Virus record (IMG/VR): IMGVR_UViG_3300009135_000001 | Coordinates: 11,255 to 75,254 of that record | From: a virus | Reading direction: 5' to 3' (one strand) | Length of the DNA: 64,000 bases | Translations under genes and position numbers: made by a program | The notes under the pieces: generated by a model | The model's input: the letters and a program-made list of their open reading frames with translations, nothing else | Told to the model about the DNA's origin: nothing | Database searches by the model: none | In this document: piece after piece, positions 1 to 64,000 of the stretch | How positions within the stretch are numbered: position 1 is the first letter of the stretch | How the letters are laid out: every line of letters starts with the position of its first letter

Positions 1-330
1 GCGCTCGCATGTACGTACAACGCTGAGATGCAGATCGTGGAGCAGCCTAGCCAGATCATTGTCGAGGACAAACGCCCGTGGATATCAATCGAGGAGTATA
101 GAGAGGACAGCCCTGGCGTACCGTACGATGAGTTTGAGTTCCCTGAGAAAGCGATATACCTCGTAGGGAATTCGAACTGGCGTCACATGAGTGATGTATT
201 CGAGGTTGACCACATTATCAATGTACCAACCCCGGGAGGATATGACCACCCCCTATACGGGGATCAGGTCGCTACGATTGTTCTTCAGCAGCAGCTTGCT
301 CAGCAGCTAAAAGGCGGTTGTGAAAAGTAG
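1..330 (+). CDS. Hypothetical protein, 5'-truncated (probable end of a tail-region gene)
   Basis: Frame is open from position 1 to TAG at 330; precedes the late virion genes. Confidence 0.55.
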   Translation, partial: ALACTYNAEMQIVEQPSQIIVEDKRPWISIEEYREDSPGVPYDEFEFPEKAIYLVGNSNWRHMSDVFEVDHIINVPTPGGYDHPLYGDQVATIVLQQQLAQQLKGGCEK

Positions 331-484
331 CCAGCTTAATCTTGAGCCCCACAATGATCTCAGCCTGTTCCACGGTAATGGGAACGGCTTTGACCAAATT
401 GAGGGTATTCATGATATCGTTGGACGTTAACTCCACCGGATCTACTTCAGAGGTAGGCGGCGTACTATTAGGCTTTTCGTTCAT
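272..484 (-). CDS. Small helical protein on the strand opposite the late operon
   Basis: 70-aa ORF with protein-like amphipathic composition; overlaps the previous ORF tail-to-tail by 59 nt. Confidence 0.45.
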   Translation of the reverse strand: MNEKPNSTPPTSEVDPVELTSNDIMNTLNLVKAVPITVEQAEIIVGLKIKLATFHNRLLAAEQAAAEEQS

Positions 485-549
485 GCCTTATGGTACCATA
501 GGGAAACAGCCCCGTGCAACGGTTTATACACTCCTTGGAGGAAAGCTAC

Positions 550-963
550 GTGAAGTTTGATGTTTCCCAAGACCCGGAATACTTGGATATTGCAGCAGAT
601 ATTATAGGCGTCCCGACATTCGACGCGGATATGACATACACAATAGGCGTGTTTGACGCTGCTTGTGAGTTCCAAGCTGTCATATTATTCAACAACTGGG
701 AGGAGAAGAACGTGTCGATACACATCGCGTCCGTTTCTCCTAAGTGGGCAACCAGAGAAGTTCTCAAGGTAGCCTTCACGTACGCGTTCCTAGAACTCGG
801 CGTGCAGCGTGTCACAGGCACGGTGCGCGAAAACAACACCAAGGCCCGCGCTTTGAATTTGCGCCTCGGCTTTAAACAGGAAGGCGTGATGCGCCAATTT
901 TATGATACCGGGGAAAGTGACATTATCTTCGGTATGACCAAAGACGAGTGCAAGTGGATTTGA
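550..963 (+). CDS. GNAT-family acetyltransferase (RimJ/RimL-like), virion-associated type
   Basis: Motif RENNTKARALNLRLGFKQEG; GGAGG Shine-Dalgarno before GTG at 550 (ORF track start at 514 is probably overextended); typical position before podovirus ejection genes. Confidence 0.85.
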   Translation: MKFDVSQDPEYLDIAADIIGVPTFDADMTYTIGVFDAACEFQAVILFNNWEEKNVSIHIASVSPKWATREVLKVAFTYAFLELGVQRVTGTVRENNTKARALNLRLGFKQEGVMRQFYDTGESDIIFGMTKDECKWI

Positions 964-1626
964 ATGGGTAAAAAATCAAAAAAGGGTGAGACTCCTAAGC
1001 CGTCGAAGCAAGAAGTGGCGCTGGCTAATGTAGCTGAGAAGAAGTTTTCTCAGTACAAAAAGCTGTACCGCCCCCTCGCTAAAAAGAATTTGGCTCGCAC
1101 CAAAGCAACGAAAGGAAGAATCAGAGAGAACCAAGGCATCGTTAATGCTGATATCCAGCAGGGGGCCACAGGCCGTGACGCTGGTATCCTGCAAGCGAGC
1201 CTGTTCGGCCGAGGGCCGCAAGCAGGTTCTAGTAACCGGTCTATTTTCTCCCGTGGCGCAAGCGAAAAAGGTCTCGGCGTAGCCCGAGGCGCTGGTATGG
1301 CTCTTGCTAGGGCAGGCACTGAAACCCGTGGGAAAGAAGGTAAGCTGCGGCACATCGCGCTCGGCCACGGCATCGCCCGTGATAGCATGCAATCTCAAGC
1401 TACTCTGGCGTCAAATGCCACATCGAGAGCAATCCAACAGTCTCGAATTGATTTGGAAAAAAGCAACCAGCTCGCAACTACTCTCGGCCAAGGTTTCGGC
1501 GCGTTCATGGGCATGGGCGGCAAAACGCCTAGCGGCGGCGGCGGGGGCACAATGCCTTCTGGCTTAGGCTCCGGCGGCACGTTCGGTTATTCGACCAATC
1601 CTAACGGCTATGTGGGTGGTTTCTAA
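964..1626 (+). CDS. Putative internal virion/ejection protein (Gly/Ala-rich)
   Basis: 220 aa, Gly/Ala/Gln-rich, basic N-terminus, located in the ejection-gene cluster. Confidence 0.65.
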   Translation: MGKKSKKGETPKPSKQEVALANVAEKKFSQYKKLYRPLAKKNLARTKATKGRIRENQGIVNADIQQGATGRDAGILQASLFGRGPQAGSSNRSIFSRGASEKGLGVARGAGMALARAGTETRGKEGKLRHIALGHGIARDSMQSQATLASNATSRAIQQSRIDLEKSNQLATTLGQGFGAFMGMGGKTPSGGGGGTMPSGLGSGGTFGYSTNPNGYVGGF

Positions 1627-2309
1627 TGGCTTTAGGCGGCAAACTAGGAGAAAGATTTAACCCCGTGTCCCGCAATGGCAGGCAGGACAGCTATGGAAAA
1701 GGCGGGTTCCGCAAGTTCACTAAAAAGAAGAAGAAGGCGAAGACGAAGAGTCCAGACGCCATACTGGCTAATATTACGAATGAGGAGTTCGCGATATATG
1801 AGTCAGACTTCCTCCCCGTAGAGGAGCAGCTGATTGAAGAGGCTACTGACAAACAGTCTGGGAACAAAGCAGCCGAGGCTGCGCTGAAAGATTCGCTAGA
1901 AGGATTCGACAGACAAAGAAAACAATTCGACCGTGGCCTTGGCCGCTCAGGTATAGAGACCACTGGCGCGCAACAAGCCAAACTCGACAAAGGTTTCGAC
2001 AGAGCCAGGACCAGAGGCGGCGTAAACGCTGCGAACCTCGCACGTCGTAATCAGATACAAGAAGACGATGAAACTATTACTGACCTGGTTAATGCAGGGC
2101 AGAACCTACGTGGTGTATCATTACAAGGTCTCGGCGCGGCAAGTAACATGCAGCACGCCCGTGAACAGCAAGGCCGCGCAAACAAGGCGCAGGCCAGTAG
2201 CAACTTCATGTCTAATGTAGGTACAGGCGCTGGCATTGGTTTCTCAATTGGCGGGCCGGTTGGCGGTGCAGTAGGCGCTGGCGTCGGCGCACTGGTATCG
2301 TTGTTTTAG
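1626..2309 (+). CDS. Putative ejection (pilot-like) protein with C-terminal Gly-rich hydrophobic segment
   Basis: C-terminus GTGAGIGFSIGGPVGGAVGAGVGALVSLF (glycine-zipper-like), as seen in DNA-injection proteins. Confidence 0.7.
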   Translation: MALGGKLGERFNPVSRNGRQDSYGKGGFRKFTKKKKKAKTKSPDAILANITNEEFAIYESDFLPVEEQLIEEATDKQSGNKAAEAALKDSLEGFDRQRKQFDRGLGRSGIETTGAQQAKLDKGFDRARTRGGVNAANLARRNQIQEDDETITDLVNAGQNLRGVSLQGLGAASNMQHAREQQGRANKAQASSNFMSNVGTGAGIGFSIGGPVGGAVGAGVGALVSLF

Positions 2310-2318
2310 GATTATAGA

Positions 2319-4316
2319 ATGGCATTTGGAACAGGTTTTTTACAAGGTCTACAAGTAGGGCAGCAGTATCAGCATAACCAAACGCTGATGAACCAGCGCC
2401 AAGAAGACCGCGACCGCGAGCAATACGGCCGTGATCTCGAAGCGCTGATGAACGACTGGAACAATACTAAAGGCGACCGCGACGACGACGAGTTTGTACA
2501 AAGCGATGAATTTCTTGCCCTCACGAAACGCCACCGTGGCAGCAAGGTTTTCGAGAAAGCCATGCAGACGGGTAACACCGGCGGCAAATACACAAAGATG
2601 CGCGACATCGTGCAGAACCCCAACGACCCTGACAAGACCGTACTCATTGTAGACACCTACGACAAGGACGGTAAGCTGATAAGTAAAGGACGCCCTGTCA
2701 CCGAAGGCAGGGGCTCACGCGAAGATGACCCTGGTGGCAGAGTCGCGCAGTTCAGCAGGAACGATATATACGCAGGCATCGTCGGCGCTATGCAGCAGTC
2801 AGGCGACTTCAAAGATCGCCGTGGCATCGCCGATCGATTTGAAGCCGCACTGATAAAGCCTGATCAAGCAACCAAAGGGTTAGGGGCCGGTGGGGCACCC
2901 GCTATTAGCGACCCGACTAAACCTACGCCTCCGGTCATTCCAAAAGAAGGCGCAGTCGAAGAAAGCGGCGCGAAAGCTACCCCTGTACCGGAAGAAGAGC
3001 AGGTTCCAGCAGAAGAGATTCCTACGGCTGAACAAGTTGAGGAAGAAGTCGGCGCGTTGCAACAGCGTTACGGCGTACTTCGTGCTGAGCTGGACGAACT
3101 ACAAGACGTAGACGCCAGGCACTCTGGACAAATGACTCGCCAGCAGTATGTGCAACATCGCCGTGAACTGGGTCAGAAGACCGATGAGCTTACGCAGGTT
3201 CAAGGTGTGCTCGATGAATTGACCGGCTCGTCTACTGCGCGTAGAATGGGCGCTTCACTGAGTGAAGTCCCCGGCAATATCGCCGAAGGCGTAGGTGAGT
3301 TTGGAGAAGCAATTGCTAACATCCCCGCTGTCAAAGGTGTTACAGACGCAGTGTCCGAGTTCTTCGGTGGACTCACTTCTGGTGAGGGAACGCCACCTCC
3401 TCAGGGGACGAAGTCGAGCGAACGGTTTGAGCATGGGTCTGAAACTCAGGCTAACGCATCAAAGAAAGATAAAAAGGGACCCCTCGATCCAGCTAACCTT
3501 AAAGATCGTACACGAGCGCAACAGAATAAGATTGAACAAGTCGCAAAGGACACTGCCCTCGCCGTAGCGAATCAGCAGAAGCTGAACCGCAAGATGATGG
3601 GCGACTATCGGAAAGCCTTGCGGGCGCAGGTGCTGCACGGCGACATCACTGTCGCACAGGCCACTACCAGCTACTACGCTGTGCTGGCGGCGAACAAATC
3701 GAAAGACAAGTTCAAGCTGCATCTCGATAGCTCGAATGGCGTAGCGTTCACCATCAATGAAGCCGATGGCACGGTCAGCCGCAGTAAGTATGCTGACGGT
3801 GCTAACGGTGATAAGACTGCGGCTGCGGCTTCTAAAGTAGAAGAGAAGCATTACAAGCGCCTCGAATCTGTCGCGAAGTACATCGAGACTCAGTTCGGCG
3901 AAGGTGAGGATGCTAACTTCATGGCTCTCGCTGACCAAACTTCTGATGCGCTGAACATCTTGTCCACCCAACCTGGCTTCCACGCCACCATGCGCGATGC
4001 GTACGGCAGGTGGAAGGCTGACGCTGCATCCGAAGCAAACTGGAATCCCTTCCTCAGCGTACGTGGTGCTCAGAACAAACGACCTAGCCTCACTCCTTAC
4101 CTAGCCGCTAGAGTACTGGCTGTACCGGAAGGCGAACAGGAGGCTATGAACGACTTTGCAGCTGAACTCGCGTACCTCAACGGTGGAAACACTTTGAGCG
4201 AAGCAGAGTGGGCGGGAATACTGGGCATGGCTCAAGAGAGAAAGAACAGCGGTTTGCTTGGGCAGGAAGCCCTCACGTCAATAATTGAAGAAATCCGCGC
4301 AAGCGCAGGCCAGTAG
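2319..4316 (+). CDS. Putative internal virion/ejection protein
   Basis: 665 aa, starts MAFGTGFLQGLQVG, helical composition, gene context. Confidence 0.65.
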   Translation: MAFGTGFLQGLQVGQQYQHNQTLMNQRQEDRDREQYGRDLEALMNDWNNTKGDRDDDEFVQSDEFLALTKRHRGSKVFEKAMQTGNTGGKYTKMRDIVQNPNDPDKTVLIVDTYDKDGKLISKGRPVTEGRGSREDDPGGRVAQFSRNDIYAGIVGAMQQSGDFKDRRGIADRFEAALIKPDQATKGLGAGGAPAISDPTKPTPPVIPKEGAVEESGAKATPVPEEEQVPAEEIPTAEQVEEEVGALQQRYGVLRAELDELQDVDARHSGQMTRQQYVQHRRELGQKTDELTQVQGVLDELTGSSTARRMGASLSEVPGNIAEGVGEFGEAIANIPAVKGVTDAVSEFFGGLTSGEGTPPPQGTKSSERFEHGSETQANASKKDKKGPLDPANLKDRTRAQQNKIEQVAKDTALAVANQQKLNRKMMGDYRKALRAQVLHGDITVAQATTSYYAVLAANKSKDKFKLHLDSSNGVAFTINEADGTVSRSKYADGANGDKTAAAASKVEEKHYKRLESVAKYIETQFGEGEDANFMALADQTSDALNILSTQPGFHATMRDAYGRWKADAASEANWNPFLSVRGAQNKRPSLTPYLAARVLAVPEGEQEAMNDFAAELAYLNGGNTLSEAEWAGILGMAQERKNSGLLGQEALTSIIEEIRASAGQ

Positions 4317-4318
4317 CC

Positions 4319-5908
4319 ATGGCCGAGAACGGGTTCAAAAAGTTCTTAGCCGGGAAAGTCCGCGACGCGGACACTTTCGAAGATGAATCAGGAGAAGGCT
4401 TACGTCTGCTCGGCGTAGACGCGCCTGAGGCAGGCACCCCTGGAGGCGAAGCAGCCACATCTTTTGTAAAGAGCGCCTTGGACAAGCGCCAGCTTGAACT
4501 CAAAGATACTGGACGAACTGGCTACTACGGCAGAAAGCTCGTAGAGGGTAAGTTCTCTGACGCAGAAACCCCGCTCGGCGCTCACATGATAAGCCTCGGC
4601 CACGCCCGCCCATCGCCTGGCAGTGAGTTCGACGAACTAAACAACCTCGCAGAAAGCTCATCCACCACCTCCCGTGTGCTCGGTCTACAGGATCGTGGCG
4701 TACAGAATGAGATCGATCTTGACTTGAGTGGGAACAAAGCTTCTGATTTCAGGAGTCGCAGAGGAACGTTCGGCAAAGCAGTCGGCCGTGGCGTTGACAA
4801 CGTACAGCAGCTCGGTTACTCGGCAGCCAATGTCGGAGCGATGGCTCTCGGCGACCTGTTCGGGACTGAGATATTAGACTCTTGGGGCGAAGAAGGTTTG
4901 AAGCGGAATATGATAGAAGCCGCAATGAACCCCGCTGAAGTACAGACATGGGACGATGTTGACAGTTTGTCAACTGGATTCACCTATGTGCTGGAGGCTC
5001 TCGGTGAGCAACTTCCTAACATAGCCACTTTGGTAGGCACTGGCGGCGTCGGTGCTGCCGCTAAGTTTGGCGTATCGAAGGCAGTACAGGCTGGTATCCA
5101 GAAGAAGCTTTCACAGTTGGCCCTCAAGCAGGGTAACAAAATGCAAGTCGCCAAGATGACGAAAGGCAGCTCCGGTTTCACCCCCGGTATAGCCGCTGGT
5201 TCATTCGGTTTTGGCACCGGTGAGATCGGAAATGAACTGAGGGACGCGGGTATTGATTCCCCCGCCACAGCTTTGTTGGGAGCAATTCCGTTTGCTGCTC
5301 TCGATACATTGGGCTTCCAGTCAACAATCGGAAGGTTATTCAAAGGCATAAATAAGGACATCGCCACTCAGTCCGTAAAGGACATCGCACGAAGTACATT
5401 CAGGGCAGCTGGCCTAGGTGCCGCTGCTGAGTCATCAACGGAGATGTTACAGGAGGTGATCACATTATCTGCCCGCGCATTCCACGATCCGACTTTCGAG
5501 ATATTCAGCGATGAGAACTTGGCAAGAATCAAAGAAGCTGGTATAAAAGCAGGTATCGTAGGTGGCGTACTGGGCGGCGGCTCACAAGCTGCCGTATCAA
5601 CTGTAGGCAAGCTCACACAACCGGCAGCACCATCGACGGAGACCGAGGGGGCGACGGCCCCACCGGGAGCTACACCACCTCCCGCAGCACCCGCTGCGGG
5701 AGTCACGACTTTTGCTCAACGGGATTCGAACTTCGAATACATACCAGATGAAGCTACTGTACCAGCTCAAAGCGTCTTCGAGGATGCCCCGGCCGATGCT
5801 GTCCTCTCAATTAAGGGTATGCTCAAAGAAGAGATTGAGCCAGCGCTTGCCGCCAACGAAAATCAAATTAACGCCTACGAGGCGTTAAAGGCGTGCCTAG
5901 CCTCATGA
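4319..5908 (+). CDS. Ejection protein with N-terminal SNase (thermonuclease-like) domain
   Basis: VRDADT...RLLGVDAPE...GGEAATSF...YYGR matches the SNase signature; Gly/Ala-rich helical remainder. Confidence 0.75.
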   Translation: MAENGFKKFLAGKVRDADTFEDESGEGLRLLGVDAPEAGTPGGEAATSFVKSALDKRQLELKDTGRTGYYGRKLVEGKFSDAETPLGAHMISLGHARPSPGSEFDELNNLAESSSTTSRVLGLQDRGVQNEIDLDLSGNKASDFRSRRGTFGKAVGRGVDNVQQLGYSAANVGAMALGDLFGTEILDSWGEEGLKRNMIEAAMNPAEVQTWDDVDSLSTGFTYVLEALGEQLPNIATLVGTGGVGAAAKFGVSKAVQAGIQKKLSQLALKQGNKMQVAKMTKGSSGFTPGIAAGSFGFGTGEIGNELRDAGIDSPATALLGAIPFAALDTLGFQSTIGRLFKGINKDIATQSVKDIARSTFRAAGLGAAAESSTEMLQEVITLSARAFHDPTFEIFSDENLARIKEAGIKAGIVGGVLGGGSQAAVSTVGKLTQPAAPSTETEGATAPPGATPPPAAPAAGVTTFAQRDSNFEYIPDEATVPAQSVFEDAPADAVLSIKGMLKEEIEPALAANENQINAYEALKACLAS

Positions 5909-6120
5909 AACTATCCCGCAGAAAACTAGCTGAGCTCCAGAACAAAGGCGTCATCAAGCAGGAACTGGACGGCTCTATCACTCAGGTTAAGGACATCCCA
6001 GGAACAGCCCCAGTCTCGCTATCTGATAATAAAAAGCGTTCGTGGAAGGTCCACGATTTCGAGCGTGACTGGGACGGTTTTATAACCGCCGTGGCCATCA
6101 CTGAGACCACCGAATTATGA
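5905..6120 (+). CDS. Hypothetical protein (first gene of the inserted cassette)
   Basis: ATGA overlap with the upstream stop; 71 aa. Confidence 0.65.
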   Translation: MKLSRRKLAELQNKGVIKQELDGSITQVKDIPGTAPVSLSDNKKRSWKVHDFERDWDGFITAVAITETTEL

Positions 6121-6365
6121 GCATTGCTGTGACAAACGACGAAATTGCCGACCGCCTCGCGAAACACGACGAGCGCATGACTAGCGTGGCCGCGACTGTG
6201 GAGAGAATTGAGAAAGAGCTGGAGCCGTTAACGGAACTGTACGAGGACATCGCAGCAGTTGGCCGTTTCGGGAGAGGTTTAGGTAACATAATCAAGTGGT
6301 TTGGCGGTGTGGCTATAGCAGTCGCGGCGATTTGGGCCACCATCAAAGGGTATCGACCATGGTAA
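6117..6365 (+). CDS. Small coiled-coil plus C-terminal TM protein (holin-like)
   Basis: Heptad N-terminus followed by hydrophobic IIKWFGGVAIAVAAIWATI. Confidence 0.6.
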   Translation: MSIAVTNDEIADRLAKHDERMTSVAATVERIEKELEPLTELYEDIAAVGRFGRGLGNIIKWFGGVAIAVAAIWATIKGYRPW

Positions 6366-6640
6366 AGTGGGCTAGAGAACATCCGTACAAAGCAGCAGTG
6401 CTAGGTTTGGCGCTCCTTATCATACTCACCGGAGCTCTCGAAGAAGTCAGAGCAGCTGAAAACCCAACAGTCCTAAACAAAACACCGTATGGTTTCACGT
6501 TTGGAATGGCCGACGGCAGCAGACGTTTCTGCGCTCTCGATTCGGAGACCACAGTTAAATGTGTAACTGACCAACAAACGATACTCAACTGTAAATACGA
6601 GGACGAACCGGTTTACTTCTCCGGTTGTAAGGAAGAATGA
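6359..6640 (+). CDS. Hypothetical exported protein
   Basis: Start MVKWAREH at 6359, signal-peptide-like AAVLGLALLIILTGA, four Cys. Confidence 0.6.
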   Translation: MVKWAREHPYKAAVLGLALLIILTGALEEVRAAENPTVLNKTPYGFTFGMADGSRRFCALDSETTVKCVTDQQTILNCKYEDEPVYFSGCKEE

Positions 6641-6921
6641 AGTGGCTCATCGTAGCGTTGGCATTTTTCGCAACCACTGCGACGGCTGAGCTGAATATAA
6701 AATATTTAGAACACGCGTTATTTATGACGGTGACTAAAGGCGAGCGATCTGGGAAAATCGTTTGTCTCAATACGAAGCAGCCCAAAGGAGGGCTACCCAC
6801 AGGTTGGAAAAAGCTGACCTGTAATAGTTTAGAATCGCCGGTGCAGTGGATAGCTTGCTTCGCGAATGTTGAAAAGAAATCTTTTTTGTGCGGCAAATTT
6901 AAAGTCGCTTTGAAAAACTAG
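6637..6921 (+). CDS. Hypothetical exported protein
   Basis: Signal peptide MKWLIVALAFFATTATA; Cys-containing; ATGA coupling. Confidence 0.65.
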   Translation: MKWLIVALAFFATTATAELNIKYLEHALFMTVTKGERSGKIVCLNTKQPKGGLPTGWKKLTCNSLESPVQWIACFANVEKKSFLCGKFKVALKN

Positions 6922-6933
6922 GAGTAATACTGA

Positions 6934-9342
6934 ATGGCACTTATCACTGATCCCGATGACCTCTCGCAAGGTACCGAATACGTTGTCGCGAATATGGTTA
7001 TCACGACTCCCGGCACCGGCGCGGATTCCCAGATTACGGGTACGAGCATGGGCTCCCTTGTCGCGACCGATTTCTTCGAAATCCGCGACCACTCTGATCC
7101 CCTAGCCAACGGCTTGTGGCAGGTTGTCACGGTTAACACCGACACCTCTGATTACGAGTGTGATAAAATCTCCAACGGCGCGGTACCGGCCACTGCTGGT
7201 TCTGAATCAGCTTCTTGGTTTGGTGGCGACGCTGCCATCACTGACGAGAAGTCTGTTTACTTCGACACGTTGGTTGAAGAAATCTGGCTCCTGGAGCAAG
7301 GCAACCTGTCTGTAGACGGTGTGACCATGCTGGCCCTGCACTCTTTCATTAAGAAGCGCTGGAAAGACGACCAACTCCTGATTGACTCTGGTGCCTTCCC
7401 GATGGTTGGTATCTCCTTCGCGGCTGGTCAGTGGGAATTCGGTGAAGACCCCTCAGGTAACAACTCTGACTGGTCTCTTAAAGTCGACGCTGGTTCAAGC
7501 ACTGACTCCCCTCGCCTGATCCGAAACGCTGGTTGGAACCAGAAGAACAACGCTGGTGTTACCACCGGTAAGTTCTTCAACGTAACCACTCTTGGCGTGT
7601 TCGAGGACACCGCTGACCAAGCGCTGTATTACTTCGGTAACGACTACACTGTCGACAACACCGTAAACTTCGCCTTCACTGGCCCAGTTAACGAACCTGT
7701 TCAGTACTTCGATCTGATCGGCGACCTGTCTGGCGACAGCCCTGACTTCCCGTCAACCACTACTATCACTCGTTCAACCGGCAGCTTCATCACTGACGGC
7801 TTCGTGGTAGGTGGCCAGATCACTGTTGCAGGTTCAACCACCAACGACGGCACCTACACACTGAGTGTTGTGTCTGCTCTGAGCATGACCATCTCTACTA
7901 CGTGGACGCTTGAAGCTTTCGCCGGTACCATCGCGGTCGACAACGCTAACGCTGTAAGCGTTCAGCTTCGTATTCGTGACGGTGATGCGAAAGGTAAAAC
8001 CTTCCAGACTTCTGGTTTGGCAGAAGCGGGTGAAACCGCAGTTGCCTCCAAGGTTATCAAATTCCCGCTTGCGAACGCAGCTGACCAAAAGATCGACGTC
8101 ACTGACGCGAACGTTGTTACCACCCCGTGGAATGAAGTGTGGATTCGTTACCTCGACCAAGCGTACAACCGCACAGTCGATAGCGCACGTGCTTTCGGTA
8201 TCGTTGTCGACGCTGGTACTTACTCGCAGGCCAATGGTGCCGCAGCTACCACTTCTCGGTGGGACAGTGCTAACCTCAACCTCGGCGCAGGCGAAGCACT
8301 TGCCGACTACGCAGGTGGTACTCTGATCGTGCATGAAGGTGTGAACGAAGGAAGCTACACTATCTCCGGTACTCCGGTGGATAATGCAAGCACCCTTGAG
8401 GTTACACTTGTAGGCACCCCACTGACCGTTTCTGGTTCAGATGAGTCGTACACAGTACAACGTGCTACGCCTCTTGGTGTATCCGCTCAGAACGTTTTCG
8501 AACGTGTGCAGTACGAACTGCGTCAAGCAACCGACATCAACAGCTCTGCTGACGGCTCTGTTATCGGTCTGATGACTGGTGAACTGGCAGCTTACGTTGG
8601 TGATAACGTCACCTTCGGCGGCGCTCTGTCAACCAACCCGAACGGTGGTGGTGATGGTGTTATCGTCGAGGGCTTCGATGCCAACGATACGAACAACATG
8701 TTCTTCATCCATAACGCAGGTGGCGCGGCAATCAACTTCCCGTTCGTTGCTGCTGGCAACCTGAACTTCAACGCGAACCTGACTGGCGACACCGATCCGG
8801 AATACTGGCTGTACTTCCAGTACACCGAGCGCACTACCAACTCTGACATCGACACCGTCGGCCCAGCTGGCAGCTCGTACGACCTGGAAGGCACACTCGG
8901 TACGTACTTGGTCAACGACTACATTCGTATCAGTGGCTTCGCTCAGGCTGAGAACAACGGTTTGTTCCGTGTAACGGTCGTGAACGTTTCAGGGTCTGAC
9001 TACACGGTCATCCGTGTCGATGGCGAAGCCGTCGGTACTGCTGAGACCAACCAGACTGTCAGCGTGGATGAGAACCCGTACAACTCACCGGATGCGATCA
9101 TCGTTAACGACAACGGTGGTTCACCGATCGTCGGCGCTGCGTCGTCTGCATCTATTGCTTTTGACTTCGATTACGACAATAATGTCCAAGGCGGCAGAAC
9201 AACCGGAACGGCAGTCTGCGTGCTTAAGGCCAGCGGCTTAGAGCTTGGGCAATACGTCGAGATTCTGAACCAGCAAATCACTCGCGACACTGGTTTGTCA
9301 TTCACAGCTACCTCGCCGTTGGAACGTAACTTTACTCCATAA
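6934..9342 (+). CDS. Large acidic beta-rich putative structural protein
   Basis: 802 aa, Asp/Thr/Gly-rich; strong SD (AGGAG); codon bias (GCT/GGT/AAC/ATC) resembles the major capsid gene. Confidence 0.7.
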   Translation: MALITDPDDLSQGTEYVVANMVITTPGTGADSQITGTSMGSLVATDFFEIRDHSDPLANGLWQVVTVNTDTSDYECDKISNGAVPATAGSESASWFGGDAAITDEKSVYFDTLVEEIWLLEQGNLSVDGVTMLALHSFIKKRWKDDQLLIDSGAFPMVGISFAAGQWEFGEDPSGNNSDWSLKVDAGSSTDSPRLIRNAGWNQKNNAGVTTGKFFNVTTLGVFEDTADQALYYFGNDYTVDNTVNFAFTGPVNEPVQYFDLIGDLSGDSPDFPSTTTITRSTGSFITDGFVVGGQITVAGSTTNDGTYTLSVVSALSMTISTTWTLEAFAGTIAVDNANAVSVQLRIRDGDAKGKTFQTSGLAEAGETAVASKVIKFPLANAADQKIDVTDANVVTTPWNEVWIRYLDQAYNRTVDSARAFGIVVDAGTYSQANGAAATTSRWDSANLNLGAGEALADYAGGTLIVHEGVNEGSYTISGTPVDNASTLEVTLVGTPLTVSGSDESYTVQRATPLGVSAQNVFERVQYELRQATDINSSADGSVIGLMTGELAAYVGDNVTFGGALSTNPNGGGDGVIVEGFDANDTNNMFFIHNAGGAAINFPFVAAGNLNFNANLTGDTDPEYWLYFQYTERTTNSDIDTVGPAGSSYDLEGTLGTYLVNDYIRISGFAQAENNGLFRVTVVNVSGSDYTVIRVDGEAVGTAETNQTVSVDENPYNSPDAIIVNDNGGSPIVGAASSASIAFDFDYDNNVQGGRTTGTAVCVLKASGLELGQYVEILNQQITRDTGLSFTATSPLERNFTP

Positions 9343-9351
9343 TGAGGTACT

Positions 9352-9585
9352 ATGATCGACATCATTGTAAATACTCCGGAGGGTCACACCCTCCGGAATC
9401 CTATCTGGAAGGTCGACTCAGAACGTGACTTTGCTTTTGTTGACCTCCAGAGAGAGGTATGTCTAAAACTGGGGGTTGACCCCGCCCAGTATAAAATCCG
9501 CTTCGAGGGCGAGGACATGCATAACGGTGCACTTTGCCTGAACTACCTAGACCAAGGCGACTCCGTCGATGTGGTGGAACGCTAA
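9352..9585 (+). CDS. Ubiquitin/SUMO-like beta-grasp protein lacking C-terminal Gly-Gly
   Basis: IIVNTPEGHT, LGVDPAQYKIRFEGEDMHNG and NYLDQGDSVDVV align by eye with ubiquitin [30 protein letters not shown] and DYNIQKESTLHLV; GAGG SD. Confidence 0.6.
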   Translation: MIDIIVNTPEGHTLRNPIWKVDSERDFAFVDLQREVCLKLGVDPAQYKIRFEGEDMHNGALCLNYLDQGDSVDVVER

Positions 9586-9588
9586 CTC

Positions 9589-11205
9589 GTGGCAGCTGCA
9601 TCCTACACCACTGATTTAACTCTCATCGATGATGCTCAAGCAGTCGGTAACTTCGTTGCTTCTGGCGGCGGTGCGTCTGCACTGAATGATGAGACTGATT
9701 ACTTCATCAACGACACCCAATGCGTAAGTAAGAACGGTTTTACGGCGACACAAAAAGGTATGCTGGCGGACGATGTGTCCGCGCCTAGCATTACAGCAGG
9801 TGATGCTGTCTTCATGTGGGCTCGTCAGGCTAACAGGAACATCCTCGACACAGTCGCCAACTCTGGTGGAGCTGTCATCATGGGAACGTCGAACAGTGTG
9901 TTCGCTGGTTTCAATGTTGATGGTAACAACGTCGATGGTAACGCTCTGTTAAGTTGGGTTAACTACGCAGTAGATCCAACCCAAAGCAGTTCATACACTT
10001 CAGGATCTCCCGGCGCAGCCAGCACTTGGGATCACTTCGGTTTTGAATGGGCCATACTTGGTTCTGGCTCCCTGAAAGGAGCGCCTAATGCTATAGGCGT
10101 TATCCGTTATGGGAGAGAAATACGCTGCCAAGATGGTGACTTGGGTAACGGTTACGCTACATTCGACGGAGCGGCTGTCTTCGATGCGGGTATCACACGG
10201 CGTTGGGGCATATTGACTCCTATCTCAGGCGGTTATAACTTCCATGGTAACTTCGTCATGGGGTTGGTTGGTACAGCAGTAGATTTCCGAGACTCAGATA
10301 GAAACATCTTGGTGCTTGAAGACCCGTTCGTACCTGTCGGCTTCAACGAATTCGAGATCATCAACGCGAGTTCTAACGTAGAGTGGACCGGTATTTCAAT
10401 TGAAGCACTGGGTACGACCTCACCGTTCACCCTGACCCTGAATGTCGGCACCTTTACTGGCGACTTGTGTACGTTCAAAGGAGCTGGTACTACAGTATTC
10501 ACCAGCACCGGAGCATGCACCAACTCCACATGGCAGGACAGCGACCAGATAACTCTCGGTGAAGCTGACATCAGCGGTTCCAGTATCCTGACTCCTACAG
10601 TAGCTATTGACGAAGGAGCTGTCTTCGACGACCGTACTACCACCGCTACCACAGCGCTGACTGAATACACCAACTGCATCTTCTCTAAGGGCGCTACCGC
10701 ACACCACGCCATTGAGTTCGGCACCGGCGTTGACGACGACCTCACTCTGGAAGGTGTGGAGTTCACTGGTTTCTCCTCTACCGCCGAGGCAAACGACGCA
10801 ACACTACGTTTCAACGCTACGGGAGGCTCGCTGACGCTCACTTTGATTAACTGCACTGTGGACGGAGCAGCGGCCACTACCAGCAACGTGGGTGTTGACG
10901 ACGCGGCGGGCATCACCGTCACACTCAGTACAGACATTGTAGGAACTTTTACCGGAATGAGGGACAACAGCGAAGTCCGCGTTTACACAGCAGGTACTAG
11001 TACTGAGCTTGCAGGTGTCGAAAACGCGACCGCTGGTAGCACTGACGACCGTAGTTTCGCCGCCACCATCGCGGGCGGCACAAGCGTGGACTACACGATT
11101 GTGAACGAGACGTACGAGATCGTGAGAGTAGAAGGTTTCACCTGGCCCACCACGGCGCAGGATATCCCGATCTCTCAGCGGTTTGACCGAAATTACATAC
11201 CGTAA
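9589..11205 (+). CDS. Thr/Gly/Asp-rich beta-rich putative structural protein
   Basis: 538 aa, GTG start; composition typical of surface or fibre proteins. Confidence 0.7.
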   Translation: MAAASYTTDLTLIDDAQAVGNFVASGGGASALNDETDYFINDTQCVSKNGFTATQKGMLADDVSAPSITAGDAVFMWARQANRNILDTVANSGGAVIMGTSNSVFAGFNVDGNNVDGNALLSWVNYAVDPTQSSSYTSGSPGAASTWDHFGFEWAILGSGSLKGAPNAIGVIRYGREIRCQDGDLGNGYATFDGAAVFDAGITRRWGILTPISGGYNFHGNFVMGLVGTAVDFRDSDRNILVLEDPFVPVGFNEFEIINASSNVEWTGISIEALGTTSPFTLTLNVGTFTGDLCTFKGAGTTVFTSTGACTNSTWQDSDQITLGEADISGSSILTPTVAIDEGAVFDDRTTTATTALTEYTNCIFSKGATAHHAIEFGTGVDDDLTLEGVEFTGFSSTAEANDATLRFNATGGSLTLTLINCTVDGAAATTSNVGVDDAAGITVTLSTDIVGTFTGMRDNSEVRVYTAGTSTELAGVENATAGSTDDRSFAATIAGGTSVDYTIVNETYEIVRVEGFTWPTTAQDIPISQRFDRNYIP

Positions 11206-12437
11206 TGGCCGTTTCATTCGACGGGCCAACCCTGACAATCACCCTCGAATCCGGTGTGACGTCGGTCGAGTGGACTACTGTTTATTCTGACTGGAAGCGG
11301 TGGGTGCAAGACGGTGGTGGACATGCTTACCCCCCAGCATTCAGGCCAGATGGTGGCTCACCTCTATCCGCTGTAATCGACCAAGGTAGATACTACTTCC
11401 TTCAAAACAATCTCGGCTGGCGAATTAAGCCACCCGAAGAAGACATAACTATCCAAGCATTAGGTAACTTGGCCCTTGAAGATGCTGATCTGCCTTCGAT
11501 TCTACCAACGACTGGCGCTTTCACCGCTGCGATACTCGGCCTCCAGCCTATAACGCAGGGTGTCATACCAAGCATGAGGACCAACCTCGAATTCAATACG
11601 TTCCAAGGCGCGGTTTGTATCGACATGGCGAACAGAACTGGTAACGCGATAGCGGGAACCGGTTACTCTGGCGACGACCGTATTGGTACGCGCCGAGCAC
11701 CTTGCGACAACCCGGAAGATGCTCTGACTATAGCCAACCGCGAGGGCTTGCACCAATTTATCATCGTATCGGATTTCGATGGGGCGGGTTACAACACAGA
11801 TTTCAGCGACGGCTTTGCATTCATAGGCGACTCACCATTTATTGACTTCGATATGACCAGTTCCCTTTCAATGAACAATTGCGACATTCACAACCTTAAA
11901 GTCGGCGGGGAATCTGATGGAGTCAACTTGTTAGAATCCTGTACTATCAACGTCGTTAGCGGTTTCAACGGAACCATGCGCAGTTGTGAGTTGGATGGGA
12001 CAATTGCCGTCAACGGTAGCTGCCGTATCCTTGACTGCTTCTCAGCGCGTACTGGTTTGGGTTACAGCACTATCACTGGGATCGCCAGTTTCAACGTACA
12101 GATTCGTAATCTGCGCGGCTCCATCGGGCTCGAAGACATGGTCGGTGGCAACCACTCTATCGGTATCGGCGGTGAGGGTCGGTTAATAATCGAGGCGAGT
12201 TGTACAGGTGGAAATATCTTCGGGCGCGGCCAACCGTACGACGTGGACAACTTGGGTACCGCAACGTATGTCGACCAGACCGAGAGTAAGAAGAATACCC
12301 GTATGTACCAACGCATGGGTCTGGAAGTCGGACTCGATGTCATCAACAACGTCGATGGCAGCTACACCTTCGATGACGTAGTGGTAGGCGCATCGATCGA
12401 TGGTAGCGGAAACGTGACTCATAACAGGTCTGCCTAA
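11205..12437 (+). CDS. Putative structural protein with beta-helix-like middle region
   Basis: 410 aa; repeated small beta motifs (MNNCDIHNL, LESCTINV, MRSCELDG); TAATG coupling. Confidence 0.65.
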   Translation: MAVSFDGPTLTITLESGVTSVEWTTVYSDWKRWVQDGGGHAYPPAFRPDGGSPLSAVIDQGRYYFLQNNLGWRIKPPEEDITIQALGNLALEDADLPSILPTTGAFTAAILGLQPITQGVIPSMRTNLEFNTFQGAVCIDMANRTGNAIAGTGYSGDDRIGTRRAPCDNPEDALTIANREGLHQFIIVSDFDGAGYNTDFSDGFAFIGDSPFIDFDMTSSLSMNNCDIHNLKVGGESDGVNLLESCTINVVSGFNGTMRSCELDGTIAVNGSCRILDCFSARTGLGYSTITGIASFNVQIRNLRGSIGLEDMVGGNHSIGIGGEGRLIIEASCTGGNIFGRGQPYDVDNLGTATYVDQTESKKNTRMYQRMGLEVGLDVINNVDGSYTFDDVVVGASIDGSGNVTHNRSA

Positions 12438-12658
12438 TGTCCCGCGCAATAGGCATGGCTACACTCGGCGTCATCTGCCCTGAGTCCCGAGCACTTGGTA
12501 TGGCGTCACTTGGTGTTATCTGCGATGCCACCGTGGTTGTAGCGAAAGCTGCTGTAGCCCTCGATGGCGGTGGGTATGATCAGTACAGAGATGAACATGA
12601 CGTTATGGACATCATTTCAATTATAATTGCTTCAGGGGTGCTAGATGGCAAGCCTTAA
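12437..12658 (+). CDS. Small protein with tandem SRA(I/L)GMA(T/S)LGVIC repeat
   Basis: Two near-identical 13-aa units at the N-terminus; acidic then hydrophobic C-terminus. Confidence 0.6.
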   Translation: MSRAIGMATLGVICPESRALGMASLGVICDATVVVAKAAVALDGGGYDQYRDEHDVMDIISIIIASGVLDGKP

Positions 12659-15600
12659 ATCCTGCCTGGCCAAAGTTAAGAAAGCTGGTTTCGACACCAG
12701 CACGCTACCCCTGTCTGAGCTAGAAATATCCAGCAACCCCACTGCGGTCATAGACTCAGAGCTTACACAACTTCGTCAGGAACACGAAGAACTTTTCACT
12801 ACGCGTGAACGCCTGATGGAACAGGTGCGTCAATTCTCCCCGGAGATGAACGAAGCTATTCAGGAGCATATCGATGAAGAAATCCAAATTAATAAACCCT
12901 CCAGGCCGATTGGGCCCAAACAACCCACCCCCGGAGAGCAGGCGGGGCTTGCTGGTAGGAATGCTGTTGGCCTCCCTAAACAGCCACAGAAACAGACCCC
13001 CCGTCCTCTTGCAAACCTTGAGCAAGCAGTCGAGACAAAGAAAGCCACGGTTGGAGAAGAAGAGGCGGCTAAAGTCAGCAAAACTATGGCGGTCTTACGT
13101 CGAGCTCAGCGGGATGGCAAGGAGTACCACGAGCTAAGTACTGGGTACGCAGTACGAAAGGCTGTGGCTGCTGGCAAAATGAAAGAGATACGGGCGATGT
13201 TTCCTGAGGAGACATCTAATACTGCGGCCATGAAGAAGTTCCAACAGGTCGCCAAAAATCAAACCTCTACGGAGAAGAAAGATGATTCACCGGTATTTAA
13301 CAAGCGACAAGAGAAACAACTTGGTGCATTCAACAAAGACACCATCGCACAGAGAAGCGATGAAGTGGCACCTCGTGGAGAAAAGGAAACTAGCGATGAT
13401 TCGCAACTTGAAGGCGTCACCGAGCAAGAACAACAGCCAGTCGAAGTTCGCATCGAGCCGTACGTCAATAAGAAAGGCAAATCTACGGAACTTAGCGGCG
13501 TGGTTGGCATCGCCCGGCGGATCAAGAACCTTATCCCCGGCGCAACAATGTTCAGAGAAAGCGCAGGTGGGGGGCTAAGCACCTATGTCATCAAAGTGGA
13601 TAATGCAGAGCAGGGCGCGTATGATGGAACACCGCAACAACTTGCGGCCCAGCTTACCAAGACCTTCACTGACGGCAAACGTACGGACAAGAATAGACTC
13701 ATCCTATATGACAAAAGCGGAGAGGCAATTCCTGTTAACTCCCGGGAAATCACCAAACTTGGCGCTATCGTCGACCAAACCACACAAGACGCTTCCATGG
13801 CTCCGGTCGAGAAGTCAGGCAAACAATTCAATGCTGGCCTAGCCTTCCTGATGGTTGAGGGCAACCTGTCCCTCCAGAAAGTCAGGACAAAAGCGAAAGC
13901 AAAGAAGCCGCCCTCACCGTTGGACAACAAGTCTATCAACGAGGCGTGGAACATGCTGCCGAAATTCCTTCGCAGCGTTATCAAACAGCTGACGTGGATG
14001 ACCCCCGCTGACAAAGTGATAATCATCGAGAAGCACGGTGTTGAACCACTGGGCCTGGCGCAGCAAGCGAACAGCTGGATATTCATCAACAAAGAAAAGC
14101 TGGCTAAGAGCAAGCATGGCGACCTCAATGCGCAGGTTGTCCTGCTGCATGAGTCTGGACATATTGCTGACGCTGAGTTGAACTACGAGCCACGTAACGA
14201 TTGGCTCACCAACGACATGCTGGTGAAGTATTACCAGTCCGGTACGAACCCGAAAGATCCGATGCATCAGGTCTTCAAGCGTATCTTCAACCCCGATGGG
14301 AACTATACGCAGGAAGAGTGGCGCAAGGAAGTTGTGGCCCAGCTCTACATGGCGTATCATTTGTACCCTGACCAATTAAAAGCGTACAGTCCCGAGGGCT
14401 ATGCGTTAGCGGAGAGAATCAATGACGAGCTACAGCTCAAAGCAGACTTCCTCGCCAGAGAGCAAGAGGCTCGCGAGGCAAGCGGTGCGGCAGGAAGAGG
14501 CCGAAGTGATGGGCAAAGCCAAGGCGTTGCGGAATCGCAAGAAAAAGCAGAAGGAAGCGAAGGAAATCTTGACCTTAGCACCGTAATCGATGGCCGTGGG
14601 ACAACCGTTGCACAAGCTGCTGAATACATATCTACCCGTAAGAAAAAACCGGCAGATTTCGACCCGCGTGATATTGAGGAAGTTGCGGGTGAGGTCGAAG
14701 GTGAAGCAGACACCCGAGCCTTTGAAACTGACGATGCGCAAGCGGCTCGCAGCTCTGGACGCTCTAAGACCGCACCTGAGCTTATCGGGGAGACACTTCG
14801 TCCGAAGACGGTTAATCCGTCCAATGAGGAAGCAAAGCGTGTCTTCGATGCGTCAACCGAGCGTAAGGCATTCGGGAAGATACCGTCAGCGTTCATCGCT
14901 GTTACCAATAAACTATTCGGCCAACTGGGTATCAAGACTAAAGTTCTTGTGGTTGATAAGGCCGGGGCGCAGGAACTGCTCAAGGAAACGGGGCTTCCGT
15001 CTCAATGGGCGGACAATCTCAAGCAGGCTATAAACGACGAGCCTGTCGGGCGGCTCATGCTATCCGACAGCAGCAACGCGAACGAACGCTTTGCTATCAT
15101 CTACATCGACACCAAACAAACCCCCGCTAAAACACAGCGTGCGCTGCTCCACGAGCTTGGTCACATCGTGCAACTTGCGAAGTTAGATCAAGCCTCGCCT
15201 GAGATTCAAAAGGCTCTCAGGGACGCACACGAGGGCTCACAGACCCAAAAGGAATTCGAGGAGTGGTTCGCGGATCAACTTCTCCAGTGGGTTGACAGCA
15301 AAAAAGCTCCCAAAGGCGTGCTCGAACAGTTCTTCAAGGAGTTGGCACGAGTCTTGCGTCGGGTCTACAACAAATTCAGCGGGGCGCATCCTACTTATGA
15401 GCAATTTATGGATAGCTTGGTTGCTGCAAACCAGCTTAAGAGAGGAATGCAGAAGCCAGCATCGGGGAAACATCGTCGTGATTGGATTGAAGACATGCGT
15501 AACAGCGTGGATTCGCCGTTCCTTGCTCCGCAAGAGCGCTCTTTCTACAATTTCAACGGTGATCCGTCCCCTACCAGGGCTGGAGTATCCAGTAAAGCTG

Positions 15601-17555
15601 AGAAAGTTCTCGACTGGGGTAAAGAAAAGGCCTCAGGAACCAAAGAAGCGCTAGGAGAAATCTTCTCACCCGCTCATCAGATCATCACACAGACTTCTGA
15701 CGCCTATTTGCGTGCAAATGGACTCGCTTGGCTCGCAGATCACTTCCACAAACGCCCGGATGTAAGCACTTCTCGTACTGGCCCCACCATCGAGCAGGAA
15801 ATTCGTGGAGAATTCGGCCAGTTTGAGGCTGATATCGACAAGGTTCTTGGAAAGATGCCAAAAGGCACACGTATTTTCAACCACGTCGACCGTAAAGACC
15901 CGAAATATGCTCAAGCTGTTCAGGATTTGCTCAGCCAGAGCGACAATCCTAACGCTTTGGCGAAGCAGGTGCGCGACTACTTCGCGATGATGGAGAATTA
16001 TTTACGCAAAAACGGTGTTCAGCTGAAGAAAAGACGCAAATACTTCCCGATAATGCTCGACAAGCACCAGTGGATGGCGAATCACGACAAAGTTGTCGAA
16101 ATAGCCATGACCAAACTCGGCAAAACCCGAGCAGAAGCAGAGAATATGTACCTGGCGGTCGCCAACGACCCGTCGACGTTCGCCGACATGTCGACAGAAT
16201 ACGATCCACGGACGACTGCAACCTTTGGCCACGCCAAAAGCAGGGAGTTCGGGGTGAAGGAACACTTGGCGTTCGCCGAATTCATCGATACTGACCTCGC
16301 GTCTGTGGTCAAGAACTACACCCACAGCGCTGTCAAGCATGTCGTTGTCAACAGACAGTTCGGTGCTCTTGGCACGAAAGCCGGTCAAGTCGATCCACTG
16401 ATTAACCTAAAAACGCAAATGACGAAGGCTCTGATCGCTGGTGAGATAACGCAGGAGGTCTATGACCGCACCTGGAACACTGTTATTCCCGGTATGTTCG
16501 GGCAGCTGGGCGCTAATATGAACCCAACCCTTCGTAAAATGCAGTCAGGTCTGATATTCTTCCAGAATGTCAGACTCCTCGGAACCGCCGTACTCTCTTC
16601 ACTCGTCGATCCCGTACACGTTCTGTACAGAAGTGGAACTCTCCGGGGCCAGTGGACCAATCTTCGAAAGGCAATGGGGGAACTTAACGATAAGGAGGCG
16701 CAGCTCTTCTACCGGACGCTTGGTATCATTCGGGACGATCTCACAGAGGCAATTGTTAATGACCCTACGCATACACAGTTTTACGCGCCCAAGATTAGAA
16801 GCCTTAACGAAACGTTTTTCCGACTGAACGGGATGCAAGCGCTGACTAACCTCGGCCGCATGTTCTCTTTCAGTGCTGGTAGGCAGTTCATCATGGAAGC
16901 TGCCAAAAATAATGACACGAAGCGCCTTGCAGAAATGGGACTTACCCGACAAGAAGTACTCGACTGGGATAGCCGTGGGCAACCGTTCGCCCTCGACAAT
17001 CCGGTAGACGCTAACGTGCTATACGCGCTGCACCAGTTTGTAGATGAGTCAATCCTCCGCCCGAGCGCAGCAATGCGCCCTGCGTGGATGTCCGATCAGC
17101 GATGGTTGCTCATTGCAAACCTCAAGTCCTTCATCTTCACCTACCACGAGACGATCCTACGTCGTATCTGGAGCCAAGTACGAGCTGGTGAGATCAAAGA
17201 CCCTGCGGTACTCCTGCCGTTCGTAGCCTTCGCAGCCGTCGCACTTGGTGTGTCGATGTTCGGTTACGAGGCACGTAGACAGATCATGAACGCTGGTGAT
17301 ATCCCCCCATACGCCCGAGCCGATGCCATGGACTACATATGGGAGGGCTTACAACGTACCGGCGCACTTGGTACTATGCAGTTCCTGGTTGACGCGATGG
17401 AGGCTGAGAGCAGAGGCAAGATGGCGTTGTTCTCAGTACTAGGTCCGACGGCTTCGCAGTTCGAGATGCTAATGACTAAGGATCTGAGCTACTCCATTCC
17501 ACGTTCCCTGCCTATATTCGCCCAGAGCGCTGCTCTACGTGAGTGGGTGCGATAA
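12645..17555 (+). CDS. Giant internal virion/ejection protein (polyvalent type) with two HExxH motifs
   Basis: 1636 aa; LLHESGH and LLHELGH; helical C-terminal half typical of the largest ejection protein. Confidence 0.75.
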   Translation: MASLKSCLAKVKKAGFDTSTLPLSELEISSNPTAVIDSELTQLRQEHEELFTTRERLMEQVRQFSPEMNEAIQEHIDEEIQINKPSRPIGPKQPTPGEQAGLAGRNAVGLPKQPQKQTPRPLANLEQAVETKKATVGEEEAAKVSKTMAVLRRAQRDGKEYHELSTGYAVRKAVAAGKMKEIRAMFPEETSNTAAMKKFQQVAKNQTSTEKKDDSPVFNKRQEKQLGAFNKDTIAQRSDEVAPRGEKETSDDSQLEGVTEQEQQPVEVRIEPYVNKKGKSTELSGVVGIARRIKNLIPGATMFRESAGGGLSTYVIKVDNAEQGAYDGTPQQLAAQLTKTFTDGKRTDKNRLILYDKSGEAIPVNSREITKLGAIVDQTTQDASMAPVEKSGKQFNAGLAFLMVEGNLSLQKVRTKAKAKKPPSPLDNKSINEAWNMLPKFLRSVIKQLTWMTPADKVIIIEKHGVEPLGLAQQANSWIFINKEKLAKSKHGDLNAQVVLLHESGHIADAELNYEPRNDWLTNDMLVKYYQSGTNPKDPMHQVFKRIFNPDGNYTQEEWRKEVVAQLYMAYHLYPDQLKAYSPEGYALAERINDELQLKADFLAREQEAREASGAAGRGRSDGQSQGVAESQEKAEGSEGNLDLSTVIDGRGTTVAQAAEYISTRKKKPADFDPRDIEEVAGEVEGEADTRAFETDDAQAARSSGRSKTAPELIGETLRPKTVNPSNEEAKRVFDASTERKAFGKIPSAFIAVTNKLFGQLGIKTKVLVVDKAGAQELLKETGLPSQWADNLKQAINDEPVGRLMLSDSSNANERFAIIYIDTKQTPAKTQRALLHELGHIVQLAKLDQASPEIQKALRDAHEGSQTQKEFEEWFADQLLQWVDSKKAPKGVLEQFFKELARVLRRVYNKFSGAHPTYEQFMDSLVAANQLKRGMQKPASGKHRRDWIEDMRNSVDSPFLAPQERSFYNFNGDPSPTRAGVSSKAEKVLDWGKEKASGTKEALGEIFSPAHQIITQTSDAYLRANGLAWLADHFHKRPDVSTSRTGPTIEQEIRGEFGQFEADIDKVLGKMPKGTRIFNHVDRKDPKYAQAVQDLLSQSDNPNALAKQVRDYFAMMENYLRKNGVQLKKRRKYFPIMLDKHQWMANHDKVVEIAMTKLGKTRAEAENMYLAVANDPSTFADMSTEYDPRTTATFGHAKSREFGVKEHLAFAEFIDTDLASVVKNYTHSAVKHVVVNRQFGALGTKAGQVDPLINLKTQMTKALIAGEITQEVYDRTWNTVIPGMFGQLGANMNPTLRKMQSGLIFFQNVRLLGTAVLSSLVDPVHVLYRSGTLRGQWTNLRKAMGELNDKEAQLFYRTLGIIRDDLTEAIVNDPTHTQFYAPKIRSLNETFFRLNGMQALTNLGRMFSFSAGRQFIMEAAKNNDTKRLAEMGLTRQEVLDWDSRGQPFALDNPVDANVLYALHQFVDESILRPSAAMRPAWMSDQRWLLIANLKSFIFTYHETILRRIWSQVRAGEIKDPAVLLPFVAFAAVALGVSMFGYEARRQIMNAGDIPPYARADAMDYIWEGLQRTGALGTMQFLVDAMEAESRGKMALFSVLGPTASQFEMLMTKDLSYSIPRSLPIFAQSAALREWVR

Positions 17556-17572
17556 AAAAGCCCCCACCCCAC

Positions 17573-17600
17573 TAAGTACAATGTACAAAGGACAAAGTAG
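17573..17600 (+). repeat. Heptamer array (consensus AAAGTAC)
   Basis: TAAGTAC AATGTAC AAAGGAC AAAGTAG upstream of the endolysin gene. Confidence 0.55.
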
Positions 17601-17636
17601 ACAGGGACGTCACCTTCTTAATTTACGGAATTTGAC

Positions 17637-17993
17637 ATGAGAAAACTATCGAAACACTTCGCCCGCGAGGAATTTGCGTGTAAGTGCGGATGCGGCTTCG
17701 ACGTCGTCGACGCTCAGCTCCTGGAAATGCTCGAAGAGATTCGAGAATGGGTTAACAAGCCGGTGAAGATCAACTCTGCGGCGCGCTGTGAGAAGCATAA
17801 TAAAGGCGTGGGAGGCAGCCCCACTAGTCAACACTTATTGGGGAAGGCGGCTGATATTCGAATAGATGGTGAACAGCCTGGCTATATAGGGAGTTATGTG
17901 GATGCGTTAAGGAAGCATTCTTTTGGCGTGGGAGTATATGAGACGTTTACTCATATCGATAGCAGAGCTGAGAAAGCTCGGTGGAAGGGTTGA
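17637..17993 (+). CDS. Peptidase M15A family endolysin
   Basis: HFAREEFACKCGCG, INSAARC..HN..VGG..SQHLLGKAADI, FTHID motifs. Confidence 0.9.
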   Translation: MRKLSKHFAREEFACKCGCGFDVVDAQLLEMLEEIREWVNKPVKINSAARCEKHNKGVGGSPTSQHLLGKAADIRIDGEQPGYIGSYVDALRKHSFGVGVYETFTHIDSRAEKARWKG

Positions 17994-18150
17994 ACTGGAG
18001 AAGTACTAAATTTGCGCAGACCAGTTTCATACTGGTGGCTGCGGTAATCCTGAAAGGGATGGAAGTCATCGACGACTATACTTTTGGTATGGTTGTTGCT
18101 TTTGGTTTGGGTAATTACGCCCACCATGACGTGAAACAGAAAGGAATCTA

Positions 18151-18537
18151 ATGCTAGGCTTTTTGAAACTACTGGTCTCTCCGATAACATCTATCTTTCA
18201 GACTGTGCAAGAGCGGAAGCTGTTGAAACAGGAAGGTGAGTTTAAGCTTGCTCGTGGTGAGCAGGTGAGTCGTCAAGAATGGGAGGCGATGGGAGTTCAG
18301 GCAGGGAATAATTCCTGGAAGGATGAGTATATTACGGTGATCGTGACTTTCCCGATACCGTACATTTTTATTGGTAACACAGTTTACGCGTTTACTGGTG
18401 ACTCGAAGATACTGGACGCGAATAGGGCAGCTCTGGCTGACCTCGGTGCTCTTATGGATACCCCGTACGGGCAATTAGTTTTTGCGGTGGCCTTGGCTGC
18501 TATAGGTTTAAAATCAGTTAAAGGAATGTTCAAATGA
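18151..18537 (+). CDS. Holin (3TM-holin-like)
   Basis: SWKDEY motif followed by TM segments; adjacent to the endolysin. Confidence 0.65.
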   Translation: MLGFLKLLVSPITSIFQTVQERKLLKQEGEFKLARGEQVSRQEWEAMGVQAGNNSWKDEYITVIVTFPIPYIFIGNTVYAFTGDSKILDANRAALADLGALMDTPYGQLVFAVALAAIGLKSVKGMFK

Positions 18538-18902
18538 GCAAAGTGACAGAAGACAAAAATAAATTGAGAGATGTTCTGATAAAAAGCTATCGGAATAAAG
18601 CGAAGGATAAGATCGTGAAGAAAGCGATCAAGAAAAGGATCTCGGACAAGAAGGCCCAGAAGAAAGGAATGAAGTTGGGGAAAGTGCGGAGCCATAATTT
18701 GAAGCAACCGTTGCATACGGAAGCGAGTGGAGCACTGAAGGCGAGGAAAGAAAGGCGAGGAGCTAACGATCGGAAGAATGATGCCGCGAGAAAGGCCGCG
18801 AAACCGACGGTAAGAGATAGAATTAAGAAGAATGTATTCGGTTTGGGCAAAGCTGTATCGAATATCATGAAGATGAAGAACGATCCGAAGAAAAACCCGT
18901 AG
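18534..18902 (+). CDS. Highly basic hypothetical protein
   Basis: Lys/Arg-rich 122 aa; ATGA coupling; last gene of the plus arm. Confidence 0.6.
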   Translation: MSKVTEDKNKLRDVLIKSYRNKAKDKIVKKAIKKRISDKKAQKKGMKLGKVRSHNLKQPLHTEASGALKARKERRGANDRKNDAARKAAKPTVRDRIKKNVFGLGKAVSNIMKMKNDPKKNP

Positions 18903-18924
18903 TACCCGCGCTGTACGTGAATGA

Positions 18925-18972
18925 ACGGCCCCTATGCCCTTGCGAGTTTAATTCCAGGAGCGTAGAGGCCGT
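18925..18972. terminator. Stem-loop at the convergence of the two arms
   Basis: ACGGCCCCTATGC...GCGTAGAGGCCGT imperfect inverted repeat between convergent genes. Confidence 0.5.
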
Positions 18973-18999
18973 ATTTCGACATTAAAATACCTATATAAA

Positions 19000-19326
19000 T
19001 CAATAACCTACGAAATTAGCTGATCCTGGGATCAGACCGTATCTGTGGGCCAAAAGGTGTAATCTGTGGGATTCCAGGTGATCACCACCTGAATAAAGGT
19101 AAGAAATTTTCTTGTCGTCGAGACTTTGGGAGTATACGAGGTCGAGATTGATTATGTTGAGGGCGGTGTGGAGGTTGTGACGTTTGGAGGCGAGTTCTGA
19201 ATATGTTATCTGTTCTCCTTTAATTTTGTTTCTGCGATTGAGAACCATTTTTTTATGGCGTCTCGGCCCTTTGTCTAGCCACCAAAATAAAATGAGGACT
19301 AGTACTATTAGTACCAGCCAGTTCAT
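19000..19326 (-). CDS. Hypothetical membrane-anchored protein
   Basis: N-terminal TM MNWLVLIVLVLILFWWL. Confidence 0.6.
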   Translation of the reverse strand: MNWLVLIVLVLILFWWLDKGPRRHKKMVLNRRNKIKGEQITYSELASKRHNLHTALNIINLDLVYSQSLDDKKISYLYSGGDHLESHRLHLLAHRYGLIPGSANFVGY

Positions 19327-19506
19327 TTATTTAAACTCTAGATCAAAATCTTCGCGGATCTCCATGACCACTTCGGCAGGAGAGAATTGGGGGTATTCAA
19401 CTTTCAGTTGGTTTTCTGTTTGAATTCCTACGGACTGTAAGTCGACACCAAAGGACTCAGAGACGAGCCTGTTGGTTCTGTCGTAGTAGGAAGGGCATTG
19501 GTTCAT
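19327..19506 (-). CDS. Small hypothetical protein (59 aa, not in the ORF track)
   Basis: GGAG SD, ATG at 19506, TAA adjacent to the next ATG. Confidence 0.5.
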   Translation of the reverse strand: MNQCPSYYDRTNRLVSESFGVDLQSVGIQTENQLKVEYPQFSPAEVVMEIREDFDLEFK

Positions 19507-19592
19507 AGCATAGCTCCAAATTATGGCCGCAGTTACCCACGGCGGGGTTTACAAGGGAATGGGTAATTTTACGCTGAAATGCGTAGGACTGC

Positions 19593-19916
19593 TTAAACGT
19601 CGCCGGGGTCGATACCTAGCATAACGTAGTTCACGATCTTATCGTGGTCAGTGATGGCTTCCTCAGGGTCGCTATAACGCCATTGAAACTGGTCGTATGC
19701 TCCCCCGAAGATCATGGTTTCGAACAGGACAGCGGGACTGTCACCGGAAGTATCGAAACTGTGGTCGATCCCAAGGAAGACAGTTGAGATGCGCGCTTGG
19801 CGTACATTGGTTTGTTTCATTAGCCTGTTGTTCGAGTGTTCGAACCAGTCGGCCCATTCTTCAATGTTTTCCGCTTTGCGAACGGTCTTACCATCGTCTT
19901 CGAGAATATAATGCAT
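19593..19916 (-). CDS. Conserved phage hypothetical protein
   Basis: ISTVFLGIDH..FETMIFGG motif, recognised from other phage small proteins. Confidence 0.7.
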   Translation of the reverse strand: MHYILEDDGKTVRKAENIEEWADWFEHSNNRLMKQTNVRQARISTVFLGIDHSFDTSGDSPAVLFETMIFGGAYDQFQWRYSDPEEAITDHDKIVNYVMLGIDPGDV

Positions 19917-19918
19917 GT

Positions 19919-20161
19919 TTAGTTGTCCAGGTTACGACGCCAAGCGGCGTAGTCAAAAAGTGGGATTTGGTGTTTGCGGGTGGTATCTGCCATATCCAAG
20001 TATGTTACTGTAAGGTATGCGCCTGCAAAGGTCAAATCAGTCAGCTGATAAAAATTGGTGATCCCGATCCATGCCATGAAGTCTTCTTTGTTTTCATGGA
20101 TGAATAGGTGGTGTTCTTCGATTAAATGTACTGCACGTAGGATACTCTTGGCTTGGTTCAT
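19919..20161 (-). CDS. Hypothetical protein
   Basis: Operon-coupled ORF. Confidence 0.55.
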   Translation of the reverse strand: MNQAKSILRAVHLIEEHHLFIHENKEDFMAWIGITNFYQLTDLTFAGAYLTVTYLDMADTTRKHQIPLFDYAAWRRNLDN

Positions 20162-20478
20162 AGGATGCTCAGGGTTGTGATCAGGTCTTCGGTGTTGGCG
20201 GTTTTGAGGTCAAGTTCTTCAAGCTTTTTGGATGCAGCATTTCGCTGTATCTCTTTGGCCTCTTCATATGCTGCAATGCTGGAATGGAAGCTTTTGAAGT
20301 AACCCAAAAAGATAACCGTACCGGATTTGTAAAGACGAACCCGCCACCGTTTTTTGGCAGCTTCATAATAGATACCTTTCGGGATGTCGCTTTTGTACTT
20401 CCGATAAAATTTCTTATCGGGTAGCACTAACGCGGCGCTTAAAAGCCCGCCAGTGGTCGTCGTTTGGAGCGAGCGCAT
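20158..20478 (-). CDS. AP2-like DNA-binding protein
   Basis: KGIYY...KRWRVRL....IFLGYF....AAYEEA pattern; true start is probably downstream of 20478. Confidence 0.65.
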   Translation of the reverse strand: MRSLQTTTTGGLLSAALVLPDKKFYRKYKSDIPKGIYYEAAKKRWRVRLYKSGTVIFLGYFKSFHSSIAAYEEAKEIQRNAASKKLEELDLKTANTEDLITTLSIL

Positions 20479-20833
20479 AGAGAAAAATGTCTAAAATTGA
20501 TGGAGCGAATCCTGAGAAGAAATCATACTCAGGGATTTGTTCAGCATATACTTCAATTTTGTTCGGTTGTGACATTAGTTCATCTACCATCATTCTGATG
20601 ATCGCCCTTTTTTCCGGTTCTAACGGGAAGAATGGGGGGTGCGGATATTTGTCGTCGAGATATTGTATGCAAGTCGACATACCGCGAATTTCTAAATTTT
20701 TATCCCTAATCATTATGCCTGGGGAATCGAGGATGATCCCACACTCTGTAGCCATCAGGTCTTTTCTGGCTAGACACTCCTTGATAACGGGATACATCAC
20801 GTCATCAGGGTTGTAAATTTTTATTGGCCGCAT
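20414..20833 (-). CDS. SspA-like (GST-fold) protein
   Basis: CIQYLDDKYPHPPFFPLEPEKRAIIR resembles SspA [23 protein letters not shown]. Confidence 0.65.
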   Translation of the reverse strand: MRPIKIYNPDDVMYPVIKECLARKDLMATECGIILDSPGIMIRDKNLEIRGMSTCIQYLDDKYPHPPFFPLEPEKRAIIRMMVDELMSQPNKIEVYAEQIPEYDFFSGFAPSILDIFLYALAPNDDHWRAFKRRVSATR

Positions 20834-21201
20834 GTGAATTCAGATATCCAGTCAGCTATTTCTTGGCAGCTGATTGCTTTGCTGAGGTCGATAGGCGCAA
20901 ACATGTCTCCGCCTGTAAGTATAACTCCAGTTCTAGTCCCGAGTCCCACAATAACTGCCACGTTACGTCCTTGTTCCATTCTGTCACGGAGCCATTTCTT
21001 TTGTAGCTCAGACAGTGCAGGAGGTTGTTTCGTAGACTTTGGCGGCTTCGGTAAATGCTTGTATTCGATCCAAAGGTCCGCCATTGGGCCTGAATAATAT
21101 GCGTCAGGAACTCCAGCGGTGAACCGGTCGGAAATTTTCCAAGTATAGACAGTATGTCGGAGTAACTTTCCAATTTTTCTGGTGTATCCTGATTCATTCA
21201 T
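20821..21201 (-). CDS. VRR-NUC/Holliday-junction-resolvase-like nuclease
   Basis: AGVPD...WIEYK...LSELQKKWL PD-(D/E)XK pattern; start MNESG at 21201. Confidence 0.75.
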   Translation of the reverse strand: MNESGYTRKIGKLLRHTVYTWKISDRFTAGVPDAYYSGPMADLWIEYKHLPKPPKSTKQPPALSELQKKWLRDRMEQGRNVAVIVGLGTRTGVILTGGDMFAPIDLSKAISCQEIADWISEFTCGQ

Positions 21202-21236
21202 AGTGTCGCCCCACCCGTAGGTGGGGCTGTCTCTGC

Positions 21237-21872
21237 CTAGAGCATGTTTTGCGCACGACTGCGCAGGTTCCAATGAGATTCCATCTTCTCATTTTCCCCT
21301 ACTGCTTTCAAGCGGCAGGTGGGGAATGAAGCAGATGGATCGAAGGTGATTTCTGTTACCAGGTTGATAGGTAGAACAGTGTTCTTGTTGCAAGAGTCCA
21401 TGTAGGCACCGAAAGACTTCAATGCAGTCGGCGTCAGATCCAGTGTATAGATCGGCGCGTTGGCATCGGCGTCAGGAGTAACCAGAGCAAGGCGGACTTT
21501 GTTTTGGCAAGCTTTGCCGCCACGTCCGTTTGCTGCTGAACCCCAGTCGTTCATCGGGCAGCCATCACAGGATGGTGCGATCGGGTTTTCGATTTCAGGG
21601 GCCGGTTTCAACCCATCTTGGCTCTCGCTGGTTGCGGAGCAGTCAGGGCGGTTACTTGATTGCCCATCCCACATAGCCTTGTAATAGGTGTTATTGAACC
21701 GGTAATCCAGGATAACCGCTGTAAGGGTGTTGTTCTTTACCTTTTCCCCGTCGGGAAGGGTGAACTCTTTGCCCTTTGTATTGATCCGTCCACCGGAAGG
21801 CAGGATATTCGTCTTCTGCTTTTCGATTTCCTTCGCAATTTGTTTTTGTAATGTTGCTAATTGTTGTGACAT
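21237..21872 (-). CDS. Putative ssDNA-binding/annealing protein
   Basis: CDGCPMNDWGS...KACQ Cys cluster; located in the replication/recombination module. Confidence 0.55.
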   Translation of the reverse strand: MSQQLATLQKQIAKEIEKQKTNILPSGGRINTKGKEFTLPDGEKVKNNTLTAVILDYRFNNTYYKAMWDGQSSNRPDCSATSESQDGLKPAPEIENPIAPSCDGCPMNDWGSAANGRGGKACQNKVRLALVTPDADANAPIYTLDLTPTALKSFGAYMDSCNKNTVLPINLVTEITFDPSASFPTCRLKAVGENEKMESHWNLRSRAQNML

Positions 21873-21879
21873 CTAGACC

Positions 21880-22245
21880 TCAGTTTTTACGTAAAGATAA
21901 CGTGCGCTTTGTAAATGGTCGCAACCCAGGCACGTCTTCGCCTGACTCACGTAATTCTCTGTAGGATCGCACTGCTGGTCTTCGTTCTAGCAGATGCAGA
22001 TCACCAGTTTTCAATATATGATCGAAGAATACTTCGTCGTTCTCGATCACCGGCACGACCGATTCCGTGATAGAAACAGTTGCTGTGTGACCACGGGCCC
22101 CTGGTAGATCTTGTTCCTCTAACATTTCGAATATGTTTTCCTCTTCCTCGTCCATTATTTTTCTTATCTTCGATATTTCTTTTTCCAACTCCCGCTTTTT
22201 TTCGCGGAGGTTGTGGAGCTTATCTATTGCTGCGCCTAAATTCAT
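21880..22245 (-). CDS. Conserved replication-module protein (coiled-coil N-terminus)
   Basis: Typical neighbour of SNF2 helicase and SSB genes. Confidence 0.6.
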   Translation of the reverse strand: MNLGAAIDKLHNLREKKRELEKEISKIRKIMDEEEENIFEMLEEQDLPGARGHTATVSITESVVPVIENDEVFFDHILKTGDLHLLERRPAVRSYRELRESGEDVPGLRPFTKRTLSLRKN

Positions 22246-22246
22246 T

Positions 22247-23623
22247 TTACATTCCTAATATGTCGAGAAGGGAGGCTTGCTGATCGATCTTCCCTTGGAG
22301 TTTATTATACACGTGTTCTTCCAGCGTTGCACTTGCGGTGATGTGGATAGTTTCGGTCTTCCTCGTCTGCCCAGCGCGGTATATCCGCCGGTTGAACTGT
22401 TCGTATTGCTCCGACGACCATGTTGGCGAGCTCCATATCGTGGTAGTACCCCGAGTAAGAGTTAAACCATGGGCCGCTGAGCGAGGATGGGCAAAGATGA
22501 CCTTGATCACCCCGTTCTGAAAATCTTCGACCACTTTTTGACGTTGAGCGTCGTTCGCCGCCCCATTTATTACGCCATACGGAATCTTCTCCTTTGTCGC
22601 CAGCAGTTCCAATTCCGCCAATTGGTGGCCCCAGTTGTAAGCGACTACGCATGAGTCACGCTCTTTGACCAGTTGGATTATCAATTCGTACCGAGCTGTA
22701 TCGAATAGTTCTGCCGTACTGTCGTTTTTGTACACGCTTCCTGAGGACAACTGTAACAATTTGCCCGTTAATACGGCGGCGTTCGCTGCGGTTATGTCCT
22801 CCGTAGCCAGTTGGATCAAAGCATGCTCTGCCAGAATATCGTATTGCTTCCTCAAAGCGAAAGGTAGGTCGAATGTTACGTCCGTCTTGAAATGTCCTGG
22901 TATGTCTATACATTGTTCAAATACGTTCCTGATTGTGATGTCTGAGAGTAAGTCAGCTACGGCTTCGATGGCACCTTCCTTGTCTTGCCATCGTACCATT
23001 TGCGCCCCACGTCCTACTCTGATGGGTTCGCATACGGAGTTACGAAATCTCCAGTACGAAGTGCCAAGTCTCTCCCCGTCGTCGAGGATGAATGCTTGGT
23101 TCCATATGTCAGTGACTGTGTTCGGTGCTGGTGTTCCGGTCATTACTACTCGGTGATCAAAGTGACCAGCAATCCGTTTGACTGCCTTACTACGTTGAGC
23201 GCTGGGGTTTTTATATGCCGTCGATTCGTCAATGACAATATCTGTGATTTCCAGATACGCCCACGGATTGTCGCGTAGCCACTTGACCGCATCATGATTT
23301 GTGATGTAGATATCGGCTTCTTCTTGGAATGCTTTTTGTCTGTTGTTGGCATACGCTACACTGTATTTTAACTCTGGCTGGAACCTGACGATATCATGTC
23401 CCCATGCGGGCTCCAGGATTGATTTGGGGGCCAAGACCAGACATTTACGAGAGGGGTCTCTTCGTAGTCTCTCAGCGAACCCGTCAAGGTAAGCACGTGT
23501 CTTACCTGTTCCAGGGTCGGACATATCGAAAATCGCCTCGTGTCCGACTTGAAATTCAGTGGATTTTGTTTGGTGCTCATAAGCTGGTGGGATTTGATCC
23601 TTAGGCAGAGTGAAGTTTGGCAT
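22247..23623 (-). CDS. SNF2-family (SF2) helicase
   Basis: PGTGKT, VIDEST, MTGTP, HGLTL and QFNRRIYRAGQ motifs. Confidence 0.92.
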   Translation of the reverse strand: MPNFTLPKDQIPPAYEHQTKSTEFQVGHEAIFDMSDPGTGKTRAYLDGFAERLRRDPSRKCLVLAPKSILEPAWGHDIVRFQPELKYSVAYANNRQKAFQEEADIYITNHDAVKWLRDNPWAYLEITDIVIDESTAYKNPSAQRSKAVKRIAGHFDHRVVMTGTPAPNTVTDIWNQAFILDDGERLGTSYWRFRNSVCEPIRVGRGAQMVRWQDKEGAIEAVADLLSDITIRNVFEQCIDIPGHFKTDVTFDLPFALRKQYDILAEHALIQLATEDITAANAAVLTGKLLQLSSGSVYKNDSTAELFDTARYELIIQLVKERDSCVVAYNWGHQLAELELLATKEKIPYGVINGAANDAQRQKVVEDFQNGVIKVIFAHPRSAAHGLTLTRGTTTIWSSPTWSSEQYEQFNRRIYRAGQTRKTETIHITASATLEEHVYNKLQGKIDQQASLLDILGM

Positions 23624-24308
23624 TTAGCGTTTTTCCATTAGCGGTATATACCGCTTGAGCGAATCCGCGTGGGGTAGCAGAACGGATGTTTTTCGTTTTG
23701 AGGCTCTTGCCTCCGAGTTTCGTATGTTGAAGAGACGCCCCGGTTTGGGGCTTAACAGGGAGTTTTTCCGGCATCTTAAAGTCACCGCCAGTCCAAAGGC
23801 ACGTTTTTTTCGTGTAGGCGTCTCTTGCAGCAATGTTCTCGGGGTATAGCGGGTGGATGTCGTCACTTGGCAAATAGCCTCCGTATTCAAATGGGTCGAA
23901 CATGTAGTCTGGTTTGCCGCAGTAGGTTGAGAACGTGCTGATTGGGTTCTCGATAAAATAAGGACACCCGAGCCACTCTCCCAGTTCACGACAAGTCGCG
24001 AATAAATCGAGGGAGAGCGATAGCGCTCGGGGGCCTTTCTTCTGAAACCACAACGCGCCACTGACGGCAACGTTGGTGCATTCGGGAAAGCTACCCATGA
24101 AAGCAACCCGACCAACGATTTCGCGTGGTGGTATCCAGCCGTTTCGAATATCCGCGCCCACTTTGAATAGCCCAGGTCGGGCGGGGTCTTCGTATATTCC
24201 TGTTTTGTGTTGTCGATCGACGATATAACATTCGTATCCAGCGTCCAGCCAGGGCTGAGCCATGATACCTGTTAGATCGAAAAGAAATACTGCTACGTTT
24301 TTTTGCAT
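23601..24308 (-). CDS. Phage C5 cytosine methyltransferase-like protein
   Basis: LFDLTGIMAQPW, FPECTNVAVSGALWF, IENPIS, YTKKTCLW and RSATPRGFA motifs. Confidence 0.7.
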   Translation of the reverse strand: MQKNVAVFLFDLTGIMAQPWLDAGYECYIVDRQHKTGIYEDPARPGLFKVGADIRNGWIPPREIVGRVAFMGSFPECTNVAVSGALWFQKKGPRALSLSLDLFATCRELGEWLGCPYFIENPISTFSTYCGKPDYMFDPFEYGGYLPSDDIHPLYPENIAARDAYTKKTCLWTGGDFKMPEKLPVKPQTGASLQHTKLGGKSLKTKNIRSATPRGFAQAVYTANGKTLNAKLHSA

Positions 24309-24453
24309 TTATTTTTTCCAAAGATTGCGTCCCATTTTTCCTGTGAGATTTCAGGTGCTTCTCTGCGTCGGCGGCTGCCTTTTCCGCCAGTTTTATCGGT
24401 GTGTATTCCGCCGTTGTATTGGCGTTTTTCACTGATTACGTTTGGTACTTTTT

Positions 24454-24756
24454 TCATAGGATTCTCAGTGGTGTCATTTTGTTTGCGAGATACCAGGTCC
24501 CACCTTGGGACTTAGGGCGTTCTTCACTCGTGTACTCCTCGATCTCAACCTCAACCCATTGTCGATCTCCATTATTGCTGAGGTGCGGTGCAGATGGTTG
24601 GGGGCAGCAATGGAATCCGGGGCGTACTTTGTAGCCCATCGTGGGGTGGCTTTCCGCTTCGTACGTCGTGCCAAGTGCGAGGCGCAAAGGTCTGTTGATG
24701 AATAGTGGTCCAAGTGTTCCGTCCTTTCGTTGTTTCATAAGTTTGTATGCGATCAT
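24454..24756 (-). CDS. Conserved phage hypothetical protein
   Basis: GTLGPLFIN, RPGFHCC..P.APHL and QGGTWYLA motifs. Confidence 0.65.
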   Translation of the reverse strand: MIAYKLMKQRKDGTLGPLFINRPLRLALGTTYEAESHPTMGYKVRPGFHCCPQPSAPHLSNNGDRQWVEVEIEEYTSEERPKSQGGTWYLANKMTPLRIL

Positions 24757-25472
24757 AAATCAGGGTCCACTGCGTATTGGCATTTGCCGTTACCGTTAGC
24801 GACACCGTAGTCGCAGTACAGGCAATTCATTTTGTTTGGTTTGGGTGGGAAGTCAACTGTTGACGTCATTTTTTCGGCCCTTTTGTTGAAGGATGCCATT
24901 TGAGCCGTCAATTGGAGCCTGTTGTACGAACGCTTTTTTGTTTTGCCTTCGTCTAGGTACCAGAATTCGACAGTAATGCTTTGGGCCTTCGGATATAAAC
25001 ACATTAGCGCCACAGCGTATAGTGCCCCCTGTTGCGAGTGAGGAACTTCGTTCCCCCATGATTTCCCAGTCTTGTAGTCGATTATGGTAAAAGTAGTCTC
25101 GTCGTGCTGAATTACTGCGTCTATCTTGCTCATGTGCCATACCGTCCCCCAGTCAGTGTAACCACAAGGTTCCCAATTCGATGTAAAGCCCCAGCCTTCT
25201 TCCACCGTGACTTGACCCTCGTGGAACAGCTCTCGCAAAGACTCGAATTGAGAGGTGAATCGTTTGATTGACCGAGGCATGTCGGGCACTTCTCCTCGGA
25301 CATAATCCTCAGCTTCTTTGTGGATAATGTTCCCTCGAACGAGTGGGTGTTTCTCGTCAGTGATTTCGTCAACGGGGACTCGTTGGATTCGTTTGAGGTA
25401 TTGGGCATAGGGGCATTTCTCGAATTGTTTGAGAGAGCTAAAGCTCCACGTTTGGATATTTCTGTTTGCCAT
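24753..25472 (-). CDS. PD-(D/E)XK exonuclease (RecB/Cas4-like)
   Basis: WSFSSLKQFEKCP, KIDA..IIDYKTGK, Q..LY and terminal CLYCDY..C motifs. Confidence 0.88.
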   Translation of the reverse strand: MANRNIQTWSFSSLKQFEKCPYAQYLKRIQRVPVDEITDEKHPLVRGNIIHKEAEDYVRGEVPDMPRSIKRFTSQFESLRELFHEGQVTVEEGWGFTSNWEPCGYTDWGTVWHMSKIDAVIQHDETTFTIIDYKTGKSWGNEVPHSQQGALYAVALMCLYPKAQSITVEFWYLDEGKTKKRSYNRLQLTAQMASFNKRAEKMTSTVDFPPKPNKMNCLYCDYGVANGNGKCQYAVDPDL

Positions 25473-25671
25473 TGAAGTACCTCCGTAAGAGAATGCTGAT
25501 TGTAAGTGAACTTACGGTGAAGATGAGAGTCATGGTGAAGCTGTCACCATTCTCGATCATCCCGCTGTTTATCATAGGCCAGATGACCCACCGAGTGATA
25601 GCCATAGCGATTACGAATTTGATCGCGGTTTTGACTACCTCTTCGATGATTGATTCTTTATGACTTTGCAT
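25438..25671 (-). CDS. Small two-TM membrane protein
   Basis: QSHKESIIE followed by two hydrophobic helices ending LRRYFN. Confidence 0.65.
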   Translation of the reverse strand: MQSHKESIIEEVVKTAIKFVIAMAITRWVIWPMINSGMIENGDSFTMTLIFTVSSLTISILLRRYFNGKQKYPNVEL

Positions 25672-26341
25672 AGTTTTGCTCGAATAGGTTTATTTTACTT
25701 TTGCTTCCGTGGACATCGATTGCGATATTTGGTGCCAGGACAGAAGCTCCCCCGCAGAGTCGGCAGCTAGCGCATTCAACCCCTTTGTGAGAAGGACAAT
25801 AGATTTCGCCTTTGAGAAGCGGGTCGCCGTCTCGTTTGACTCGATATGTCCGCCATCCGAGATGAACTGCTTTATGATATTCTTCCTCTGAGTCGACAGA
25901 TGCCATGCATAGTTCTTTGAATCTATCATCGCACGTAGTCCATTGATGCGTGTACCCAGTATGATTCGGGGCCTCCGTCCGGGTTAGCAGTGCTTGCCAG
26001 TGCCCAAATGGTATGGCAGTAGGGTCTCCGTATGCACCTAGTCTGAGGGGCAAGCCCTTCGATTTGTTGGATAAGCTCTTTGGTGGGAATTTCTGGATGG
26101 CGGTTGGGGCTTGGTGTGTCAGTACATAACACGTTCCCGCGTTCTTTGGCCTGTGAATACAGTCCCCGCATATTGATTTGTCCGCGCCACTTTTGCAGGC
26201 TTCGGTTGGTGTAAGACCGTCAACCACGATCCAGGTTTGGAGCATGTCGCCGGTTTTACGGTTAGAGGAGTTCTCGGTTATATAGCCCTTTATTGGGTTG
26301 CCGTCGATTTGGGACGGCCCTTCGTAGAATAGTTCTGCCAT
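25658..26341 (-). CDS. Cys-rich putative Fe-S protein (GP88/radical-SAM-like)
   Basis: SSNRKTG, CGDC..C, LRLGAYGD, GYTH and C-terminal CxxCxxC. Confidence 0.5.
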   Translation of the reverse strand: MAELFYEGPSQIDGNPIKGYITENSSNRKTGDMLQTWIVVDGLTPTEACKSGADKSICGDCIHRPKNAGTCYVLTHQAPTAIQKFPPKSLSNKSKGLPLRLGAYGDPTAIPFGHWQALLTRTEAPNHTGYTHQWTTCDDRFKELCMASVDSEEEYHKAVHLGWRTYRVKRDGDPLLKGEIYCPSHKGVECASCRLCGGASVLAPNIAIDVHGSKSKINLFEQNYAKS

Positions 26342-26344
26342 AGT

Positions 26345-28660
26345 TCATTTTATTTTTACGACTTTGTCCGTTGTCTGTTGTGCCTTGAAGTAATCTTCCA
26401 TTTTTAACTTCGGGAAACGTGTGACATAGCCTTTGGTAATGAGGCCGTCAATACGTTTGCGAGAGCTCTCAAGGTCGTGGTATGTGCACATCCTTGAGAA
26501 TTTAGTTGCTGACATGAGTTTGTTGTTCTGTAAGAACTTGTAAGCTGATTGCAGTTCGTCGCGTGGTATAAAATCTACGCCGTTGTCAGCCCAAGCTTTA
26601 ACTACTTTTTTGTATTCTTCAGCCGCCATGTCGAATGACGTGTTGTCGCTGTTGTCGACGAATTCCAAAAAGAATTCAATGTTACCTGCTTTGATTGCGT
26701 TGAAGAACAGGTCGACTGAGTTGAAAGACTTGTCTATTAGATTCGAACGCGCCTTGTTTTTAAGTACAGTTCTTGCTTGGAGTCTATCCACTGAGTAGGC
26801 TGCCAGGTAGCTGGCAAACTCGGCCAACTCTGTAGCAACAGTTTCGACTTGCAGGTCTGTGATTTCCAACCGCGTATTTTGCGGCGGTGCGATGTTAAAA
26901 CGCCGATCGGTAGGGGATAGTGGAACAGCCGTACCGGCGTTAGTTGCCATGATAGTATTGAGATAAGAGTCAACTTCGTACTCATTAGTTCGCATACGGC
27001 GTATGGAAATTCTCTCCTCCGTGATGATATTTTTAATCTTGTTGTGGAGTTTCTCCAGTTGGCGGCCGTCGTGTATGTTGAACTCGTCGATGAACAAGAA
27101 TATCGCTTCTTCAAATCTTGCATTGAATAGGTCTTCCAGGTTCTCGGTAGTAATGCGAGCAACATACCGCTCACCGAATAAGGGGCTTAAGATTTTGTCG
27201 ACAAGTAAGCCTTTTCCCGTCCCTTCGATCCCCGAGAACAGCCACGCTGTTTTTGATTTCATACGAGTCTGAAAAATGAATGCAAGCCAGTTTAAAAAAT
27301 GCTCGTACGTTTGAAGGTCGACTGTGATACTCCTTAAGATCAAATCTATATTCGGGGGCACCACAGCCGTGGGGGAAGTAATGCCATTTCTTAGGTATGA
27401 TGTTGGAACGAATTTGTTTGCCCATTGGTCGGTGAAGTCTATGACTTTTGTAGTTGTAGGATCGAATTGATAGTCCCAATCTGGGACTTCTTCAGGCATG
27501 GGTATGTTGTGGTTGCCGAGGAAATCTTCTAATTTAACTTTGCTCGAAGTTGCGCGGATCTTGACAGTGTCTCCCGCAACATCATAGATTCCGTTGTAGT
27601 ACTCGTCAGAGTCAATATCTCTAAATATGACAGGAATGTGAGAGCGCGCTGCCGTTGCCTTTTGGTAGCTGATTCCTTGGTAGTACCCTGGGTCGATGTC
27701 CCTGAGTTTAACGAGTGGATGTCCTTTAAAATTTCTAAGGACATCGGGGTTTTGCTTTTCATAATAGTATCCCCATGAAGGGTTATCCCCCACTATGTTA
27801 CAGCGCACGTAGTCGCCGTGATCCATTGTCTCTAGGATGATCATGGGGTCAGGGTTGAGAAGGACTTCTTCCGCGCCGTATGGCTTGTACTTTGCGTTCG
27901 TTACTTTGAGACCGCCTAGCTTGCGGAGGTCATCAATTTTGGTTTGCAAATCCGTTTTGTTTTTACTCGGATTCGGGCTCGGGGTGAACGAGGAAGTGTC
28001 TGCGCCCAGCACCACTAAGTCGAAGTATTGCGTTACCGGTGCGGACAAGTTTATCAGGGTAGGGGGAGAGATGTATATCAGCTTGTCGTTCTGGCAGGTT
28101 GAAATGTCGAGTGGCCATATGAGGGAGTGGCCATTCTTTGCTAGGGTCAATTGATTCGCCAGTGCGGGCGTTGTAAAATTTACTTCCTTTAGCCATTCTT
28201 TTAACGCCCCTGGTGAGCTCGGTGAAGCCAGCTTGAAATACAAGTGACCACGCAACCCGGCGTTCCCCTTAATGCCTGCGCTATTAGAGTGCTGGAATAT
28301 GTACGAGGTGTCTTGAAACATCGGGCCGAGGCAGCGAATGAAATCTGGGATGTCAACGAATCCGGAATCGAAGTCGAGGTCGAGACAGATCCATTGGGTG
28401 GAGTCTGTGGGGTTTGTCTTCCCACGACGTTCTTCACCATTAAGTTCATCCGTAAGAACTCCTTTGAGTGCACATCTACCCAGCCCTGCGTGTTTGGTGA
28501 GGGCAGTGTAGAGTTCTGTAATTGAGTTAACGTCTTCACGGTGGCTGTTGAATCTCTTTACGAGTGGGTAAGGTTTGGTTGTTATGTTGCCGTTAGCGTC
28601 GGCTTCGTGAGTTTTACATAGAGCGGCACCACTGGCCGCTTCGAGGAAATCGATGAGCAT
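26345..28660 (-). CDS. Primase-polymerase fused to SF3 helicase (NrS-1/DUF5906-like)
   Basis: N-terminal LDLD and RGHLYF; Walker A GIEGTGKG; Walker B FIDE; motif C MATN. Confidence 0.85.
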   Translation of the reverse strand: MLIDFLEAASGAALCKTHEADANGNITTKPYPLVKRFNSHREDVNSITELYTALTKHAGLGRCALKGVLTDELNGEERRGKTNPTDSTQWICLDLDFDSGFVDIPDFIRCLGPMFQDTSYIFQHSNSAGIKGNAGLRGHLYFKLASPSSPGALKEWLKEVNFTTPALANQLTLAKNGHSLIWPLDISTCQNDKLIYISPPTLINLSAPVTQYFDLVVLGADTSSFTPSPNPSKNKTDLQTKIDDLRKLGGLKVTNAKYKPYGAEEVLLNPDPMIILETMDHGDYVRCNIVGDNPSWGYYYEKQNPDVLRNFKGHPLVKLRDIDPGYYQGISYQKATAARSHIPVIFRDIDSDEYYNGIYDVAGDTVKIRATSSKVKLEDFLGNHNIPMPEEVPDWDYQFDPTTTKVIDFTDQWANKFVPTSYLRNGITSPTAVVPPNIDLILRSITVDLQTYEHFLNWLAFIFQTRMKSKTAWLFSGIEGTGKGLLVDKILSPLFGERYVARITTENLEDLFNARFEEAIFLFIDEFNIHDGRQLEKLHNKIKNIITEERISIRRMRTNEYEVDSYLNTIMATNAGTAVPLSPTDRRFNIAPPQNTRLEITDLQVETVATELAEFASYLAAYSVDRLQARTVLKNKARSNLIDKSFNSVDLFFNAIKAGNIEFFLEFVDNSDNTSFDMAAEEYKKVVKAWADNGVDFIPRDELQSAYKFLQNNKLMSATKFSRMCTYHDLESSRKRIDGLITKGYVTRFPKLKMEDYFKAQQTTDKVVKIK

Positions 28661-28974
28661 TGAATGTTCTCTGTTTATTCAGATGGGTAATCGGGCGACT
28701 CATCAGAGGGGTCAATAGTTAATTCGAGATCAGCTAATATATTTAATTGATTTAATTTATCAACTGCTTGCTCCATTGTAGATAACTTTTCAGTGGTGTC
28801 CCGATCTACAATGTGACCATCATGGTAACTGAATCTTAACATAGTTCTTCTCGTTGTTGAAGAGTCATGTTAGCCCACGGGATAATGGACTGCCTAATTT
28901 GTTGGACCAGCTTTGCAGAACCCGGCTGGTCCGGGGGCGGGCAGGATAGGCATATGAAGGCCTGTCTGCGAGTG

Positions 28975-30186
28975 TTAAGCGTCCGATATTTCTAGGAACA
29001 CTGATTCGCCGAATTCAGGCTCGGCCGATTCCCTGCACGTCCGAATCCAAAGAGTCGGGTAGTCAGGTTCTGGAAAGTCTGTGTTTGCATATCCGTCCGT
29101 CAGGTATACAAGACATTCCGGTGGTGTTGTCATATTTTCTTGAACCCAATTAAAGACTGGTTCGAAGTCCGTTCCACCGTGACCGCGACATTTGAGCTGT
29201 AGTGGTAGGTCTGACGGCTCATATTCATCGGTCCGGTGGACGCGGGTGTTGCACATTAACACGGTCATTTTGCTTGGCGGGCAATCTTCCAAAATTGCAT
29301 TGATTTCGCCCTGAAACTGCTTGATTTCTTCGTTCGAAACACTGCACGAATCGTCTATTGCGATGACCACCTCGCCCATGGCTTCTGACCATGCGGAGGG
29401 GAGATACAAGCCCTGACTGATATAGCGTCTGTTGCCTTTTGCCCATGTGTAATCCGATTTGTCTGATTGAGTTAAGAAGCGGCGTAGGATCTCTTTCCAT
29501 TCGATCTTTGGAGCGAGGATATCCTGCATAAGTTCTTCTATTCCACCTGGGAGGTTCCCTTGCATTTTGGCAGCTTTCGCGGCTTGTGCAGTTGAGATTT
29601 TCCAGTCGTCGTCAAGTTCCTTATCTGACTGTGGAGTTGTCTTTCCCTGGCCGTTTGATGGATCGTCTTTACCAGATCCTCCAGTTGGAGCGTCGTTAAT
29701 TCCGGAAAAATTCGGTGGGCCTTCTCCATCGCCGTCTTTATCGTCATCTTCGTCCTCCAGTTTGTTATAGACTACTTCTGCTGTCATGCCTTTGTATTGC
29801 ATGTCACAGGGAGATTCCGGTGGAAGCTCTAAGTCTTTGCACTCACTTAGGATGATGTTGACTACGTGATCGCAGGCTCTGTCCCATTTCTTGATTTCGC
29901 GCTCCCCACGACGTATGGGGTGACCAAGTGCGCAGTGCATCACGTTTTGTGCGATGCCTCCGACGAGTTGGAGTTCATTCAATTCATGGATGTTCTCAGG
30001 GTTGAAGAATAGGTTGACGCCGTCGACATGCATGTACTTGATTTGGTTAGTCGCGACGTAGTTGAGTTTCAAGGCTAACGACCCAAAGAATGGATGGTCA
30101 AGAACCAGGTTGGCTTTTGCTTTACGCAGCCCTTCGTGTATCAGCTTTGGGTCGATTGGTGGTTTTTCTTCGGTTTCGCTCATCAT
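28975..30186 (-). CDS. DUF2201-type metallopeptidase-like domain plus VWA domain
   Basis: HPFFGSLAL..DG..FNP; MIDAS DDSCS, GGTDF and LTDG intact; HExxH site reads QNVMH. Confidence 0.85.
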   Translation of the reverse strand: MMSETEEKPPIDPKLIHEGLRKAKANLVLDHPFFGSLALKLNYVATNQIKYMHVDGVNLFFNPENIHELNELQLVGGIAQNVMHCALGHPIRRGEREIKKWDRACDHVVNIILSECKDLELPPESPCDMQYKGMTAEVVYNKLEDEDDDKDGDGEGPPNFSGINDAPTGGSGKDDPSNGQGKTTPQSDKELDDDWKISTAQAAKAAKMQGNLPGGIEELMQDILAPKIEWKEILRRFLTQSDKSDYTWAKGNRRYISQGLYLPSAWSEAMGEVVIAIDDSCSVSNEEIKQFQGEINAILEDCPPSKMTVLMCNTRVHRTDEYEPSDLPLQLKCRGHGGTDFEPVFNWVQENMTTPPECLVYLTDGYANTDFPEPDYPTLWIRTCRESAEPEFGESVFLEISDA

Positions 30187-30889
30187 ATTTCTCCAGTATT
30201 GCGATTTTGTTAGCCCCTACCCTACGTAGGACCTTGTCGATAATTTTCTTTGGTTGGAAGTCACTGTCTCCGGTTCTACCATACCAGGAACCTTGTCCGA
30301 ATAGGTGGGTCATGTCACAGACGTGCATCAGTGCCGTTAAGTTTTTCTTGATATCCTTCCCATCAAGTAGGTTCATCAAGATGTCGAGCTCGGTACCGGC
30401 GTGGCGCAGACTGTATCGGTTTTCACGATCGAACCTGAATGCTTCTTTGCCGAGTAATCGGAGCTGGGGTTGGACTTTCTTTCGAATACGGCGCGTGAGT
30501 TTGTGGAGTTCTTTGGTCTTCTCCTTGATGTTAGCGCCGCTGATGATGTCGCCTGTTACTTCCCAGGTACCGTCTTTGTTGAATGTGAATGCGGAGTTTT
30601 TACCTAGGTAGTCGAGGCCGTTGAAAGTGAATACGCGGGGTTTTGATTTTTTGATTACGAAGTCGGGTGGTGTAATTAAATTGATAAGGTCTACAACCCC
30701 ACCGCTGAGACTTTCAGGGCTTAGCTTTAAGTCCCAAGATTCGTTATCGTAGGAAATGACCTCAGCGCCATAATAGAGATTCATTTTGATTTGGCCTTGT
30801 GGGGCCTTGTGGTCATCTCGAAAACTGATCATTCTGTGATCATGTCGTTGGTTAGACAGTAATATCTGTTTTAGGGTATCGTGGTTCAT
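30122..30889 (-). CDS. Hypothetical protein
   Basis: 255-aa ORF in the early operon. Confidence 0.7.
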   Translation of the reverse strand: MNHDTLKQILLSNQRHDHRMISFRDDHKAPQGQIKMNLYYGAEVISYDNESWDLKLSPESLSGGVVDLINLITPPDFVIKKSKPRVFTFNGLDYLGKNSAFTFNKDGTWEVTGDIISGANIKEKTKELHKLTRRIRKKVQPQLRLLGKEAFRFDRENRYSLRHAGTELDILMNLLDGKDIKKNLTALMHVCDMTHLFGQGSWYGRTGDSDFQPKKIIDKVLRRVGANKIAILEKYDERNRRKTTNRPKADTRRAA

Positions 30890-31545
30890 GCAAGGTACTC
30901 CTTAACGGTTGAAAATTCGCTCAGCCTTTGCATAATGATTTTAGGCGCGAGCGGGTCAGTGGTGAGTTTGAGGACTTTGGCAATGGGAAAATACGATTTA
31001 AATCGGTGAACTTCAACCTGGTTCTCGTCGTAAATGACAAAATAGTCACCCCGAGGTGGCGGGTATAAAAATAGCGAGAAAAACCGTCCACCTTTAATTC
31101 TTCCTTTTGCTAGTTCTGCTGTGATGTTGATGCTCATATTTTTTCCTCAATGATCTCATTGAAATTTTTGTTCCTGGTTTTGGCATCCAGTCCTGATGTG
31201 GAACTGATGCGTGTACTTTTAGCCAGCCTGGCTGATCGTAGAAGCACCACACATCCATGGTTTGCCTGATAGCATAGGCGCATTCATAAAGACGCGCTTT
31301 AACTATCGCTTCCTGTATCGACTTGGGCCCCATATCTCTTCCTCAGGTTTTTTAATTCACGTACGTCGTTGTCAATTTTGTGGTTTCTGTGAGGTGAGAC
31401 CCACAGCTTCATTCCAGGCCTTGCGTACGCTGCTAGGAGGTTGTTGTCGTCGAGGAGATACATGCCTTTGTCAGAGGTCCAGTATTTAGTGCAACCTAAT
31501 ACCCGAGCTTTGGCCAGGATGACTTTCATCTCCTCTTCGGTGAAT

Positions 31546-32391
31546 CTACTCATGCGGCAGCTGGCGGATGATCGCATCGGTTTTAGCGAGCGCCAATCGA
31601 CAAGCTGTTCCGTTTTCCTTTACGGCTGCTGTATCTATGTTGAATAGTTGCCCTTTGATTTGTTGGGCGATTGCCATGAGTTTCACGTCGTCGGCGAAGT
31701 TCATTGATTCTATTTGATCAACCACTGTGACGAGGTTGTCGTGAACTGTCGAACGGAAGACGCGACTTCCTGGATTTGATAGTGTCTGATGAAGCGAGTC
31801 GAGGCAGGCAGATGTGCGATTCCATAGGTCACGGGTTGCGTGTGTAGTGGCGAGTTGAAGCCGCCCTTCAAGGTCAGATTGTAACTCGGATAGTTGCTGT
31901 TGGGGGATGTCGACACGGAAGTCTCCTTGGTCAGGGACAGGGGTTATGCGGTGTTCGAAGCGGAATTTGCCTCGTACTGCGTACTCGGGTGGGAAGTCCG
32001 AAATGTCGAACATGTCGCCTAATCGGTTCCTGGCATATTCAATGTAAGTTGGATATCCAACGATGAAGTTTTCGAGGGCTGTGTCAAAATCTTGACGGAT
32101 CTTGCGCATACGAGCAGTGTATGCCGGGATTTTCTTGATTGGAAGTATTCGCGTTCCAGACGCCTCGTTCCAGTCCAGGGTATTTGCGTAATGATAGTTG
32201 CGGGCTTCATTGACGAGTCGTTGAATGGTTTTGAGGGCATCTTTGTGTAACAGGTGTTTGTTGAATCGACCAGCGTCTTGGGTTGCACCATGACTTTCGT
32301 TGGTTTGACCACTGACTTTCTTGTCGAATTTTTGGAATGCGCACTGTGATATGTTCAGTGACACGAGGACTGTTTTAGTATTGAGGCTCAT
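31546..32391 (-). CDS. DUF3150-like protein accompanying the AAA/VWA pair
   Basis: LVSLNIS..FQKFDKK..NK.LL..HY..TL.W..G.RILP pattern; context. Confidence 0.55.
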   Translation of the reverse strand: MSLNTKTVLVSLNISQCAFQKFDKKVSGQTNESHGATQDAGRFNKHLLHKDALKTIQRLVNEARNYHYANTLDWNEASGTRILPIKKIPAYTARMRKIRQDFDTALENFIVGYPTYIEYARNRLGDMFDISDFPPEYAVRGKFRFEHRITPVPDQGDFRVDIPQQQLSELQSDLEGRLQLATTHATRDLWNRTSACLDSLHQTLSNPGSRVFRSTVHDNLVTVVDQIESMNFADDVKLMAIAQQIKGQLFNIDTAAVKENGTACRLALAKTDAIIRQLPHE

Positions 32392-32400
32392 ATTTTTCTC

Positions 32401-33018
32401 CTAGTTGTTAAAGAATTTTGCTCCTAGTAAGCGAGCTTTTGCTATCGCTGTGCTTGTTCCCGGTTTTGTTTCAATCGGGACGATAGGTTCTGGATTCTTT
32501 CTGCGTTCTGCTGATGCTTTCCGTAAGGCTTTTTCGTGGGCTAAGGCATCTATTACTTGTTGTTGGTTGCCTATGTGCGGGTGGTCCCTGATTAATTCTT
32601 GAAGCGAAGTGTAGTGTCGGTATAGTCTGCGGAGTGAGTGATCGCATTCTTGTTTTAAAGCTCTTACTTCAACGTCATGCCGTACGAAATTTGAGTTCTT
32701 GGAGGCTCTGAGCTCCATCTGACAATCGTCGCCTTCGATTGTGAGGTGTTGTGATATTGTGATTTTCCCGCGTTTCATGTGTGCTATAGGACGTGGTAGT
32801 TTTATTTCTTCGTCGTTAAGGTGGCTGTAGATTTCGTTTACTTGATCAAGTGAATCCTTTTTATGGGCTGGGGTTGAAACGTATGGGTTGGAGTTGACGA
32901 TTGCGTGGTAAATTTCGTCGGCTGTTGGGTGTTTTGGTTTTGCAGTTGTTGGGTTCCAGGTATGGCTTGCTACCTCTTCGTTAATGATTCGATGGCGTAG
33001 TTGGTCACTTAGTTTCAT
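32401..33018 (-). CDS. Nmad5-like hypothetical protein
   Basis: N-terminus MKLSDQLRHRII resembles Nmad5-type proteins; weak call. Confidence 0.4.
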   Translation of the reverse strand: MKLSDQLRHRIINEEVASHTWNPTTAKPKHPTADEIYHAIVNSNPYVSTPAHKKDSLDQVNEIYSHLNDEEIKLPRPIAHMKRGKITISQHLTIEGDDCQMELRASKNSNFVRHDVEVRALKQECDHSLRRLYRHYTSLQELIRDHPHIGNQQQVIDALAHEKALRKASAERRKNPEPIVPIETKPGTSTAIAKARLLGAKFFNN

Positions 33019-33499
33019 TGGGTATAAACCTCTTGATTTCTGGTAAGCGCTGCAAAGCTTTTTCTACGGTTGTTTCCCTTAGCGCTATTTCTGCACCCCT
33101 TAGGAGAGCATTAGCGGCTTCATCCATTTCGTCTCTCCGTTTGAAATAGTTGTAGATTGCTTCGGGCACGTCGTCGGGACTGGTTTCGATGGTTAAGTAA
33201 TAAGAATTTTGGTCGTCGCTTATTCGGAGAACTCCGTACGCTTCGTTCGGCAATTCTAACCTGAATGATCCTACGTTTGTTATCCGTACGTTAGCGTGGC
33301 TCCACGAACATTCATAGAAAAACTTGTGAATGGATGGGTCCATTTTGAGATGGTCGGCGAGATGTAAGCAAGTCTGCCAATCAGGAACCGAAAGCCGTTC
33401 CTTGGCTTCGTTGAAAAAGTTCCTGATGTTAACGCGAACCGTGCGCCGTATTTTTTCGTTTGTTCTCACAATAGGATGTCCGTGTTGTCGGCGATCCAC
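33005..33499 (-). CDS. Hypothetical protein
   Basis: Operon-coupled ORF. Confidence 0.6.
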   Translation of the reverse strand: MDRRQHGHPIVRTNEKIRRTVRVNIRNFFNEAKERLSVPDWQTCLHLADHLKMDPSIHKFFYECSWSHANVRITNVGSFRLELPNEAYGVLRISDDQNSYYLTIETSPDDVPEAIYNYFKRRDEMDEAANALLRGAEIALRETTVEKALQRLPEIKRFIPNETK

Positions 33500-34455
33500 T
33501 CGGCCATTTCCTTGGTCTCAAGAAGATCTGGTGAACGTTGGATGGTCATCTTGACCGTCGGTACCTGGAATTCATCAGGCATACGGCGCAGATATTCGTT
33601 GACCTTCGGAATGTTCTTGTCGGTCATGTGCTCTGAAAGCATACCTGCGGTAGCGTAAAGTGATGCTGGCTCTGATGGCATTGGAGTGCCTTTCGGGTCT
33701 TTTTCGATAGACTCGATGTCGGGCAGATCACGATAGATACGAATGTATGACATGAATTCGCCTGCTGCTGCCTCACCCACTGTGGCAATTAACATTTCGT
33801 ATTCCAGGTCAGGTGTTGCAGAGTTCAGGATGCGAGATGCATAGGCCCAAGTACGAGGTGTAGCGAACTGACGTGCGTCGGATGCAGCGTGGTCTTCTTC
33901 GTGCAACATTTCAGGACGAAAGCGCATGAAAGAGATAATTTCAGGACGTACGTTGTTGCTGTTCGCCCAGTCAACCCAGTCTTGAAGTTGGGGTTCGAAA
34001 TCGATGTGGATCAGCCTGTTGTTCAGTGCTGATGACATCTTGTTGGCGAGGGCACGATCTTTCGCACGGTTGCCTGCGCAGATGATACGCCATCCTTCGG
34101 GCAGTGTGTAGTCACCCACTTTGCGATCGAGGATCAGTTGGTAGGCAGCTGCTTGTACTGCATGAGAGGCCTGGTTGATTTCATCAAAGAAGATAACACC
34201 TTCAGGCTCAACATCGGGGTTGGGTAAGAAATGCGGGACGTTCCATACTGTGTAGCCATCGACACATGACGGGATGCCACGGATGTCAACGGGGTCCATT
34301 TGAGACAGACGTACGTCTCGGACAGGGAAGGATTTGCCAGCGGCGACTTGGAAAACGACTTCGGATTTACCGACGCCTGGGGCTCCCCATATCATTACGG
34401 GGATATCGGCATCAATACCGATGTTGATAGCTGCTTCAGCTTTTGACGGATTCAT
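33466..34455 (-). CDS. MoxR-like AAA+ ATPase
   Basis: GAPGVGKS Walker A, FFDEIN Walker B, AGNR, ALNNRL, TPRTW. Confidence 0.9.
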   Translation of the reverse strand: MNPSKAEAAINIGIDADIPVMIWGAPGVGKSEVVFQVAAGKSFPVRDVRLSQMDPVDIRGIPSCVDGYTVWNVPHFLPNPDVEPEGVIFFDEINQASHAVQAAAYQLILDRKVGDYTLPEGWRIICAGNRAKDRALANKMSSALNNRLIHIDFEPQLQDWVDWANSNNVRPEIISFMRFRPEMLHEEDHAASDARQFATPRTWAYASRILNSATPDLEYEMLIATVGEAAAGEFMSYIRIYRDLPDIESIEKDPKGTPMPSEPASLYATAGMLSEHMTDKNIPKVNEYLRRMPDEFQVPTVKMTIQRSPDLLETKEMAEWIADNTDILL

Positions 34456-34464
34456 ATTTTGCTC

Positions 34465-34812
34465 CTAGTGGATGGTTGTGTCAGGTGGTGTTTTCTTGAG
34501 TTCTCCGGAATCACCGTCGACTTCATGTACACCTTCTGGTTCGTCGCCTTTGTGAACTTTTTCAAGTATTTCAGGCAACTGCTCCAGAGTTTTCTCAATG
34601 ATGTGAGGTATTTGGTCGGTTGCGTTCAAGGAGGTGGTTATAACGATAACGCCTTCGCCTGGTTGAGTCAGGATCATTGCGTTGGATTGATCAGTCTCAG
34701 CGTAAAGCTGGCATATGACTGAGGAAAGGATTGCGATACCTTTTTCTGGTCCCATGGATTCCATGATAGACGCAGTAAGTGCATCGATGGTTTCTACATC
34801 TTGCTTACTCAT
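34465..34812 (-). CDS. Hypothetical protein
   Basis: Start MSKQDV after GGAG SD. Confidence 0.65.
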   Translation of the reverse strand: MSKQDVETIDALTASIMESMGPEKGIAILSSVICQLYAETDQSNAMILTQPGEGVIVITTSLNATDQIPHIIEKTLEQLPEILEKVHKGDEPEGVHEVDGDSGELKKTPPDTTIH

Positions 34813-34830
34813 AATTTTCTCCGGTTGAAT

Positions 34831-34865
34831 AAAAAACGCCCACGACAAGGTTCTGCGTGGGCGAA
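34831..34865 (-). terminator. Rho-independent terminator
   Basis: CGCCCACG/CGTGGGCG stem followed by a T6 run on the minus strand. Confidence 0.7.
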
Positions 34866-34896
34866 AGAAAGCCAGGAAAGAGGAGGGAGGAGTTTC

Positions 34897-35250
34897 CTAG
34901 CTTTTATGCTTGTCGATAATTTTTGTCAGGTCTGAAACAGCAGCGCCTAATTCGTCGGCTAGGAGTTCATCAACGACTCCTTTGAAGTTATTAGGTTCGT
35001 ACTTTTTGATCAGCTTTTCGATAATGCTGGTAGCTACTTTTTCTTGTGTTTTCATCAGTTCAAAAGTCATGAAACCTTTTTGAAACCACCTGTAAGCAAC
35101 CCAGACGTGGAAGCTTGCTAGTATTCCCATGAGGCTGAAGGCAACGTCAGCGCGATTGATCGCGTTTAAGTCAATACTTACTGCGTACATGATAGCGATG
35201 GCGGTGACCAGGATCATAGGGCCAACAAATAGTTTCAGTGAGGTTTTCAT
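34897..35250 (-). CDS. Two-TM membrane protein
   Basis: Two hydrophobic N-terminal helices. Confidence 0.65.
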   Translation of the reverse strand: MKTSLKLFVGPMILVTAIAIMYAVSIDLNAINRADVAFSLMGILASFHVWVAYRWFQKGFMTFELMKTQEKVATSIIEKLIKKYEPNNFKGVVDELLADELGAAVSDLTKIIDKHKS

Positions 35251-35254
35251 AATT

Positions 35255-35812
35255 TTATCCGTGTAGTTGATGATAGCAGTGCTGCACCATTATAGCTTGT
35301 TTAATAGCATCATCTCTTGCATCGTGCGCTGTACCGGCCTCGACATTGGGCATGGGGTCGTCGGGGTAGGCAAGCTCGATAGTTGTTCTGAGAGACCGGT
35401 GCTGATGGTAAGCAAAAGGCGAACCATCACTAATTGACTTAAGAGCATCATTGAGAATGACAATATCAAAATCAGGGTCGTTTGCATAATATCTATCCGC
35501 AGTTTTGCTTTCAAGCCACATTCTATATTTCAGAAGGGCGGTGTTTAAAGGCATCAGTGGATCGCGGAAGAGCGATTTCTGGGCGTCTTTTGATTGTTTC
35601 AGCCACCACGCGATGGTACTGGCGGACATCGTTCTGCCAAACTTTTCGTTTGACTCTAGTGATATATTTACGTTGAATGAATTCGAATCGTCAAAGTCCG
35701 TGTGTTCGTTTTTACCTGCTACGTCGAAATGTACTGCGCCGATCGATACGATGGCTGCGGTTGGTACTATGTCCATCGTCTCGATGTCCACCATTATTGC
35801 TGGTCGTTTCAT
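35255..35812 (-). CDS. DEDD 3'-5' exonuclease (DUF5051/Rv2179c-like)
   Basis: VDIETM, FD..IL and HDARDDA motifs. Confidence 0.85.
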   Translation of the reverse strand: MKRPAIMVDIETMDIVPTAAIVSIGAVHFDVAGKNEHTDFDDSNSFNVNISLESNEKFGRTMSASTIAWWLKQSKDAQKSLFRDPLMPLNTALLKYRMWLESKTADRYYANDPDFDIVILNDALKSISDGSPFAYHQHRSLRTTIELAYPDDPMPNVEAGTAHDARDDAIKQAIMVQHCYHQLHG

Positions 35813-36048
35813 GCGTTGTTGGATTCCAATATGCGGCGTTTACCTAGGAGCTCGTCGGCTTGTTTCTTGAAGAAGTCCCAGTCTTTAGCCAGAATTAATA
35901 CTTTAGCACTTCCTTGGCCTATAGCCAAGCGTAGTTGGCCATGTACCATGCTTGCTGCAATAGCTGTGTGCTTTATTTCATCGGTGCCGACACTGTGTTC
36001 AACTGAGTGACCCACTACCCGAGGAGCGATTATTGCTTTACTTTTCAC
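35809..36048 (-). CDS. Small protein; C-terminal motif shared with 36388-36654
   Basis: DWDFFKKQADELLGKRRIL. Confidence 0.6.
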   Translation of the reverse strand: MKSKAIIAPRVVGHSVEHSVGTDEIKHTAIAASMVHGQLRLAIGQGSAKVLILAKDWDFFKKQADELLGKRRILESNNA

Positions 36049-36266
36049 GGGGTGGTTCGTGCTGGATGTTGTGCGCCTTCGAAGTCGATGTGAACGAGGT
36101 TACAGTCGTGACGACGGCACCAAATCTGTAGGCCTTTCTCACTGAATCCGAACTCCAGGTCAGCCCATTCCGCTGGAGAAACTCCGTCAGGGAGTTCTTT
36201 GAGGCACATCCCGCAGTGCATGTAGGATACGATTTCATTGGGTTCTTTTTCTGCTGGTTCGCTCAT
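36045..36266 (-). CDS. Small Cys/His-rich protein
   Basis: HCGMC and WCRRHD motifs. Confidence 0.6.
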   Translation of the reverse strand: MSEPAEKEPNEIVSYMHCGMCLKELPDGVSPAEWADLEFGFSEKGLQIWCRRHDCNLVHIDFEGAQHPARTTP

Positions 36267-36387
36267 GAGAATAGTCCTGTTATGTGTTTGGCGATCAGTT
36301 TGATTCCTTCACGCATTTGAATGTAGTTGACGAGGAAGTACCAGACCATTAGACCGTATACGAGCCAAGTGGGAATTGTGATTGTGA

Positions 36388-36654
36388 TCATTTGAGCAGT
36401 CTCTTTTTGCCGATTAGTTCGTCGATTTGTTTCTTGATGAAGTCCCAGTCATCGGTGAAAAACGTAAGCTGGTTTTTTGCGTCCTTGTTTTGCGCAAGGG
36501 ATACATACTGTCGGCCCTCTTGGTTATCAGAGACGTGAATAAGTGTCCGCGACTGTGTCGGATTAGGCGTGTCCCTGTGCTGGATACTAACGCCGGTGAT
36601 GTGCGTCGGAGTTTCATTTGGCGCTTTTTCGGCCATTTTTTGTGCTGTGTTCAT
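36388..36654 (-). CDS. Small protein; C-terminal motif shared with 35809-36048
   Basis: DWDFIKKQIDELIGKKRLL; start MNTAQ at 36654. Confidence 0.6.
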   Translation of the reverse strand: MNTAQKMAEKAPNETPTHITGVSIQHRDTPNPTQSRTLIHVSDNQEGRQYVSLAQNKDAKNQLTFFTDDWDFIKKQIDELIGKKRLLK

Positions 36655-37018
36655 GATTTTTTCCTGTGTGGTAATCGTTGATACCGTAGAGTTCCCATTC
36701 AAAATGGATTTCACGGTGACAGTTGGCGCAGAGAAGATCGCATTTGTCCAACTCCGCTTGAAGTGAGGTATATGATTTTCCAAGCGACGTTCCAATGCTG
36801 AAGCTTTTCTCCGAGGGCACGCGATGATGAAACTCCAGTGATGTTATGCATTTCTTGTATGCACATATCGCGCATTTCCCACCCAGGTATTCCACGGCCC
36901 ATATCTTTTTCTTTTTCCGATGTCTGGTTACCGCTTCTTGATTGCATTTTCTGCATCTCCAACGATTGTCATTGAACATATGGTCGGTGAAACCGTGTGT
37001 CGTGCACTTTTCTTTCAT
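36614..37018 (-). CDS. HNH endonuclease with N-terminal zinc finger
   Basis: CTTHG..CRKC; CAIC..LEFHH..CDLLCANCHREIH. Confidence 0.85.
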   Translation of the reverse strand: MKEKCTTHGFTDHMFNDNRWRCRKCNQEAVTRHRKKKKIWAVEYLGGKCAICAYKKCITSLEFHHRVPSEKSFSIGTSLGKSYTSLQAELDKCDLLCANCHREIHFEWELYGINDYHTGKNHEHSTKNGRKSAK

Positions 37019-37283
37019 AGAGATTTTCTTCCTGCATCCATCGCTGCCAATTTTTGTAATACCAGATGTTGAACATCCAGGCCCCACTTTTCTTTTGCCA
37101 CATGATCGGGTAACTGCGCGTGTCGTGACCTTCCGGTAAGAACCATGTACCGTCCTCTTGGCGGAATCCTGCCAAGCGCAAAGTGCTACGTACTACGTCT
37201 ACGCGGTCGGGTCGCACTCGTGCGTTGTGGCCTCGGTTAAGTAGCGCTTGTTTGACGTATAGCAGGTTATCTTCCATGCTCAT
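36969..37283 (-). CDS. Hypothetical protein
   Basis: ORF in the early operon. Confidence 0.5.
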   Translation of the reverse strand: MSMEDNLLYVKQALLNRGHNARVRPDRVDVVRSTLRLAGFRQEDGTWFLPEGHDTRSYPIMWQKKSGAWMFNIWYYKNWQRWMQEENLYERKVHDTRFHRPYVQ

Positions 37284-37458
37284 TGTGTTGCTTGATATAC
37301 TGCTTCAGCCATGGCAACTGAGATGTTAGGGATGTCGATGTAAGCGACTTCACAGCCCGCATTTTCCAGGTCAGCTTTGTGCTTAAGGGCGTTGACGGCG
37401 GTATTGAAAAATTCAATGGTTTTTTCTTTGCAGTCGATGTCATAGACGATGATAGCCA

Positions 37459-37959
37459 TTAGTTGTCGAACCAGTAGACCATACGAATGTGGTCCATGTT
37501 TTGGGCGTCGATGATGTGGTTCCATTTGAGTTTGCGTTGGATGTGGGCATCAAGTGCGTTGTGCATTTCAGTAAGTGGTGAGTCTGCTCCGCGAAGTACG
37601 CGGTACTGTGCCGCCATGTGGCGAAACTCTGTGGCGGTACACCAGTTGGGTGAGTGTGCGTCGCAATCCCAGCGTTTGAATTCTGCTGTGATTTCAGGGC
37701 AACTGTCTTGTGGAAATCCTTTTTTTACGATGTAGGGGCCAGGTGCTTCGCCGCGTACTCCATCTGATAGAATGGAGAATTTTTCGTACCATCGGTTGTC
37801 GTCGAATTCTACAACTATGAATCGTTCGCCGTCGTATTCTTCGTCGCCGAGTTTGGTGTCGGGAATGAAGTAGTCGTTCTTTTCATAGAAGTCGAATGTT
37901 TCCCAGCGTTGTTTGTTCTCGTTGTATTTTTCGAGAAAGATGTGTATATCGCATCCCAT
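37459..37959 (-). CDS. Conserved phage hypothetical protein
   Basis: MGCDIH start and RMVYWFDN end are typical of a widespread phage family. Confidence 0.75.
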   Translation of the reverse strand: MGCDIHIFLEKYNENKQRWETFDFYEKNDYFIPDTKLGDEEYDGERFIVVEFDDNRWYEKFSILSDGVRGEAPGPYIVKKGFPQDSCPEITAEFKRWDCDAHSPNWCTATEFRHMAAQYRVLRGADSPLTEMHNALDAHIQRKLKWNHIIDAQNMDHIRMVYWFDN

Positions 37960-37983
37960 AATATTTTCTCCTCAGAATAAAAA

Positions 37984-38077
37984 TTGAACGGCCTGGACTC
38001 GAACCAGGGTCTTCTCACTCCAGGCACTTTATTACCCTTCACTGCGCAGACGTGTTTCCCGCTTACACCACCGCTAT
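37984..38077 (-). ncRNA. tRNA-like RNA with expanded anticodon arm and no encoded CCA
   Basis: D-stem GTGT/ACAC; T-arm CCTGG-TTCGAGT-CCAGG; 5-bp acceptor AGCGG/CCGTT; about 27 nt in place of the anticodon loop. Confidence 0.55.
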
Positions 38078-38128
38078 TTGGGCTACGGGCCCGTACGAGC
38101 TAACGCCCATTATGGCGCGCCCGCACTT

Positions 38129-38353
38129 TCATTTGGTGGGGTGTCTGCTCAAGCTGTCTTTCAGGTAAGTGACTTGGCGGGCACGCTTTGCTAACGCTTT
38201 GTTAGCGCGTTGGACTTCACCCAGGTATATGAGTGACTGAAGGCGATAACGATCGGCGAGAACAGCATTTTGAGTTGCCAGGTTCTTGTAATAGCCGAGT
38301 TGGCCTTCGTAATTGGGTGTTTCAGGTTTTTCAGTGAGTTCAAGGTGTTTCAT
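38129..38353 (-). CDS. Hypothetical coiled-coil protein
   Basis: ORF in the early operon. Confidence 0.55.
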   Translation of the reverse strand: MKHLELTEKPETPNYEGQLGYYKNLATQNAVLADRYRLQSLIYLGEVQRANKALAKRARQVTYLKDSLSRHPTK

Positions 38354-38537
38354 GATTATTCCTGTAGGTTGTACTTGTTGTAGAGATCAGCTATTTGCTG
38401 ACGGTGTTGAGATGTGAGAGGTTGGTCAACTTCGATGGAACGAAGGTAGTCGAGAAGATCTTTGTCAGGATCTGTGATGAATGGTGAGTTGTTGAGAGAG
38501 TGGTATATGTGGTTGATTTTGTCGATTTCTTCGATGT

Positions 38538-38866
38538 TCATTTTTTGAGACCTCTAAGATATTCTTCAAGTCGCCGTTGTTTAAACACCCATATGTATTC
38601 TACGTCGATGGGTGCGGCGGGGTTTTTAACAGCTGATTGTGGATAGTGCCGCATGCCGTCTTGCCATAGAATTCGTTCGTATGGGTCAGGTTTGTTGGCC
38701 CAAAAGACTGTTTCTACTTCTTTGGCGGGTATTTCGAGTGCGTTTTTACCGTGCTTGCGAACTCCAGGTACTAGCCGGAGTGAGGCGCGTAAGGCTTCCA
38801 CATGTTTGGGTTTGACGATAGCTAGATGATCGTCTGTTTCTTGGTGTTTTAGGTATTTCTCAAACA
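38538..38866 (-). CDS. Hypothetical protein
   Basis: ATG just after the tRNA-Asn 3' end (MFEKYLKH). Confidence 0.55.
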
Positions 38867-38870
38867 TGGT

Positions 38871-38945
38871 TGGCTCCAGAGCTTGGGATCGAACCAAGGA
38901 CAGCCGACTTAACAGGCCGGGGCTCTACCTCTGAGCTACTCTGGA
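38871..38945 (-). tRNA. tRNA-Asn(GTT)
   Basis: Full cloverleaf TCCAGAG...CT-GTT-AA...TTCGATC...CTCTGGA-G-CCA. Confidence 0.92.
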
Positions 38946-39015
38946 TCGGATTGAATTTGTTCCCCTGAGGACTTAAACCTCTCCCACCGCGAGGACCACA
39001 GTGTTTGCAAACTAT

Positions 39016-39483
39016 TTAGCAGAATTTTTCCCACGAAAAGCAGTTACTGTTTTCTGGATTGCCACGTCCGCCATCGCCGCCACCAGATGAACCAGCGCCA
39101 GAGCCAGAGCCACCAGAGCTACCAGACCCACCGCCGCTTCCACCAGAGGATGAACCGCCAGAGTTACCACCACCAGAATTGCCGCCACCGCTATTACCGC
39201 CGTTGCCATTGCCATTTCCGTTGCCGTTTCCATTGCCGTTACCTCCGCCGTTGTTCCCACCTTGGGAGCCGCCAGCGTTGCCGTTGTTAGAATCGTTGCC
39301 TTGGTTGCCAGGGCCTGAGTTGCCGTGACCATTGCCGCTGTTACCGCCGCCATGACCATGACCGTTACCTTGACTTCCGCCATTGACACCACCAGCACCG
39401 TGGCCGTTGTTGTCGCCTTTGCCAGCTAAGACTGGTTGTGCGCATAGCAGGAGTGCTACGAACATTGCATATACTAATTTCAT
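39016..39483 (-). CDS. Secreted Gly/Asn/Ser-rich low-complexity protein
   Basis: Signal peptide MKLVYAMFVALLLCAQPVLA, (GN)n and GGNS repeats, C-terminal CFSWEKFC. Confidence 0.75.
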   Translation of the reverse strand: MKLVYAMFVALLLCAQPVLAGKGDNNGHGAGGVNGGSQGNGHGHGGGNSGNGHGNSGPGNQGNDSNNGNAGGSQGGNNGGGNGNGNGNGNGNGNGGNSGGGNSGGGNSGGSSSGGSGGGSGSSGGSGSGAGSSGGGDGGRGNPENSNCFSWEKFC

Positions 39484-39507
39484 TGGATTTCTCCTGTTGT
39501 GTAAAAT

Positions 39508-39580
39508 TGGCGAAGCGTGAAGGGTTCGAACCTCCTCGTTTCGGTTTTGGAAACCTAACCGTCCCAAGACTGTACGCTCC
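39508..39580 (-). tRNA. tRNA-Trp(CCA) with shortened D-arm
   Basis: Acceptor GGAGCGT/ACGCTTC, loop TT-CCA-AA, T-arm and CCA present; D-arm only GTC-TTGG-GAC. Confidence 0.7.
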
Positions 39581-39584
39581 AAGT

Positions 39585-39655
39585 TGGTAGCGGAGGGGGG
39601 TATCGAACCCCGCTCACCACAGGATATGAACCTGAGTGTACGCCCGTTCCCCGCG
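39585..39655 (-). tRNA. Degenerate tRNA(CAT) with essentially no D-stem
   Basis: CGCGGGG acceptor with 1:72 mismatch (fMet-like), loop TT-CAT-AT, T-loop TTCGATA, encoded CCA. Confidence 0.6.
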
Positions 39656-39656
39656 A

Positions 39657-39947
39657 TTAATCGTCTAGCTTACCATACATGTGCATTGGTTGTGGGTCGA
39701 CTGGTGTGTTTTCCAGTTCTTTGCGAGCGAATTCTTCCTGAATGTCCAGGACATGCCGTGCTTTGGCGATGTCTTCGATGTGTTGTTCGAAGGTGCCTTT
39801 GTGGCGGCGCAGGTATTTGTCGACTTTGCAATACACAGCGGCTTGAAGCCCTGCATAACCAAAGTTGTTGTATGTTGCTTCGAGCGGCTGGACTTTCATG
39901 TTTTTGTAGTGCCCGCCACCAATTTGTTCTTTCAGAGGTGATGTCAT
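39657..39947 (-). CDS. DUF3310-family protein
   Basis: QIGGGHYK..QP..KYL.R..EDIAKARH motif. Confidence 0.75.
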   Translation of the reverse strand: MTSPLKEQIGGGHYKNMKVQPLEATYNNFGYAGLQAAVYCKVDKYLRRHKGTFEQHIEDIAKARHVLDIQEEFARKELENTPVDPQPMHMYGKLDD

Positions 39948-40595
39948 TTAGTGCGTTTCCGGTTGTCGAGGATTTTCATCGCTCGGGTGATTGAGTGGGC
40001 TACAGCCTGACGGTTGAACACTTCTGCCCGCCCCACAGTGTTGACGTGGGAGTCCAGGAACTGCTGGAGCTCATAGTCGACTGTTTCTCCGTCTTCAACC
40101 GGCACAACGAACTCGATGTTGTAAACGATGCTGGATTGTTCGGCTGGGGAGAGGGGAGTGTATTTAGTAATTTTTGGGGTAGGCATAGGACGTGGACCTT
40201 TTGGTTGTAATGTATTTGATAGCGTCCTATCTCATGGACGCGGGATTGGCGACACTCAGTGAAGTGCATTGTACGCTTATCTCTGTGTAATTCAACTGTC
40301 GGGTCGCTTGCGAGTAATACTATGAGTGTGTACCAGATCATTGCGTTTCACAATATGTGTAGTTAGCAGGATCGGTCCAGCAGATTGTTTGCTTGGGTTT
40401 GGCGGGGTATTCGTACTGATAGACGTGTTCGCAGTGCTGATACCCTTCGTCATCAGTCCAGCAGACTTGGGCTCCGTAGCATGCGGTTGACATTGCCATC
40501 AGTGCTATCAGTATTAGGCTTTTCATATTTCTCTTTCCTGCGATATTTGGTGCGATCGCGATGCGTTTGAGTGAGGCGTGTGGTCTTGCCTTTCC

Positions 40596-40880
40596 TTACA
40601 GTACTCTTCGGAGGGTTTTTAGGCATTTGCTTAGCACCTCGATGTTGTGTTCGGCAGTTACAGCATTCTGTTTGTGCTCGATGACCAGGTGTTGCAGCTG
40701 GCTGATGATGTAGCGGGCTGTATCCTTCGTACCTTCGAGAGCTCGTCTGTCTGCATAGCTCTCATGGCATTGTGCTGTGTACCGTTCACGAAGTGCTTGG
40801 TGCCGTGTCACTAGGTTCTCGATCTCGAACTTCATTGTTTCGAGGTAATCCTTGCGCTTTTCGGGAGTATCGAGGTCCAT
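40596..40880 (-). CDS. Hypothetical coiled-coil protein
   Basis: ORF in the early operon. Confidence 0.55.
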   Translation of the reverse strand: MDLDTPEKRKDYLETMKFEIENLVTRHQALRERYTAQCHESYADRRALEGTKDTARYIISQLQHLVIEHKQNAVTAEHNIEVLSKCLKTLRRVL

Positions 40881-41272
40881 TACAGCAACCCGCGCATGTA
40901 CTCAAGTAAGTACACTTTCGGCGCGATGAATATGAATAGGGCGTCGACCAAGAATATGAGTATGCCGCAAGCTATGAATATGCCTGAGAGTACCCATTTG
41001 AAGAAGGTTAAGAAGAACTCTTCGTCGCTGCCGTGATGTTCGCCGTCGCCGAGATATGCGGTTACTTTACCCCAAAAGAACCAAGCTGCTCCTATGAAAA
41101 CAGTGGCCAGGAATAAGTTCTTTGAGAAGTGCCACATCAGCAGTTGTTCGATAACTTCGGGCAGTTCGGCTGATAGGAAGTTGATAGCGGTGTCAGCGCC
41201 GTCGATGGTTTTGTCGATCAACGCTGCTAGTGCTTCGTTCAACGGATCAGGTGTTGTTTTCTCCTCGCTCAT
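40880..41272 (-). CDS. Membrane protein (two TM)
   Basis: ELPEVIEQLLMW and APKVYLLEY pattern of a common phage membrane family. Confidence 0.7.
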   Translation of the reverse strand: MSEEKTTPDPLNEALAALIDKTIDGADTAINFLSAELPEVIEQLLMWHFSKNLFLATVFIGAAWFFWGKVTAYLGDGEHHGSDEEFFLTFFKWVLSGIFIACGILIFLVDALFIFIAPKVYLLEYMRGLL

Positions 41273-41579
41273 TTTCTAATTCCTCTATAAGTTTACGAAG
41301 GCCCACTACAAAGAGTGGACCGGGGTCACCGGACTCACCAGTGAACACAGATGCGGGGTATTTCTCCAGGAACTTCTTCGTGATCTCCACGAACTCGTTG
41401 AAGTTATACTCACGCGTCAATAATTCCTGAATATGGCGAATCTGAGCACAGCGGATGTACTCACTCCGCTCTTCTTTCCATATGACGACCTCGTCTTCTT
41501 GTAGTGGCGCATGGCCACGCAGGTTCTCCCTGCTCAGCGTGACGAGGTCTTTCCATTCTTCTGAGTAGTCGTGTTTCAT
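41247..41579 (-). CDS. Hypothetical protein
   Basis: ORF in the early operon. Confidence 0.55.
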   Translation of the reverse strand: MKHDYSEEWKDLVTLSRENLRGHAPLQEDEVVIWKEERSEYIRCAQIRHIQELLTREYNFNEFVEITKKFLEKYPASVFTGESGDPGPLFVVGLRKLIEELENERGENNT

Positions 41580-42236
41580 CTATCTTACCAGGTGGCTGAC
41601 TTGTACGGTGATCAGTTCATCGACCTCAACACCAGTGTCGCGGTCAAACTCCCAACCACCACGTGCGATGATCAGGTCGTCAGTGACTCTCTCGACAACG
41701 AGGTCCATGGGTATCGTGCCAGCGAGCATCCGATGAATGGTGTCGCCAGCCTGCACGTCACGGAAGCTCATGTGGTGTGGACTTCAGCGATACCGCGTTG
41801 GCGTGTGATGCTCTTGACGCCCATTGCGCTGTTGAAGTTCTTGTCGACCCAGGCCATGACTGCGGTCCAGTCATCTGCGACGACGTTGTATGTGTTGCCA
41901 GATAGGGCTTCGACTTTGAATAGGCGTTGGGGGGTTTTGTCTTTGCTCATGATAGTATTAGATATCCGTGGATGATGGTTGAAAGGATGAAGGCCCAGCC
42001 GATGATCTTGGCTTGGATGCCTGGCATGTTGTCGGGATCACTTATAGCCATGATGACTGCTGTGATGATGACTATGATGAATGTAAATATCTGCATTTTT
42101 GGTCTCCAGACCGTGTCACTTCCAAAGCGACACAGTACGTTGTACGAGGTACTTTGCGTCCAGGTTTCGATGAAAAGCTCGAATCCTAAATGCGAATGAT
42201 TCTCAATAAGTGCTGTTTTGTGCACACTTTGAGGGG

Positions 42237-42482
42237 GTGCTGTGCCACTTCATGGCAGGGTGATGTTCTCACTTTGTTCTCACCCTCGCGGTGGAACGCG
42301 AGCATTATTGGGGGGGTAAGTCGTTGTAAAGTAACGAATTACTAAATATATACATTTTAGGTACAAAGTACAAAGTACTAAGTACGAAGTGCTGTGCCAC
42401 TTTGCCTCCATGTTGGCCCACAGAAATTAAAAAACTGTAAATATAATTTCCGTGGCCAAACATAGGAGTAAAGTGGCACAGC
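42237..42482. repeat. Iteron-like repeats; putative replication origin or regulatory region
   Basis: GTGCTGTGCCACTT at 42237 and 42389, inverted AAGTGGCACAGC at 42471, heptamer array 42358-42392, AT-rich tracts. Confidence 0.6.
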
Positions 42483-42484
42483 TG

Positions 42485-43180
42485 TTAAAGGTCATCGATA
42501 TCCCAAATCTCAGCCTGACCGTGGTCAAGAACTAGGACTTCCTCGGTACGACCAAGGCAATCGATATTGTAGGAATTTCCATTTTGGATAATTCCCGGAA
42601 GCGCGTCGATAGGCCGATGATTTGAATGACCAACGATCTGTGGCGTCGCAGTCGGTTCAAATTCTCTCCACCAGTCACACCAGTAGAGACCACCGACAGC
42701 ATCTCGCCCCCCTCGTGCACGACCAATTTGGTCATAATCTTCTGCATCGAGATATTCCTCCAGGGTTTGGCCAGAGGCGTCAAGCAGTTTCTGCGAGACA
42801 CCGGCATGAGAAATCAGCCAGTCATCGACCCAGATGTAATCAAGCAGGGGGCTCATATCAACTGTTTGGTGAAGTTGATCGGCTAACTCATAAGAGTAGC
42901 CAGAGCACTGCATGTGGCGATCTTGGTATGACCGCTCATGATTACCTTGGAGAGCCCATACACGATCGGGCTGGGCGCGTACAGCACCTAGCACTAGGTT
43001 GATTGTATGAAGCTGCTCGACCATCTTACGATCGAAGCTGTCCAGGTAGTCGCCGATGAAGACGATCTTGTGTTCAGACTTGAGGACTCTCTCCACTAGT
43101 TCGTACTGACCGTGGAGATCCCCCACCACTACTAGCTTCTTCATTTTCTTTCTCCTTCTGACGTTTGGTGTAGTTTTCAT
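42485..43180 (-). CDS. Calcineurin-like metallophosphoesterase
   Basis: GDLHG, GDYLD, GNHE and SHAG motifs; true start probably MKKLVVVGD. Confidence 0.9.
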   Translation of the reverse strand: MKTTPNVRRRKKMKKLVVVGDLHGQYELVERVLKSEHKIVFIGDYLDSFDRKMVEQLHTINLVLGAVRAQPDRVWALQGNHERSYQDRHMQCSGYSYELADQLHQTVDMSPLLDYIWVDDWLISHAGVSQKLLDASGQTLEEYLDAEDYDQIGRARGGRDAVGGLYWCDWWREFEPTATPQIVGHSNHRPIDALPGIIQNGNSYNIDCLGRTEEVLVLDHGQAEIWDIDDL

Positions 43181-43544
43181 ACCCAGCTTGTTGCATGAGC
43201 ATGAAGAATGTGTATGCAGCTGCTAAGCCGTACCAGCCAGGGTACAGTAGCATGCCGATCATACCCATATCATATGTGATATCGACCCATCGGGGTAGAT
43301 AAGTGAATGTCGCTGTTTCTTTCTTGTAGACCTCATCAACACATTTGTCACTGAATAAGGCCAGAGCCAAGATTGCGAAGAGTATTACAACAAATGTTAT
43401 AATATGCTCAGCGGGTTTGTACCCCTCGAATACAGCTAGGTAGGTAGTACCAGCGAACAAGCCGTTGATGAAAGCCCATCGGGATAGTGCTTTGAACTTT
43501 TTCATATTTACTTCCTCATTTTGAGTAATTGAGTGCGTGGCCAC
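43074..43544 (-). CDS. Multi-pass membrane protein
   Basis: Several hydrophobic segments; true start probably MKKFK. Confidence 0.6.
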   Translation of the reverse strand: MATHSITQNEEVNMKKFKALSRWAFINGLFAGTTYLAVFEGYKPAEHIITFVVILFAILALALFSDKCVDEVYKKETATFTYLPRWVDITYDMGMIGMLLYPGWYGLAAAYTFFMLMQQAGYENYTKRQKEKENEEASSGGGSPRSVRTSGESPQV

Positions 43545-45339
43545 CTTCGGCCGCTAACGGGAGGTCTTGGGCCCAAGCTGGTGGCGTGGACATGACTTCG
43601 TTGATGTATGCCGTAACTCCCGGTGCGTCTTCTGTACGACATATTGCGATGATTTCGTCGTGTGTACTGCTAACCACTCGGATTTTGCATTTCTGATCGA
43701 CGGCATAGATTTGCTCAGCAATAATGACGCGGGCGAGGGCCTGGATGATGTTCTCAAGGATTATGCCTCCGTAGAGTTTCTTGCCATTGTCGTAAACCCA
43801 AGACGCTTCTTCGTCGTCCCATCGTAGGTCATTATAATGGAGGCACATGCCATTTGGGAGCTCGATAGCACCATTTCCGAAGATGAGACCGTTGAATTCG
43901 TAAGGCGTCTCACTTTTAATACGTGGTATAAGGTCATTGAGCCTATTCCACATGCTTTGAGTCTTGCTGTTTGTGTGCCGCCATTTGTTAACTGCATCTT
44001 GGGCCTCTAACTGAGTGAGATGGACAGGGGGAGTACCCATGAAGCCAAGAGCTGCATTAACACGCAACTTCCGCCAACCCATATTATAGCCAAGAGCCAG
44101 TTCAAGCATCTTGCCAAAGAACCGTTCGTGAATATGATTTTGTTTATTGCACTCGTAGCCATAGTGATTGCTAGCAGCATATAGATAAACGTCGCCACCG
44201 GCGCGAAGTATGTTGAGCTTGTTATGTTCACCACAGAACCAGGCGTTAAGCCTAAGCTCGATTTGTGCACTGTCAACAACAACAATGGAATAACCCCGAG
44301 GAGCATAGATAGAACGCCTAAGTACACCACTGTTAGGATTATGTGGGTTGAATCGCGGTAAGTTCTGGACATTTAAACCATCCGCACCTGACCATCTGCC
44401 AGTGTGCGCTCCGTAGTAGTTGAGTGGCATGGGCATTGTGCCCTTGATGCCTATTTCATAAAATGCCAAGGCGCGGGTCAGCTCAATGGTTGATTTGACC
44501 ACACGCCTAGCATCCCAAACCTCCTTAAACTCAGGATGGTCAGCCTGGAGCTCACGATACTTGAGGTCGTCCTTTGCTAAGGCAAAAGTCTGTTTCTCTG
44601 TCGTTTTGCTCGTCTTCATGGGTATCTTCATACCCTGGCTTTCAATCCATGCAGCGAACTGAGGGTTGGAAGACAACACTGTCTTGGACACTGGACATAT
44701 AGATAGTAGCTCGTCACGTTGATCTTCGAGGCGTTGTATTTCGCCTTCCAGTAGATCTGTATCTAACCGGAGGACTGGCTCGGCTGCCATCCTTGTGGTG
44801 AGGGACGACAGATAGCGTTCTTGTTCAGGTAGTACATCTTTTAACAGCTCGTACAGCTGCCAGGTTAGTTCTACATCTTGGATGCAGTACCGTTTGAGGA
44901 TTTGGTTTTCTTCTTCCGTAAGAACTCTCTTACCTTTCGTTTGATCGAGCCCGGTAAGTTTACCTTGTGTGAGCCCGAGTATGCGTGTCGCACAATTCTC
45001 CAGAGTTTTTCGTTCTGAAGCTGGCAGAAGTACGTTAGCCACTGATTTTGTGTCGAAGTACTGACAAGGCCTATGCCCATAAATGTCGTTGAGGATGAAT
45101 CCATCAAAGTTGAGGTTATGACCCACGAGGATGGAGGTACTCCATGAAATGCTAGACAGCGCATCGCGTATTGCCTCTTCACCGTAAGTATATCGGGTAG
45201 GTTGGCTGCCTTGTTTGATTCCAACACCCTGCACCTTGAATCTAGCGTCTCGTATATAGATTGCGGTCTTGATCTTTCGGAGTGAGTAGTCTTTGTCATA
45301 GTATGTTTCAAAGTCCAGAGTTACTGGTTGTAATTGCAT
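43516..45339 (-). CDS. Family A DNA polymerase with 3'-5' exonuclease domain
   Basis: DFET (ExoI), HN..FD (ExoII), YCIQD (ExoIII); HTGRWSG; motif A DSAQIELR; motif B R...K...L...Y; motif C THDE. Confidence 0.95.
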   Translation of the reverse strand: MQLQPVTLDFETYYDKDYSLRKIKTAIYIRDARFKVQGVGIKQGSQPTRYTYGEEAIRDALSSISWSTSILVGHNLNFDGFILNDIYGHRPCQYFDTKSVANVLLPASERKTLENCATRILGLTQGKLTGLDQTKGKRVLTEEENQILKRYCIQDVELTWQLYELLKDVLPEQERYLSSLTTRMAAEPVLRLDTDLLEGEIQRLEDQRDELLSICPVSKTVLSSNPQFAAWIESQGMKIPMKTSKTTEKQTFALAKDDLKYRELQADHPEFKEVWDARRVVKSTIELTRALAFYEIGIKGTMPMPLNYYGAHTGRWSGADGLNVQNLPRFNPHNPNSGVLRRSIYAPRGYSIVVVDSAQIELRLNAWFCGEHNKLNILRAGGDVYLYAASNHYGYECNKQNHIHERFFGKMLELALGYNMGWRKLRVNAALGFMGTPPVHLTQLEAQDAVNKWRHTNSKTQSMWNRLNDLIPRIKSETPYEFNGLIFGNGAIELPNGMCLHYNDLRWDDEEASWVYDNGKKLYGGIILENIIQALARVIIAEQIYAVDQKCKIRVVSSTHDEIIAICRTEDAPGVTAYINEVMSTPPAWAQDLPLAAEGGHALNYSK

Positions 45340-45645
45340 TTAGTCTGCCCAAATATAGTGAATCTGATAGTTATCCCCCTCGGGTTGTTTCTCATTGTTG
45401 AACTTCCAGTCATGTACGAAACAGGATGCTGCTGATACGCAATCTAGGTTGGTGTACTCACTGTTATTATACACGAGCCTGGCAGGTATTAAACCAGTAC
45501 TGTGGTCGCCGTCATCGTCATACTTGACACCAAACTTCTCATCGCCAAGCAAACGCCAGTCAGCAACTATTTTTTGACGGATACTCACACTGCACCACCA
45601 CTGCAAGTTCCAATTGCAATACAGAATGTCCATATGGCTACCCAC
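45340..45645 (-). CDS. Hypothetical protein
   Basis: Directly upstream of the polymerase gene. Confidence 0.55.
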   Translation of the reverse strand: MGSHMDILYCNWNLQWWCSVSIRQKIVADWRLLGDEKFGVKYDDDGDHSTGLIPARLVYNNSEYTNLDCVSAASCFVHDWKFNNEKQPEGDNYQIHYIWAD

Positions 45646-46050
45646 CCCACTGACTCTTGGAGCTTCTGGATTCCCCGGGCTATACGTTCGAGTTCCCGGG
45701 CTTTGGTAGCTTCGGCTGCGATTTGTTGGGGGTCCATGGGTGCCTCCTGAGCAAAAAAAATGACGCTACCAGTGAAGGTAGCGCCGAAGTGAGGCTAGTG
45801 GTAGCCCCAGGCAGAGTAACAACGGTCTTTCTCCTCGTCTTCAGGAGAGCGATATACACCGTCTGCACCGTTAGTAGCAGGATCGAAGGTCTCGAATTTG
45901 TGATCTCCGAGTGCGTTCAGCAGTTCAGAGGCTTCAGCCTCATCTGTGGTGCTGATGGTATGCCCTGATGGGCCGATGAATTCATAGATCATGTGATCTC
46001 CAATGTATTATGGAAATGATGGGGAGCACCTTACGATGCTCCCCGTTGTC

Positions 46051-46863
46051 CTAGTCTTCCTCGTTAATGGGGAAAACCTGTGACTCGATGACCGAAAGCT
46101 CCTCATGAGCTTCAAGTATCAGTTTAACCTGACCAGCCTCCTTGGCACGTACGGCGTCGTAGAAAGCACCGTATTGGTTAGTTGTGGCTCCTGGATCTCC
46201 AAGTGCCCATACCATCGGACGAAGGACGTCCTTGAGGACAAGAATGTCTCCCGGGCTGACTTTGGCCATTTCGGAAGCGGGGCAATCGATCATGCCAATT
46301 ACCGCCTTTTCCATGTCGGCTTGGTTCAGCCAGTCGGTCTTGTAGCTGACAAATGTCTCAGCGATGACCTTTTTAACGCCAGCATCATCAGTAGCCGCAG
46401 TAAGGGCTGCGAGTGCTTCGGAATCTGAACGGTTGGTAACTCCGTTGCAGAGGCGTTTGCAGGCATTCATGATTGACTCCTGCATGTAGGTGGGTGAGCT
46501 CGGAACGAACTCGTAATCCAGAGCCAGTGAGATCAGAGCGAGTGCAATTGCTCCGCCATCACGTTCATCTCGTTCGTACTTCGGTGCTGACAGTACAGAT
46601 GACTCTGAGGCCTGCGTCATCCAGCCGCCCTCGGACTGTGTGAGTTCACCAGCGGCAGCACGTCGGTTAGCGAAGAAGGCTTCACCTTGATCGTTACGCG
46701 CTTTCCAGGCTGCTGCGTTGATACCTGCACGGAACAGCTGGAAGCTGAGGCTGCGTTTGGCCAACGGTGAGTCGTGGAAGATGGGGTGGATGAGGTCGTC
46801 ACCAAGCTGTGTGAAGTGAACTTCGGCAGGCATGTGAGCGTTTACGTTGGTATTGTCGTTCAT
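46051..46863 (-). CDS. Hypothetical early protein
   Basis: Strongly biased codons; GGAG SD before MNDNT; followed by hairpin 46021-46044. Confidence 0.7.
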   Translation of the reverse strand: MNDNTNVNAHMPAEVHFTQLGDDLIHPIFHDSPLAKRSLSFQLFRAGINAAAWKARNDQGEAFFANRRAAAGELTQSEGGWMTQASESSVLSAPKYERDERDGGAIALALISLALDYEFVPSSPTYMQESIMNACKRLCNGVTNRSDSEALAALTAATDDAGVKKVIAETFVSYKTDWLNQADMEKAVIGMIDCPASEMAKVSPGDILVLKDVLRPMVWALGDPGATTNQYGAFYDAVRAKEAGQVKLILEAHEELSVIESQVFPINEED

Positions 46864-46963
46864 GGGATTCTCCATTGTTGAACGTTAAGTATCAATCCGA
46901 AGGATCGATTTCATGGGTAAAACCAGTGGACGAGCCTGCGAGGCCTGTCCACCGGTAGTTCAG

Positions 46964-47185
46964 TCATTTTGGTCCTTCGATGACTTCTTGCAGTTGATTG
47001 TAAGCAGAGACTAGCTCTTCGATATCTACTACTGTGCCCTGCTGGTCTAGCTCGATATTGATGCTTTGCGGGGTGTAGATGTGGATGCCATGACAACCGT
47101 TGTCGACGGTAGTGCCATGTACCCCGATAGTGATGTCAGGGTATGTATCTTTGCTGAGAGTGTACGGTACGCTAACAGATTTCAT
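46964..47185 (-). CDS. First gene of the minus arm, hypothetical
   Basis: AAGGAG SD before ATG at 47185. Confidence 0.65.
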   Translation of the reverse strand: MKSVSVPYTLSKDTYPDITIGVHGTTVDNGCHGIHIYTPQSINIELDQQGTVVDIEELVSAYNQLQEVIEGPK

Positions 47186-47671
47186 GTTAACTCCTTAGTC
47201 AGTGAGAATGAGGTAGTACCACATCATGTGCTATGAAACTGTAAGACACACAATATGTTGTGGTATGGGCTAGGGCCTGGTACAGCATGCAATTAGTACG
47301 CTATAGCAGCGCCCAAGAGCACGCCTACTGGGTACGCCGAGACGATGATCCATAGTACGATGAACGTGGTACTGCGTACGTAGTGTATAGTGCTATGTGA
47401 CATGGTATTACTCCTGTTGTGGGTGAGTTCATGATATATACCAGTTGCTGAGCTTGCGAGGCACTGCGCACGTGGCACTGTGTACATCGTGTGTAGAGGA
47501 ACGTTTGGGGCCCCATATTGGCGTTGTACTTTGAACTTGGTACGGTGTACATCGGAATCGGTGCGGAGTCGGAAATCTGGGACAGGGGTATGTGGAATAT
47601 GGACGACCAGAACGCATATTTCGCACGAAAAAAATTTTTTGGATATTTTTGGGTATTTTTTTGGGTATCGC

Positions 47672-47700
47672 TTGACATATGTATAGGAAATCCCTATATT
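47672..47700 (+). promoter_or_regulatory. Sigma70-type promoter
   Basis: TTGACA-17 nt-TATATT, preceded by phased T-tracts at 47636-47662 (UP-element-like). Confidence 0.8.
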
Positions 47701-47745
47701 GTATGCATGACTTAGATAACTAGACAGAAAAACCCGTTTCTTCGA

Positions 47746-48150
47746 GTGAAATTGAAAGACCTCGCCCATGAGGCTCGAATGATTCGAATAGAAGAGACCA
47801 GGGCTAATAAAAGTCACAACTACCAGCTCCAAAACGAATTACATGCACACAGGGTCGGACCTTTGCGTTCCCACACCCGTGAGACCTTGCTCTCCTACAT
47901 GTACTTGCGTGGTTACCCCTACGATGCCGTGGAGGTCACTGGTAGTAAGGAGATATCACCCACAGGAAAGAAAAACATCCGCCGCATGTGCAAAAAGTAC
48001 GGCGGAGTAGAAATGACGCTCGATGAATGGATTTCGGGTAATCGATTAAGGCGGGGTAGCTCAGGAGCACAGAGCGCCATTAACTTGGAGGTCGTAAGTT
48101 CAACTCTTACCCCCGCCACCAAATTTGCCTCGTTAGCTCAGTCTGGTTAG
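47746..48150 (+). CDS. Conserved phage protein whose frame runs into the tRNA cluster
   Basis: LKDLAHEARMIR..HR..LRG..KYG pattern; TAG stop lies in the D-loop of the CUA tRNA. Confidence 0.6.
   Translation: MKLKDLAHEARMIRIEETRANKSHNYQLQNELHAHRVGPLRSHTRETLLSYMYLRGYPYDAVEVTGSKEISPTGKKNIRRMCKKYGGVEMTLDEWISGNRLRRGSSGAQSAINLEVVSSTLTPATKFASLAQSG
48050..48121 (+). ncRNA. tRNA-like RNA with 2-nt D-loop and degenerate anticodon arm
   Basis: Perfect acceptor GGCGGGG/CCCCGCC, T-arm GTAAG-TTCAACT-CTTAC, ACCA end; D-arm GCTC-AG-GAGC. Confidence 0.65.
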
Positions 48151-48204
48151 AGCGCCGCGCACTAAACGCGGATGTCGGAGGTTCGAATCCTTCACGAGGC
48201 ACCA
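48127..48204 (+). tRNA. tRNA with CUA (amber) anticodon and non-canonical A33
   Basis: Complete cloverleaf: GCCTCGT/ACGAGGC; GCTC/GAGC; CCGCG-CACTAAA-CGCGG; GGAGG-TTCGAAT-CCTTC; ACCA. Confidence 0.8.
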
Positions 48205-48208
48205 ATTT

Positions 48209-48253
48209 TATACCCGATCGGGTATATTCTCACTTTATACCCTTGCGGGTATA
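48209..48253. promoter_or_regulatory. Two 18-bp palindromic operator-like sites
   Basis: TATACCC-GATC-GGGTATA (48209) and TATACCC-TTGC-GGGTATA (48236). Confidence 0.6.
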
Positions 48254-48381
48254 CGCCAAATGTGTCATATAACGGTCATAAAGCGGCTTAATGCGCCATA
48301 TATGAGACATAGCACCTTGCACTTCGTACCAAGTACGTCGTACTATGGCAGTCCCACAGCCCTACCAAGCATAATGCGAAG

Positions 48382-48882
48382 ATGACAAAACAATTGGTAG
48401 TAAAAAAAGACGTTGAAACAATGCTCGCCGATTTAACGGACATGCAACGTGGATACGCAGAAGCCCGGTTACACGGCCTTTCTCCACTTGACGCGGCTAA
48501 GGCAGCAGGATTCAGTCACCCATCAATACAATGTCACGCATACGAGAAACACCCGAAGATCTCTCCGATTATCAGTATGGCTACTTCAGCCAGCTTGGAA
48601 CGCTACCAGCTCTCCAGAGACGATGTAGTGAGTGGTTTCATGGACGCTGTGAGCGCGGCGGGGTCGAGTACCGAACTTACAGCAGCCTGGCGAGAAATTG
48701 GGAAGATGTTAGGTCACTACGCTCCGGAGCAACACGAGCACCGAGTCGCAGTCGAGAATATGACTTTGAACAAGCTGGAGACGATGTCGGACAGGGACTT
48801 GGCGGAGCTCGCAGAAATGGACGAATTTACTTTACCGAGGGATCACGAGTTAGTAGCGAAGTACGAGGTACTTGAGGAATGA
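48382..48882 (+). CDS. Terminase small subunit
   Basis: LTDMQRGYAEA..AAKAAGF HTH pattern; EIGKMLG; precedes TerL. Confidence 0.8.
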   Translation: MTKQLVVKKDVETMLADLTDMQRGYAEARLHGLSPLDAAKAAGFSHPSIQCHAYEKHPKISPIISMATSASLERYQLSRDDVVSGFMDAVSAAGSSTELTAAWREIGKMLGHYAPEQHEHRVAVENMTLNKLETMSDRDLAELAEMDEFTLPRDHELVAKYEVLEE

Positions 48883-49139
48883 CACTACAGGAAATAGCGC
48901 TGGTCCTAGCCATATCCACACCCGTGGCGGCTGGTATGGGCACAGGAGCGAAATTGTACGGAGACGCGAACTGGTGGGTCAGCGCAGCTGATTACAACAC
49001 CACGGAGCTGGAGAAAGTACAGAATGAGAAGTCGCTGTTGGAATTTGACAAGCAGAATGGTACGCTTACACCACGTGGGGCGCTTGAGCTCCAGCAATTG
49101 AAAGATCGGGAGAAACGGTTACTTTTGAAGTTGCAATGA
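48879..49139 (+). CDS. Small TM plus coiled-coil protein
   Basis: Hydrophobic N-terminus, heptad C-terminus. Confidence 0.6.
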   Translation: MTLQEIALVLAISTPVAAGMGTGAKLYGDANWWVSAADYNTTELEKVQNEKSLLEFDKQNGTLTPRGALELQQLKDREKRLLLKLQ

Positions 49140-49435
49140 GTGATGCGTATATAAAGAAGTATGAGAAAAACCATTCTGCCCTCAGGCGAGCGCCTGTTGA
49201 CGAACTACCGAACAACTGCGGACCAAAGTCGCGTAAGCGGGCTAAGCCTTATAAGATCGAGTCGCGTTGGACGTTATTTGACTTCGACCGTGATTGGTCT
49301 ACCCATAATCGCTATCGAACTGCTAAAGCCAGAGACCAAGCCCTCCGCAAGCTGCGACGTGACGAAGTACTGCGTACCGAGTGGATTAAACAACAGACAG
49401 GCAGGACTAGGCGCTCCTGCGTCGAATATCGATGA
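49136..49435 (+). CDS. Basic hypothetical protein
   Basis: Coupled ORF. Confidence 0.55.
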   Translation: MSDAYIKKYEKNHSALRRAPVDELPNNCGPKSRKRAKPYKIESRWTLFDFDRDWSTHNRYRTAKARDQALRKLRRDEVLRTEWIKQQTGRTRRSCVEYR

Positions 49436-51243
49436 CTGATGCTCTCGTTTGCAAAACTTGTGGGTTTACCAGCACGCAGATCAACAAATTTGGTTACGCG
49501 AAAGATATCTGCTCTACATGTAAATCTAAAGCAGATTCTCTGGCACTTAAAAGTAACGCAGCCAAGCGTCGTAGCGACGTCGATAAGGCAAGCGCACGAA
49601 AGGCAGCTAGGAAACTTGCAGCTTCCCAAAAGCGCAAAGCTGCCGTTACAAAACGTAAGGCTGAAAAGCAGAAAGCAAAAGACGCTGTTAAGGTTGAGCG
49701 CGCCGCCGTACGCCAGGTTACCGCCTCTAATGCGAGAATTAACATCGCGAAAAGAGAGCTGGCGATCAGACACCTGTCTCGACAGCATATGCTTCCATTC
49801 GTACTACGCATGGAGCCCGATGACTATCTTCCGGGGTGGGTGCATAAAGATATATGTCAACGGCTGGAGCAGTTTGAGAAAGATATCCTTGCAAAGAAGT
49901 CTCCACGACTTATGTTGCAGATGCCACCTCGGCATGGGAAATCTCAGCTCGCGTCTGTAAACTTCCCCGCATGGTACCTCGGACGGAACCCTAAACACGA
50001 AATTATAAGTGCGACGTACGCAGGATCGCTTGCGAAGGACTTCTCCAAAAAAGTAAGGGGGTTGATGCGTGAACCACGATTCAAACAAGTATTCCCAAAA
50101 TGCAACCTTAACAAAGACTCTCAGAACATCGACGGATGGAACACGACCGTCGGAGGCAGCTATGTACCTGCGGGCGTTGATGGTGGCATCACTGGTAAGG
50201 GAGCCCATTGTCTTATCATCGATGACCCTGTCAAAAACGCTGAGGAGGCCGAGTCGGCAACCCAGCGTGCGAGCGTACAGAGCTGGTATAGCTCGACGGC
50301 GTATACACGGCTTGCCCCTGGTGGAGGCGTCCTCATTATCCAAACTCGCTGGCATGACGACGACCTGAGTGGCTGGCTTGAAAACAAGATGCACGCTGGA
50401 GACGGGGAAAACTGGGAAATCGTCCGGTACCCTGCAATCGCGCTTAAAAATGAGCGTTATCGTAACAAGGGTGAAGCGCTTCACCCGGAGCGCTACGACG
50501 CAAACGCCCTTACAAGAATTGAAAGAGCTGTTGGACCTAGAGTGTGGGACGCTCTCTACCAGCAGCACCCAGTCGCAGAAGACGGAACCTACTTCACCAA
50601 AGACATGATGCACTACTATACGGGCAGCCCACCGGCCCGTATGCATTACTATGCTGCATGGGACTTTGCCATTGGTAAACTCGATCGAAACGATTATACT
50701 GTAGGCATCACCGTAGGCGTGGATATGGAAGACAACATATGGGTTGTCGACTGTCGGCGCGGAAGGTGGGATGCGTTTGAGATTGCTGAACAAGTAGTCG
50801 ATATGCACAAAGAATACGACGCTCATGTGACCGGGATAGAACGCGGTCAGTTGAGTATGGCTATTGGGCCATACCTGGATAAGAGGATATCGGAAGAGAA
50901 GGCGTACAGCTTGGCTCTGAAAGATCTCCCACCAGGGAAAAGAGATAAGGAATCCCGCGCCCGCGTAATACAGGGCCGGATGAGACAGGGCAAGGTGTTC
51001 TTTCCGAAGAACGCGCTCTGGATGACAGAAATGAAAGAGGAAATGATGAAGTTTCCTCTAGGCCAGCACGACGACATGGTTGACGCGCTGGCATACATAG
51101 GCTTACTCTTGCAAGATATGTCGCCACCACCGGAGTTGAAAGACCCAGACCCTTGGCAAAAGGGATGGAGGAAGCGCATGAAAACACAACTGACCGTACC
51201 ACGTGCAGGGATAGCGCACGGCGGCTCATTTATGAGACGATAA
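49432..51243 (+). CDS. Terminase large subunit with N-terminal zinc-finger/basic extension
   Basis: MPPRHGKS Walker A, IIDDPVK Walker B, QTRWHDDD, WDFA and HDDMVDA nuclease motifs. Confidence 0.95.
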   Translation: MTDALVCKTCGFTSTQINKFGYAKDICSTCKSKADSLALKSNAAKRRSDVDKASARKAARKLAASQKRKAAVTKRKAEKQKAKDAVKVERAAVRQVTASNARINIAKRELAIRHLSRQHMLPFVLRMEPDDYLPGWVHKDICQRLEQFEKDILAKKSPRLMLQMPPRHGKSQLASVNFPAWYLGRNPKHEIISATYAGSLAKDFSKKVRGLMREPRFKQVFPKCNLNKDSQNIDGWNTTVGGSYVPAGVDGGITGKGAHCLIIDDPVKNAEEAESATQRASVQSWYSSTAYTRLAPGGGVLIIQTRWHDDDLSGWLENKMHAGDGENWEIVRYPAIALKNERYRNKGEALHPERYDANALTRIERAVGPRVWDALYQQHPVAEDGTYFTKDMMHYYTGSPPARMHYYAAWDFAIGKLDRNDYTVGITVGVDMEDNIWVVDCRRGRWDAFEIAEQVVDMHKEYDAHVTGIERGQLSMAIGPYLDKRISEEKAYSLALKDLPPGKRDKESRARVIQGRMRQGKVFFPKNALWMTEMKEEMMKFPLGQHDDMVDALAYIGLLLQDMSPPPELKDPDPWQKGWRKRMKTQLTVPRAGIAHGGSFMRR

Positions 51244-51590
51244 TGAAAGTTAAAAGCGTAACACTTGAAACAGACAAAGGTGACGAGGTCACCATGAGCT
51301 TCGACGAGGTTGAAGACTTCATGAAGGCCATGCGCAGGCTGAAGAAGTCCTGTGCTGAACCGAAGCCTGAACGTGACGAACCAACTGAGCTGCAACAGCT
51401 CCAGGTAGAAATCCTTAGACTACAGGCTGAGGAAGCTCGTCGGCAAATGCAGCCACAGCAAATTCCGCAGTGGCCGCAACAACCAATCATCACGTACGGC
51501 CCGACCACTGTCGACACTGTTGGCCAGCTTATTGGCACCACAGTCGTTCAGAATGATATGGGTATGCTTGTAGGGAGCCAATCCGCTTGA
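51243..51590 (+). CDS. Hypothetical protein
   Basis: ATG at 51243 coupled to the TerL stop. Confidence 0.55.
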   Translation: MKVKSVTLETDKGDEVTMSFDEVEDFMKAMRRLKKSCAEPKPERDEPTELQQLQVEILRLQAEEARRQMQPQQIPQWPQQPIITYGPTTVDTVGQLIGTTVVQNDMGMLVGSQSA

Positions 51591-51838
51591 GCCTAGAACA
51601 GCGCAGAGGCAAGTTTAAAATGCATTCGGACGTTGTGTTTAGCAACGACCCGATGGTTGACGCGTTCTTCCGTCAGATACGGATTTACGATGCCAACAAG
51701 AAAGACGACGTCGTCCACTACAAAGGAGTGTCCCTGGTTTTCGAAGAGATCCTGGACGATGTGGTGGAGCCGTCGTATGACCTATACGTAGAATCTGGCA
51801 TGCTGTATGCCGAGCGTAACGACTTTCAGGAAAAATAA
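51587..51838 (+). CDS. Hypothetical protein
   Basis: TTG start after GGGAG; coupled to the portal gene. Confidence 0.55.
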   Translation: MSLEQRRGKFKMHSDVVFSNDPMVDAFFRQIRIYDANKKDDVVHYKGVSLVFEEILDDVVEPSYDLYVESGMLYAERNDFQEK

Positions 51839-53997
51839 TGTCAGTAGAAGCTACAGGGATGGCCGACAAAGCGGCCAAAGATAACTGGAACGCATACCAG
51901 CGCTCCAAGGACGCAGGCCACGATACCTACGTATCTATGGCTAAGAAGTGCGACCGCTTCTACCAAGGTGGTGGGCAGCAGTGGGAACTGGAAGACAGAT
52001 CCTTTCTTGAAGCCCTAGGCAAACCGGTCCTCGAAATTAACCTGATCCTCAGCACCGTTAACGCGCTGTTGGGCGAACAATCATCTCAGCGAGTAGACAT
52101 TGTATACAAGCCGAAAAAGAAAGCCGCCGATGAGACAGCCGAGGCCATGTCAGCCGTCGCGCTGGCGATACAAGATGACAACAGATTCGACTGGGTCGAG
52201 TCCCAAATCTTTGCCGACGGTATTATTCAAGACCGTGGATTCTACGATGTTAGGATTGACTTCGCGAAAGATATCACCGGAGAAGTTCGCATCACCGCAG
52301 AAGACCCGATCAACATTATGCTCGATCCGGATGCGAAGGAGTACGACCCTTCGACCTGGAACGAAGTTATAAAGACCAAGTGGATGACGCTTGATCAAGT
52401 AGAGGAGCAGTATGGTGCAGATAAGCGAAAGAAAGTCGAAGCGTTCGTCAACACATCAAACACCTTTGGGTCCGATTCAATCACCCTTGAGGAAGAGACC
52501 TTTGGCGAAAGCGACCAATGGTTCGGCGAATGGCAACAAAACGACGATTCGCGAGACGTCCGCAGAGTCCGAATCATTGAGAGACAGTTTAAGAAACTTG
52601 GCACTCAACGGGTTTGGATCGACAACGAAACCGGCGACATCTCGGAGATCCCAGAAATGGTTACAGATCTCAGAGCAGACAACATCGCCGAAGAACAAAA
52701 TCTTAGTGTTTCTACCCGTCGGAAAAGACGTATCCGATGGACTGTATCATGTGACGGGGTTACTCTCCTTGACGAGTGGTCGATCTATCGTAGTTTTACC
52801 ATCGTACCATACTTCCCGTACTGGCGCAGAGGGAAGCCGTTTGGTGTGGTGCGAAATCTACTCTCTCCCCAAGAGCAGCTCAACAAAATAGAGAGCCAAG
52901 AATTACACATTGTAAACACCACCAGCAACAGCGGCTACACGCTGGAAGCTGGCACACTCGTCAACATGACGGAGGAAGATCTTGAAGCAAGAGGAGCAGA
53001 AACAGGACTCGTACTGGTCCACCAGAAGGGATCTCAGCCGCCTCAAAAGATTAAACCGAATCCTGTGCCTACGGGAATTGACCGCATGTCTGCTAAATCG
53101 GCGAGTGCCATCCGCGAGATTTCAGGGGTACGGGCTGAAATGCTCGGGGAAACCAACCCTGAGGTAAGCGGCGTAGCAATGCGCGAGGGCCGCAAAGGCG
53201 GTCTGGTGCAGATGCAAGTACCGTTTGACAATCTGGCTCGTACTAGGCACTTAGTCGCCGAGCGCATGATGGAATTGATCCAGGACTTCTATACTGAGAC
53301 CCGCGTATTCAGAGTGGTTGATTATGAAGATCCTGAAATGGGAGAGAAGGAAGTTGAAATAAACGCCCCTCAACAGGACGGCAGCTTCTTGAACGACGTA
53401 ACGCTGGGCGAATATAGCATTACTATTAGCACGCAACCTGCTCGCGACTCTATGGAAGAGTCGCAGTTTGCTGAGGCGCTTAACCTCCGCGATGTAGGCG
53501 TAGAGATTCCTGATGACATCGTCATCGAGAACAGCCACCTGCAACGCAAGCATGCGATCGCCAAACGCGTACGAGAGAACCAAGGTCAAGGTGAACTCAC
53601 TGAACAGCAAATTCAGCTGCAAGAAATGCAGATGCAGATGCAAATTAAGAACAACCAGTTGACCCTGGCGGAACTTGAGGCTAAAATCGCTAAACTGCAA
53701 GCCGAGGCTGCTCTTACAATGGAGAAAGCCCGTGCGGAAGGTCGCAGTGCAGAAGAGTTTCAGATGGAATACCAGCTTAAACTTGCTGGGCTTAAAGGAC
53801 AGCTGGCTCAGAAAGCAGCGGACTTGCAGACCAGCTTGGAGTTGGCGGGGATTCATACTACCGCTGACTTGCAGAAGACCATGTTTCAATCAATGAGCCA
53901 GCGGACTACCGCTGAGCTTGCTAACCGGACCACAGTAGAAGTAGCTGGTCTGAACGCAAAGGCTAAAGCGCTGCCTTCACCGAAAGCGAAGACTTAA
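51838..53997 (+). CDS. Portal protein (podovirus type)
   Basis: 719 aa after TerL; FYQGGGQQW, INLI, SGVA pattern; C-terminal coiled-coil barrel. Confidence 0.9.
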   Translation: MSVEATGMADKAAKDNWNAYQRSKDAGHDTYVSMAKKCDRFYQGGGQQWELEDRSFLEALGKPVLEINLILSTVNALLGEQSSQRVDIVYKPKKKAADETAEAMSAVALAIQDDNRFDWVESQIFADGIIQDRGFYDVRIDFAKDITGEVRITAEDPINIMLDPDAKEYDPSTWNEVIKTKWMTLDQVEEQYGADKRKKVEAFVNTSNTFGSDSITLEEETFGESDQWFGEWQQNDDSRDVRRVRIIERQFKKLGTQRVWIDNETGDISEIPEMVTDLRADNIAEEQNLSVSTRRKRRIRWTVSCDGVTLLDEWSIYRSFTIVPYFPYWRRGKPFGVVRNLLSPQEQLNKIESQELHIVNTTSNSGYTLEAGTLVNMTEEDLEARGAETGLVLVHQKGSQPPQKIKPNPVPTGIDRMSAKSASAIREISGVRAEMLGETNPEVSGVAMREGRKGGLVQMQVPFDNLARTRHLVAERMMELIQDFYTETRVFRVVDYEDPEMGEKEVEINAPQQDGSFLNDVTLGEYSITISTQPARDSMEESQFAEALNLRDVGVEIPDDIVIENSHLQRKHAIAKRVRENQGQGELTEQQIQLQEMQMQMQIKNNQLTLAELEAKIAKLQAEAALTMEKARAEGRSAEEFQMEYQLKLAGLKGQLAQKAADLQTSLELAGIHTTADLQKTMFQSMSQRTTAELANRTTVEVAGLNAKAKALPSPKAKT

Positions 53998-54012
53998 TGA
54001 CGAGGCCCATAA

Positions 54013-55053
54013 ATGGCAAAGAAAGGCGCGCTAGACGCAGCACCGGAAGATGACAAGGAAGACATCGGTGAAGACACTATATTCGCAGGAGCGGACGAAC
54101 ACGAACACGAAGAAGCGGATGAAACCGTAGATCGTGGTGACGACCCAACAGCGGAGCAGATAGCCGACGCCGAAGCCGACGACGAAGAGGATGAAGTCAA
54201 AGAACCTCCCGCGAAAGCAAAGAAAGAAGCTGAAGCCGAGGACGATGACGCCGACGAAGAAACCGAGCAAAAAGCGGCAGATGAAGAATCTGATGAGGAT
54301 GATGAGGAAGAAGTGGGCGACGAGCAAGTGTCGAACTACGTCTCCAAAGATCGATTCAACGCCGTCAACGAGCGAATGAAGCTGGCCGAAGAGCAACTGC
54401 ACGCCAAAGAACGCGAACTCGCCGAGGAAGAGCCCGAAGACACCACTCCGAAATTCGACTTCGATTCGAAAGAAGTTGAGTACATGGAACTCGTCACAGA
54501 TGGCGAATTCGAGAAAGCCAAGACAATCCGCCAGGAAATTCGTGCAGCTGAGAAAGCTGAGTACGAAGCAGACGCGGCTCAGTCGGCCAACAACACCACG
54601 GCCCGTGTCAACGAGCAGATCACCTTTAACAACAAGATCCAAGAACTGAACGAAGAGTATGACACCTTCAACCCTAACCACGAAGCGTATGACCAGGTAT
54701 TGGTCGACGAAGCTGTGGATCGGCGCGATTTGTTTGTTGCTCGCGGCCTGTCCTTGGCAGACGCACTCGACAAAGCCGCTCGCGAAGTCGCAAAACTTTA
54801 CGACCTCGAAAGCAACTTCGAGAAAGCCGCCGACGACGAAATCGCCAGACTTGCGGCCGAGGAGAAATCTGCCGCACCGGCGAAAAAGAAAGTCGATGTC
54901 AAAAAGAAAGTAGACCAGGCAGGTAAACAGCCTCCTACTATGGACGAGGGCAGCGCTCAAGAAGAGCAGAAGTCCGCTGCTAGCATGACCGACGCAGAGT
55001 TCGAGGCTCTACCGGAGAGCACCAAAGCGCGCATGCGCGGCGACATAGTCTAA
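54013..55053 (+). CDS. Capsid scaffolding protein
   Basis: Highly acidic coiled-coil protein between portal and capsid; YVSKDRFNAVN motif. Confidence 0.8.
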   Translation: MAKKGALDAAPEDDKEDIGEDTIFAGADEHEHEEADETVDRGDDPTAEQIADAEADDEEDEVKEPPAKAKKEAEAEDDDADEETEQKAADEESDEDDEEEVGDEQVSNYVSKDRFNAVNERMKLAEEQLHAKERELAEEEPEDTTPKFDFDSKEVEYMELVTDGEFEKAKTIRQEIRAAEKAEYEADAAQSANNTTARVNEQITFNNKIQELNEEYDTFNPNHEAYDQVLVDEAVDRRDLFVARGLSLADALDKAAREVAKLYDLESNFEKAADDEIARLAAEEKSAAPAKKKVDVKKKVDQAGKQPPTMDEGSAQEEQKSAASMTDAEFEALPESTKARMRGDIV

Positions 55054-55097
55054 CTCAAGCCCGAGTCGGAGGGGTAAAGATATCCGGCGCAAGTACT

Positions 55098-55127
55098 AAG
55101 GGGGCTAAAACAGCCCCCTTTTTTATT
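55098..55127 (+). terminator. Rho-independent terminator
   Basis: AAGGGGGCT/AGCCCCCTT stem plus T-run. Confidence 0.7.
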
Positions 55128-55245
55128 GCTGATAATTTGCTCACATTCGTGTGCATTGGAACGTACACGGTAATAAATTCAATTCCCGCATAATGGCAGC
55201 GAAAGCCCTAATTAAACTTTTCTTTTAACTAGGAGTATACGAAAA

Positions 55246-56352
55246 ATGGCTACAACCAATTTTTCGCTGCTGACCGATGAACAAAAGACCGTGTGGTCTC
55301 GCGACATTTGGAAGGCGGCTCGTAACTACTCGTTCATGAACAACTTTACTGGTTCTGGCCCCAACGCCATGATCCAGCGCATTACTGAGTTGACCAAGAC
55401 CGAGAAAGGTGACCGTGCGGTCATCACCCTTGTTGCCGATCTGGAATCAGATGGTATCGCAGGGGACAACCAGTTGGAAGGCAACGAAGAAGCGATCAAA
55501 GCTTACGACGAGGTCATCACCATTGACCAACTGCGTAACGCGAACCGGTCCAAAGGTCGTATGTCTGATCAACGTTCAATCGTGAAATTTCGCGAAAACT
55601 CCCGTGACGTACTGGCTTACTGGCTAGCTGACCGTCTTGACCAAATGGCTTTCCTGACTCTGTCTGGTGTTGCCTACTCGATCAAGAATACCGGTGGTGC
55701 TGCTCGTCCTGCTGGTTCACAGCTTCAAAACCTGGCTTTTGCTGCTGACGTTACTGCCCCGAGCACTAACCGCCACTTTCAGTGGGACAAAGGTACCGAT
55801 TCATTGGTAGCTCCTTCTCCAGGCGACTTGGCAGCTGGCGCAATCGGAACCGGTGACTACGCATCCTACGCGATGCTTGTCGAAGCCAAAGCTCTGGCCA
55901 AGACTAGCTACATCCGTGGTATCCGTGGACCTGGTGGAGACGAAATGTACCACGTTTTCATGAGCCCCCAAGGCCTTGCCAAGCTGAAGCTTGACACTGA
56001 CTTCCTGGCGAACGTTCGTAACGCTGGAGCTCGCTCCAAGAGTAACGTCCTGTTCAGTGGATCTATCCCGACCATCGACGGTCTGGTTGTCCATGAGTAC
56101 CGCCACGTTTATACCCCCGACAGTGCCACTGCTTTCGCAGTTGACGCTCAACGGTGTATCTTCGCCGGTGCACAGGCAATGGGTATTGCTGATTTAGGCA
56201 TGCCTTACTGGGATGAGATTGACAAAGACTACAAAAACCAACAAGGTATTGCCGTTGGTAAGATTTGTGGCCTTTTGAAGCCTCAGTTCATTTCACACGT
56301 ATCCGCGACCACTGAAGACTTCGGTCTGATGGTCATCGATACAGCAATCTAA
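55246..56352 (+). CDS. Major capsid protein (N4-gp56/DUF4043-like)
   Basis: 368 aa; KGDRAVITL, LEGNEEA, IDQLRNA; strong SD and codon bias. Confidence 0.9.
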   Translation: MATTNFSLLTDEQKTVWSRDIWKAARNYSFMNNFTGSGPNAMIQRITELTKTEKGDRAVITLVADLESDGIAGDNQLEGNEEAIKAYDEVITIDQLRNANRSKGRMSDQRSIVKFRENSRDVLAYWLADRLDQMAFLTLSGVAYSIKNTGGAARPAGSQLQNLAFAADVTAPSTNRHFQWDKGTDSLVAPSPGDLAAGAIGTGDYASYAMLVEAKALAKTSYIRGIRGPGGDEMYHVFMSPQGLAKLKLDTDFLANVRNAGARSKSNVLFSGSIPTIDGLVVHEYRHVYTPDSATAFAVDAQRCIFAGAQAMGIADLGMPYWDEIDKDYKNQQGIAVGKICGLLKPQFISHVSATTEDFGLMVIDTAI

Positions 56353-56365
56353 GGGAGATACGACA

Positions 56366-56767
56366 ATGGCTATTACAAACAGCTCTTCACGACAGTATCC
56401 TCTTGTCGCTCGGGTAACTTTTATCGAGACTGACCTACCGGCCGCAGCTACTGCTTACGCCGCAATTGACGTTCCTGCGAACTCGATTGTAACTGGTGGT
56501 TACTTCGAACTTGGCACCCTGTTTGACGGCGGCGCAGACAACACCATCACCATCTCCGGTGGCGGGTGTTCAACTGCCGCAATCGATGTCGACGCAACTG
56601 GCGGTTCAACCGGCCTGACTGCCCTCACCCTTACCGGTGTGGTCAATGCAGCTGGCGATACCGTTGACGTAACCCTGGGAGGCACCATCGCTGGTACCGC
56701 TGGTGTTGCTTCACTGGTTGTCGAGTACATCGTAGTCGATCGCGACAACGAAAACCAAGACAACTAA
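56366..56767 (+). CDS. Capsid decoration/cement protein
   Basis: Small beta-rich protein immediately after MCP, with the same codon bias. Confidence 0.7.
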   Translation: MAITNSSSRQYPLVARVTFIETDLPAAATAYAAIDVPANSIVTGGYFELGTLFDGGADNTITISGGGCSTAAIDVDATGGSTGLTALTLTGVVNAAGDTVDVTLGGTIAGTAGVASLVVEYIVVDRDNENQDN

Positions 56768-56785
56768 TCGTCTTGCATTGCACGC

Positions 56786-56822
56786 TAGGCCCCTATACTG
56801 TAAAGTATGGGGGCCTATTTTT
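56786..56822 (+). terminator. Rho-independent terminator
   Basis: TAGGCCCCTATAC/GTATGGGGGCCTA stem plus T-run. Confidence 0.8.
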
Positions 56823-56843
56823 ATTAACCGGAGAAAACCTTAA

Positions 56844-57392
56844 ATGGCATACACAAAATACGTTTCAATTCTCGAACGAAGAGTCGCCACTGTTAAGGGA
56901 GTAACACTCTGCTTCAAACCGATGATCCCCCTGGAAGTTCACCCAGATATTGAAGAAGATGTAATCGCGGCAGGAATAGTCCGCGAAGATTTGTTTAACG
57001 CCGCTATGAGCGGTCATGCAGCAACCCAGGAAGAGTTGGTCGCAGCAACCTCGATCCAGCACCAACAAGATCAAGTCGTTCCGGAACCGGAACCAATTGT
57101 CATACCTGACGAAGACAACTTCGACAGCATTATGGCAGAGATGGAGGAGAACAAAGCGGAAGAGCACCAAAGGGCAGAAGCGAAAGCTCTGATGGAAGCT
57201 GAAGAAGCCAAAGAAAAAAGCCCCGCCTTCGATAAGGCAGTATTTGAAACAGCAGTGCGGGAAATCATCGCAATGAACGATCCTGCAAACTTAACACCCA
57301 AGGGAGCACCGAAGGCTGTTGTAGTGTCTAAACTCGTAGGTTTCGAGGTTAAGGCAATACAGATTCAGAACTTCCTCAAAACACTGGAATAG
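56844..57392 (+). CDS. Hypothetical virion-module protein
   Basis: Context; C-terminal small helical domain. Confidence 0.6.
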   Translation: MAYTKYVSILERRVATVKGVTLCFKPMIPLEVHPDIEEDVIAAGIVREDLFNAAMSGHAATQEELVAATSIQHQQDQVVPEPEPIVIPDEDNFDSIMAEMEENKAEEHQRAEAKALMEAEEAKEKSPAFDKAVFETAVREIIAMNDPANLTPKGAPKAVVVSKLVGFEVKAIQIQNFLKTLE

Positions 57393-57395
57393 TAA

Positions 57396-58082
57396 ATGCT
57401 TGGCAGCGTAGTTATCGATAGGGCCCAAAGGATACTCAATGACACCACCGCCGTTAGGTGGCTAGCTGCCGACCTCCTTGATTGGCTAAACGAAGGGCAA
57501 CTCGCCGCCGTGCGTATTGCCCCCGAAGCCCATACAGTCACCGCAAACATGATACTCGCTGTAGGTGTAAGGCAGAACCTTACAGCTATGGCTGTTATCG
57601 CAACCACTGAGGTACCCCTACGGCTCATCGAAGTCACCCGTAATGTGACCGACGCCACTGGGCTCCCAGCACTTCGTGCGATCCGCTTGGTAAATCGTAG
57701 GGCGCTAGATCAGGCTAACCCTGACTGGCCCACCGATACCACCAACGCACAGGTCGAGAACTACATGTTCGACTCGCGCAACCCCAAAGAATTTATGGTC
57801 TACCCTCCGCAACCAGCGGCAGGGTTTGGCTTCGTCGAAGTCGTGTATTCAGCAGAACCTGCGGCCCTCGCCCTCGATTCTGACCCAATCGTCCTCGACG
57901 ACTCGTACGCACCCGCACTGGTAGATTATATTGTGTACCGCGCACTTAGTACTGACGCTGAGTACGGCACAAATCCTGCCCAAGTCGCGCAGCACTTCAA
58001 CCAGTTCATGGGTGCCCTTACACAAAAGAGTGGGATTGACGCTGCTGTCGAACCTGCTCCCGCTACCACACCGAGTGAATAA
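57396..58082 (+). CDS. Head-tail adaptor (tail tubular A-like)
   Basis: DTTAVRW..LLDWLNEGQ, ALVDYIVYRALS..AEY pattern. Confidence 0.75.
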   Translation: MLGSVVIDRAQRILNDTTAVRWLAADLLDWLNEGQLAAVRIAPEAHTVTANMILAVGVRQNLTAMAVIATTEVPLRLIEVTRNVTDATGLPALRAIRLVNRRALDQANPDWPTDTTNAQVENYMFDSRNPKEFMVYPPQPAAGFGFVEVVYSAEPAALALDSDPIVLDDSYAPALVDYIVYRALSTDAEYGTNPAQVAQHFNQFMGALTQKSGIDAAVEPAPATTPSE

Positions 58083-58795
58083 TGCCTAATACCCTTGGAT
58101 ATTACTACCCACGGCTGAGGCTCAGCGCTGCGCAAGCGCCCGAGATGTTGCTCGGCGACTCAGTACTTCGTGCGATGGCCACAATAGCTCGCGAGACAGG
58201 TGCTTTGCGACAAGACATAACGCCCATAGCATTCGTCGATGGGACAGCGACATACGCAGTTGCGATCGATGGCTTCAAAGTCATCGACTACACAAACGTA
58301 TGGTTCATTGAGGATAGCACCAATACCTCAAAGACAGACGACGACGCCTTCCCGCTGGAACGCACTTCGCACAACGATATGCACGTCAAACTGCAAGATG
58401 ACGATATCAGCCAGCGCCCTGAAGTATGGTCGCACAGCGTAGGGGCAGCGGGCTCAATCTCAGTGTACCCGTTCAACATCAACCCTGCCTTGGCCAATGC
58501 ACAGCTTCAAGCCACCGCAGAGGTGGTTCCTATCCGCTTGGCAGCACAGAATTACAACATGGACGCTGACACAGCGCACTGGGGCTCGAACTCGTTCTAC
58601 GAAATCAACGAAGAGTTGATCTTCACCCTTGCACTGGCGTATCTGATGGAGTACCCGAATAAAGGGTGGTCGAACCGTACGTACGCCATGGAGCTCAAAC
58701 GCCAAGCCAGTTTCGCCATAGGAGAGCAGAAGTCGCTTGCAAATGACGACATGCGTTCCGGATATCCAAGGGCCGTGAAATATGGCGGCTATTAG
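58082..58795 (+). CDS. Second adaptor/tail protein
   Basis: Coupled; located between adaptor and nozzle. Confidence 0.6.
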   Translation: MPNTLGYYYPRLRLSAAQAPEMLLGDSVLRAMATIARETGALRQDITPIAFVDGTATYAVAIDGFKVIDYTNVWFIEDSTNTSKTDDDAFPLERTSHNDMHVKLQDDDISQRPEVWSHSVGAAGSISVYPFNINPALANAQLQATAEVVPIRLAAQNYNMDADTAHWGSNSFYEINEELIFTLALAYLMEYPNKGWSNRTYAMELKRQASFAIGEQKSLANDDMRSGYPRAVKYGGY

Positions 58796-60452
58796 GCTCA
58801 ACTCGTTTCGGGGCAAACGACCTTACGTAATCTCTGAACATCTGCTTGGATTGAGCGATGCTTCGGACTGCACCGACGTTACATTTGAATCAGGACTACT
58901 GAAAGGTATCGACGACGATATCGTCACGGTAGCAGCTGATGCTGGCATCGCCAACAGTGAGACCCTGTATCAGTACTACAACGGCACCTGGTATTCGTTC
59001 GACGACGACACTGACATTGTCACAGCGACGAAGTCAGCCAGCGACGAAACCATCATGTACACCGACGGTATCAACGAACCTCGCTTTACGAATGGCGCAT
59101 TGATCGGTGGCGGTACTGGAATCAGCGCGTACCGCACCTTGGGCATAACCGCACCGACCGTAGCACCCACAATCGCCGCGAACGGCACAGCGGATGCTGA
59201 CCCTGTATACGACACACGTTCGTACGTATACACGTGGTTGGACAGTGTGTCAGGCCATGAGTCTGCCCCCAGCCCTACATCGAACATCCTGACTATAGAC
59301 GTCGTAGGCCAGACTGTGGATGTCACAGTTTCGACTACCGCGCCCGTGGACGGCACATACAACATTGATAAGAAGCGCATCTACCGTACAGTAACAGGTA
59401 CAGCTACCACCGCGTTTCAGTTCGTGGCCGAGATAACCCTCGCTGCGTCTAACCCATACAACGATTCGTTTGCTTCGCTTGAACTCGGCGAAGAGATCAC
59501 TACTCAGGACTACGAGCGCCCACCGCTCCTTATGAAAGGTATTACTGCTCATCCAGCAGGTTTCTTCGTAGGATTCGAGGAAAACACCATGTGCTTCTCA
59601 GAGCCCGGGTTTTTCTACGCGTGGCCACTGAAATACAGATTTGAGTTGGAGTTTCCTATTGTTGGCATCGCAACCATTGGTGGCTACATAGCTGTCATGA
59701 CAGAAGGTGTACCGTACCTGATCTCAGGCACATCGCCGTATAACATGGTGCCTCGGAAGATGGACGCGTACTACCCGTGTGTATCGAAGCGTTCTATCGT
59801 TGAGATGGGCGGTTACTGCGTATACGCAGCGGAAGATGCGCTCGTGCAGATATCTCCACAAGGCGCAGTACCAATCTCCAAAGGACTAATGTCTCGCGAG
59901 CAATGGCAGGACGCAACACCGTCGGGCATCTTCGGTACTCGCTGGCGCAACCTGTATTTGGCCGTGTACCCAACGTATATGGATATTTGGGCACCGACGA
60001 ATCCAGAAGTGGGGCTTACCACTATAACCGTTGTGTACAAATCAACATTCACAAAAGCATCCTCTGGTGATACGTTTTTCGTCAACTCGTCCAATGAAAT
60101 CATAAATTTCGCCGAGAACACAACTTCTTCGACTACGTGGGAGTGGGTGAGCAAGCCCATCATGTTCGGCAAACCTATCAACTTCGCGTGCATGCGCACT
60201 ATAGGAGCCTTTGGTGGCACAGTGACTATCGCTCAAGATGAGACTGCGCAGTCCACTACTGGCGATTCGTACTCGTATACCACGCCAAATAACGCGCTCG
60301 TTAACAACACACCGATTCGACTACCGTCTGGAATTAAGTACAAAGGCGTTCGAATAACAATCAATGGCGGAGCAGGCGACGAAGTACAGGAACTACACTT
60401 CGCCACGTCCATAGGAGAATTGCCAGGGACAGCAGGCGACGGGGAGAAATAA
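58782..60452 (+). CDS. Tail nozzle/stabilisation protein (tail tubular B-like)
   Basis: 556 aa, beta-rich; YVYTW..GHESAPSP, KRIYRT, CFSEP..YAWP motifs. Confidence 0.75.
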   Translation: MAAIRLNSFRGKRPYVISEHLLGLSDASDCTDVTFESGLLKGIDDDIVTVAADAGIANSETLYQYYNGTWYSFDDDTDIVTATKSASDETIMYTDGINEPRFTNGALIGGGTGISAYRTLGITAPTVAPTIAANGTADADPVYDTRSYVYTWLDSVSGHESAPSPTSNILTIDVVGQTVDVTVSTTAPVDGTYNIDKKRIYRTVTGTATTAFQFVAEITLAASNPYNDSFASLELGEEITTQDYERPPLLMKGITAHPAGFFVGFEENTMCFSEPGFFYAWPLKYRFELEFPIVGIATIGGYIAVMTEGVPYLISGTSPYNMVPRKMDAYYPCVSKRSIVEMGGYCVYAAEDALVQISPQGAVPISKGLMSREQWQDATPSGIFGTRWRNLYLAVYPTYMDIWAPTNPEVGLTTITVVYKSTFTKASSGDTFFVNSSNEIINFAENTTSSTTWEWVSKPIMFGKPINFACMRTIGAFGGTVTIAQDETAQSTTGDSYSYTTPNNALVNNTPIRLPSGIKYKGVRITINGGAGDEVQELHFATSIGELPGTAGDGEK

Positions 60453-60455
60453 ACA

Positions 60456-63095
60456 ATGGTCCAGGCAATCACGACCATCAGCGGAATCCCTGCGATTCCC
60501 GCAATCCAGATCCAGGACAAGAACCTTCAGGGCATGCTCGACGCTCTCAAAGAGTCCGTCGAAGTTCTGACTGGTGCTCGCGGCGATCCTAACTCACGCG
60601 CACTGACCTATGGAGAAGCGACCGAAAACGGTCTGACTGACTTGTTCGTGACGAACAGAGTGGTGGAGACGGCCCAAGGGTCGCAACAATCCGTCACGCT
60701 CACAGGCGATATCACAGGCATAGGAATCTTTAGTGAGACCGGTACCGTCACAGTTCCTACCATTATCGCCCTCCCGAATGTGGTTTGCATCGACGGCGGC
60801 ACTGCGTCAGAAACATACCCAGGCGCAGTAACTGGCCCGTATGGCGTAGCTGTTGCGGCTGAAACACCCGTCGCCCCCACAGGGGAGTACTGCCCCGGCC
60901 ACACGTATACATACCTCTCGCCGACGACATGGAGAGTAACAGGCGTCGATGCGACGAAACTATTCCGCGTTGGCAGGCGGTTACACTTTATTGAAGGCGA
61001 CAACGACTACTACGGGACTATCACCGTATCCGTGTATTCAGCCTCCAACACCAACCTCACCATGTCTATGGACACCGGTAGTCTCACCGCTAGCGTCACA
61101 GAAGTTTGTATGACTACCGGAGCCACGGGTATCTGGGACGCTATTGTCGCCGACCCGTTCTCAGGCGGTCGGATCAACAGTATTGCCACCGGTCAGATCG
61201 GGGCTACCCAATGGTGGGTAATAGTCGGAAACACAGGGAAGCTCGCTACGTCTACTGATGCAGGTCTCACTTGGACTCTCCGTACACTGACAACCACTGA
61301 ACACCTGAACACAATCGCGTATGATCACACCAACGAAGAGTTTTGGGTTGGCGGCGACGCAGGCGTAATCGTCGATAGCGCCGACGGCACTACGTGGAGC
61401 GAGGACACTACATCGATCCCAGGATTAGGCGGCACCGGCAACCACAATGTCGTCGGTATAATTTGGAACTCCACCAACGCCGCTGTAGAAATATACTACA
61501 AAGATACCGTCTCCAACTACAGGTCTGCGGCGACTACTGATGGCGGCACAACTTGGACAGATTATGCTACGCTCGGGCAATTCAGTTTCAACGATTGCTT
61601 GGAACCCGCCCGCGCATCCGCAGGCAATACAACAGGAGCTGGTAAATACACCACCACCTTAAACAATACTAGTGTATACGTCGCCTCCAGCCACACCGAT
61701 ACAAGCTGGTCCATTTCTTACGGCGCAGGCACAGGCAATATAGTCAGTGCCATGGCAATATTCCACGATGGCACAGGCCAATCTGTTGTTTTAGGTGCCT
61801 TCAACGGTAATATAACAGGGTCGGCGATTTGGACTGGCGACCAAACTGATGGTCTTTTCACTGACCCAATCAACCACTTCGCGTGGTCCGACACCCACCA
61901 GCGTTTGGTATGCGTGGGCGACAACGGGACAATAGGTTACCAAGATCTAGGCGATAAGGAAAACAGCAACGCATGGACGTCCGTAACTGGCGGCTTCTCG
62001 CCCATCGCCGAGATAACTAGCGTAGAGTGGAATACTGCCGACGGTATTTTCGTAGCAGTAGCCGCCGACGGGGCTATATGCCGCAGTTCTACTGGTATCG
62101 GCCCCACCGTCGATGCCGTCACCCACGACGGGTTCACACTGATTGCATCGGACCCATTCAGCGGCGGGCAAATTAACAGGATCATATCAGGCGTTATCGC
62201 CGGTACAGTCTGGTGGGTTGCCATCGGCGACAACGGTAAGCTCTACACCTCCACTGACAAAGGTGTTACCTGGACTGTACGGACTACCAGTACAACCGCC
62301 AACCTGCTTTCGATTGGTTACAACTCCACCGACGAACAGTTCGTCGTAGGCGCAGTAGGCGGTGAGTTCTTGGATAGTACCAACGGCACTACGTGGACAC
62401 GGGACAACACAACTATCGCAGCGCTTGGCCACTCCGGTGTGGACGACGTGTGGGGTATCGTGTGGTCCCCGACCGATGCTCTGTGGCACTGGATAATTCA
62501 CTCCAATCCTGGGACAGCTATGCGGACGTACACCACCACCAACGCGGTGACTACTTTCACGTCCCGCGACATCGGCATCGTTTTCCATGCTGGCGGAAGT
62601 AGCAAACTCCAAGCCACAGGCAACGTAATTGCTTGGACCTCCACCGAAGACACGCAGTACCACATCGGTGCGACGGACACTACAGACTCAGTCTATGCTT
62701 CCTTCGCCGACGCCTCAGATATGATGGGCCACGGGTTCGCCGCTGGCACCGGCTCATTCACACACGACTACATCGTCGGTAAGGCTGACGGCAACACATA
62801 CCGCATGGGTTCTACAACCGGCGGGGCAACCACCCGCCACAGCGCGAAGCCTCACTCAGATACTTGGCGCGGTTTTGATAGCAGCACCATAGGAACCAAA
62901 AGATGGATAGGCGTAGGCGACAACGGCCAAATGTGGACAGTTGAAACAGCTTTTTTCGAAAGCGGTAAGTGGGAAGAAATCATCGACCCTTTCACTGCGC
63001 ACATACGTGATGTACACTATAACGCTACGGATGCCTACTGGATTGCAGTCGGCAGTAACGGGCAAATCGCCAGAAGCCCAGACGGGATAAGCTAG
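60456..63095 (+). CDS. Tail fibre/receptor-binding protein with two tandem BNR-type beta-propellers
   Basis: N-terminal anchor ALKESVEVLTGARG; Asp-box repeats STDAGLTW, SADGTTW, STDKGVTW; internal duplication DPFSGG..WW. Confidence 0.8.
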   Translation: MVQAITTISGIPAIPAIQIQDKNLQGMLDALKESVEVLTGARGDPNSRALTYGEATENGLTDLFVTNRVVETAQGSQQSVTLTGDITGIGIFSETGTVTVPTIIALPNVVCIDGGTASETYPGAVTGPYGVAVAAETPVAPTGEYCPGHTYTYLSPTTWRVTGVDATKLFRVGRRLHFIEGDNDYYGTITVSVYSASNTNLTMSMDTGSLTASVTEVCMTTGATGIWDAIVADPFSGGRINSIATGQIGATQWWVIVGNTGKLATSTDAGLTWTLRTLTTTEHLNTIAYDHTNEEFWVGGDAGVIVDSADGTTWSEDTTSIPGLGGTGNHNVVGIIWNSTNAAVEIYYKDTVSNYRSAATTDGGTTWTDYATLGQFSFNDCLEPARASAGNTTGAGKYTTTLNNTSVYVASSHTDTSWSISYGAGTGNIVSAMAIFHDGTGQSVVLGAFNGNITGSAIWTGDQTDGLFTDPINHFAWSDTHQRLVCVGDNGTIGYQDLGDKENSNAWTSVTGGFSPIAEITSVEWNTADGIFVAVAADGAICRSSTGIGPTVDAVTHDGFTLIASDPFSGGQINRIISGVIAGTVWWVAIGDNGKLYTSTDKGVTWTVRTTSTTANLLSIGYNSTDEQFVVGAVGGEFLDSTNGTTWTRDNTTIAALGHSGVDDVWGIVWSPTDALWHWIIHSNPGTAMRTYTTTNAVTTFTSRDIGIVFHAGGSSKLQATGNVIAWTSTEDTQYHIGATDTTDSVYASFADASDMMGHGFAAGTGSFTHDYIVGKADGNTYRMGSTTGGATTRHSAKPHSDTWRGFDSSTIGTKRWIGVGDNGQMWTVETAFFESGKWEEIIDPFTAHIRDVHYNATDAYWIAVGSNGQIARSPDGIS

Positions 63096-63361
63096 TGGCA
63101 CAGCACATAGTACAACTACAGATGCGTCGAGATACGGCGGCTAACTGGACCACTGCCGACACTGTATTACTCGCCAGTGAGATAGGGTTCGAGACTGACA
63201 CCGGTTGGCATAAGATCGGTGACGGTTCTACCGCGTGGACGTCGCTTCCCTATTACCACGGAGCGCCGTGGCTACAGGGCGTGGATGCAGGCACCCCCAC
63301 ATCAACTTACCCCGGTGAGCCGACCGACCCATACTTCGGCGTCATGAGCACCGCTCCGTAA
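63095..63361 (+). CDS. Stand-alone Mtd_N-type domain protein
   Basis: QMRRDTAANWT..EIGFETDTG..KIGDG..W..LPY. Confidence 0.8.
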   Translation: MAQHIVQLQMRRDTAANWTTADTVLLASEIGFETDTGWHKIGDGSTAWTSLPYYHGAPWLQGVDAGTPTSTYPGEPTDPYFGVMSTAP

Positions 63362-64000
63362 TGGCTGGCCCCATTATCCAACTAGCGATGCGTCGCGATG
63401 TTGCGGCGGATTGGACATCAAACGACCCAATACTAGCCTCAGGCGAGATCGGGTATGAAACCGATACTGGCTGGCACAAGATGGGTGATGGGTCATCCAC
63501 ATGGACAGAATTGGGTTATTACCACGGCCCGCCTTGGTTGGAAGGCTGGGACGGCGGCACACCCAGTTCAACGTTTCCAGGTACGCCTATACCGGCTGAT
63601 AAATTCGGCGTTATGAGTTCCGTTGATTTAGGTATACTTCCGCCGATCTCGCTGGACCTTAGCGAAGGCTGGAACAAGATGGAAGCTATCGGCCGCGCCG
63701 ATCCCGCCGATGGCGGAACAATCTCAATTGTCGGCAGTAAGACTGGCGCTACATTCGACTTGGGCATTCTGAATGTCTCGACCAACACAATGACGACAAT
63801 AACAGACGCCTTCGCCGGTACTGGGATGACGGTCTGCTCGGGTATTGACTACGATGCGTCTAGTGGAATATACGTGGTTCTCCGAAGAAATTCTGTCGGT
63901 AATACATACCACACTTACTGGGCGGATACTGGTGATCTGGACGGACCACCAACCCCGGCACGGCCTCTCACGGTGCGTATGGCCTGTGGTTTGACTCTAA
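63361..64000 (+). CDS. Mtd_N-type tail fibre, 3'-truncated by the window end (not in the ORF track)
   Basis: TAATG coupling; MAGPIIQLAMRRDVAADWTSNDPILASGEIGYETDTGWHKMGDG; frame open to 64000. Confidence 0.8.
   Translation, partial: MAGPIIQLAMRRDVAADWTSNDPILASGEIGYETDTGWHKMGDGSSTWTELGYYHGPPWLEGWDGGTPSSTFPGTPIPADKFGVMSSVDLGILPPISLDLSEGWNKMEAIGRADPADGGTISIVGSKTGATFDLGILNVSTNTMTTITDAFAGTGMTVCSGIDYDASSGIYVVLRRNSVGNTYHTYWADTGDLDGPPTPARPLTVRMACGLTL

Follow-up and report, generated by a model that had tools for sequence, protein, structure and literature searches.

Several described systems place a ubiquitin-related fold either among phage genes or outside the usual conjugation chemistry. TAPI of phages lambda and T1 is a ubiquitin-related beta-grasp protein encoded among virion assembly genes (PMC1779556); it is related to ThiS and MoaD, carries a conserved glycine and a C-terminal domain, and lies in siphoviruses beside TAPJ and the JAB-NlpC protein TAPK. 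Hub1/UBL5 and YukD/EsaB are stand-alone proteins that lack a di-glycine and are not conjugated: the former, which is eukaryotic and has spliceosome partners, uses a non-canonical face to bind a large assembly non-covalently (PMC8431670), and the latter has its context in type VII secretion (for YukD, PMC1779556). BilA and BubA are beta-grasp proteins of the phage-bacterium setting with a reactive C-terminal glycine, and their operons also encode E1, E2 and, as a rule, a DUB; Bil conjugates its ubiquitin-like protein (Ubl) to a phage structural protein, and the Bil E1 binds the Ubl non-covalently even without a covalent link (10.1101/2023.09.04.556158).

For the virion genes considered here, the closest described system is cyanophage Syn5, whose horn stands on the vertex opposite the tail and is added after the tail (PMC4238041), and whose gp55 is the capsid knob (PMC4102127). 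GenBank annotates Syn5 gp53 and gp54 as structural proteins. The horn, usually described as unusual, is reportedly (to go by a paper's title) made of two proteins, which we take to be gp53 and gp54. In the window (the whole stretch of 64,000 nucleotides that was analysed), homologues of gp53, gp54 and gp55 occur in the Syn5 order and flank a small gene for a Ubl. Syn5 itself has no gene between gp53 and gp54, has a T7-like backbone as opposed to the KPP25-like one found here, and has proteins without the extra inserted domains of the present homologues, for which a horn is presumed from the genes. The features are as follows:

5893 to 12658, plus strand: the whole cassette, between the genes for 529-aa and 1636-aa internal virion (ejection) proteins.
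6934 to 9342, plus strand: 802-aa Syn5 gp53 homologue (tblastn E 1e-11; blastp E 5e-22; profile E 2e-129 in a small local set); predicted partner of the Ubl through residues 133-173.
9343 to 9346, plus strand: Shine-Dalgarno-like GAGG, abutting the stop of the upstream gene; the same junction is found in five members of the Ubl family.
9352 to 9585, plus strand: 77-aa protein of the ubiquitin/SUMO fold, ending at ubiquitin position 72, with no tail and no Gly-Gly (from fold, alignment, dN/dS and a six-member family).
9589 to 11205, plus strand: 538-aa Syn5 gp54 homologue, matching in its C-terminal half (blastp E 8e-12; profile E 3e-27 in the same small set); putatively the more variable horn subunit.
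11205 to 12437, plus strand: 410-aa protein, homologous to Syn5 gp55 over its first 121 residues (blastp E 7e-14; profile E 2e-39, again in the small set) and extended at the C-terminus.

The virion cassette of the original prediction can now be named as one of gp53, gp54 and gp55 homologues, and the Ubl, judged from gene content, probably sits inside a horn/knob module and not a tail-tip cluster. The 538-aa protein shows 36-87% identity among relatives. The 802-aa protein (AF2 pLDDT 87) has no full-length structural match; compared with Syn5 gp53, it has some four beta domains inserted, and it gives weak Foldseek matches to segments of endosialidase and Uba6. Binding of the Ubl by E1-FCCH-like barrels in this protein was considered and rejected, since the Uba6 match is weak (E 0.013), there is no Pfam match, and the complex model described below docks the Ubl elsewhere. 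Such gp53/54/55-like genes are widespread as a mobile cassette, with 172 proteins of the gp53 type at E<=1e-20; they accompany several unrelated capsid types and also occur in the 197-kb Rctr197k and the Maribacter phage Panino. In the window, the cassette may split one ejection gene (4319-5908 and 12645-17555): phrog_6958 matches both ejection proteins in consecutive parts of its profile (64-345 and 593-1001), the first protein ends in KACLAS, and the second starts with MASLKSCLAK. The N-terminus of the 529-aa protein (4319-4620) holds a staphylococcal-nuclease-like domain (Pfam E 0.014; phrog_452 E 6e-9).

The phage sequence repeats its start at position 68,874 and is rated complete (68.9 kb). 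It carries terminase, portal, capsid and internal virion proteins and an M15 endolysin, and its capsid protein is 55% identical to that of Pseudomonas phage KPP25. On its gene content the phage is a KPP25-like podovirus of a bacterium; an archaeal host is disfavoured by the M15 endolysin and the KPP25-like core. The sample of one relative is labelled marine. The window also encodes a tRNA with a CUA anticodon (48127-48204, plus strand; called Pyl by ARAGORN), possibly an amber suppressor, adjoined by an odd tRNA at 48050-48121, together with a tRNA-Asn (about 38871-38945) and a tRNA-Trp (about 39508-39580); some phage genes end in TAG, and the long reading frames read normally with code 11. 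Outside the window, upstream, a 333-aa reading frame (L048:9829-10830) that follows Mtd_N tail-fibre genes looks amidoligase-like by eye and has no Pfam match.

The predicted 77-aa reading frame with its own Shine-Dalgarno sequence holds up: it runs from an ATG to a TAA and ends in VER, the GAGG lies 5 nt upstream, and the motifs originally quoted for it are found in its translation. Five relatives, at 54-92% identity, bring the family to six members; four of them, 71-92% identical, are each 77 aa long, and the sixth member (P0128; 74 aa, 54% identical) came to light among the genes surrounding one relative of the upstream gene. The GC and GC3 of the gene resemble those of its neighbours, and dN/dS lies between 0.075 and 0.20 over ten pairs. 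The gene is real: relatives, selection and composition together speak against chance, and a dN/dS of 0.08-0.20 excludes a dead reading frame. No family match was obtained in Pfam, PHROG, NCBIfam or PADLOC, and no members were found in prokaryote genomes or GenBank phages. A profile search of 1.84 billion representatives returned only the protein's own cluster and two long repeat-like matches; because that search missed P0128, more distant members may exist. Longer or fused forms were searched for and none found, which is weak evidence. A scan for promoters and terminators gave a result no better than shuffles.

The proposal that the sequence pattern tracks the strands and helix of ubiquitin was confirmed in predicted structures by three routes, all of which point to a ubiquitin/SUMO-type beta-grasp. 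ESM Atlas models (pTM 0.69/0.77) reach TM 0.74-0.83 to ubiquitin-family clusters. The AF2 model is mediocre (pLDDT 65, with the last strand poorly placed); Foldseek, a check suggested at the outset, matches it to SUMO2 and ubiquitin with probability 1.00 and E 4e-4, and VIA matches it to SUMO, ISG15 and ubiquitin with Z 6-7, where a Z under 8 is on its own only middling. The best 50 rows of Foldseek and VIA are eukaryotic Ubls; BilA/BubA, YukD and TAPI are not among the matches listed, which does not imply their exclusion. The nearest predicted structures (TM 0.80-0.83) are archaeal ubiquitin-family clusters, from Bathyarchaeota, Nitrososphaerota, Thermoplasmatota and Promethearchaeota, which have no significant sequence link to the phage protein, whose host is most likely a bacterium.

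What the fold retains, the C-terminus and the canonical face have lost. In an alignment with the parkin Ubl, residue 77 of the phage protein corresponds to position 72, so that the end of strand 5 is also the end of the protein, and the whole tail of positions 73-76 (LRGG), not only the di-glycine, is absent. The terminus reads V-x-R at position 72 in all six members, with no glycine at or after the end, in agreement with the original argument that a protein ending in VER cannot be conjugated by the usual chemistry. The L8/I44/H68/V70 hydrophobic patch of conjugatable modifiers is likewise not kept in the alignment: the I44 equivalent is R, Q or H, that of H68 is D, E or N, and P0128 has lost the L8 loop. 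The reported lack of E1, E2 and JAB genes in the window extends to the complete 68.9-kb genome, in which searches for JAB (PF14464), ThiF/E1 (PF00899) and UQ_con/E2 (PF00179) gave no match, with positive controls for the JAB and ThiF models. The following gene is in frame with the Ubl gene in the window, which could favour a modifier conjugated after processing or read-through; however, that frame differs among members, and read-through to a downstream Gly-Gly, or fusion to the gp54-like protein, was rejected for that reason. With no glycine at or past the end and no match to conjugation enzymes in the genome, such a modifier deserves hardly any credence, and the same is true of a non-functional reading frame, given the dN/dS.

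Compared with the described systems, the phage Ubl shares with TAPI a ubiquitin-related beta-grasp amid virion assembly genes, but it has no PF06805 match, no conserved glycine and no TAPI-C domain; the complete genome offers no JAB-type TAPK neighbour, and the genes are podoviral and not a siphovirus tail cluster. No PF08817 match links it to YukD/EsaB, and its neighbours are virion genes and not those of type VII secretion. To Hub1/UBL5 there is a feature-level match (at 0.90); both proteins are stand-alone and free of di-glycine, and the phage protein is proposed to act in the manner of Hub1/UBL5 and YukD, by non-covalent binding. Hub1/UBL5 ends in a di-tyrosine, however, unlike the VER of the phage protein, which has no spliceosome context and would have a different partner. 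The phage Ubl is a member of neither Hub1/UBL5, YukD nor TAPI. No paper on a Ubl in a horn cassette was found in the literature searched, which lay mostly outside subscription journals.

The comparison with BilA and BubA bears upon a rival explanation, raised with the original prediction, in which a non-activatable Ubl would serve late in infection as an anti-defence decoy, tying up the E1, E2 or DUB enzymes of host Bil, Bub or CBASS-type systems. Bil attacks virion assembly, its E1 binds a Ubl non-covalently (10.1101/2023.09.04.556158), the phage protein is not conjugatable, and its late position, patchy distribution and small size would fit an accessory counter-defence gene. Against this, the phage protein has no sequence match to Multi_ubiq (PF14452), to PADLOC or to any Pfam Ubl model, and the closest folds among the matches listed are archaeal and eukaryotic ubiquitin and SUMO. 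It also lacks the very tail that enters an E1 or DUB site, has altered equivalents of I44 and H68 and (in P0128) no L8 loop, and is under strong purifying selection. Exclusive co-occurrence with structural genes had been named beforehand as grounds for abandoning the decoy, and the linkage to a structural gene is strict in 6/6 members. A decoy is accordingly regarded as improbable.

The distribution of the gene combines a fixed slot with optional presence. Each of the six members has a gp53-like gene on one side and a gp54-like gene on the other. In the phage that carries P0128, the capsid protein has no BLAST match to that of the window, which argues that the Ubl travels with the cassette and not with the phage backbone. 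In L001, where the gp53-like protein is 82%, the Ubl 71% and the gp54-like protein 40% identical to those of the window, the Ubl has stayed with the gp53-like gene when the gp54-like gene was swapped. Among 46 records with cassette genes (many of them fragments), only one further genome has the Ubl, one of the 12 near-complete ones. The Ubl is absent from Syn5, Rctr197k and Panino, and from the close relatives L037, L081, L083 and L076-L079; L081 shares the capsid type of the Ubl-bearing L080 (77%) yet lacks the gene. The complete genome G028, whose flanking genes are 71% and 87% identical to those of the window, has a 9-nt gap in place of the Ubl, which it encodes nowhere else. The Ubl is therefore optional, and dispensable for the cassette.

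These empty sites bear directly upon the suggestion that the protein is a beta-grasp assembly chaperone for the flanking large proteins. A partner role is favoured by the fixed slot between the two horn genes and by the passing complex model described below; as an obligate chaperone for gp53/gp54-type horns, however, the Ubl is largely refuted by G028 and Syn5, which do without it, and this stronger version is now very improbable.

A different reading is that the Ubl is cargo, having entered a permissive slot of a late operon once, and that it is carried along with the 3' end of the gp53-like gene while acting on an unrelated host or phage protein through its beta2 strand (LRNPIW) or its helix. 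The slot is indeed empty or occupied by unrelated small genes in more than 20 other loci. The Ubl carriers group on the gp53 tree in a single nested clade (support 100/98), which P0031 joins at 0.96 in a quick tree, consistent with a single gain; pairwise identities hint at recombination. On the other side, the Ubl has never been seen outside the slot, even after its move to another phage backbone. Occupants of the slot elsewhere include L015:7073-7507, L079:6281-6694, L023:7442-7888, L079:5967-6281, L083:4918-5334, L028:7692-8081 and L043:4832-5011; recurrent among them are a family of 137-148 aa, SPOUT-like to the eye, whose L015 and L079 members are related at E 1e-4, and proteins rich in Cys, for which L079 and L083 match at E 1e-3.

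Complex modelling with a neighbouring protein had been proposed as a check on the original prediction, and the 802-aa protein was chosen as the partner because the two genes co-segregate. The pair passed with a score of 0.61, against 0.00 for the best of three controls (none of ubiquitin fold). The mark is reached by 58 of 80 solved complexes and by 2 of 110 mismatched pairs, counts that hold only roughly here, where the alignments were our own; according to the description of the tool, 7 of 44 blind neighbour pairs passed. At least 92% of contacts agree between runs, and the partner pLDDT is at least 85. In the model, residues 23-27 and 60-68 of the Ubl (the beta2-alpha1 loop and a further loop, on the face equivalent to the ubiquitin D58 patch) rest on residues 133-173 of the partner, in its core domain (helix 132-145 and strand 157-163). 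In the alignment, L61 and L63 replace the polar T55 and S57 of ubiquitin. The contacts of lowest predicted error involve L61, L63, N64 and D26, none of which varies among the six members; one of these, P0128, came to light after the modelling. This is not the usual I44/tail face, and we know of no like complex, so that recall of a solved complex seems less likely. The model supports, rather than shows, binding of the Ubl to the gp53-like protein, and the zero scores of the controls and the use of invariant residues weigh against cargo.

Other aspects of the model point the other way. With P0128 in the alignment, half of the interface (residues 23-25, 60, 65, 67 and 68) is variable, and the model gives no explanation for the invariance of the LRNPIW strand (14-19), which is not part of the interface. 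On the partner side, mean conservation at the interface is 0.91, against 0.70 for the whole protein, over 120 homologues, and is the same in phages without the Ubl; no gp53 positions specific to Ubl carriers were found, and hence no signal of co-evolution. The conservation of the patch regardless of the Ubl argues that the patch is older than the Ubl and probably has an assembly role of its own, and the model may have docked the Ubl on an exposed, conserved surface used by another subunit. The invariant strand and the lack of gp53-side adaptation would both be expected of cargo, which, with the evidence on both sides, is rated unlikely, though a serious competitor. K141/R142 of the gp53-like protein, which touches D67 in the model, was also considered as a mark of the Ubl and failed a prospective test: the slot is empty in three phages of the KR type, and L080, which carries the Ubl, is of the EE type. 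Among the gp53-like proteins P0008-P0068, K141/R142 goes with a C-terminus of (F/Y)TP, and E141/E142 with YSNP, in several lineages; this pairing suggests an intramolecular or inter-subunit contact.

Taken with the distribution, the model favours, at a probability of about one half, a Ubl in an accessory role, capping the horn protein non-covalently or modulating its assembly. A presumably late-expressed, non-conjugating Ubl would bind the core domain of the gp53-like horn protein encoded just upstream, and the surface that it would cover is probably an assembly surface, because its high conservation extends to phages that lack the Ubl. The Ubl might then act as an optional cap that keeps this surface shielded up to the point where the horn is assembled or docks onto the capsid; the horn joins last in Syn5, which would fit a shielding cap that times or aids horn assembly. 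Alternatively, within the same accessory role, the Ubl may stay on as a minor horn subunit. A fuller evolutionary account, in which a mobile horn module took up a eukaryote- or archaeon-type ubiquitin that then shed both tail and canonical patch, gained a new hydrophobic face and became an optional cap or subunit controlling horn assembly on the capsid, is offered tentatively, at clearly less than even odds.

With just six clusters, all uncultured, the family is tiny and its reach limited, and the occurrence of Syn5-type horn genes as a widespread mobile cassette on unrelated capsids may outweigh the Ubl in importance. If the binding holds, phage virion assembly would have recruited the ubiquitin fold a second time, independently of TAPI, here from the ubiquitin/SUMO branch and for a non-covalent role; a specific conserved surface of the Syn5 horn protein, whose structure is unsolved, would also be singled out as a site of assembly. 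The case would further warn against taking every tailless phage Ubl for an anti-Bil decoy.

Follow-up and report, generated by a model that had tools for sequence, protein, structure and literature searches.

The window analysed here comprises 64,000 nucleotides, positions 11255-75254 of a 75,483-bp IMG/VR record that CheckV rates as complete. On its minus strand, at 20414-20833, an ATG-started open reading frame encodes a 139-amino acid protein with a miniaturised and almost certainly non-catalytic GST fold, nearest to SspA, which we refer to as mini-SspA. Both the frame and the motif described in the earlier note were found, with the quoted motif covering residues 58-80 and its P-H-P residues 64-66; direct reading of the sequence and alignment to SspA chains place the codons for P64-H65-P66, the equivalents of SspA P84-H85-P86, at 20636-20644 (minus strand). 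The 3' end of the gene is overlapped by 65 nt by a second minus-strand open reading frame (20158-20478, 106 aa, start codon uncertain), assigned as an AP2-type DNA-binding protein gene from PHROG, Pfam, modelling, Foldseek and synteny. At the other end, the start of mini-SspA is overlapped by 13 nt by the 3' end of its upstream neighbour (20821-21273, minus strand), a phrog_35651 member of 126-150 aa that is syntenic in all loci. An 80-aa open reading frame (19919-20161, minus strand) lies right after the AP2 gene and is conserved in close relatives.

The phage is podovirus-like, encoding a portal, a major head protein, internal virion proteins, DNA polymerase A and a primase. Two divergent gene arms run from ~47.7 kb, and the mini-SspA/AP2 pair sits at the far end of the ~29-kb leftward early/replication arm, always after an SNF2 helicase, DUF7307, a ~210-aa gene and a ~125-aa gene; the module before the pair consists of the primase (DUF5906), a PD-(D/E)XK nuclease, the SNF2 helicase and DUF7307. 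The two ends of the record, 1-6622 and 68875-75483 (window 57621-64000 and beyond), share a 6.6-kb repeat (98.8% identity). The genome proper measures ~68.9 kb, as in a 68,696-bp relative, and two strain variants were probably assembled into the record in a wrap-around manner.

A word-indexed search returned six to seven close homologues of mini-SspA (46-76% identity; 127-141 aa, mostly 139-141), across which K62-Y63-P64-H65-P66 is invariant and the longer block K-Y-P-H-P-x-F-x-P-x-x-P-E-K is identical. HMMER, run exhaustively against 1.8 billion cluster representatives, found 49 that match, nearly all of 140-170 aa, and ~40 of the clusters are more distant, at 126-185 aa; all counts given below for the wider family come from an alignment of 47 clusters (126-185 aa, median 153). 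Synteny was kept at every locus fetched, and the mini-SspA gene is real and conserved, not a chance open reading frame. Every homologue is metagenomic, and a scan of IMG/VR gave a single relative. Cultured phages yielded no copy, whether the region was searched by megablast or the protein and two distant members by tblastn, the matches being host sspA only, and the best 80 matches listed in prokaryote genomes were almost only gammaproteobacterial cellular SspA genes, with the short phage-type form absent among them. Among cultured phages, the nearest relatives have Pseudomonas, Aeromonas and Paracidovorax as hosts, and Acidovorax AP1, MW202615, KPP25 and phiA008 lack both the mini-SspA and the AP2 gene in a search whose positive control worked. 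The gammaproteobacterial host proposed in the earlier note is thus plausible but weak, since the motif matches among those best 80 are almost all gammaproteobacterial SspA, whereas Paracidovorax is a betaproteobacterium.

Profile comparisons placed mini-SspA nearest to SspA. Its best NCBIfam match was the SspA model NF007016 (E 7e-5; 22.3 bits against a cutoff of 314; residues 44-85 only), which describes full-length SspA equivalogs of ~210 aa with both GST domains complete, a form that mini-SspA does not have. Searched against the PDB as a single protein, it matched SspA 3LYP (2.8e-5) and MglA best; a profile of the close family again put 3LYP first (3.7e-7), followed by 1YY7 and zeta-class GSTs. 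The 47-row profile ranked eight SspA-type chains at the top with 56-60 bits (1yy7, 4dej, 4qq7, 4hoj, 7c97, 6v91, 6wmu and 3lyp), in alignments spanning alpha1 to alpha6, then zeta-class GSTs with 50-54 bits, Francisella SspA with 40 and MglA with 35. The SspA-like identity put forward in the earlier note is borne out by these searches, with a lead of SspA over zeta-class GSTs of 3-6 bits. Pfam and PHROGs gave nothing for the protein of the window, GST families included; a few distant family members match the GST_N or GST_C models and phrog_9684.

The AF2 model of mini-SspA (pLDDT 83, pTM 0.77; good in the best of five models only) has strands at 3-7, 27-30, 41-44 and 47-50 and helices at 14-23, 52-62, 73-88, 92-97, 113-121 and 126-137. 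This is a GST fold (VIA-align Z 13.5, rmsd 3.0 over 139 residues aligned to 4qq7; Foldseek TM ~0.7), with the thioredoxin-like N-terminal domain and helical C-terminal domain of the superfamily, minus helix alpha2, most of the alpha4/alpha5 hairpin and the C-terminal helix. That the protein is shorter than SspA, as had been noted, is accounted for at these three places, where SspA is longer by ~12, ~30 and ~45 aa, respectively, or ~87 residues combined. By fold, SspA tied with tau- and zeta-class GSTs in both Foldseek and VIA-align, and the subfamilies were indistinguishable. We describe mini-SspA as a GST-fold protein that by sequence is closest to SspA, by a narrow margin.

The residues of the glutathione site are missing from this family. 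The GST 'ES' motif is replaced by G-[FLT], with Gly at the Glu position in 39 of the 47 clusters and no Ser next to it; no residue is conserved at positions 8-16 of the 47 clusters, where the catalytic Ser, Cys or Tyr would lie; and the cis-Pro, kept in 17 of the 47, is missing from the sub-lineage of the window's mini-SspA, which has I40 there. Because it lacks these residues as well as alpha2, most of alpha4/alpha5 and the C-terminal helix, mini-SspA is no SspA orthologue and almost certainly no enzyme. The best explanation of the sequence comparisons is that it derives from, or is sister to, the SspA lineage, having lost the glutathione site and ~70 residues.

In E. coli SspA, residues R65, R82, F83, P84, H85, P86 and Y92 contact sigma70 region 4 and the beta' zinc-binding domain of RNA polymerase (RNAP) (PMC7515715), and changing PHP to AAA abolishes binding (PMC7515715; PMC11879090). 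The corresponding residues of mini-SspA are K45, K62, Y63, P64, H65, P66 and E72. The P-H-P between alpha3 and alpha4 is thus present, and K45, K62 and Y63 are conservative replacements of R65, R82 and F83; Y92, which contacts the beta' zinc-binding domain, has become a glutamate. Across the wider family, P64 and P66 are each kept in 46 of 47 clusters, a basic residue at 62 in 43 and Tyr or Phe at 63 in 44, and position 65 is His in 14 of 47, Tyr in 11 and Phe in 4. A zeta-class GST also carries K-Y-P-E-P-P-L-L-P, following the pattern [KR]-[YF]-P-x-P-P-L-L-P. Because His occurs in only 14 of 47 clusters and [KR]-[YF]-P-x-P-P recurs in a zeta-class GST, the motif is suggestive of SspA and not diagnostic of it on its own. 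The retention of the PHP motif claimed in the earlier note holds for this protein, together with the flanking K62 and Y63 and with K45; Y92 is not kept, and the histidine is variable in the wider family.

The second gene of the pair was examined with an HMM built from five AP2 proteins. Counting only loci with enough downstream DNA (n=14, including clusters P0010, P0012, P0016, P0017, P0018, P0020 and P0030), an AP2 open reading frame lies directly after mini-SspA or overlaps it in 14 of 14, down to ~25-30% identity, and the pairing is obligate. In close relatives the frame is present though uncalled, and in distant relatives a version of 75-80 aa lies right after mini-SspA. The AP2 domain itself is recognised by a Pfam match (PF00847) in 2 of 5 family members, with a best E of 1.5e-5 and the window's own copy below threshold, and by a model in which a three-stranded sheet (36-39, 44-51, 54-61) packs on a helix (64-92), the tail helix being ill-defined when modelled alone. 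Foldseek gave weak matches to the AP2 domains of TEM1, WRI1 and ERF1, and a sequence search of the PDB gave no match. The PHROG matches are to the AP2 part of HNH-AP2 endonucleases and to HNH endonuclease families only; the protein has no nuclease domain, and its C-terminal tail is conserved in the family. We hold the identity and the pairing of the two proteins with high confidence.

Structure prediction supports binding of this tail (residues 86-106; 20161-20223, minus strand) to a mini-SspA dimer. Two copies of mini-SspA modelled with the AP2 protein gave complex scores of 0.87, 0.87 and 0.88, compared with 0.00 for the best of three controls, a level that 58 of 80 solved complexes attain, as do 2 of 110 mismatched pairs; these three-chain runs used unpaired alignments (5 rows for the AP2 protein), which differs from the calibration set-up, and the loosely similar complex of the PigR tail on MglA-SspA (6WEG) is solved, so that part of the score may come from likeness to it. 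The runs share at least 70% of their contacts, with a partner pLDDT of 76-77. In the predicted interface, AP2 residues 86-97, 99-100, 102-104 and 106 meet residues 72-85, 92-99, 106-108 and 114 of one mini-SspA copy and 36-37 and 45-50 of the other, putting the tail on alpha4/alpha6 of the first and on the beta3-beta4 hairpin of the second. The tail touches both copies with low expected error, the homodimer having been assumed as input, and from the model we infer that it fills a cleft across the dimer about where the missing alpha5 would pack. As in the MglA-SspA/PigR type of complex, then, a partner's C-terminal tail is predicted to dock on an SspA-type dimer. The PHP motif lies outside the predicted AP2 interface and K45, the equivalent of SspA R65, inside it; because of K45, docking of AP2 and docking of sigma could compete.

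Several SspA-centred systems offer precedents for such a pair. The SspA proteins themselves (E. coli 7C97/7DY6/6WMU, Y. pestis 1YY7, P. fluorescens 3LYP) are, like mini-SspA, GST folds without GST activity; they are its best profile match and share the [KR]-[YF]-P-H-P-P between alpha3 and alpha4 and a basic residue at the beta3-beta4 turn. They differ in having ~212 aa, as opposed to 139 aa without alpha2, most of alpha4/alpha5 and the last helix, in having Tyr where mini-SspA has Glu, and in the histidine that varies in the wider family of mini-SspA, which moreover is phage-encoded and has no sspB neighbour. In Francisella, PigR, a separate DNA-binding protein, docks its C-terminal tail on the MglA-SspA dimer (6WEG, 6WMT), which is thought to link it to sigma70-RNAP where the promoter has a poor -35 element (PMC9304144). 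The predicted course of the AP2 tail across two mini-SspA copies resembles this arrangement, but the partner is an AP2 domain and not a winged helix, the dimer is assumed to be a homodimer and not a heterodimer, there is no sign of ppGpp dependence for the phage pair, and both genes are phage-borne and overlapping. Phage P1 provides a third case, in which the late-promoter activator Lpa (gp10) needs host SspA as a co-activator on host RNAP (PMC1891329). P1 borrows SspA from its host, whereas the lineage described here would carry its own shrunken version, and no homology to Lpa was seen in the mini-SspA/AP2 pair. Zeta-class GSTs, including maleylacetoacetate isomerase (2CZ2, 1FW1, 1E6B), are the second-best profile matches and have a similar Y-P-x-P-P-L-L-P linker, but they are full-length and catalytic, unlike the mini-SspA family with its missing glutathione-site residues.

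The earlier note had stated that the phage has no RNA polymerase of its own in the window, and this holds for recognisable families throughout the full 75.5-kb record: no T7-type RNAP was recognised in a search run without a positive control, nor was region 2 or region 4 of sigma70 matched. Pfam assigns no family to six large virion ORFans, and five of them compared with PHROGs gave nothing or 'virion structural protein'. Because of these proteins a cryptic polymerase is possible, and dependence of the phage on host RNAP is no more than likely.

Candidate DNA targets of the pair were sought in the genome. The spaced repeat GTAC-N3-GTAC occurs 19 times where ~1 is expected, and 8 times against 0.9 in the 68.7-kb relative; these two pair-bearing genomes are close kin, so that the enrichment is effectively one observation. 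Four relatives without the pair had counts of 0, 0, 3 and 0, with no enrichment, and the partial loci of distant relatives, which hold little DNA, have one site each against 0.1-0.2 expected. In this genome the cores, spaced at 7 bp, form arrays of 3-5 units, and the spacing count located them at 13138-13160, 17573-17600, 42135-42155, 42358-42392, 47369-47553 and 48312-48346. They include arrays ahead of the first packaging gene and of the endolysin gene, and others between the divergent arms and at ~42.36 kb, where the array at 42358-42392 is intergenic, AT-rich and origin-like in appearance. The array at 48312-48346 (plus strand) is closely followed by a -10-like CATAAT and by the first packaging gene (ATG 48382) and is, with low confidence, a candidate target of the mini-SspA/AP2 pair, the link to AP2 being an inferred one.

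Other promoter-like elements were seen in the same region. At 48348-48381 (plus strand), a stretch consisting of GCAGTCCC-ACAGCCC, 7 nt and CATAAT, with its end 6 nt ahead of the ATG with which the first packaging gene starts, is also conserved in the sister genome; it may drive synthesis of a leaderless or near-leaderless mRNA as a promoter. The GCAGCCCC box is not enriched in this genome (2 occurrences against 4.1 expected), and one copy, ahead of the first packaging gene, is shared with the sister genome. A near-consensus sigma70 promoter lies at 47672-47700 (plus strand), with TTGACA and TATATT separated by 17 nt and A/T tracts in front; it is directed into the rightward packaging/structural arm, and the sister genome does not conserve it. 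A promoter and terminator scan found no excess over shuffles.

Taken together, mini-SspA and the AP2 protein probably form a phage-made transcription factor. The AP2 domain would bind specific phage DNA sites, its C-terminal tail would occupy the predicted cleft of the mini-SspA dimer, and the free K-Y-P-H-P surface of mini-SspA would contact sigma70 region 4, the beta' zinc-binding domain or both on host RNAP, and would thus bring the host polymerase to phage promoters, probably late ones, or keep it there. Such an adaptor would be the phage-encoded equivalent of Lpa acting with host SspA in P1, or of Francisella PigR plus MglA-SspA. It is the reading we prefer, and we place it just short of an even chance. 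Several lines of analysis point to it, namely a profile nearest SspA with most of the contact residues kept or conservatively replaced and the enzyme site lost, the obligate AP2 pairing, the predicted docking, the lack of a recognisable phage RNAP or sigma factor, the Lpa and PigR precedents, and the position of the pair at the far end of the ~29-kb early/replication unit, a typical place for a late activator. It is weakened by the rarity of His65 in the wider family, the change of Y92 to Glu, the motif likeness of a zeta-class GST, the 3-6 bit margin, the undiscriminating fold comparison and the location of the gene within a replication module. A more specific version, which we consider doubtful, is that AP2 reads GTAC arrays at or upstream of the -35 position of late promoters and a tail-held mini-SspA dimer clamps sigma70 region 4 and the beta' zinc-binding domain, replacing -35 recognition.

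The main rival to RNAP contact is that the AP2 protein and the mini-GST form a replication or recombination factor, such as an origin or iteron binder with its adaptor, in which the GST fold would act as a protein-protein module and not touch RNAP. We regard this as rather unlikely. The pair always ends the primase (DUF5906)/PD-(D/E)XK nuclease/SNF2 helicase/DUF7307 module, the array at 42358-42392 occupies the AT-rich origin-like intergenic site, and GST folds serve as non-RNAP adaptors elsewhere, an example being FzlA (a weak match; Z 12.7). However, by sequence the family is closest to the RNAP-binding SspA group, no surface patch is better conserved than the sigma-contact residues, and other heptad arrays stand directly before packaging and endolysin genes. 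The same order across 14 of 14 deeply divergent loci, in overlapping reading frames, also makes it very improbable that the AP2 frame is a decayed HNH-AP2 homing endonuclease beside an unrelated gene, with a meaningless pairing; its only PHROG matches are HNH endonuclease families, but the nuclease domain is absent and the tail is both conserved and predicted to dock.

The earlier note had also suggested a dominant-negative mimic of host SspA, which would occupy its site on sigma70-RNAP or heterodimerise with it and thereby block programmes that depend on host SspA, for example the switch to sigmaS, acid resistance and CRISPR adaptation. CRISPR adaptation and stress responses are abolished when host SspA is lost or its PHP is changed to AAA (PMC11879090). 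Mini-SspA keeps the PHP surface, and MglA illustrates heterodimerisation within the SspA family. Nonetheless this idea is weakened by its poor fit with an obligate DNA-binding partner, as a simple competitor needs neither strict coupling to AP2 nor a docking tail, and Y92 is not kept. In typical GSTs alpha2 and alpha4/alpha5 contribute to the dimer interface, and here alpha2 and much of alpha4/alpha5 are deleted; we judge a competitive mimic improbable. Finally, that mini-SspA is an ordinary small GST or glutaredoxin-type enzyme, acting on glutathione or as an isomerase, agrees with its fold and with the close second place of zeta-class GSTs in the profiles, but is barely credible given the missing Pfam GST match for the window's protein, the replacement of ES by G-[FLT], the lack of a conserved catalytic Ser, Cys or Tyr, the absence of the cis-Pro in its sub-lineage and the deletion of helix alpha2 and the H-site helices.

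Proteins of the SspA family are known as host factors used by P1 or Francisella to re-aim sigma70-RNAP, and in the literature searched we found no paper on a phage-encoded SspA-like protein or on a mini-SspA/AP2 pair, the pf16 phage paper being about SspB. If the proposed contact with host RNAP is correct, a phage's own SspA genetically joined to a DNA-binding partner would define a minimal functional SspA core, offer a compact two-gene system for studies of sigma70 tethering and represent a new class of late-gene regulator for phages without their own RNA polymerase; should the pair in addition read GTAC arrays in place of a -35 element, it would be a phage-borne minimal counterpart of PigR/MglA-SspA. 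Were the link to RNAP wrong, the pair would still be an undescribed, widespread GST-fold/AP2 combination of uncultured podophages.

Other features of these genomes were observed along the way. The window holds four tRNA genes, at 48050-48121 and 48127-48204 (plus strand) and at 38871-38945 and 39508-39580 (minus strand), one with a CUA (amber-reading) anticodon and one with an anticodon that ARAGORN could not read; the large open reading frames are open in the standard code. A DUF2201 metallopeptidase/VWA protein and a MoxR-like ATPase (phrog_1297), encoded at 28975-30186 and 33466-34455 (minus strand), are separated by a few genes, a DUF3150 gene among them. In a distant phage with mini-SspA (locus L105, 12292-13109), Tad2-like (anti-Thoeris) and Band_7 genes lie near the lysis cassette.

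Follow-up and report, generated by a model that had tools for sequence, protein, structure and literature searches.

Six tRNA-shaped genes in an uncultured marine phage: a mixed set in which two non-decoding elements may act as cis processing or regulatory modules

Results

The six tRNA-shaped genes described here belong to an uncultured 75-kb marine phage, of which a stretch of 64,000 nucleotides (hereafter, the window) was analysed. All six elements listed in a previous sequence-only reading of this DNA were confirmed at the same coordinates, and a T-arm scan and a relaxed ARAGORN search found no others in the window (Table 1). The stop codons of 92 open reading frames (ORFs), namely 40 TAA, 35 TGA and 17 TAG, indicate that the genome is not recoded. 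The elements are patchily shared within a lineage of aquatic podophage-like viruses, and the covariation counts given below derive from only four to five lineages per element and are inflated by kinship among the sequences.

Table 1. Features of the two tRNA-bearing regions, in window coordinates
Feature	Position	Strand	Description
phrog_10141 gene	37459..37959	-	always immediately downstream of TL-2; conserved motifs GCDIH, DAHS, FDN
TL-2, tRNA-shaped RNA without CCA	37984..38077	-	lower 5 bp of acceptor; D arm GUGU/ACAC; T arm CCUGG/CCAGG
Small hairpin	38080..38092	-	GGGC-CCGUA-GCCC; directly 5' of TL-2; in 4/4 lineages
tRNA-Asn(GUU)	38871..38945	-	fully canonical; 61.6 bits on RF00005
tRNA-Trp(CCA)	39508..39580	-	reduced D arm (3 bp + UUGG); canonical anticodon loop UUCCAAA
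Initiator-type tRNA(CAU)	39585..39655	-	acceptor CGCGGGG; C1·U72 mismatch; A73-CCA; loop UUCAUAU
Putative sigma-70-like promoter	47672..47700	+	TTGACA-17-TATATT; 11/12 consensus matches only; upstream of the ORF-E1-CUA unit
ORF upstream of E1	47779..48150	+	conserved part 47779 to ~48046; stops at TAG 48148-48150
E1, non-decoding tRNA look-alike	48050..48121	+	7-bp acceptor, normal D arm, T arm, A73-CCA; 48.5 bits
tRNA with anticodon CUA	48127..48204	+	loop CACUAAA (A33); 62.4 bits
Inverted repeat, two copies	48209..48253	+	TATACCC-N4-GGGTATA; between CUA tRNA and small-terminase-like gene; z -4.9

Only tRNA-Asn is fully canonical, as had been claimed. Orthologues occur in the relatives L001 and L245/L246, and the GGAGCCA at its 3' end doubles as the ribosome-binding site for the gene that follows. 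The shrunken D arm ascribed to tRNA-Trp is indeed a 3-bp stem with a 4-nt loop, and the element falls below the Rfam tRNA cut-off, its top match being tRNA-Sec (25.4 bits, E 0.19). Across the window, L001, L006 and L250, its acceptor is paired at 28 of 28 positions with six double changes and its T stem at 20 of 20, a U-A pair of the D stem is replaced by C-G in L001, and the anticodon with its 7-nt, U33-containing loop is invariant. The CAU element was detected solely in the mitochondrial mode of ARAGORN, which typed it as a D-loop tRNA; this agrees with the earlier description of an element lacking a D stem, except that the 13-nt D region still holds a 2-bp mini hairpin. Its 1:72 pair is non-Watson-Crick in 7/7 relatives, its anticodon stem carries double changes at five pairs, and the CAU anticodon and canonical 7-nt loop with U33 are invariant in seven lineages. 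An E. coli tRNA-Met that bears the CAU anticodon and is present in about four copies per genome, namely the initiator tRNA, has an acceptor 5' strand identical to that of this element. The rebuilt anticodon arms attributed to the aberrant elements are therefore not a property of Trp and CAU, where these arms are intact and canonical. Given canonical loops and compensatory substitutions in the helices, the Asn-GUU, Trp-CCA and initiator-type CAU genes most likely encode working tRNAs, with slimmed D arms inherited in the latter two.

The CUA tRNA carries the A33 and CUA that had been read at 48127-48204. The motif CUAA is unchanged throughout the five sequenced lineages, the anticodon stem covaries, and the acceptor and T stems are paired at 60 of 60 positions, a result equalled by 0/500 shuffles. 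Among relatives, position 33 is A, C or U and the loop has 7 or 8 nt, the 8-nt loops CCCCUAAU and CCCCUAAG being found in two lineages, L244 and L238. The conserved CUAA and covarying stem suggest that this tRNA is most likely a weak reader of UAG under the standard code, while the lack of U33 in several lineages argues against efficient decoding. The inverted repeats downstream, similar to ones in L241 and L238/L174, may serve as terminator or operator.

For E1, the Rfam alignment gives a normal D arm (GCUC/GAGC, 9-nt loop) in place of the 2-nt D-loop reported previously; the other reported defect, in the anticodon arm, stands, since this arm comprises only 12 nt folded into 3 bp and a 6-nt loop (CCA-UUAACU-UGG). 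In five lineages, the acceptor is paired at 35 of 35 positions, with double changes at six of its seven pairs, and the T stem at 25 of 25, for a total of nine pairs with double changes in the two helices. Almost every lineage has its own acceptor sequence, and all keep A73-CCA. The anticodon arm has 12 nt, 20 nt or is absent among relatives: in L241 and L244 the stem CCA/UGG is replaced by CCG/CGG and the loop has 6 nt, L238 has 5 bp and a 10-nt loop, and L164 has no arm at all. The sequenced size classes of E1 are 51, 72 and 82 nt. Judging from these relatives, the anticodon arm is dispensable.

The ORF preceding E1 lacks its own stop codon; in 8/8 lineages seen, it crosses E1 and ends within the CUA tRNA. 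In the window, its TAG (48148-48150) is part of the D loop of that tRNA, and a TAA in the anticodon loop (48163-48165) lies in the same frame. All seven database homologues (7/7) bear tails translated from the tRNA pair, and the tail peptide is not conserved. Family and fold searches with the ORF product gave no known match.

TL-2 was found by ARAGORN at a relaxed threshold only, and no Rfam match was obtained. The replacement of its anticodon loop, already noticed in the sequence, was confirmed: about 42 nt separate the D and T arms, there is no CCA, and the loop gives way to a helix H1 (UCU/AGA), an internal loop (UGAA / GGA), a hairpin H2 and a linker AGAC. Homologues are present in L001, L245/L246 and L250. 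Over the four lineages, the D arm is paired at 16 of 16 positions and the T arm at 20 of 20, the lower acceptor is kept through double changes, H1 and H2 covary around the retained UGAA/GGA loop, and RNAalifold scores 9 of 18 pairs as compensatory. The acceptor is mismatched at 1:72 and 2:71. The gene that follows TL-2 is always phrog_10141, with 20-25 nt between the element and the ribosome-binding site; its protein is just 53-66% identical across the four lineages, and the protein model is confident (pLDDT 83.6) and has no fold match above Z 4.1. Two supposed tRNA fragments nearby did not withstand analysis. Positions 38078-38108, taken for a tRNA 5' piece, hold the small GGGC/GCCC hairpin that precedes TL-2 in every lineage and is replaced in a compensatory manner by GUGAG/CUCAC in L245, and the presumed T-arm fragment at about 38960-38985 has no significant structure (z -0.16) and no Rfam or ARAGORN support.

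Discussion

The six elements are a mixed set of tRNA-derived genes, not a single family. In four of the five aberrant ones the acceptor is paired, a T arm is present and CCA is encoded, as the sequence-only reading had stated, and its proposal that decay is non-random is upheld by the comparison with relatives, not by the window alone. Its further proposal, of top-half mimics or RNase P/Z signals, fits E1 and TL-2, where the acceptor, T and D helices are kept and the decoding loop is absent or dispensable; it does not apply to Trp and CAU, with their canonical U33 loops and invariant anticodons, nor to the CUA tRNA, with its conserved CUAA and covarying stem. The substitution patterns point to selection in E1 and TL-2 on these three helices, together with A73-CCA in the former and the structured extension in the latter. 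As predicted from their structures, neither has a usable anticodon loop and both cannot decode.

The best explanation, which is put forward tentatively, is that Asn, Trp, CAU and CUA are decoders, whereas E1 and TL-2 serve as modules for RNase P/Z-type processing or for regulation in cis. Both lie at gene boundaries, a location more in keeping with processing or coupling in cis. They would act on their own polycistronic transcripts as substrates of host RNase P, RNase Z or 3' trimming enzymes. At TL-2, the mRNA would be cut just upstream of the phrog_10141 gene, setting its 5' end; at E1, cleavage would free the adjacent CUA tRNA and split the upstream ORF from the stop borrowed inside that tRNA, so that either the ORF would be translated or the tRNA pair matured, but not both. 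Bacterial RNase P recognises the 12-bp acceptor/T stack, the T and D loops and RCCA, which are the features conserved in E1. The four decoders probably stand in for host tRNAs that infection depletes or exposes to attack, including single-codon species such as Trp and the initiator. Several points weigh against the processing reading. Recognition of TL-2 by RNase P would be weakened by the missing CCA and the mismatches at 1:72 and 2:71, and a plain processing signal explains neither its conserved internal loop and hairpin nor the retention of A73-CCA by E1 in all lineages. Moreover, an ORF cut from its sole stop would yield a non-stop mRNA, which is seemingly costly.

The overlap itself might instead be the conserved feature, forming a switch in which translation of the ORF unfolds the E1-CUA pair and folding or cleavage of the tRNAs ends ORF expression; E1 would then be a spacer or structure that sets the coupling, for example timing an early regulator against a late operon. 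The absence of any stop before E1 in all eight lineages accords with this, as does a frame that stays open through the three size classes of E1. The offset at the start of E1 is 2, 1 or 0, a codon of the ORF always begins at position 1 of the CUA tRNA, and the ORF terminates at the D-loop UAG or the anticodon-loop UAA, while the remaining frames mostly hit a stop inside E1 and the tail peptide itself is unconserved. Such a switch is nevertheless considered unlikely: the frame argument derives from three or four independent classes, with a probability of ~0.04-0.1 of arising by chance, junk C-terminal tails may just be tolerated, an ORF without known family or fold has no known regulatory role, and TL-2 is left unaddressed. 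A similarly low probability is assigned to a decoy function, in which E1, and perhaps TL-2, would be stable top-half mimics that soak up host proteins reading the acceptor, CCA or elbow, such as toxSAS enzymes, MenT nucleotidyltransferases and GNAT acetyltransferases, and so protect real tRNAs. E1 retains the very parts read by toxins of this kind (7-bp acceptor, A73-CCA and T arm), a strong promoter-like site lies upstream of its unit, and for the toxSAS enzyme FaRel2 an acceptor/T minihelix is a sufficient substrate, with pairs 1, 2, 4 and 5 being read (preprint 10.1101/2024.07.05.602228). The variation of the E1 acceptor between lineages would be expected if it tracked changing toxin specificities, but it is equally explained by fast drift of a stem that needs only pairing. 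TL-2 lacks CCA and the top of its acceptor is poor, which rules out mimicry of a CCA end; each genome has a single copy and no sign of high dosage, nothing in the genome points to a sponge mechanism, and the tight, conserved linkage to particular neighbour genes suggests a role in cis.

Neutral decay, whereby the aberrant elements would be tRNA pseudogenes being lost and their shape functionless, is judged very unlikely. It would fit the patchy tRNA content, the E1-CUA pair being missing in L165-L172 and L180, and the aberrant tRNAs with 2-nt or 4-nt anticodons that ARAGORN calls in unrelated phages with large tRNA arrays (L204, L207, L209). However, decay is expected to break stems as fast as loops, whereas all acceptor and T pairs of E1 survive the nine double substitutions, and the four helices and sequence motif of TL-2 are held in four lineages beside so divergent a protein. 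Hardly credible, finally, is the idea that the 6-nt loop of E1 and the 8-nt loops of CUA variants read two- or four-base codons, e.g. CCCCUAAU/G on UAGG, in programmed frameshifting. The 8-nt loops in L244 and L238 and the G that follows several TAG stops in the window would suit it, but the CUA tRNA of the window has a 7-nt loop, no gene of the window requires frameshifting at UAGG, the G after TAG reflects overlap with UAGGAG ribosome-binding sites, and the E1 arm is gone in L164, with two further homologues showing the same tail type.

Comparison with known systems

The CAU tRNA resembles the bacterial initiator (E. coli metZWV/metY type) in the CGCGGGG 5' strand of its acceptor, the unpaired 1:72, A73-CCA and the CAU loop. 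It differs in having C1·U72 in place of C1·A72, two G-C pairs at the foot of the anticodon stem in the window copy where the initiator has three, and a D arm shrunk to a mini hairpin of 2-3 bp. A phage-borne CUA tRNA is also known from recoded phages (crAss-like and others) as a suppressor, yet the present genome is unrecoded, with TAG ending 17 of 92 ORFs, and the replaced U33 and the loop size varying between relatives set this tRNA apart.

Altered anticodon loops or stems let phage tRNAs escape tRNA nucleases (PMC10264068, PMC12445682). Deviant anticodon loops or stems are shared between the present set and the phage tRNAs that evade tRNA-targeting defences, namely T5-type anticodon-loop variants (PMC10264068) and tRNAs acting against PARIS (PMC11464382), a retron (PMC11555353) and P2 OLD (PMC12445682). 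Codon usage does not readily account for single-codon species such as Trp and the initiator. In the published examples the cloverleaf is standard; here the departure lies in the D arm for Trp and CAU, and at position 33 and in loop size for CUA.

The tRNA-like domain of tmRNA is comparable in having an acceptor and T arm and no anticodon arm. ARAGORN finds no tmRNA, there is no tag reading frame and no G3·U70, and the UAAUAA of TL-2, seen in the window and L001, is not shared by L245 or L250. Phage T4 encodes two stable RNAs, species 1 and 2, in its tRNA cluster; these are small, do not decode, and are transcribed and processed together with phage tRNAs. They are likened to E1 and TL-2 by description, with no homology implied.

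The t-elements of plant mitochondria, which direct the formation of mRNA 5' and 3' ends (PMC1920247), are likewise tRNA-derived and non-decoding, lie beside protein genes and are thought to use tRNA-processing enzymes. They are organellar and their transcript ends have been mapped, while the setting here is a bacteriophage; unlike t-elements, E1 encodes CCA and TL-2 bears an extra conserved extension.

Detection of the tRNA-shaped elements

The sequence-only reading had proposed six tRNA-shaped elements, five of them aberrant, and this was confirmed with ARAGORN in default, relaxed and mitochondrial modes together with Rfam. A scan for T-arm-shaped motifs combined with relaxed ARAGORN revealed no seventh element in the whole window. 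In default mode, ARAGORN reported four genes, namely the Asn-GUU, Trp-CCA and CUA tRNAs and the look-alike E1, the latter with a two-base 'anticodon'. Rfam model RF00005, with its gathering threshold of 29 bits, served as the criterion for a canonical tRNA; it was passed by CUA (62.4 bits), Asn (61.6) and E1 (48.5) and missed by Trp, the CAU element and the tRNA-shaped RNA named TL-2. At relaxed Rfam settings the best match of the Trp region was tRNA-Sec (25.4 bits), and no match was found for the CAU element, for TL-2 or for either of two neighbouring stretches previously regarded as tRNA fragments. Relaxed ARAGORN called TL-2 a 94-nt type-II-like tRNA, while the CAU element was seen in metazoan-mitochondrial mode only, as a D-loop tRNA.

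Asn, Trp and CAU have the standard anticodon arm (5-bp stem, 7-nt loop with U33, purine at position 37), so that the rebuilt anticodon arms earlier ascribed to Trp and CAU proved to be canonical. The standard arm is departed from by CUA (A33), E1 (3 bp and a 6-nt loop) and TL-2 (an extension of ~30 nt). Similarly, the 2-nt D loop attributed to E1 was not recovered by Rfam, which places the defect in a 12-nt anticodon arm and gives a normal D arm. The supposed T-arm fragment around 38960-38985 is no more stably folded than its shuffled versions (z -0.16).

Single tRNAs reported by ARAGORN as '???', with 2-nt or 4-nt anticodons, were also observed in three unrelated phages carrying 20-29 tRNA genes (L204:9026-9098, L209:7625-7697 and L207:3487-3555). 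A lone aberrant tRNA is therefore no rarity in a phage array; what is unusual in the window is that five of the six elements are aberrant.

Features of the window considered in this analysis
Feature	Position	Strand	Description
phrog_10141 gene	37459-37959	-	downstream of TL-2
TL-2	37984-38077	-	tRNA-shaped RNA
Hairpin region	38078-38108		beside TL-2
Shine-Dalgarno overlap	38868-38880	-	next gene starts at ATG 38867
tRNA-Asn(GUU)	38871-38945	-	canonical
Gly/Asn/Ser-rich gene	39016-39483	-	between Trp and Asn tRNAs
tRNA-Trp(CCA)	39508-39580	-	reduced D arm
CAU element	39585-39655	-	almost no D stem
Long hairpin	42389-42485	+	intergenic gap, replication side
Metallophosphoesterase gene	42485-43180	-	calcineurin-like
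Family-A DNA polymerase (PolA)	43516-45339	-	
ORF upstream of E1	47779-48150	+	conserved part 47779 to ~48046
E1	48050-48121	+	tRNA look-alike
CUA tRNA	48127-48204	+	
Palindrome pair	48209-48253	+	between CUA tRNA and small-terminase-like gene
Small-terminase-like protein	48382-48882		
Large terminase	49432-51243		

Genomic setting and relatives

The source record of the window spans 75,483 nt and is rated complete by CheckV, and a P22-type portal is present in its relatives. Long ORFs remain intact under code 11 and the greedy ORF set ends in 40 TAA, 35 TGA and 17 TAG codons, which indicates that the genome is not recoded. RNA ligase, RtcB and CCA-adding enzyme families were not found in the 75-kb record. 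The tyrosine integrase family was likewise not found there and the elements hold both 5' and 3' halves, and an integrative attP carrying a tRNA fragment was accordingly rejected.

No near relative was found among GenBank phages, where distant matches were limited to tRNA-Asn and a Gly-rich gene. Scanning IMG/VR and JGI metagenomes with PolA recovered one close genome, L001 (80% PolA identity), a near-identical copy of it (L083) and a short fragment (L084). The ~160 distant relatives from these scans are almost all tRNA-free; among them, L006 and L010 carry Trp and/or CAU tRNAs. The key comparison sequences came from contigs that were looked up after searching with the proteins of three flanking genes. 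The E1-CUA pair is carried by L164, L174/L238, L241 and L244, TL-2 with its neighbours by L245/L246 and L250, and a further copy of the CAU element by L175-L177; L165-L172 and L180, at a similar distance, are without the E1-CUA pair. This patchy spread is usual for phage tRNA genes. Each element was compared across 4 or 5 lineages in alignments made partly by hand, and the covariation measures reported below are inflated by relatedness.

On the replication side, an intergenic gap holds a long, near-perfect hairpin of ~90 nt with sub-threshold Rfam matches to plant microRNA precursor models (43 bits vs a cut-off of 91). The adjoining calcineurin-like metallophosphoesterase has PHROG matches which include part of a 737-aa 'RNA ligase' family; since no ligase or kinase partner was found in the genome, a role in RNA repair is unsupported.

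The Trp, CAU and Asn tRNAs

Across the window, L001, L006 and L250, the Trp acceptor is paired in all 28 cells, with six pairs changed on both sides, and the T stem in 20/20. The anticodon loop reads UUCCAAA or CUCCAAA in all compared lineages. The reduced D arm, AGUC-UUGG-GAC, corresponds to AGCC-AAGG-GGC in L001, a compensatory change from U-A to C-G, and the D arm is normal in L250. A DNA pattern scan with the Trp anticodon arm returned chance matches only.

The acceptor of the CAU element follows the scheme CGCGGGG...C(U/C)CCGCU-A-CCA. Its 1:72 pair is never Watson-Crick in the seven sequences compared, a trait of initiators: C·U in the window, L250, L175 and L246, G·A in L001, A·A in L006 and U·U in L010. 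The 5' strand of the acceptor is identical to that of an E. coli tRNA-Met which has the anticodon CAU and about four gene copies in each genome; this tRNA we take to be the initiator. With regard to the three G-C pairs at the foot of the anticodon stem, another initiator trait, the window and L250 have two (UCAGG/CCUGU), and GGG/CCC is found in L001 only. The loops are UUCAUAU or CUCAUAA, and all five anticodon-stem pairs covary. Searches of viral and prokaryote genome collections with the D-reduced CAU pattern, and of E. coli with the element itself by blastn, gave no match.

In five lineages the D region of the CAU element is 13-15 nt long and forms at most a hairpin of 2-3 bp with a 4-nt loop; normal D arms are kept in L006 and L010. 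These mini-D pairings and those of the extensions described here were read by eye rather than counted by script. The mini hairpin consists of A9-U16/C10-G15 around GGGC in the window, of A8-U17/G9-C16/C10-G15 in L250, and of local 3-bp forms in L175 (CUU-AAUG-GAG) and L246 (UUC-GAUG-GAG). In L001, GAGGU after the acceptor can pair with ACCUC before the T arm; in the window and L250 the pairing is confined to a covarying extension of 3 bp outside the anticodon stem, and L175 and L246 have neither.

The CAU and Trp genes adjoin each other in four lineages. Their conserved, canonical anticodon loops argue that both are working tRNAs with slimmed D arms and not decoys, and they are likely decoders. 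Codon usage does not account for a phage carrying Trp and initiator-type tRNAs, which serve one codon each. According to two reports, phage tRNAs can stand in for host tRNAs that defence nucleases have destroyed, and resistance arises when loops are altered or stems shortened (PMC10264068; PMC12445682); we infer that the Trp and CAU tRNAs of the window may be tied to such an escape.

The 3' end of tRNA-Asn, GGAGCCA, is also the Shine-Dalgarno sequence of the next gene, so that processing of the tRNA would sever the ribosome-binding site from the mRNA. The gene between the Trp and Asn tRNAs encodes an extremely Gly/Asn/Ser-rich protein with a signal peptide; it is missing at that place in L001, and at the DNA level there is a weak match to a 'glycine-rich cell wall structural protein' annotated in Agrobacterium phage Atu_ph04.

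The look-alike E1

In five lineages the 7-bp acceptor of E1 is paired in 35/35 cells, with six of the seven pairs changed on both sides, the 5-bp T stem in 25/25, with three double changes, and A73-CCA is kept. Four lineages retain the D arm GCUC/GAGC, and the identity of the acceptor is not conserved. The anticodon arm is not kept either: its form in the window, CCA-UUAACU-UGG, becomes CCG-UUAACU-CGG in L241 and CCG-UUAAUU-CGG in L244, a compensatory change from CCA/UGG to CCG/CGG which marks the mini hairpin as a structure. In L238 the arm has a 5-bp stem and a 10-nt loop, and in L164, the closest relative with the E1-CUA pair, it is absent, leaving 16 nt between acceptor and T arm. The protein tails of two further homologues imply an armless E1, and that of one a fourth size class. 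E1 cannot decode. The likeness of E1 and the CUA tRNA in L238 and L174 suggests an old tandem duplication. A search for antisense targets of the mini arm within the window returned the self match only, and the E1 DNA pattern had no match in viral or prokaryote genome collections.

The CUA tRNA and the overlapping ORF

The acceptor and T stems of the CUA tRNA are paired in all 60 cells across five lineages, seven pairs having double changes; in 500 column shuffles this pairing was never reached, and in slid registers it falls to 38-57%. In the anticodon stem, 24/25 cells are paired and double changes occur at three pairs. CUAA is invariant in the five sequenced lineages, and the C-terminal tails of three additional homologues point to it as well; the loop is otherwise variable (CACUAAA in the window and L241, UUCUAAC in L164), being 8 nt long in L244 and L238 (CCCCUAAU/G).

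Upstream of E1 lies an ORF of ~90 conserved residues, preceded by a promoter-like site that agrees with 11/12 consensus positions (a consensus match only). For its conserved part, neither a Pfam or PHROG family nor an Atlas look-alike nor a fold match was found, the model being of low confidence (pLDDT 66.8). Neither the window copy of the ORF nor any of its seven database homologues has its own stop codon. The frame of the ORF passes through E1, position 1 of the CUA tRNA is the first base of a codon, and termination occurs at the UAG of the CUA D loop (window, L241) or at the UAA of the anticodon loop (L244, L238, L164). The offset at the start of E1 is 1, 0 and 2 for the 72-nt, 82-nt and 51-nt classes of E1, respectively, which means that the tail peptide is not conserved. 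This frame is always open through E1 and the other frames mostly meet a stop within it; with three or four independent classes the chance of an always-open frame would be ~0.04-0.1, which is suggestive only. No description of an arrangement in which an ORF ends inside a CUA tRNA gene was found.

The C preceding UAA in the CUA loop is the third base of a codon of the overlapping ORF and yet is invariant, which mildly favours selection on C34 over selection on the ORF stop codon alone. Compared with E. coli tRNAs, the body resembles generic Arg, Lys and Val tRNAs, and no amino-acid identity was therefore assigned; the acceptor differs among lineages, G3·U70 occurring in the copy of L244 and not in the others. 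Neither recoding nor a defined readthrough target was found, long ORFs being intact under code 11. Four genes ending in TAG share the frame of the gene that follows; they are UAGGAG ribosome-binding-site overlaps and not above chance. Matches of the CUA 5'-half pattern proved to be normal tRNA-Thr(CGU) genes from large phage tRNA arrays and were discarded. Overall, we read the CUA tRNA as a putative weak UAG reader, its amino-acid identity being uncertain.

In L164 the CUA tRNA and the terminase gene are separated by an additional inserted gene (L164:1414-1917), whose HNH-endonuclease-like motifs hint at traffic of homing endonucleases through this tRNA locus. Downstream of the CUA tRNA of the window, the palindrome TATACCC-N4-GGGTATA occurs twice, 27 nt apart; similar repeats are present in L241 and L238/L174, and they may be a late-operon operator or terminator.

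TL-2 and the phrog_10141 gene

In four lineages the lower five acceptor pairs of TL-2 are kept, three of them with double changes, together with a pyrimidine-pyrimidine mismatch at 2:71; the D arm is paired in 16/16 cells and the T arm in 20/20. From D to T arm there follow a helix of 3-4 bp (UCU/AGA, GCUC/GAGC or UCCG/CGGA), an internal loop, a covarying 4-5 bp hairpin with a free loop, and the linker AGAC(A); the internal loop invariably has UGAA 5' and either GGA or GA 3'. CCA is absent. A short hairpin lies 5' of TL-2, and the adjoining stretch, formerly considered a piece of tRNA, holds this small hairpin conserved beside the element instead.

In every lineage the ribosome-binding site of phrog_10141 falls within ~25 nt after TL-2; in the more distant homologues L247-L249 the upstream region has a different structure. 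A tmRNA-like reading of TL-2 was dismissed, as UAAUAA is not conserved and there is no conserved reading frame or set of stop codons; G3·U70, the mark of alanine identity in tmRNA, is missing as well, and the tmRNA search of ARAGORN found none. A DNA pattern scan with the TL-2 D arm returned L001, its copies and one chance match only, and a peptide-pattern scan with the phrog_10141 protein returned nothing. The confident model of this protein had no Foldseek match and a best VIA-align Z of 4.1; an RNase H-like layout, considered for its strand order and D/H motifs, is therefore unsupported.

Discussion

The tRNA genes of phages are generally tallied with standard finders, and their presence is put down to codon usage or, lately, to escape from tRNA nucleases. 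In this small phage, half of the tRNA-derived genes are unseen or mis-scored by such finders, yet they are clearly under selection. Two likely decoders, Trp (D arm of 3 bp and 4 nt) and the initiator-type tRNA (almost no D stem), have bodies thought to be restricted to organelles, which raises the question of how bacterial translation accepts slimmed tRNAs, and whether a slimmed D arm escapes a host factor. In E1 and TL-2, the tRNA shape would be reused for something besides codon reading, and their defined boundaries make ideas of RNase P/Z cleavage, non-stop mRNA and toxin decoys testable with short transcripts.

Neutral decay of the aberrant elements is disfavoured, since the covariation counts speak against it. 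A further reading, which we regard as unlikely, is that E1 and TL-2 are founding members of tRNA-scaffold phage RNAs acting beyond simple cutting, either in trans or through a switch formed by the ORF, E1 and the CUA tRNA. In trans, they would serve as acceptor/CCA or elbow mimics neutralising tRNA-directed host toxins; at least one toxSAS accepts an acceptor/T minihelix as a sufficient substrate (10.1101/2024.07.05.602228), but a decoy suits TL-2 poorly, and this model is judged improbable for the two RNAs. A translation or folding switch, in which a protein gene would use a stop codon borrowed from within a tRNA gene that reads UAG, and translation, tRNA maturation and stop-codon suppression would regulate one another, would account for the missing stop codon of the ORF; it too is judged improbable.

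Bacterial RNase P and the 3' processing enzymes recognise the acceptor/T stack, the T and D loops and RCCA. E1 conserves a 12-bp acceptor/T stack, both loops and RCCA, and both look-alikes lie at gene borders inside operons. On account of these RNase P-type features, of the position at gene borders and of the analogy with t-elements, a role of E1 and TL-2 in cis, in processing or coupling, is tentatively favoured from their sequences. In both RNAs the acceptor and T helices are maintained and decoding capacity is lost, which is the t-element type of pattern. The t-elements of plant mitochondria, tRNA-like structures which set mRNA ends, are the closest described analogues of E1 and TL-2 (PMC1920247).

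Follow-up and report, generated by a model that had tools for sequence, protein, structure and literature searches.

Between the two divergent arms of the phage genome analyzed here, an accessory cassette was found that holds five elements, namely a promoter-like site, an ORF (hereafter the partner ORF), a tRNA-like gene (tRNA-like #1), a tRNA gene with a CUA anticodon (tRNA(CUA)) and a pair of hairpins, as shown in Table 1. All positions refer to the window, which is the whole stretch of 64,000 nucleotides that was analyzed and corresponds to bases 11255–75254 of a 75,483-bp IMG/VR record. The record closes with a second copy of its first 6,609 bases, which leaves 68,874 bp of unique genome, and tRNA(CUA) lies outside the 6.6-kb stretch that is present twice. 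The genome was obtained as one metagenomic assembly, has a G+C content of about 50% and belongs to a tailed phage, with DNA polymerase, primase and helicase encoded in the leftward arm, and the small and large terminase subunits, the portal and the major capsid protein in the rightward arm. Several other tRNA-like genes of the genome are aberrant, and no tRNA-repair, release-factor, synthetase or Pth gene was detected with Pfam or PHROGs among the 42 ORFs scanned.

Table 1. Features of the cassette in the window, and tRNAs accompanying homologues of the partner ORF in other phages.
Feature or phage	Position in window	Strand	Details
Sigma-70-like promoter	47672..47700	+	TTGACA, 17 nt, TATATT; 11/12 matches
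ATG ACT TAG, proposed target	47707..47715	+	UAG is codon 3 of the partner ORF
Partner ORF	47707..48150	+	Homologues P0001-P0007; HMM E 4.4e-28
tRNA-like #1	48050..48121	+	Rfam 48.5 bits, 5 anticodon-arm positions deleted
tRNA(CUA)	48127..48204	+	Rfam, ARAGORN, fold
Two near-identical hairpins	48209..48253	+	Repeats TATACCCGATCGGGTATA and TATACCCTTGCGGGTATA, just 3′ of tRNA(CUA)
DLP3 and Summit			tRNA(CUA) 6 nt downstream of homologue
DSS3_MAL1			tRNA(CUA) 113 nt upstream of homologue
Agrobacterium phages OLIVR1-3			tRNA with 8-nt loop and anticodon CCUA, 100 nt upstream of homologue
Phage NCTB			Homologue, no tRNA in record

The cultured relatives of the phage are far off, with a best large-terminase identity of 45% or less, and four close relatives with large-terminase identities of 86–88% were obtained from IMG/VR. 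One of these four, a complete record of 68,696 bp (G001), is syntenic with the window at about 75% nucleotide identity. The homology with G001 ends at 47640 and resumes at 48346, leaving about 700 bp between the arms in the window against 170 bp in G001, and neither tRNA(CUA) nor the partner ORF was found in G001, whose own tRNAs (Asn, Met and an odd one with a four-base anticodon) are positioned elsewhere. Another relative, L001, harbors at the same site a gene for a 163-aa endonuclease VII/HNH-like (homing-endonuclease-like) protein, suggesting that the site is a hot spot for cargo, and gain and loss affect the cassette as a whole. The two hairpins lie ahead of the small terminase gene (48382) and may mark where the cassette transcript is processed or terminated.

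The letters of tRNA(CUA) are GCCTCGT TA GCTC AGTCTGGTTA GAGC G CCGCG CACTAAA CGCGG ATGTC GGAGG TTCGAAT CCTTC ACGAGGC A CCA, which give an acceptor stem of 7 bp (GCCTCGT/ACGAGGC), a D arm with G18G19 and a D-loop of 10 nt, an anticodon stem of 5 bp (CCGCG/CGCGG), a 7-nt anticodon loop (CACTAAA, 48160–48166), a variable loop of 5 nt, a T arm of GGAGG-TTCGAAT-CCTTC, the discriminator A73 and an encoded CCA. By position the loop is C32 A33 C34 U35 A36 A37 A38, with the anticodon at 48162–48164 and the A of position 33 at 48161. The gene matched the Rfam model RF00005 (gathering threshold 29 bits) with 62.4 bits and an E-value of 4e-11 over model positions 1–71 of 71, which is the top Rfam score among the tRNAs of the window. 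ARAGORN reads the anticodon CTA in the only canonical register, the Rfam alignment agrees with it, and the minimum-free-energy fold is the cloverleaf. The fully paired cloverleaf, the loop CACTAAA, the CUA anticodon, A33 and A73 described in an earlier, sequence-only reading of this DNA were thus all found to be correct by sequence, Rfam, ARAGORN and fold, and the promoter it had placed upstream of the tRNA was recovered as a strong sigma-70-like site. Among the features of canonical elongator tRNAs, the purine at position 37 is present and U33 is absent, while U35 is followed by A36-A37-A38, a pattern that also occurs in known amber suppressors. By these features tRNA(CUA) is a genuine, expressed-looking class I tRNA that is predicted to read UAG.

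The resemblance to tRNA-Pyl that had also been put forward holds for the anticodon only; the body is of the usual class I type and most similar to tRNA-Arg/Lys. A tRNA-Pyl has an anticodon stem of 6 bp, a variable loop of 3 nt, an atypical T loop and a small D-loop without G18G19, and is accompanied by pylS/pylBCD genes; such an identity was ruled out for tRNA(CUA) by its 5-bp anticodon stem, its 5-nt variable loop, its 10-nt D-loop with GG and its T loop TTCGAAT. The label 'Pyl' assigned by ARAGORN merely names the anticodon. An exact match to the 3′ 22 nt of tRNA(CUA) was found in only two metagenomic genes, both tRNA-Arg(ACG), and the acceptor stem, D stem and T arm of one (L213) are identical to those of tRNA(CUA), while the cultured-phage tRNAs that are 75–80% identical to it are annotated as Lys, Arg or Val. 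Exact-pattern scans of IMG/VR returned no homologue of tRNA(CUA), the two IMG/VR matches to its anticodon arm were discarded as not being tRNAs, and a scan for the tandem tRNA junction yielded unrelated tRNA pairs only. The combined pattern of D stem and anticodon stem was observed in many isotypes in species genomes and is uninformative on identity. The body of tRNA(CUA) is otherwise Arg-like but lacks A20 and C35, the main determinants of ArgRS in E. coli, so its charging is uncertain; U35 together with A73 is the combination via which the LysRS or GlnRS of E. coli often charge amber suppressors. Lys, Gln and Arg are the candidate amino acids for the predicted charging.

The conserved part of the partner ORF extends from F11 (47737) to about 48015, and tRNA(CUA) begins 79 nt past the family-conserved part, separated from it by tRNA-like #1. 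No stop codon of its own closes the ORF, and its frame crosses tRNA-like #1 to reach a TAG at 48148–48150 in the D-loop of tRNA(CUA). Seven close homologues (P0001–P0007) with protein identities of 59–70% were obtained from Logan/ENA assemblies, and in 7/7 a stopless frame likewise runs through a tRNA-like gene into a second tRNA, indicating that the layout of ORF, tRNA-like gene and tRNA is conserved. In the window, tRNA-like #1 has intact acceptor, D and T arms and an encoded CCA, and its anticodon arm measures 12 nt, made of a 3-bp stem and a 6-nt loop (TTAACT), so that it has no usable anticodon; ARAGORN reports a 2-base 'anticodon' for it. Judging from their translated tails, P0001 and P0002 would keep the same length at this gene. 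The partner protein had no match in Pfam, PHROGs or ESM Atlas, and its AlphaFold model is all-helical with low confidence (pLDDT 66).

Scans with the partner ORF revealed only distant relatives in IMG/VR and none in species genomes, and a weak tblastn match (37%, E 7e-3) was obtained to gp070 of the Stenotrophomonas phage DLP5, in which a tRNA-Sup-CTA is annotated 7 nt after gp070. Further distant homologues were found by searching with gp070, as shown in Table 1, and an IMG/VR scan added ten more loci, of which one (L271) has an adjacent tRNA(CUA), one is located beside a permuted tmRNA, one lies near a tRNA cluster and two have odd tRNA-like genes with UUCA-containing loops alongside, with nothing nearby at the remaining loci. 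Among the neighbors of family members are tRNA-like genes with UCA/UUCA loops. A UAG-reading tRNA was observed no more than about 120 nt from a family member in five lineages (the window, where both are on the same strand, DLP5/DLP3/Summit, DSS3_MAL1, OLIVR1 and the IMG/VR locus L271), and 8 of the 13 family lineages have no UAG-reading tRNA alongside. The bodies of these tRNAs are unrelated across the five lineages, indicating that the recurring pairing of protein and tRNA is functional and not simply inherited. Since the family is found beside suppressor tRNAs, tRNA-like genes and tmRNA, its protein may act on termination or ribosome rescue. A literature search found no pairing of suppressor tRNAs with this family or with an early UAG.

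The distant members of the family begin with M-x-x-(x), followed by [FY]-L-K-[IV]-K-[LI]-K-x-L-A-A-E-A-R-I-I-R-x-E-E. An HMM built from 13 distant members, with the window and its close relatives left out, matches the window from F11 onward, the alignment beginning at HMM position 4 of 115 (FLRVKLKDLAHEARMIRIEE), with the E-value given in Table 1. F11 is located three codons before the GTG at 47746 and 14 before the ATG at 47779, and the frame upstream of it reads ATG ACT TAG ATA ACT AGA CAG AAA AAC CCG, in which the ATG at 47707 is the sole in-frame start codon and the third codon is TAG (47713–47715). This ATG sits 7 nt past the −10 hexamer, a distance from which transcription would be expected to start at about A47707, so the message may be leaderless. 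A start at 47746, which has no Shine-Dalgarno sequence, or at 47779, which has GAGG 5 nt upstream, could also be used and would leave the protein short by only 3 or 14 family-aligned residues, respectively; gene callers put the start of 7/7 close homologues at the equivalent of 47779.

Early UAG codons were also observed in the other lineages with a UAG-reading tRNA, in leaders that follow a purine run resembling a Shine-Dalgarno sequence. The leader of DLP5, DLP3 and Summit consists of AGGAG followed by ATG AAG TAG GTC TAC AAG CCG CC(C/G) TAA, a mini-ORF that ends 8 nt before an in-frame ATG of the ORF, and the three Delepquintavirus genomes retain this MK-UAG-VYKPP leader, differing downstream of its UAG by a single synonymous change. 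DSS3_MAL1 has ATG AAG TCG TAG, L271 has ATG TAG directly after the tRNA, and OLIVR1 has TAG-A and then CCA TAG G, from which the +1 frame leads into the ORF, matching the anticodon CCUA. An early UAG (codon 2–6) in leaderless or purine-run leaders was counted in 5/5 tRNA-bearing lineages versus 0/8 without the tRNA, a split that is significant as a post hoc count (Fisher 0.0008, or 0.007 without the window) and that is gone (p 0.23) once all short start-to-TAG mini-ORFs are counted with ribosome-binding sites ignored. Because the count vanishes under the wider criterion, the case for this genome rests most on how far the HMM alignment extends and not on the cross-lineage count. A quadruplet reading (ACUA on UAGU) was rejected for the window, where the candidate UAG precedes A and a +1 shift meets TAA at once.

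A simple ORF map of the window gave 97 ORFs, with 43 stops at TAA, 35 at TGA and 19 at TAG, and G001 gave 38, 32 and 23, respectively, so that the share of TAG (19/97 in the window and 23/93 in G001) does not differ significantly (p 0.48). All TAG-terminated genes with a homologue in G001 are about the same length as that homologue, readthrough past TAG would add tails no shorter than those in G001 (p 0.27), and the stop is followed by A in only 1 of the 17 TAG stops examined. A six-frame comparison with G001, in which TAG was read as X, revealed no TAG opposite a sense codon in a real coding frame except at window position 499; no in-frame TAG was found in the genes conserved with G001, structural and lysis genes included, and no conserved longer genes emerged when TAG was read as sense. 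The TAG at 499 (ATG GTA CCA TAG, against ATG ATA CCA CGG in G001) is probably non-coding and was rejected because the acetyltransferase family starts at GTG 550 behind GGAGGA, and the divergent minus-strand ORF at 272–484 makes the surrounding stretch an intergenic control region. A TAG at 21873–21875 was set aside too, lying inside the 7-nt spacer that separates two genes.

The normal use of TAG and the equal gene lengths indicate that tRNA(CUA) is not needed for ordinary decoding, and as far as sequence comparison can tell, the genome shows no sign of adaptation to a strong suppressor. The statement of the sequence-only reading that the phage is not globally recoded is therefore upheld by the 19/97 ORFs that stop at TAG and by their lengths, which match G001. 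Its proposal of an amber suppressor allowing partial readthrough survived in part: an amber suppressor is the best-supported reading of the tRNA, whereas partial readthrough of ordinary genes found no support, since the lengths of TAG-terminated genes, the TAG frequency and the tail lengths are all as in G001, which has no suppressor.

We consider the chances about even that tRNA(CUA) is a dedicated suppressor which unlocks the co-transcribed partner gene and is not a general readthrough agent, and the dedicated target is favored by the fact that no other need for this tRNA was found, there being no in-frame TAG in conserved genes. The sigma-70-type promoter would drive a transcript starting at or near the AUG at 47707, which would carry the coding sequence of a roughly 110-aa protein with UAG as its third codon, followed by tRNA-like #1 and then by tRNA(CUA). 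After processing, tRNA(CUA) would be charged by a host synthetase and would read the UAG at codon 3, both charging and suppression being predicted steps, and the reading of this codon would yield the full-length partner protein including the conserved N-terminal motif. In this way tRNA(CUA) would serve a single gene as its key, or work as a self-reinforcing switch, and would not change the code, while decoding weakened by A33 might keep readthrough low at the phage's 19 ordinary TAG stops. Since no stop closes the ORF before it enters the tRNAs, their processing would produce a non-stop message. A wider proposal, held here with clear doubt, is that the cassette might be a self-contained translational switch across unrelated phages, in which the tRNA would have to override an early UAG in the protein's own leaderless message before the protein could be made at all or in full, giving positive feedback.

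Other explanations of tRNA(CUA) were weighed against this one. The tRNA might be a passenger or decaying gene that came with a mobile cassette and decodes nothing now, in which case A33 would be disabling and the neighboring gene a second tRNA wreck. In line with this, the cassette is missing from the closest relatives and lies in a variable intergenic hot spot, the neighbor has no anticodon, several other tRNA-like genes of the genome are aberrant, no conserved gene needs UAG decoding, and exact-pattern scans of IMG/VR gave no homologue of the tRNA. We nevertheless regard it as unlikely, because all helices are perfectly paired with the best tRNA score of the window and decay would hardly hit position 33 alone, because the layout of ORF, tRNA-like gene and tRNA is kept in seven other assemblies at 59–70% protein identity, and because the pairing of protein and tRNA recurs in unrelated phages. 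It is quite unlikely that tRNA(CUA) forms with tRNA-like #1 a non-decoding mimic, such as a decoy, a sponge or a processing scaffold (for defence nucleases or RNase P/Z), with an incidental CUA. The U-turn nucleotide is indeed taken away by A33, acceptor and T arms persist in the adjacent RNA, which has no anticodon, family members are also found beside tmRNA and odd tRNA-like genes, and phage tRNAs with altered loops have been proposed to evade anticodon nucleases (PMC10264068); however, the nuclease-evasion model needs the anticodon of the targeted host tRNA and no host tRNA has CUA, in four other lineages the anticodons that accompany the family are specifically UAG-reading ones, a rarity among phage tRNAs, and the loop is otherwise a textbook amber-suppressor loop. 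The decoy that the sequence-only reading had offered as its alternative suits the anticodon-less tRNA-like neighbor better than tRNA(CUA). A general weak, late-timed amber suppressor, which would give C-terminal extensions or fusions at part of the 19 TAG stops or represent an initial stage of TAG recoding, appears very unlikely, although four genes ending in TAG share the frame of the gene that follows (1626–2309 with 2319–4316; 32401–33018 with 31546–32391; 34897–35250 with 34465–34848 and 33466–34455) and standard-code relatives of recoded phages acquire suppressor tRNAs (bioRxiv 10.1101/2021.08.26.457843). The same gene boundaries, often with TAG, exist in the suppressor-less G001, the TAG share (p 0.48) and readthrough lengths (p 0.27) equal those of G001, A stands after only 1/17 of the TAG stops examined, and, unlike in the proposed route of recoding, the G+C content is about 50% and TAG is not rare.

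It is also very improbable, in our judgment, that A33 arose by an error of assembly or sequencing and that the real loop is CTCTAAA, which would touch A33 only and is compatible with a suppressor dedicated to the partner gene. The sequence comes from one metagenomic contig with no independent copy, and U33 is present, and A33 absent, in the module tRNAs of DLP5, DLP3, Summit, DSS3_MAL1 and L271. The second tRNA of P0006, whose acceptor stem starts in the translated tail with the GCCTCG of tRNA(CUA), would fit U33 as well, with a loop of the form TT-Y-T-R-R and an anticodon YUA or YUG. Against an error stand the rarity of substitution errors in assembled contigs, the module tRNA of OLIVR1, which also lacks U33, and five other close homologues, which appear to carry C33 in the second tRNA if the spacing is canonical. 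A33 appears to be specific to the lineage of the window. As for conservation in relatives, a UAG-reading tRNA recurs beside the partner family, whereas A33 does not occur in the tRNAs of the DLP phages, DSS3_MAL1 or L271. U33 is near-universal as the U-turn nucleotide, and its replacement by A33 probably lowers the decoding efficiency and may leave tRNA(CUA) a poor decoder or inactive. Bare et al. reportedly found in 1983 that U33 is not strictly essential for amber suppression, so a weakened but active suppressor that spares the 19 TAG stops is plausible.

Amber-suppressor tRNAs were predicted in the Delepquintavirus phages Summit, DLP5 and DLP3, and the authors of the Summit study sought targets at gene ends, found none and called the purpose unknown (PMC9022506). 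Like the window, these phages use the standard code and have a tRNA(CUA) directly beside a homologue of the partner ORF and an early UAG in a translatable leader upstream, and they differ from it in their unrelated tRNA bodies with canonical U33, in an ORF with its own stop before the tRNA, in a UAG located in a separate mini-ORF (MK-UAG-VYKPP) out of frame with the ORF, and in having no anticodon-less tRNA-like gene. Suppressor tRNAs are also found in recoded phages that read TAG as Gln ('code 15'), such as crAss-like and Lak phages and others (bioRxiv 10.1101/2021.08.26.457843; PMC9523058), and their standard-code relatives carry one occasionally (bioRxiv 10.1101/2021.08.26.457843). Recoding of this kind is marked by in-frame TAG in many, mostly late, genes and by a TAG that is rare or absent as a stop. 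The window shares with code-15 phages a phage-encoded tRNA(CUA) in a standard-code host, but TAG is a normal stop in about 20% of its genes, its G+C content is about 50%, and no release-factor or synthetase gene was found among the 42 ORFs scanned. The loop N-N-CUA-AA, with A37 and A38 after A36, is shared with supF, supE and engineered CUA tRNAs of E. coli, from which tRNA(CUA) differs by A33 in place of U33 and by a tRNA-Arg(ACG)/Lys-like body without A20 and C35.

In prfB, the gene of RF2, an early in-frame UGA senses the efficiency of termination through a +1 frameshift, with no dedicated tRNA. The window resembles it, as an analogy of mechanism only, in an early in-frame stop with an output set by termination versus alternative decoding, and differs in that the alternative event proposed here is suppression of the stop by a tRNA from the same transcript. 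For phage tRNAs whose anticodon loops are altered, resistance to host anticodon nucleases has been proposed (PMC10264068), and T5 tRNAs have been considered against PARIS and retron effectors (PMC11555353). Such nuclease-resistant tRNAs have, like tRNA(CUA), a non-canonical nucleotide in the anticodon loop, but they keep a sense anticodon and replace the cleaved host tRNA, whereas the CUA of the window would have no counterpart in a host with the standard code.

Suppressor tRNAs are regularly annotated in standard-code phages, cultured ones included, and a conserved partner gene with an early UAG, if true, would provide a concrete target and a purpose for these 'orphan' suppressor tRNAs. It would also represent a natural one-codon translational switch like the amber-codon designs of synthetic biologists. 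A33, if real and active, would offer a rare natural test of how dispensable the U-turn nucleotide is, and it may show how a phage keeps its suppressor too weak to harm its own 19 TAG-terminated genes.

The other RNA gene of the cassette in the window, the tRNA-like gene that stands in front of tRNA(CUA), has an unusually built anticodon arm (see the table below), and P0001 and P0002, two close homologues of the partner ORF, have translated tails that point to an equally short arm. The acceptor stem also seems to differ between them by compensatory changes, being GGCGGGG/CCCCGCC in the window versus approximately GUGCGGG/CCCGCAC in P0001 and P0002, again as read from the translated tails. A short arm in both homologues together with paired changes would mean that this gene is a selected RNA rather than a wreck.

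Features of the window and of related loci
Feature	Location	Strand	Remarks
tRNA-like gene	window 48050-48121		acceptor, D and T arms intact; CCA encoded; anticodon arm of just 12 nt
tRNA-Trp with a further tRNA-like 3' half in front	window 39508-39655		tRNA-Trp score below Rfam threshold
Signal-peptide-like start, then a Gly/Asn/Ser-repeat stretch (GNGNGNG, GGSGS) of ~130 residues	window 39016-39480	(-)	
tRNA of 92 nt	L082 854-945 = G001 47359-47450		4-base anticodon call (tgaa); present in relatives
Endonuclease VII/HNH-like gene	L001 493-984		own promoter in front
tRNA with 8-nt anticodon loop (CCUA), without U33, and the leader that follows it	L263 (Agrobacterium phage OLIVR1, NC_055840) 1012-1200		tRNA lies 100 nt upstream of family member
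Odd tRNA-like genes	L266 497-572; L269 about 523-593		anticodon loops contain UUCA/UCA

Distant members of the partner-ORF family were found beside other RNA genes. The OLIVR1 leader between the tRNA and the family member reads GTG ATC GAA CCT CTG TAG ATC AAG AAA CCT CCA TAG G, and a four-base reading of its TAGG brings the ribosome into register with the annotated gene, and no stop intervenes. At L266 and L269, the members lie downstream of the odd tRNA-like genes, and the mini-ORFs upstream of these members end in TGA; these RNAs, one labelled Glu by ARAGORN and the other missed, could read UGA. The member at L270 is located immediately behind a permuted tmRNA gene.

In the close relative L001, the endonuclease-like gene occupies the exact intergenic spot of the window's tRNA cassette. 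The Gly/Asn/Ser-repeat ORF of the window is flanked by tRNA-Trp and tRNA-Asn genes. Upstream of an acetyltransferase-like gene, window 490-513 reads ATG GTA CCA TAG GGA AAC AGC CCC, and G001, a relative without tRNA(CUA), has ATG ATA CCA CGG GGA AAC AGC CCC at 8450-8473; all four further differences downstream fall at third codon positions. This stretch is probably a conserved control region between divergent genes, with a GGG(G)AAACAGCCCC hairpin. The IMG/VR entry for the whole record describes it as linear and without end repeats. Bases 1-6609 recur at the record end (68875-75483), which leaves 68,874 bp of unique genome. The second copy of this 6.6 kb repeat includes window 57621-64000.

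The partner ORF (window 47779-48150) lacks a stop codon of its own, as do all seven homologues (P0001-P0007), and in each case the frame continues across the tRNA-like gene and then enters the following tRNA. Because the frame is open into the tRNAs, their excision would yield a stop-less message, which would be a substrate for tmRNA rescue.
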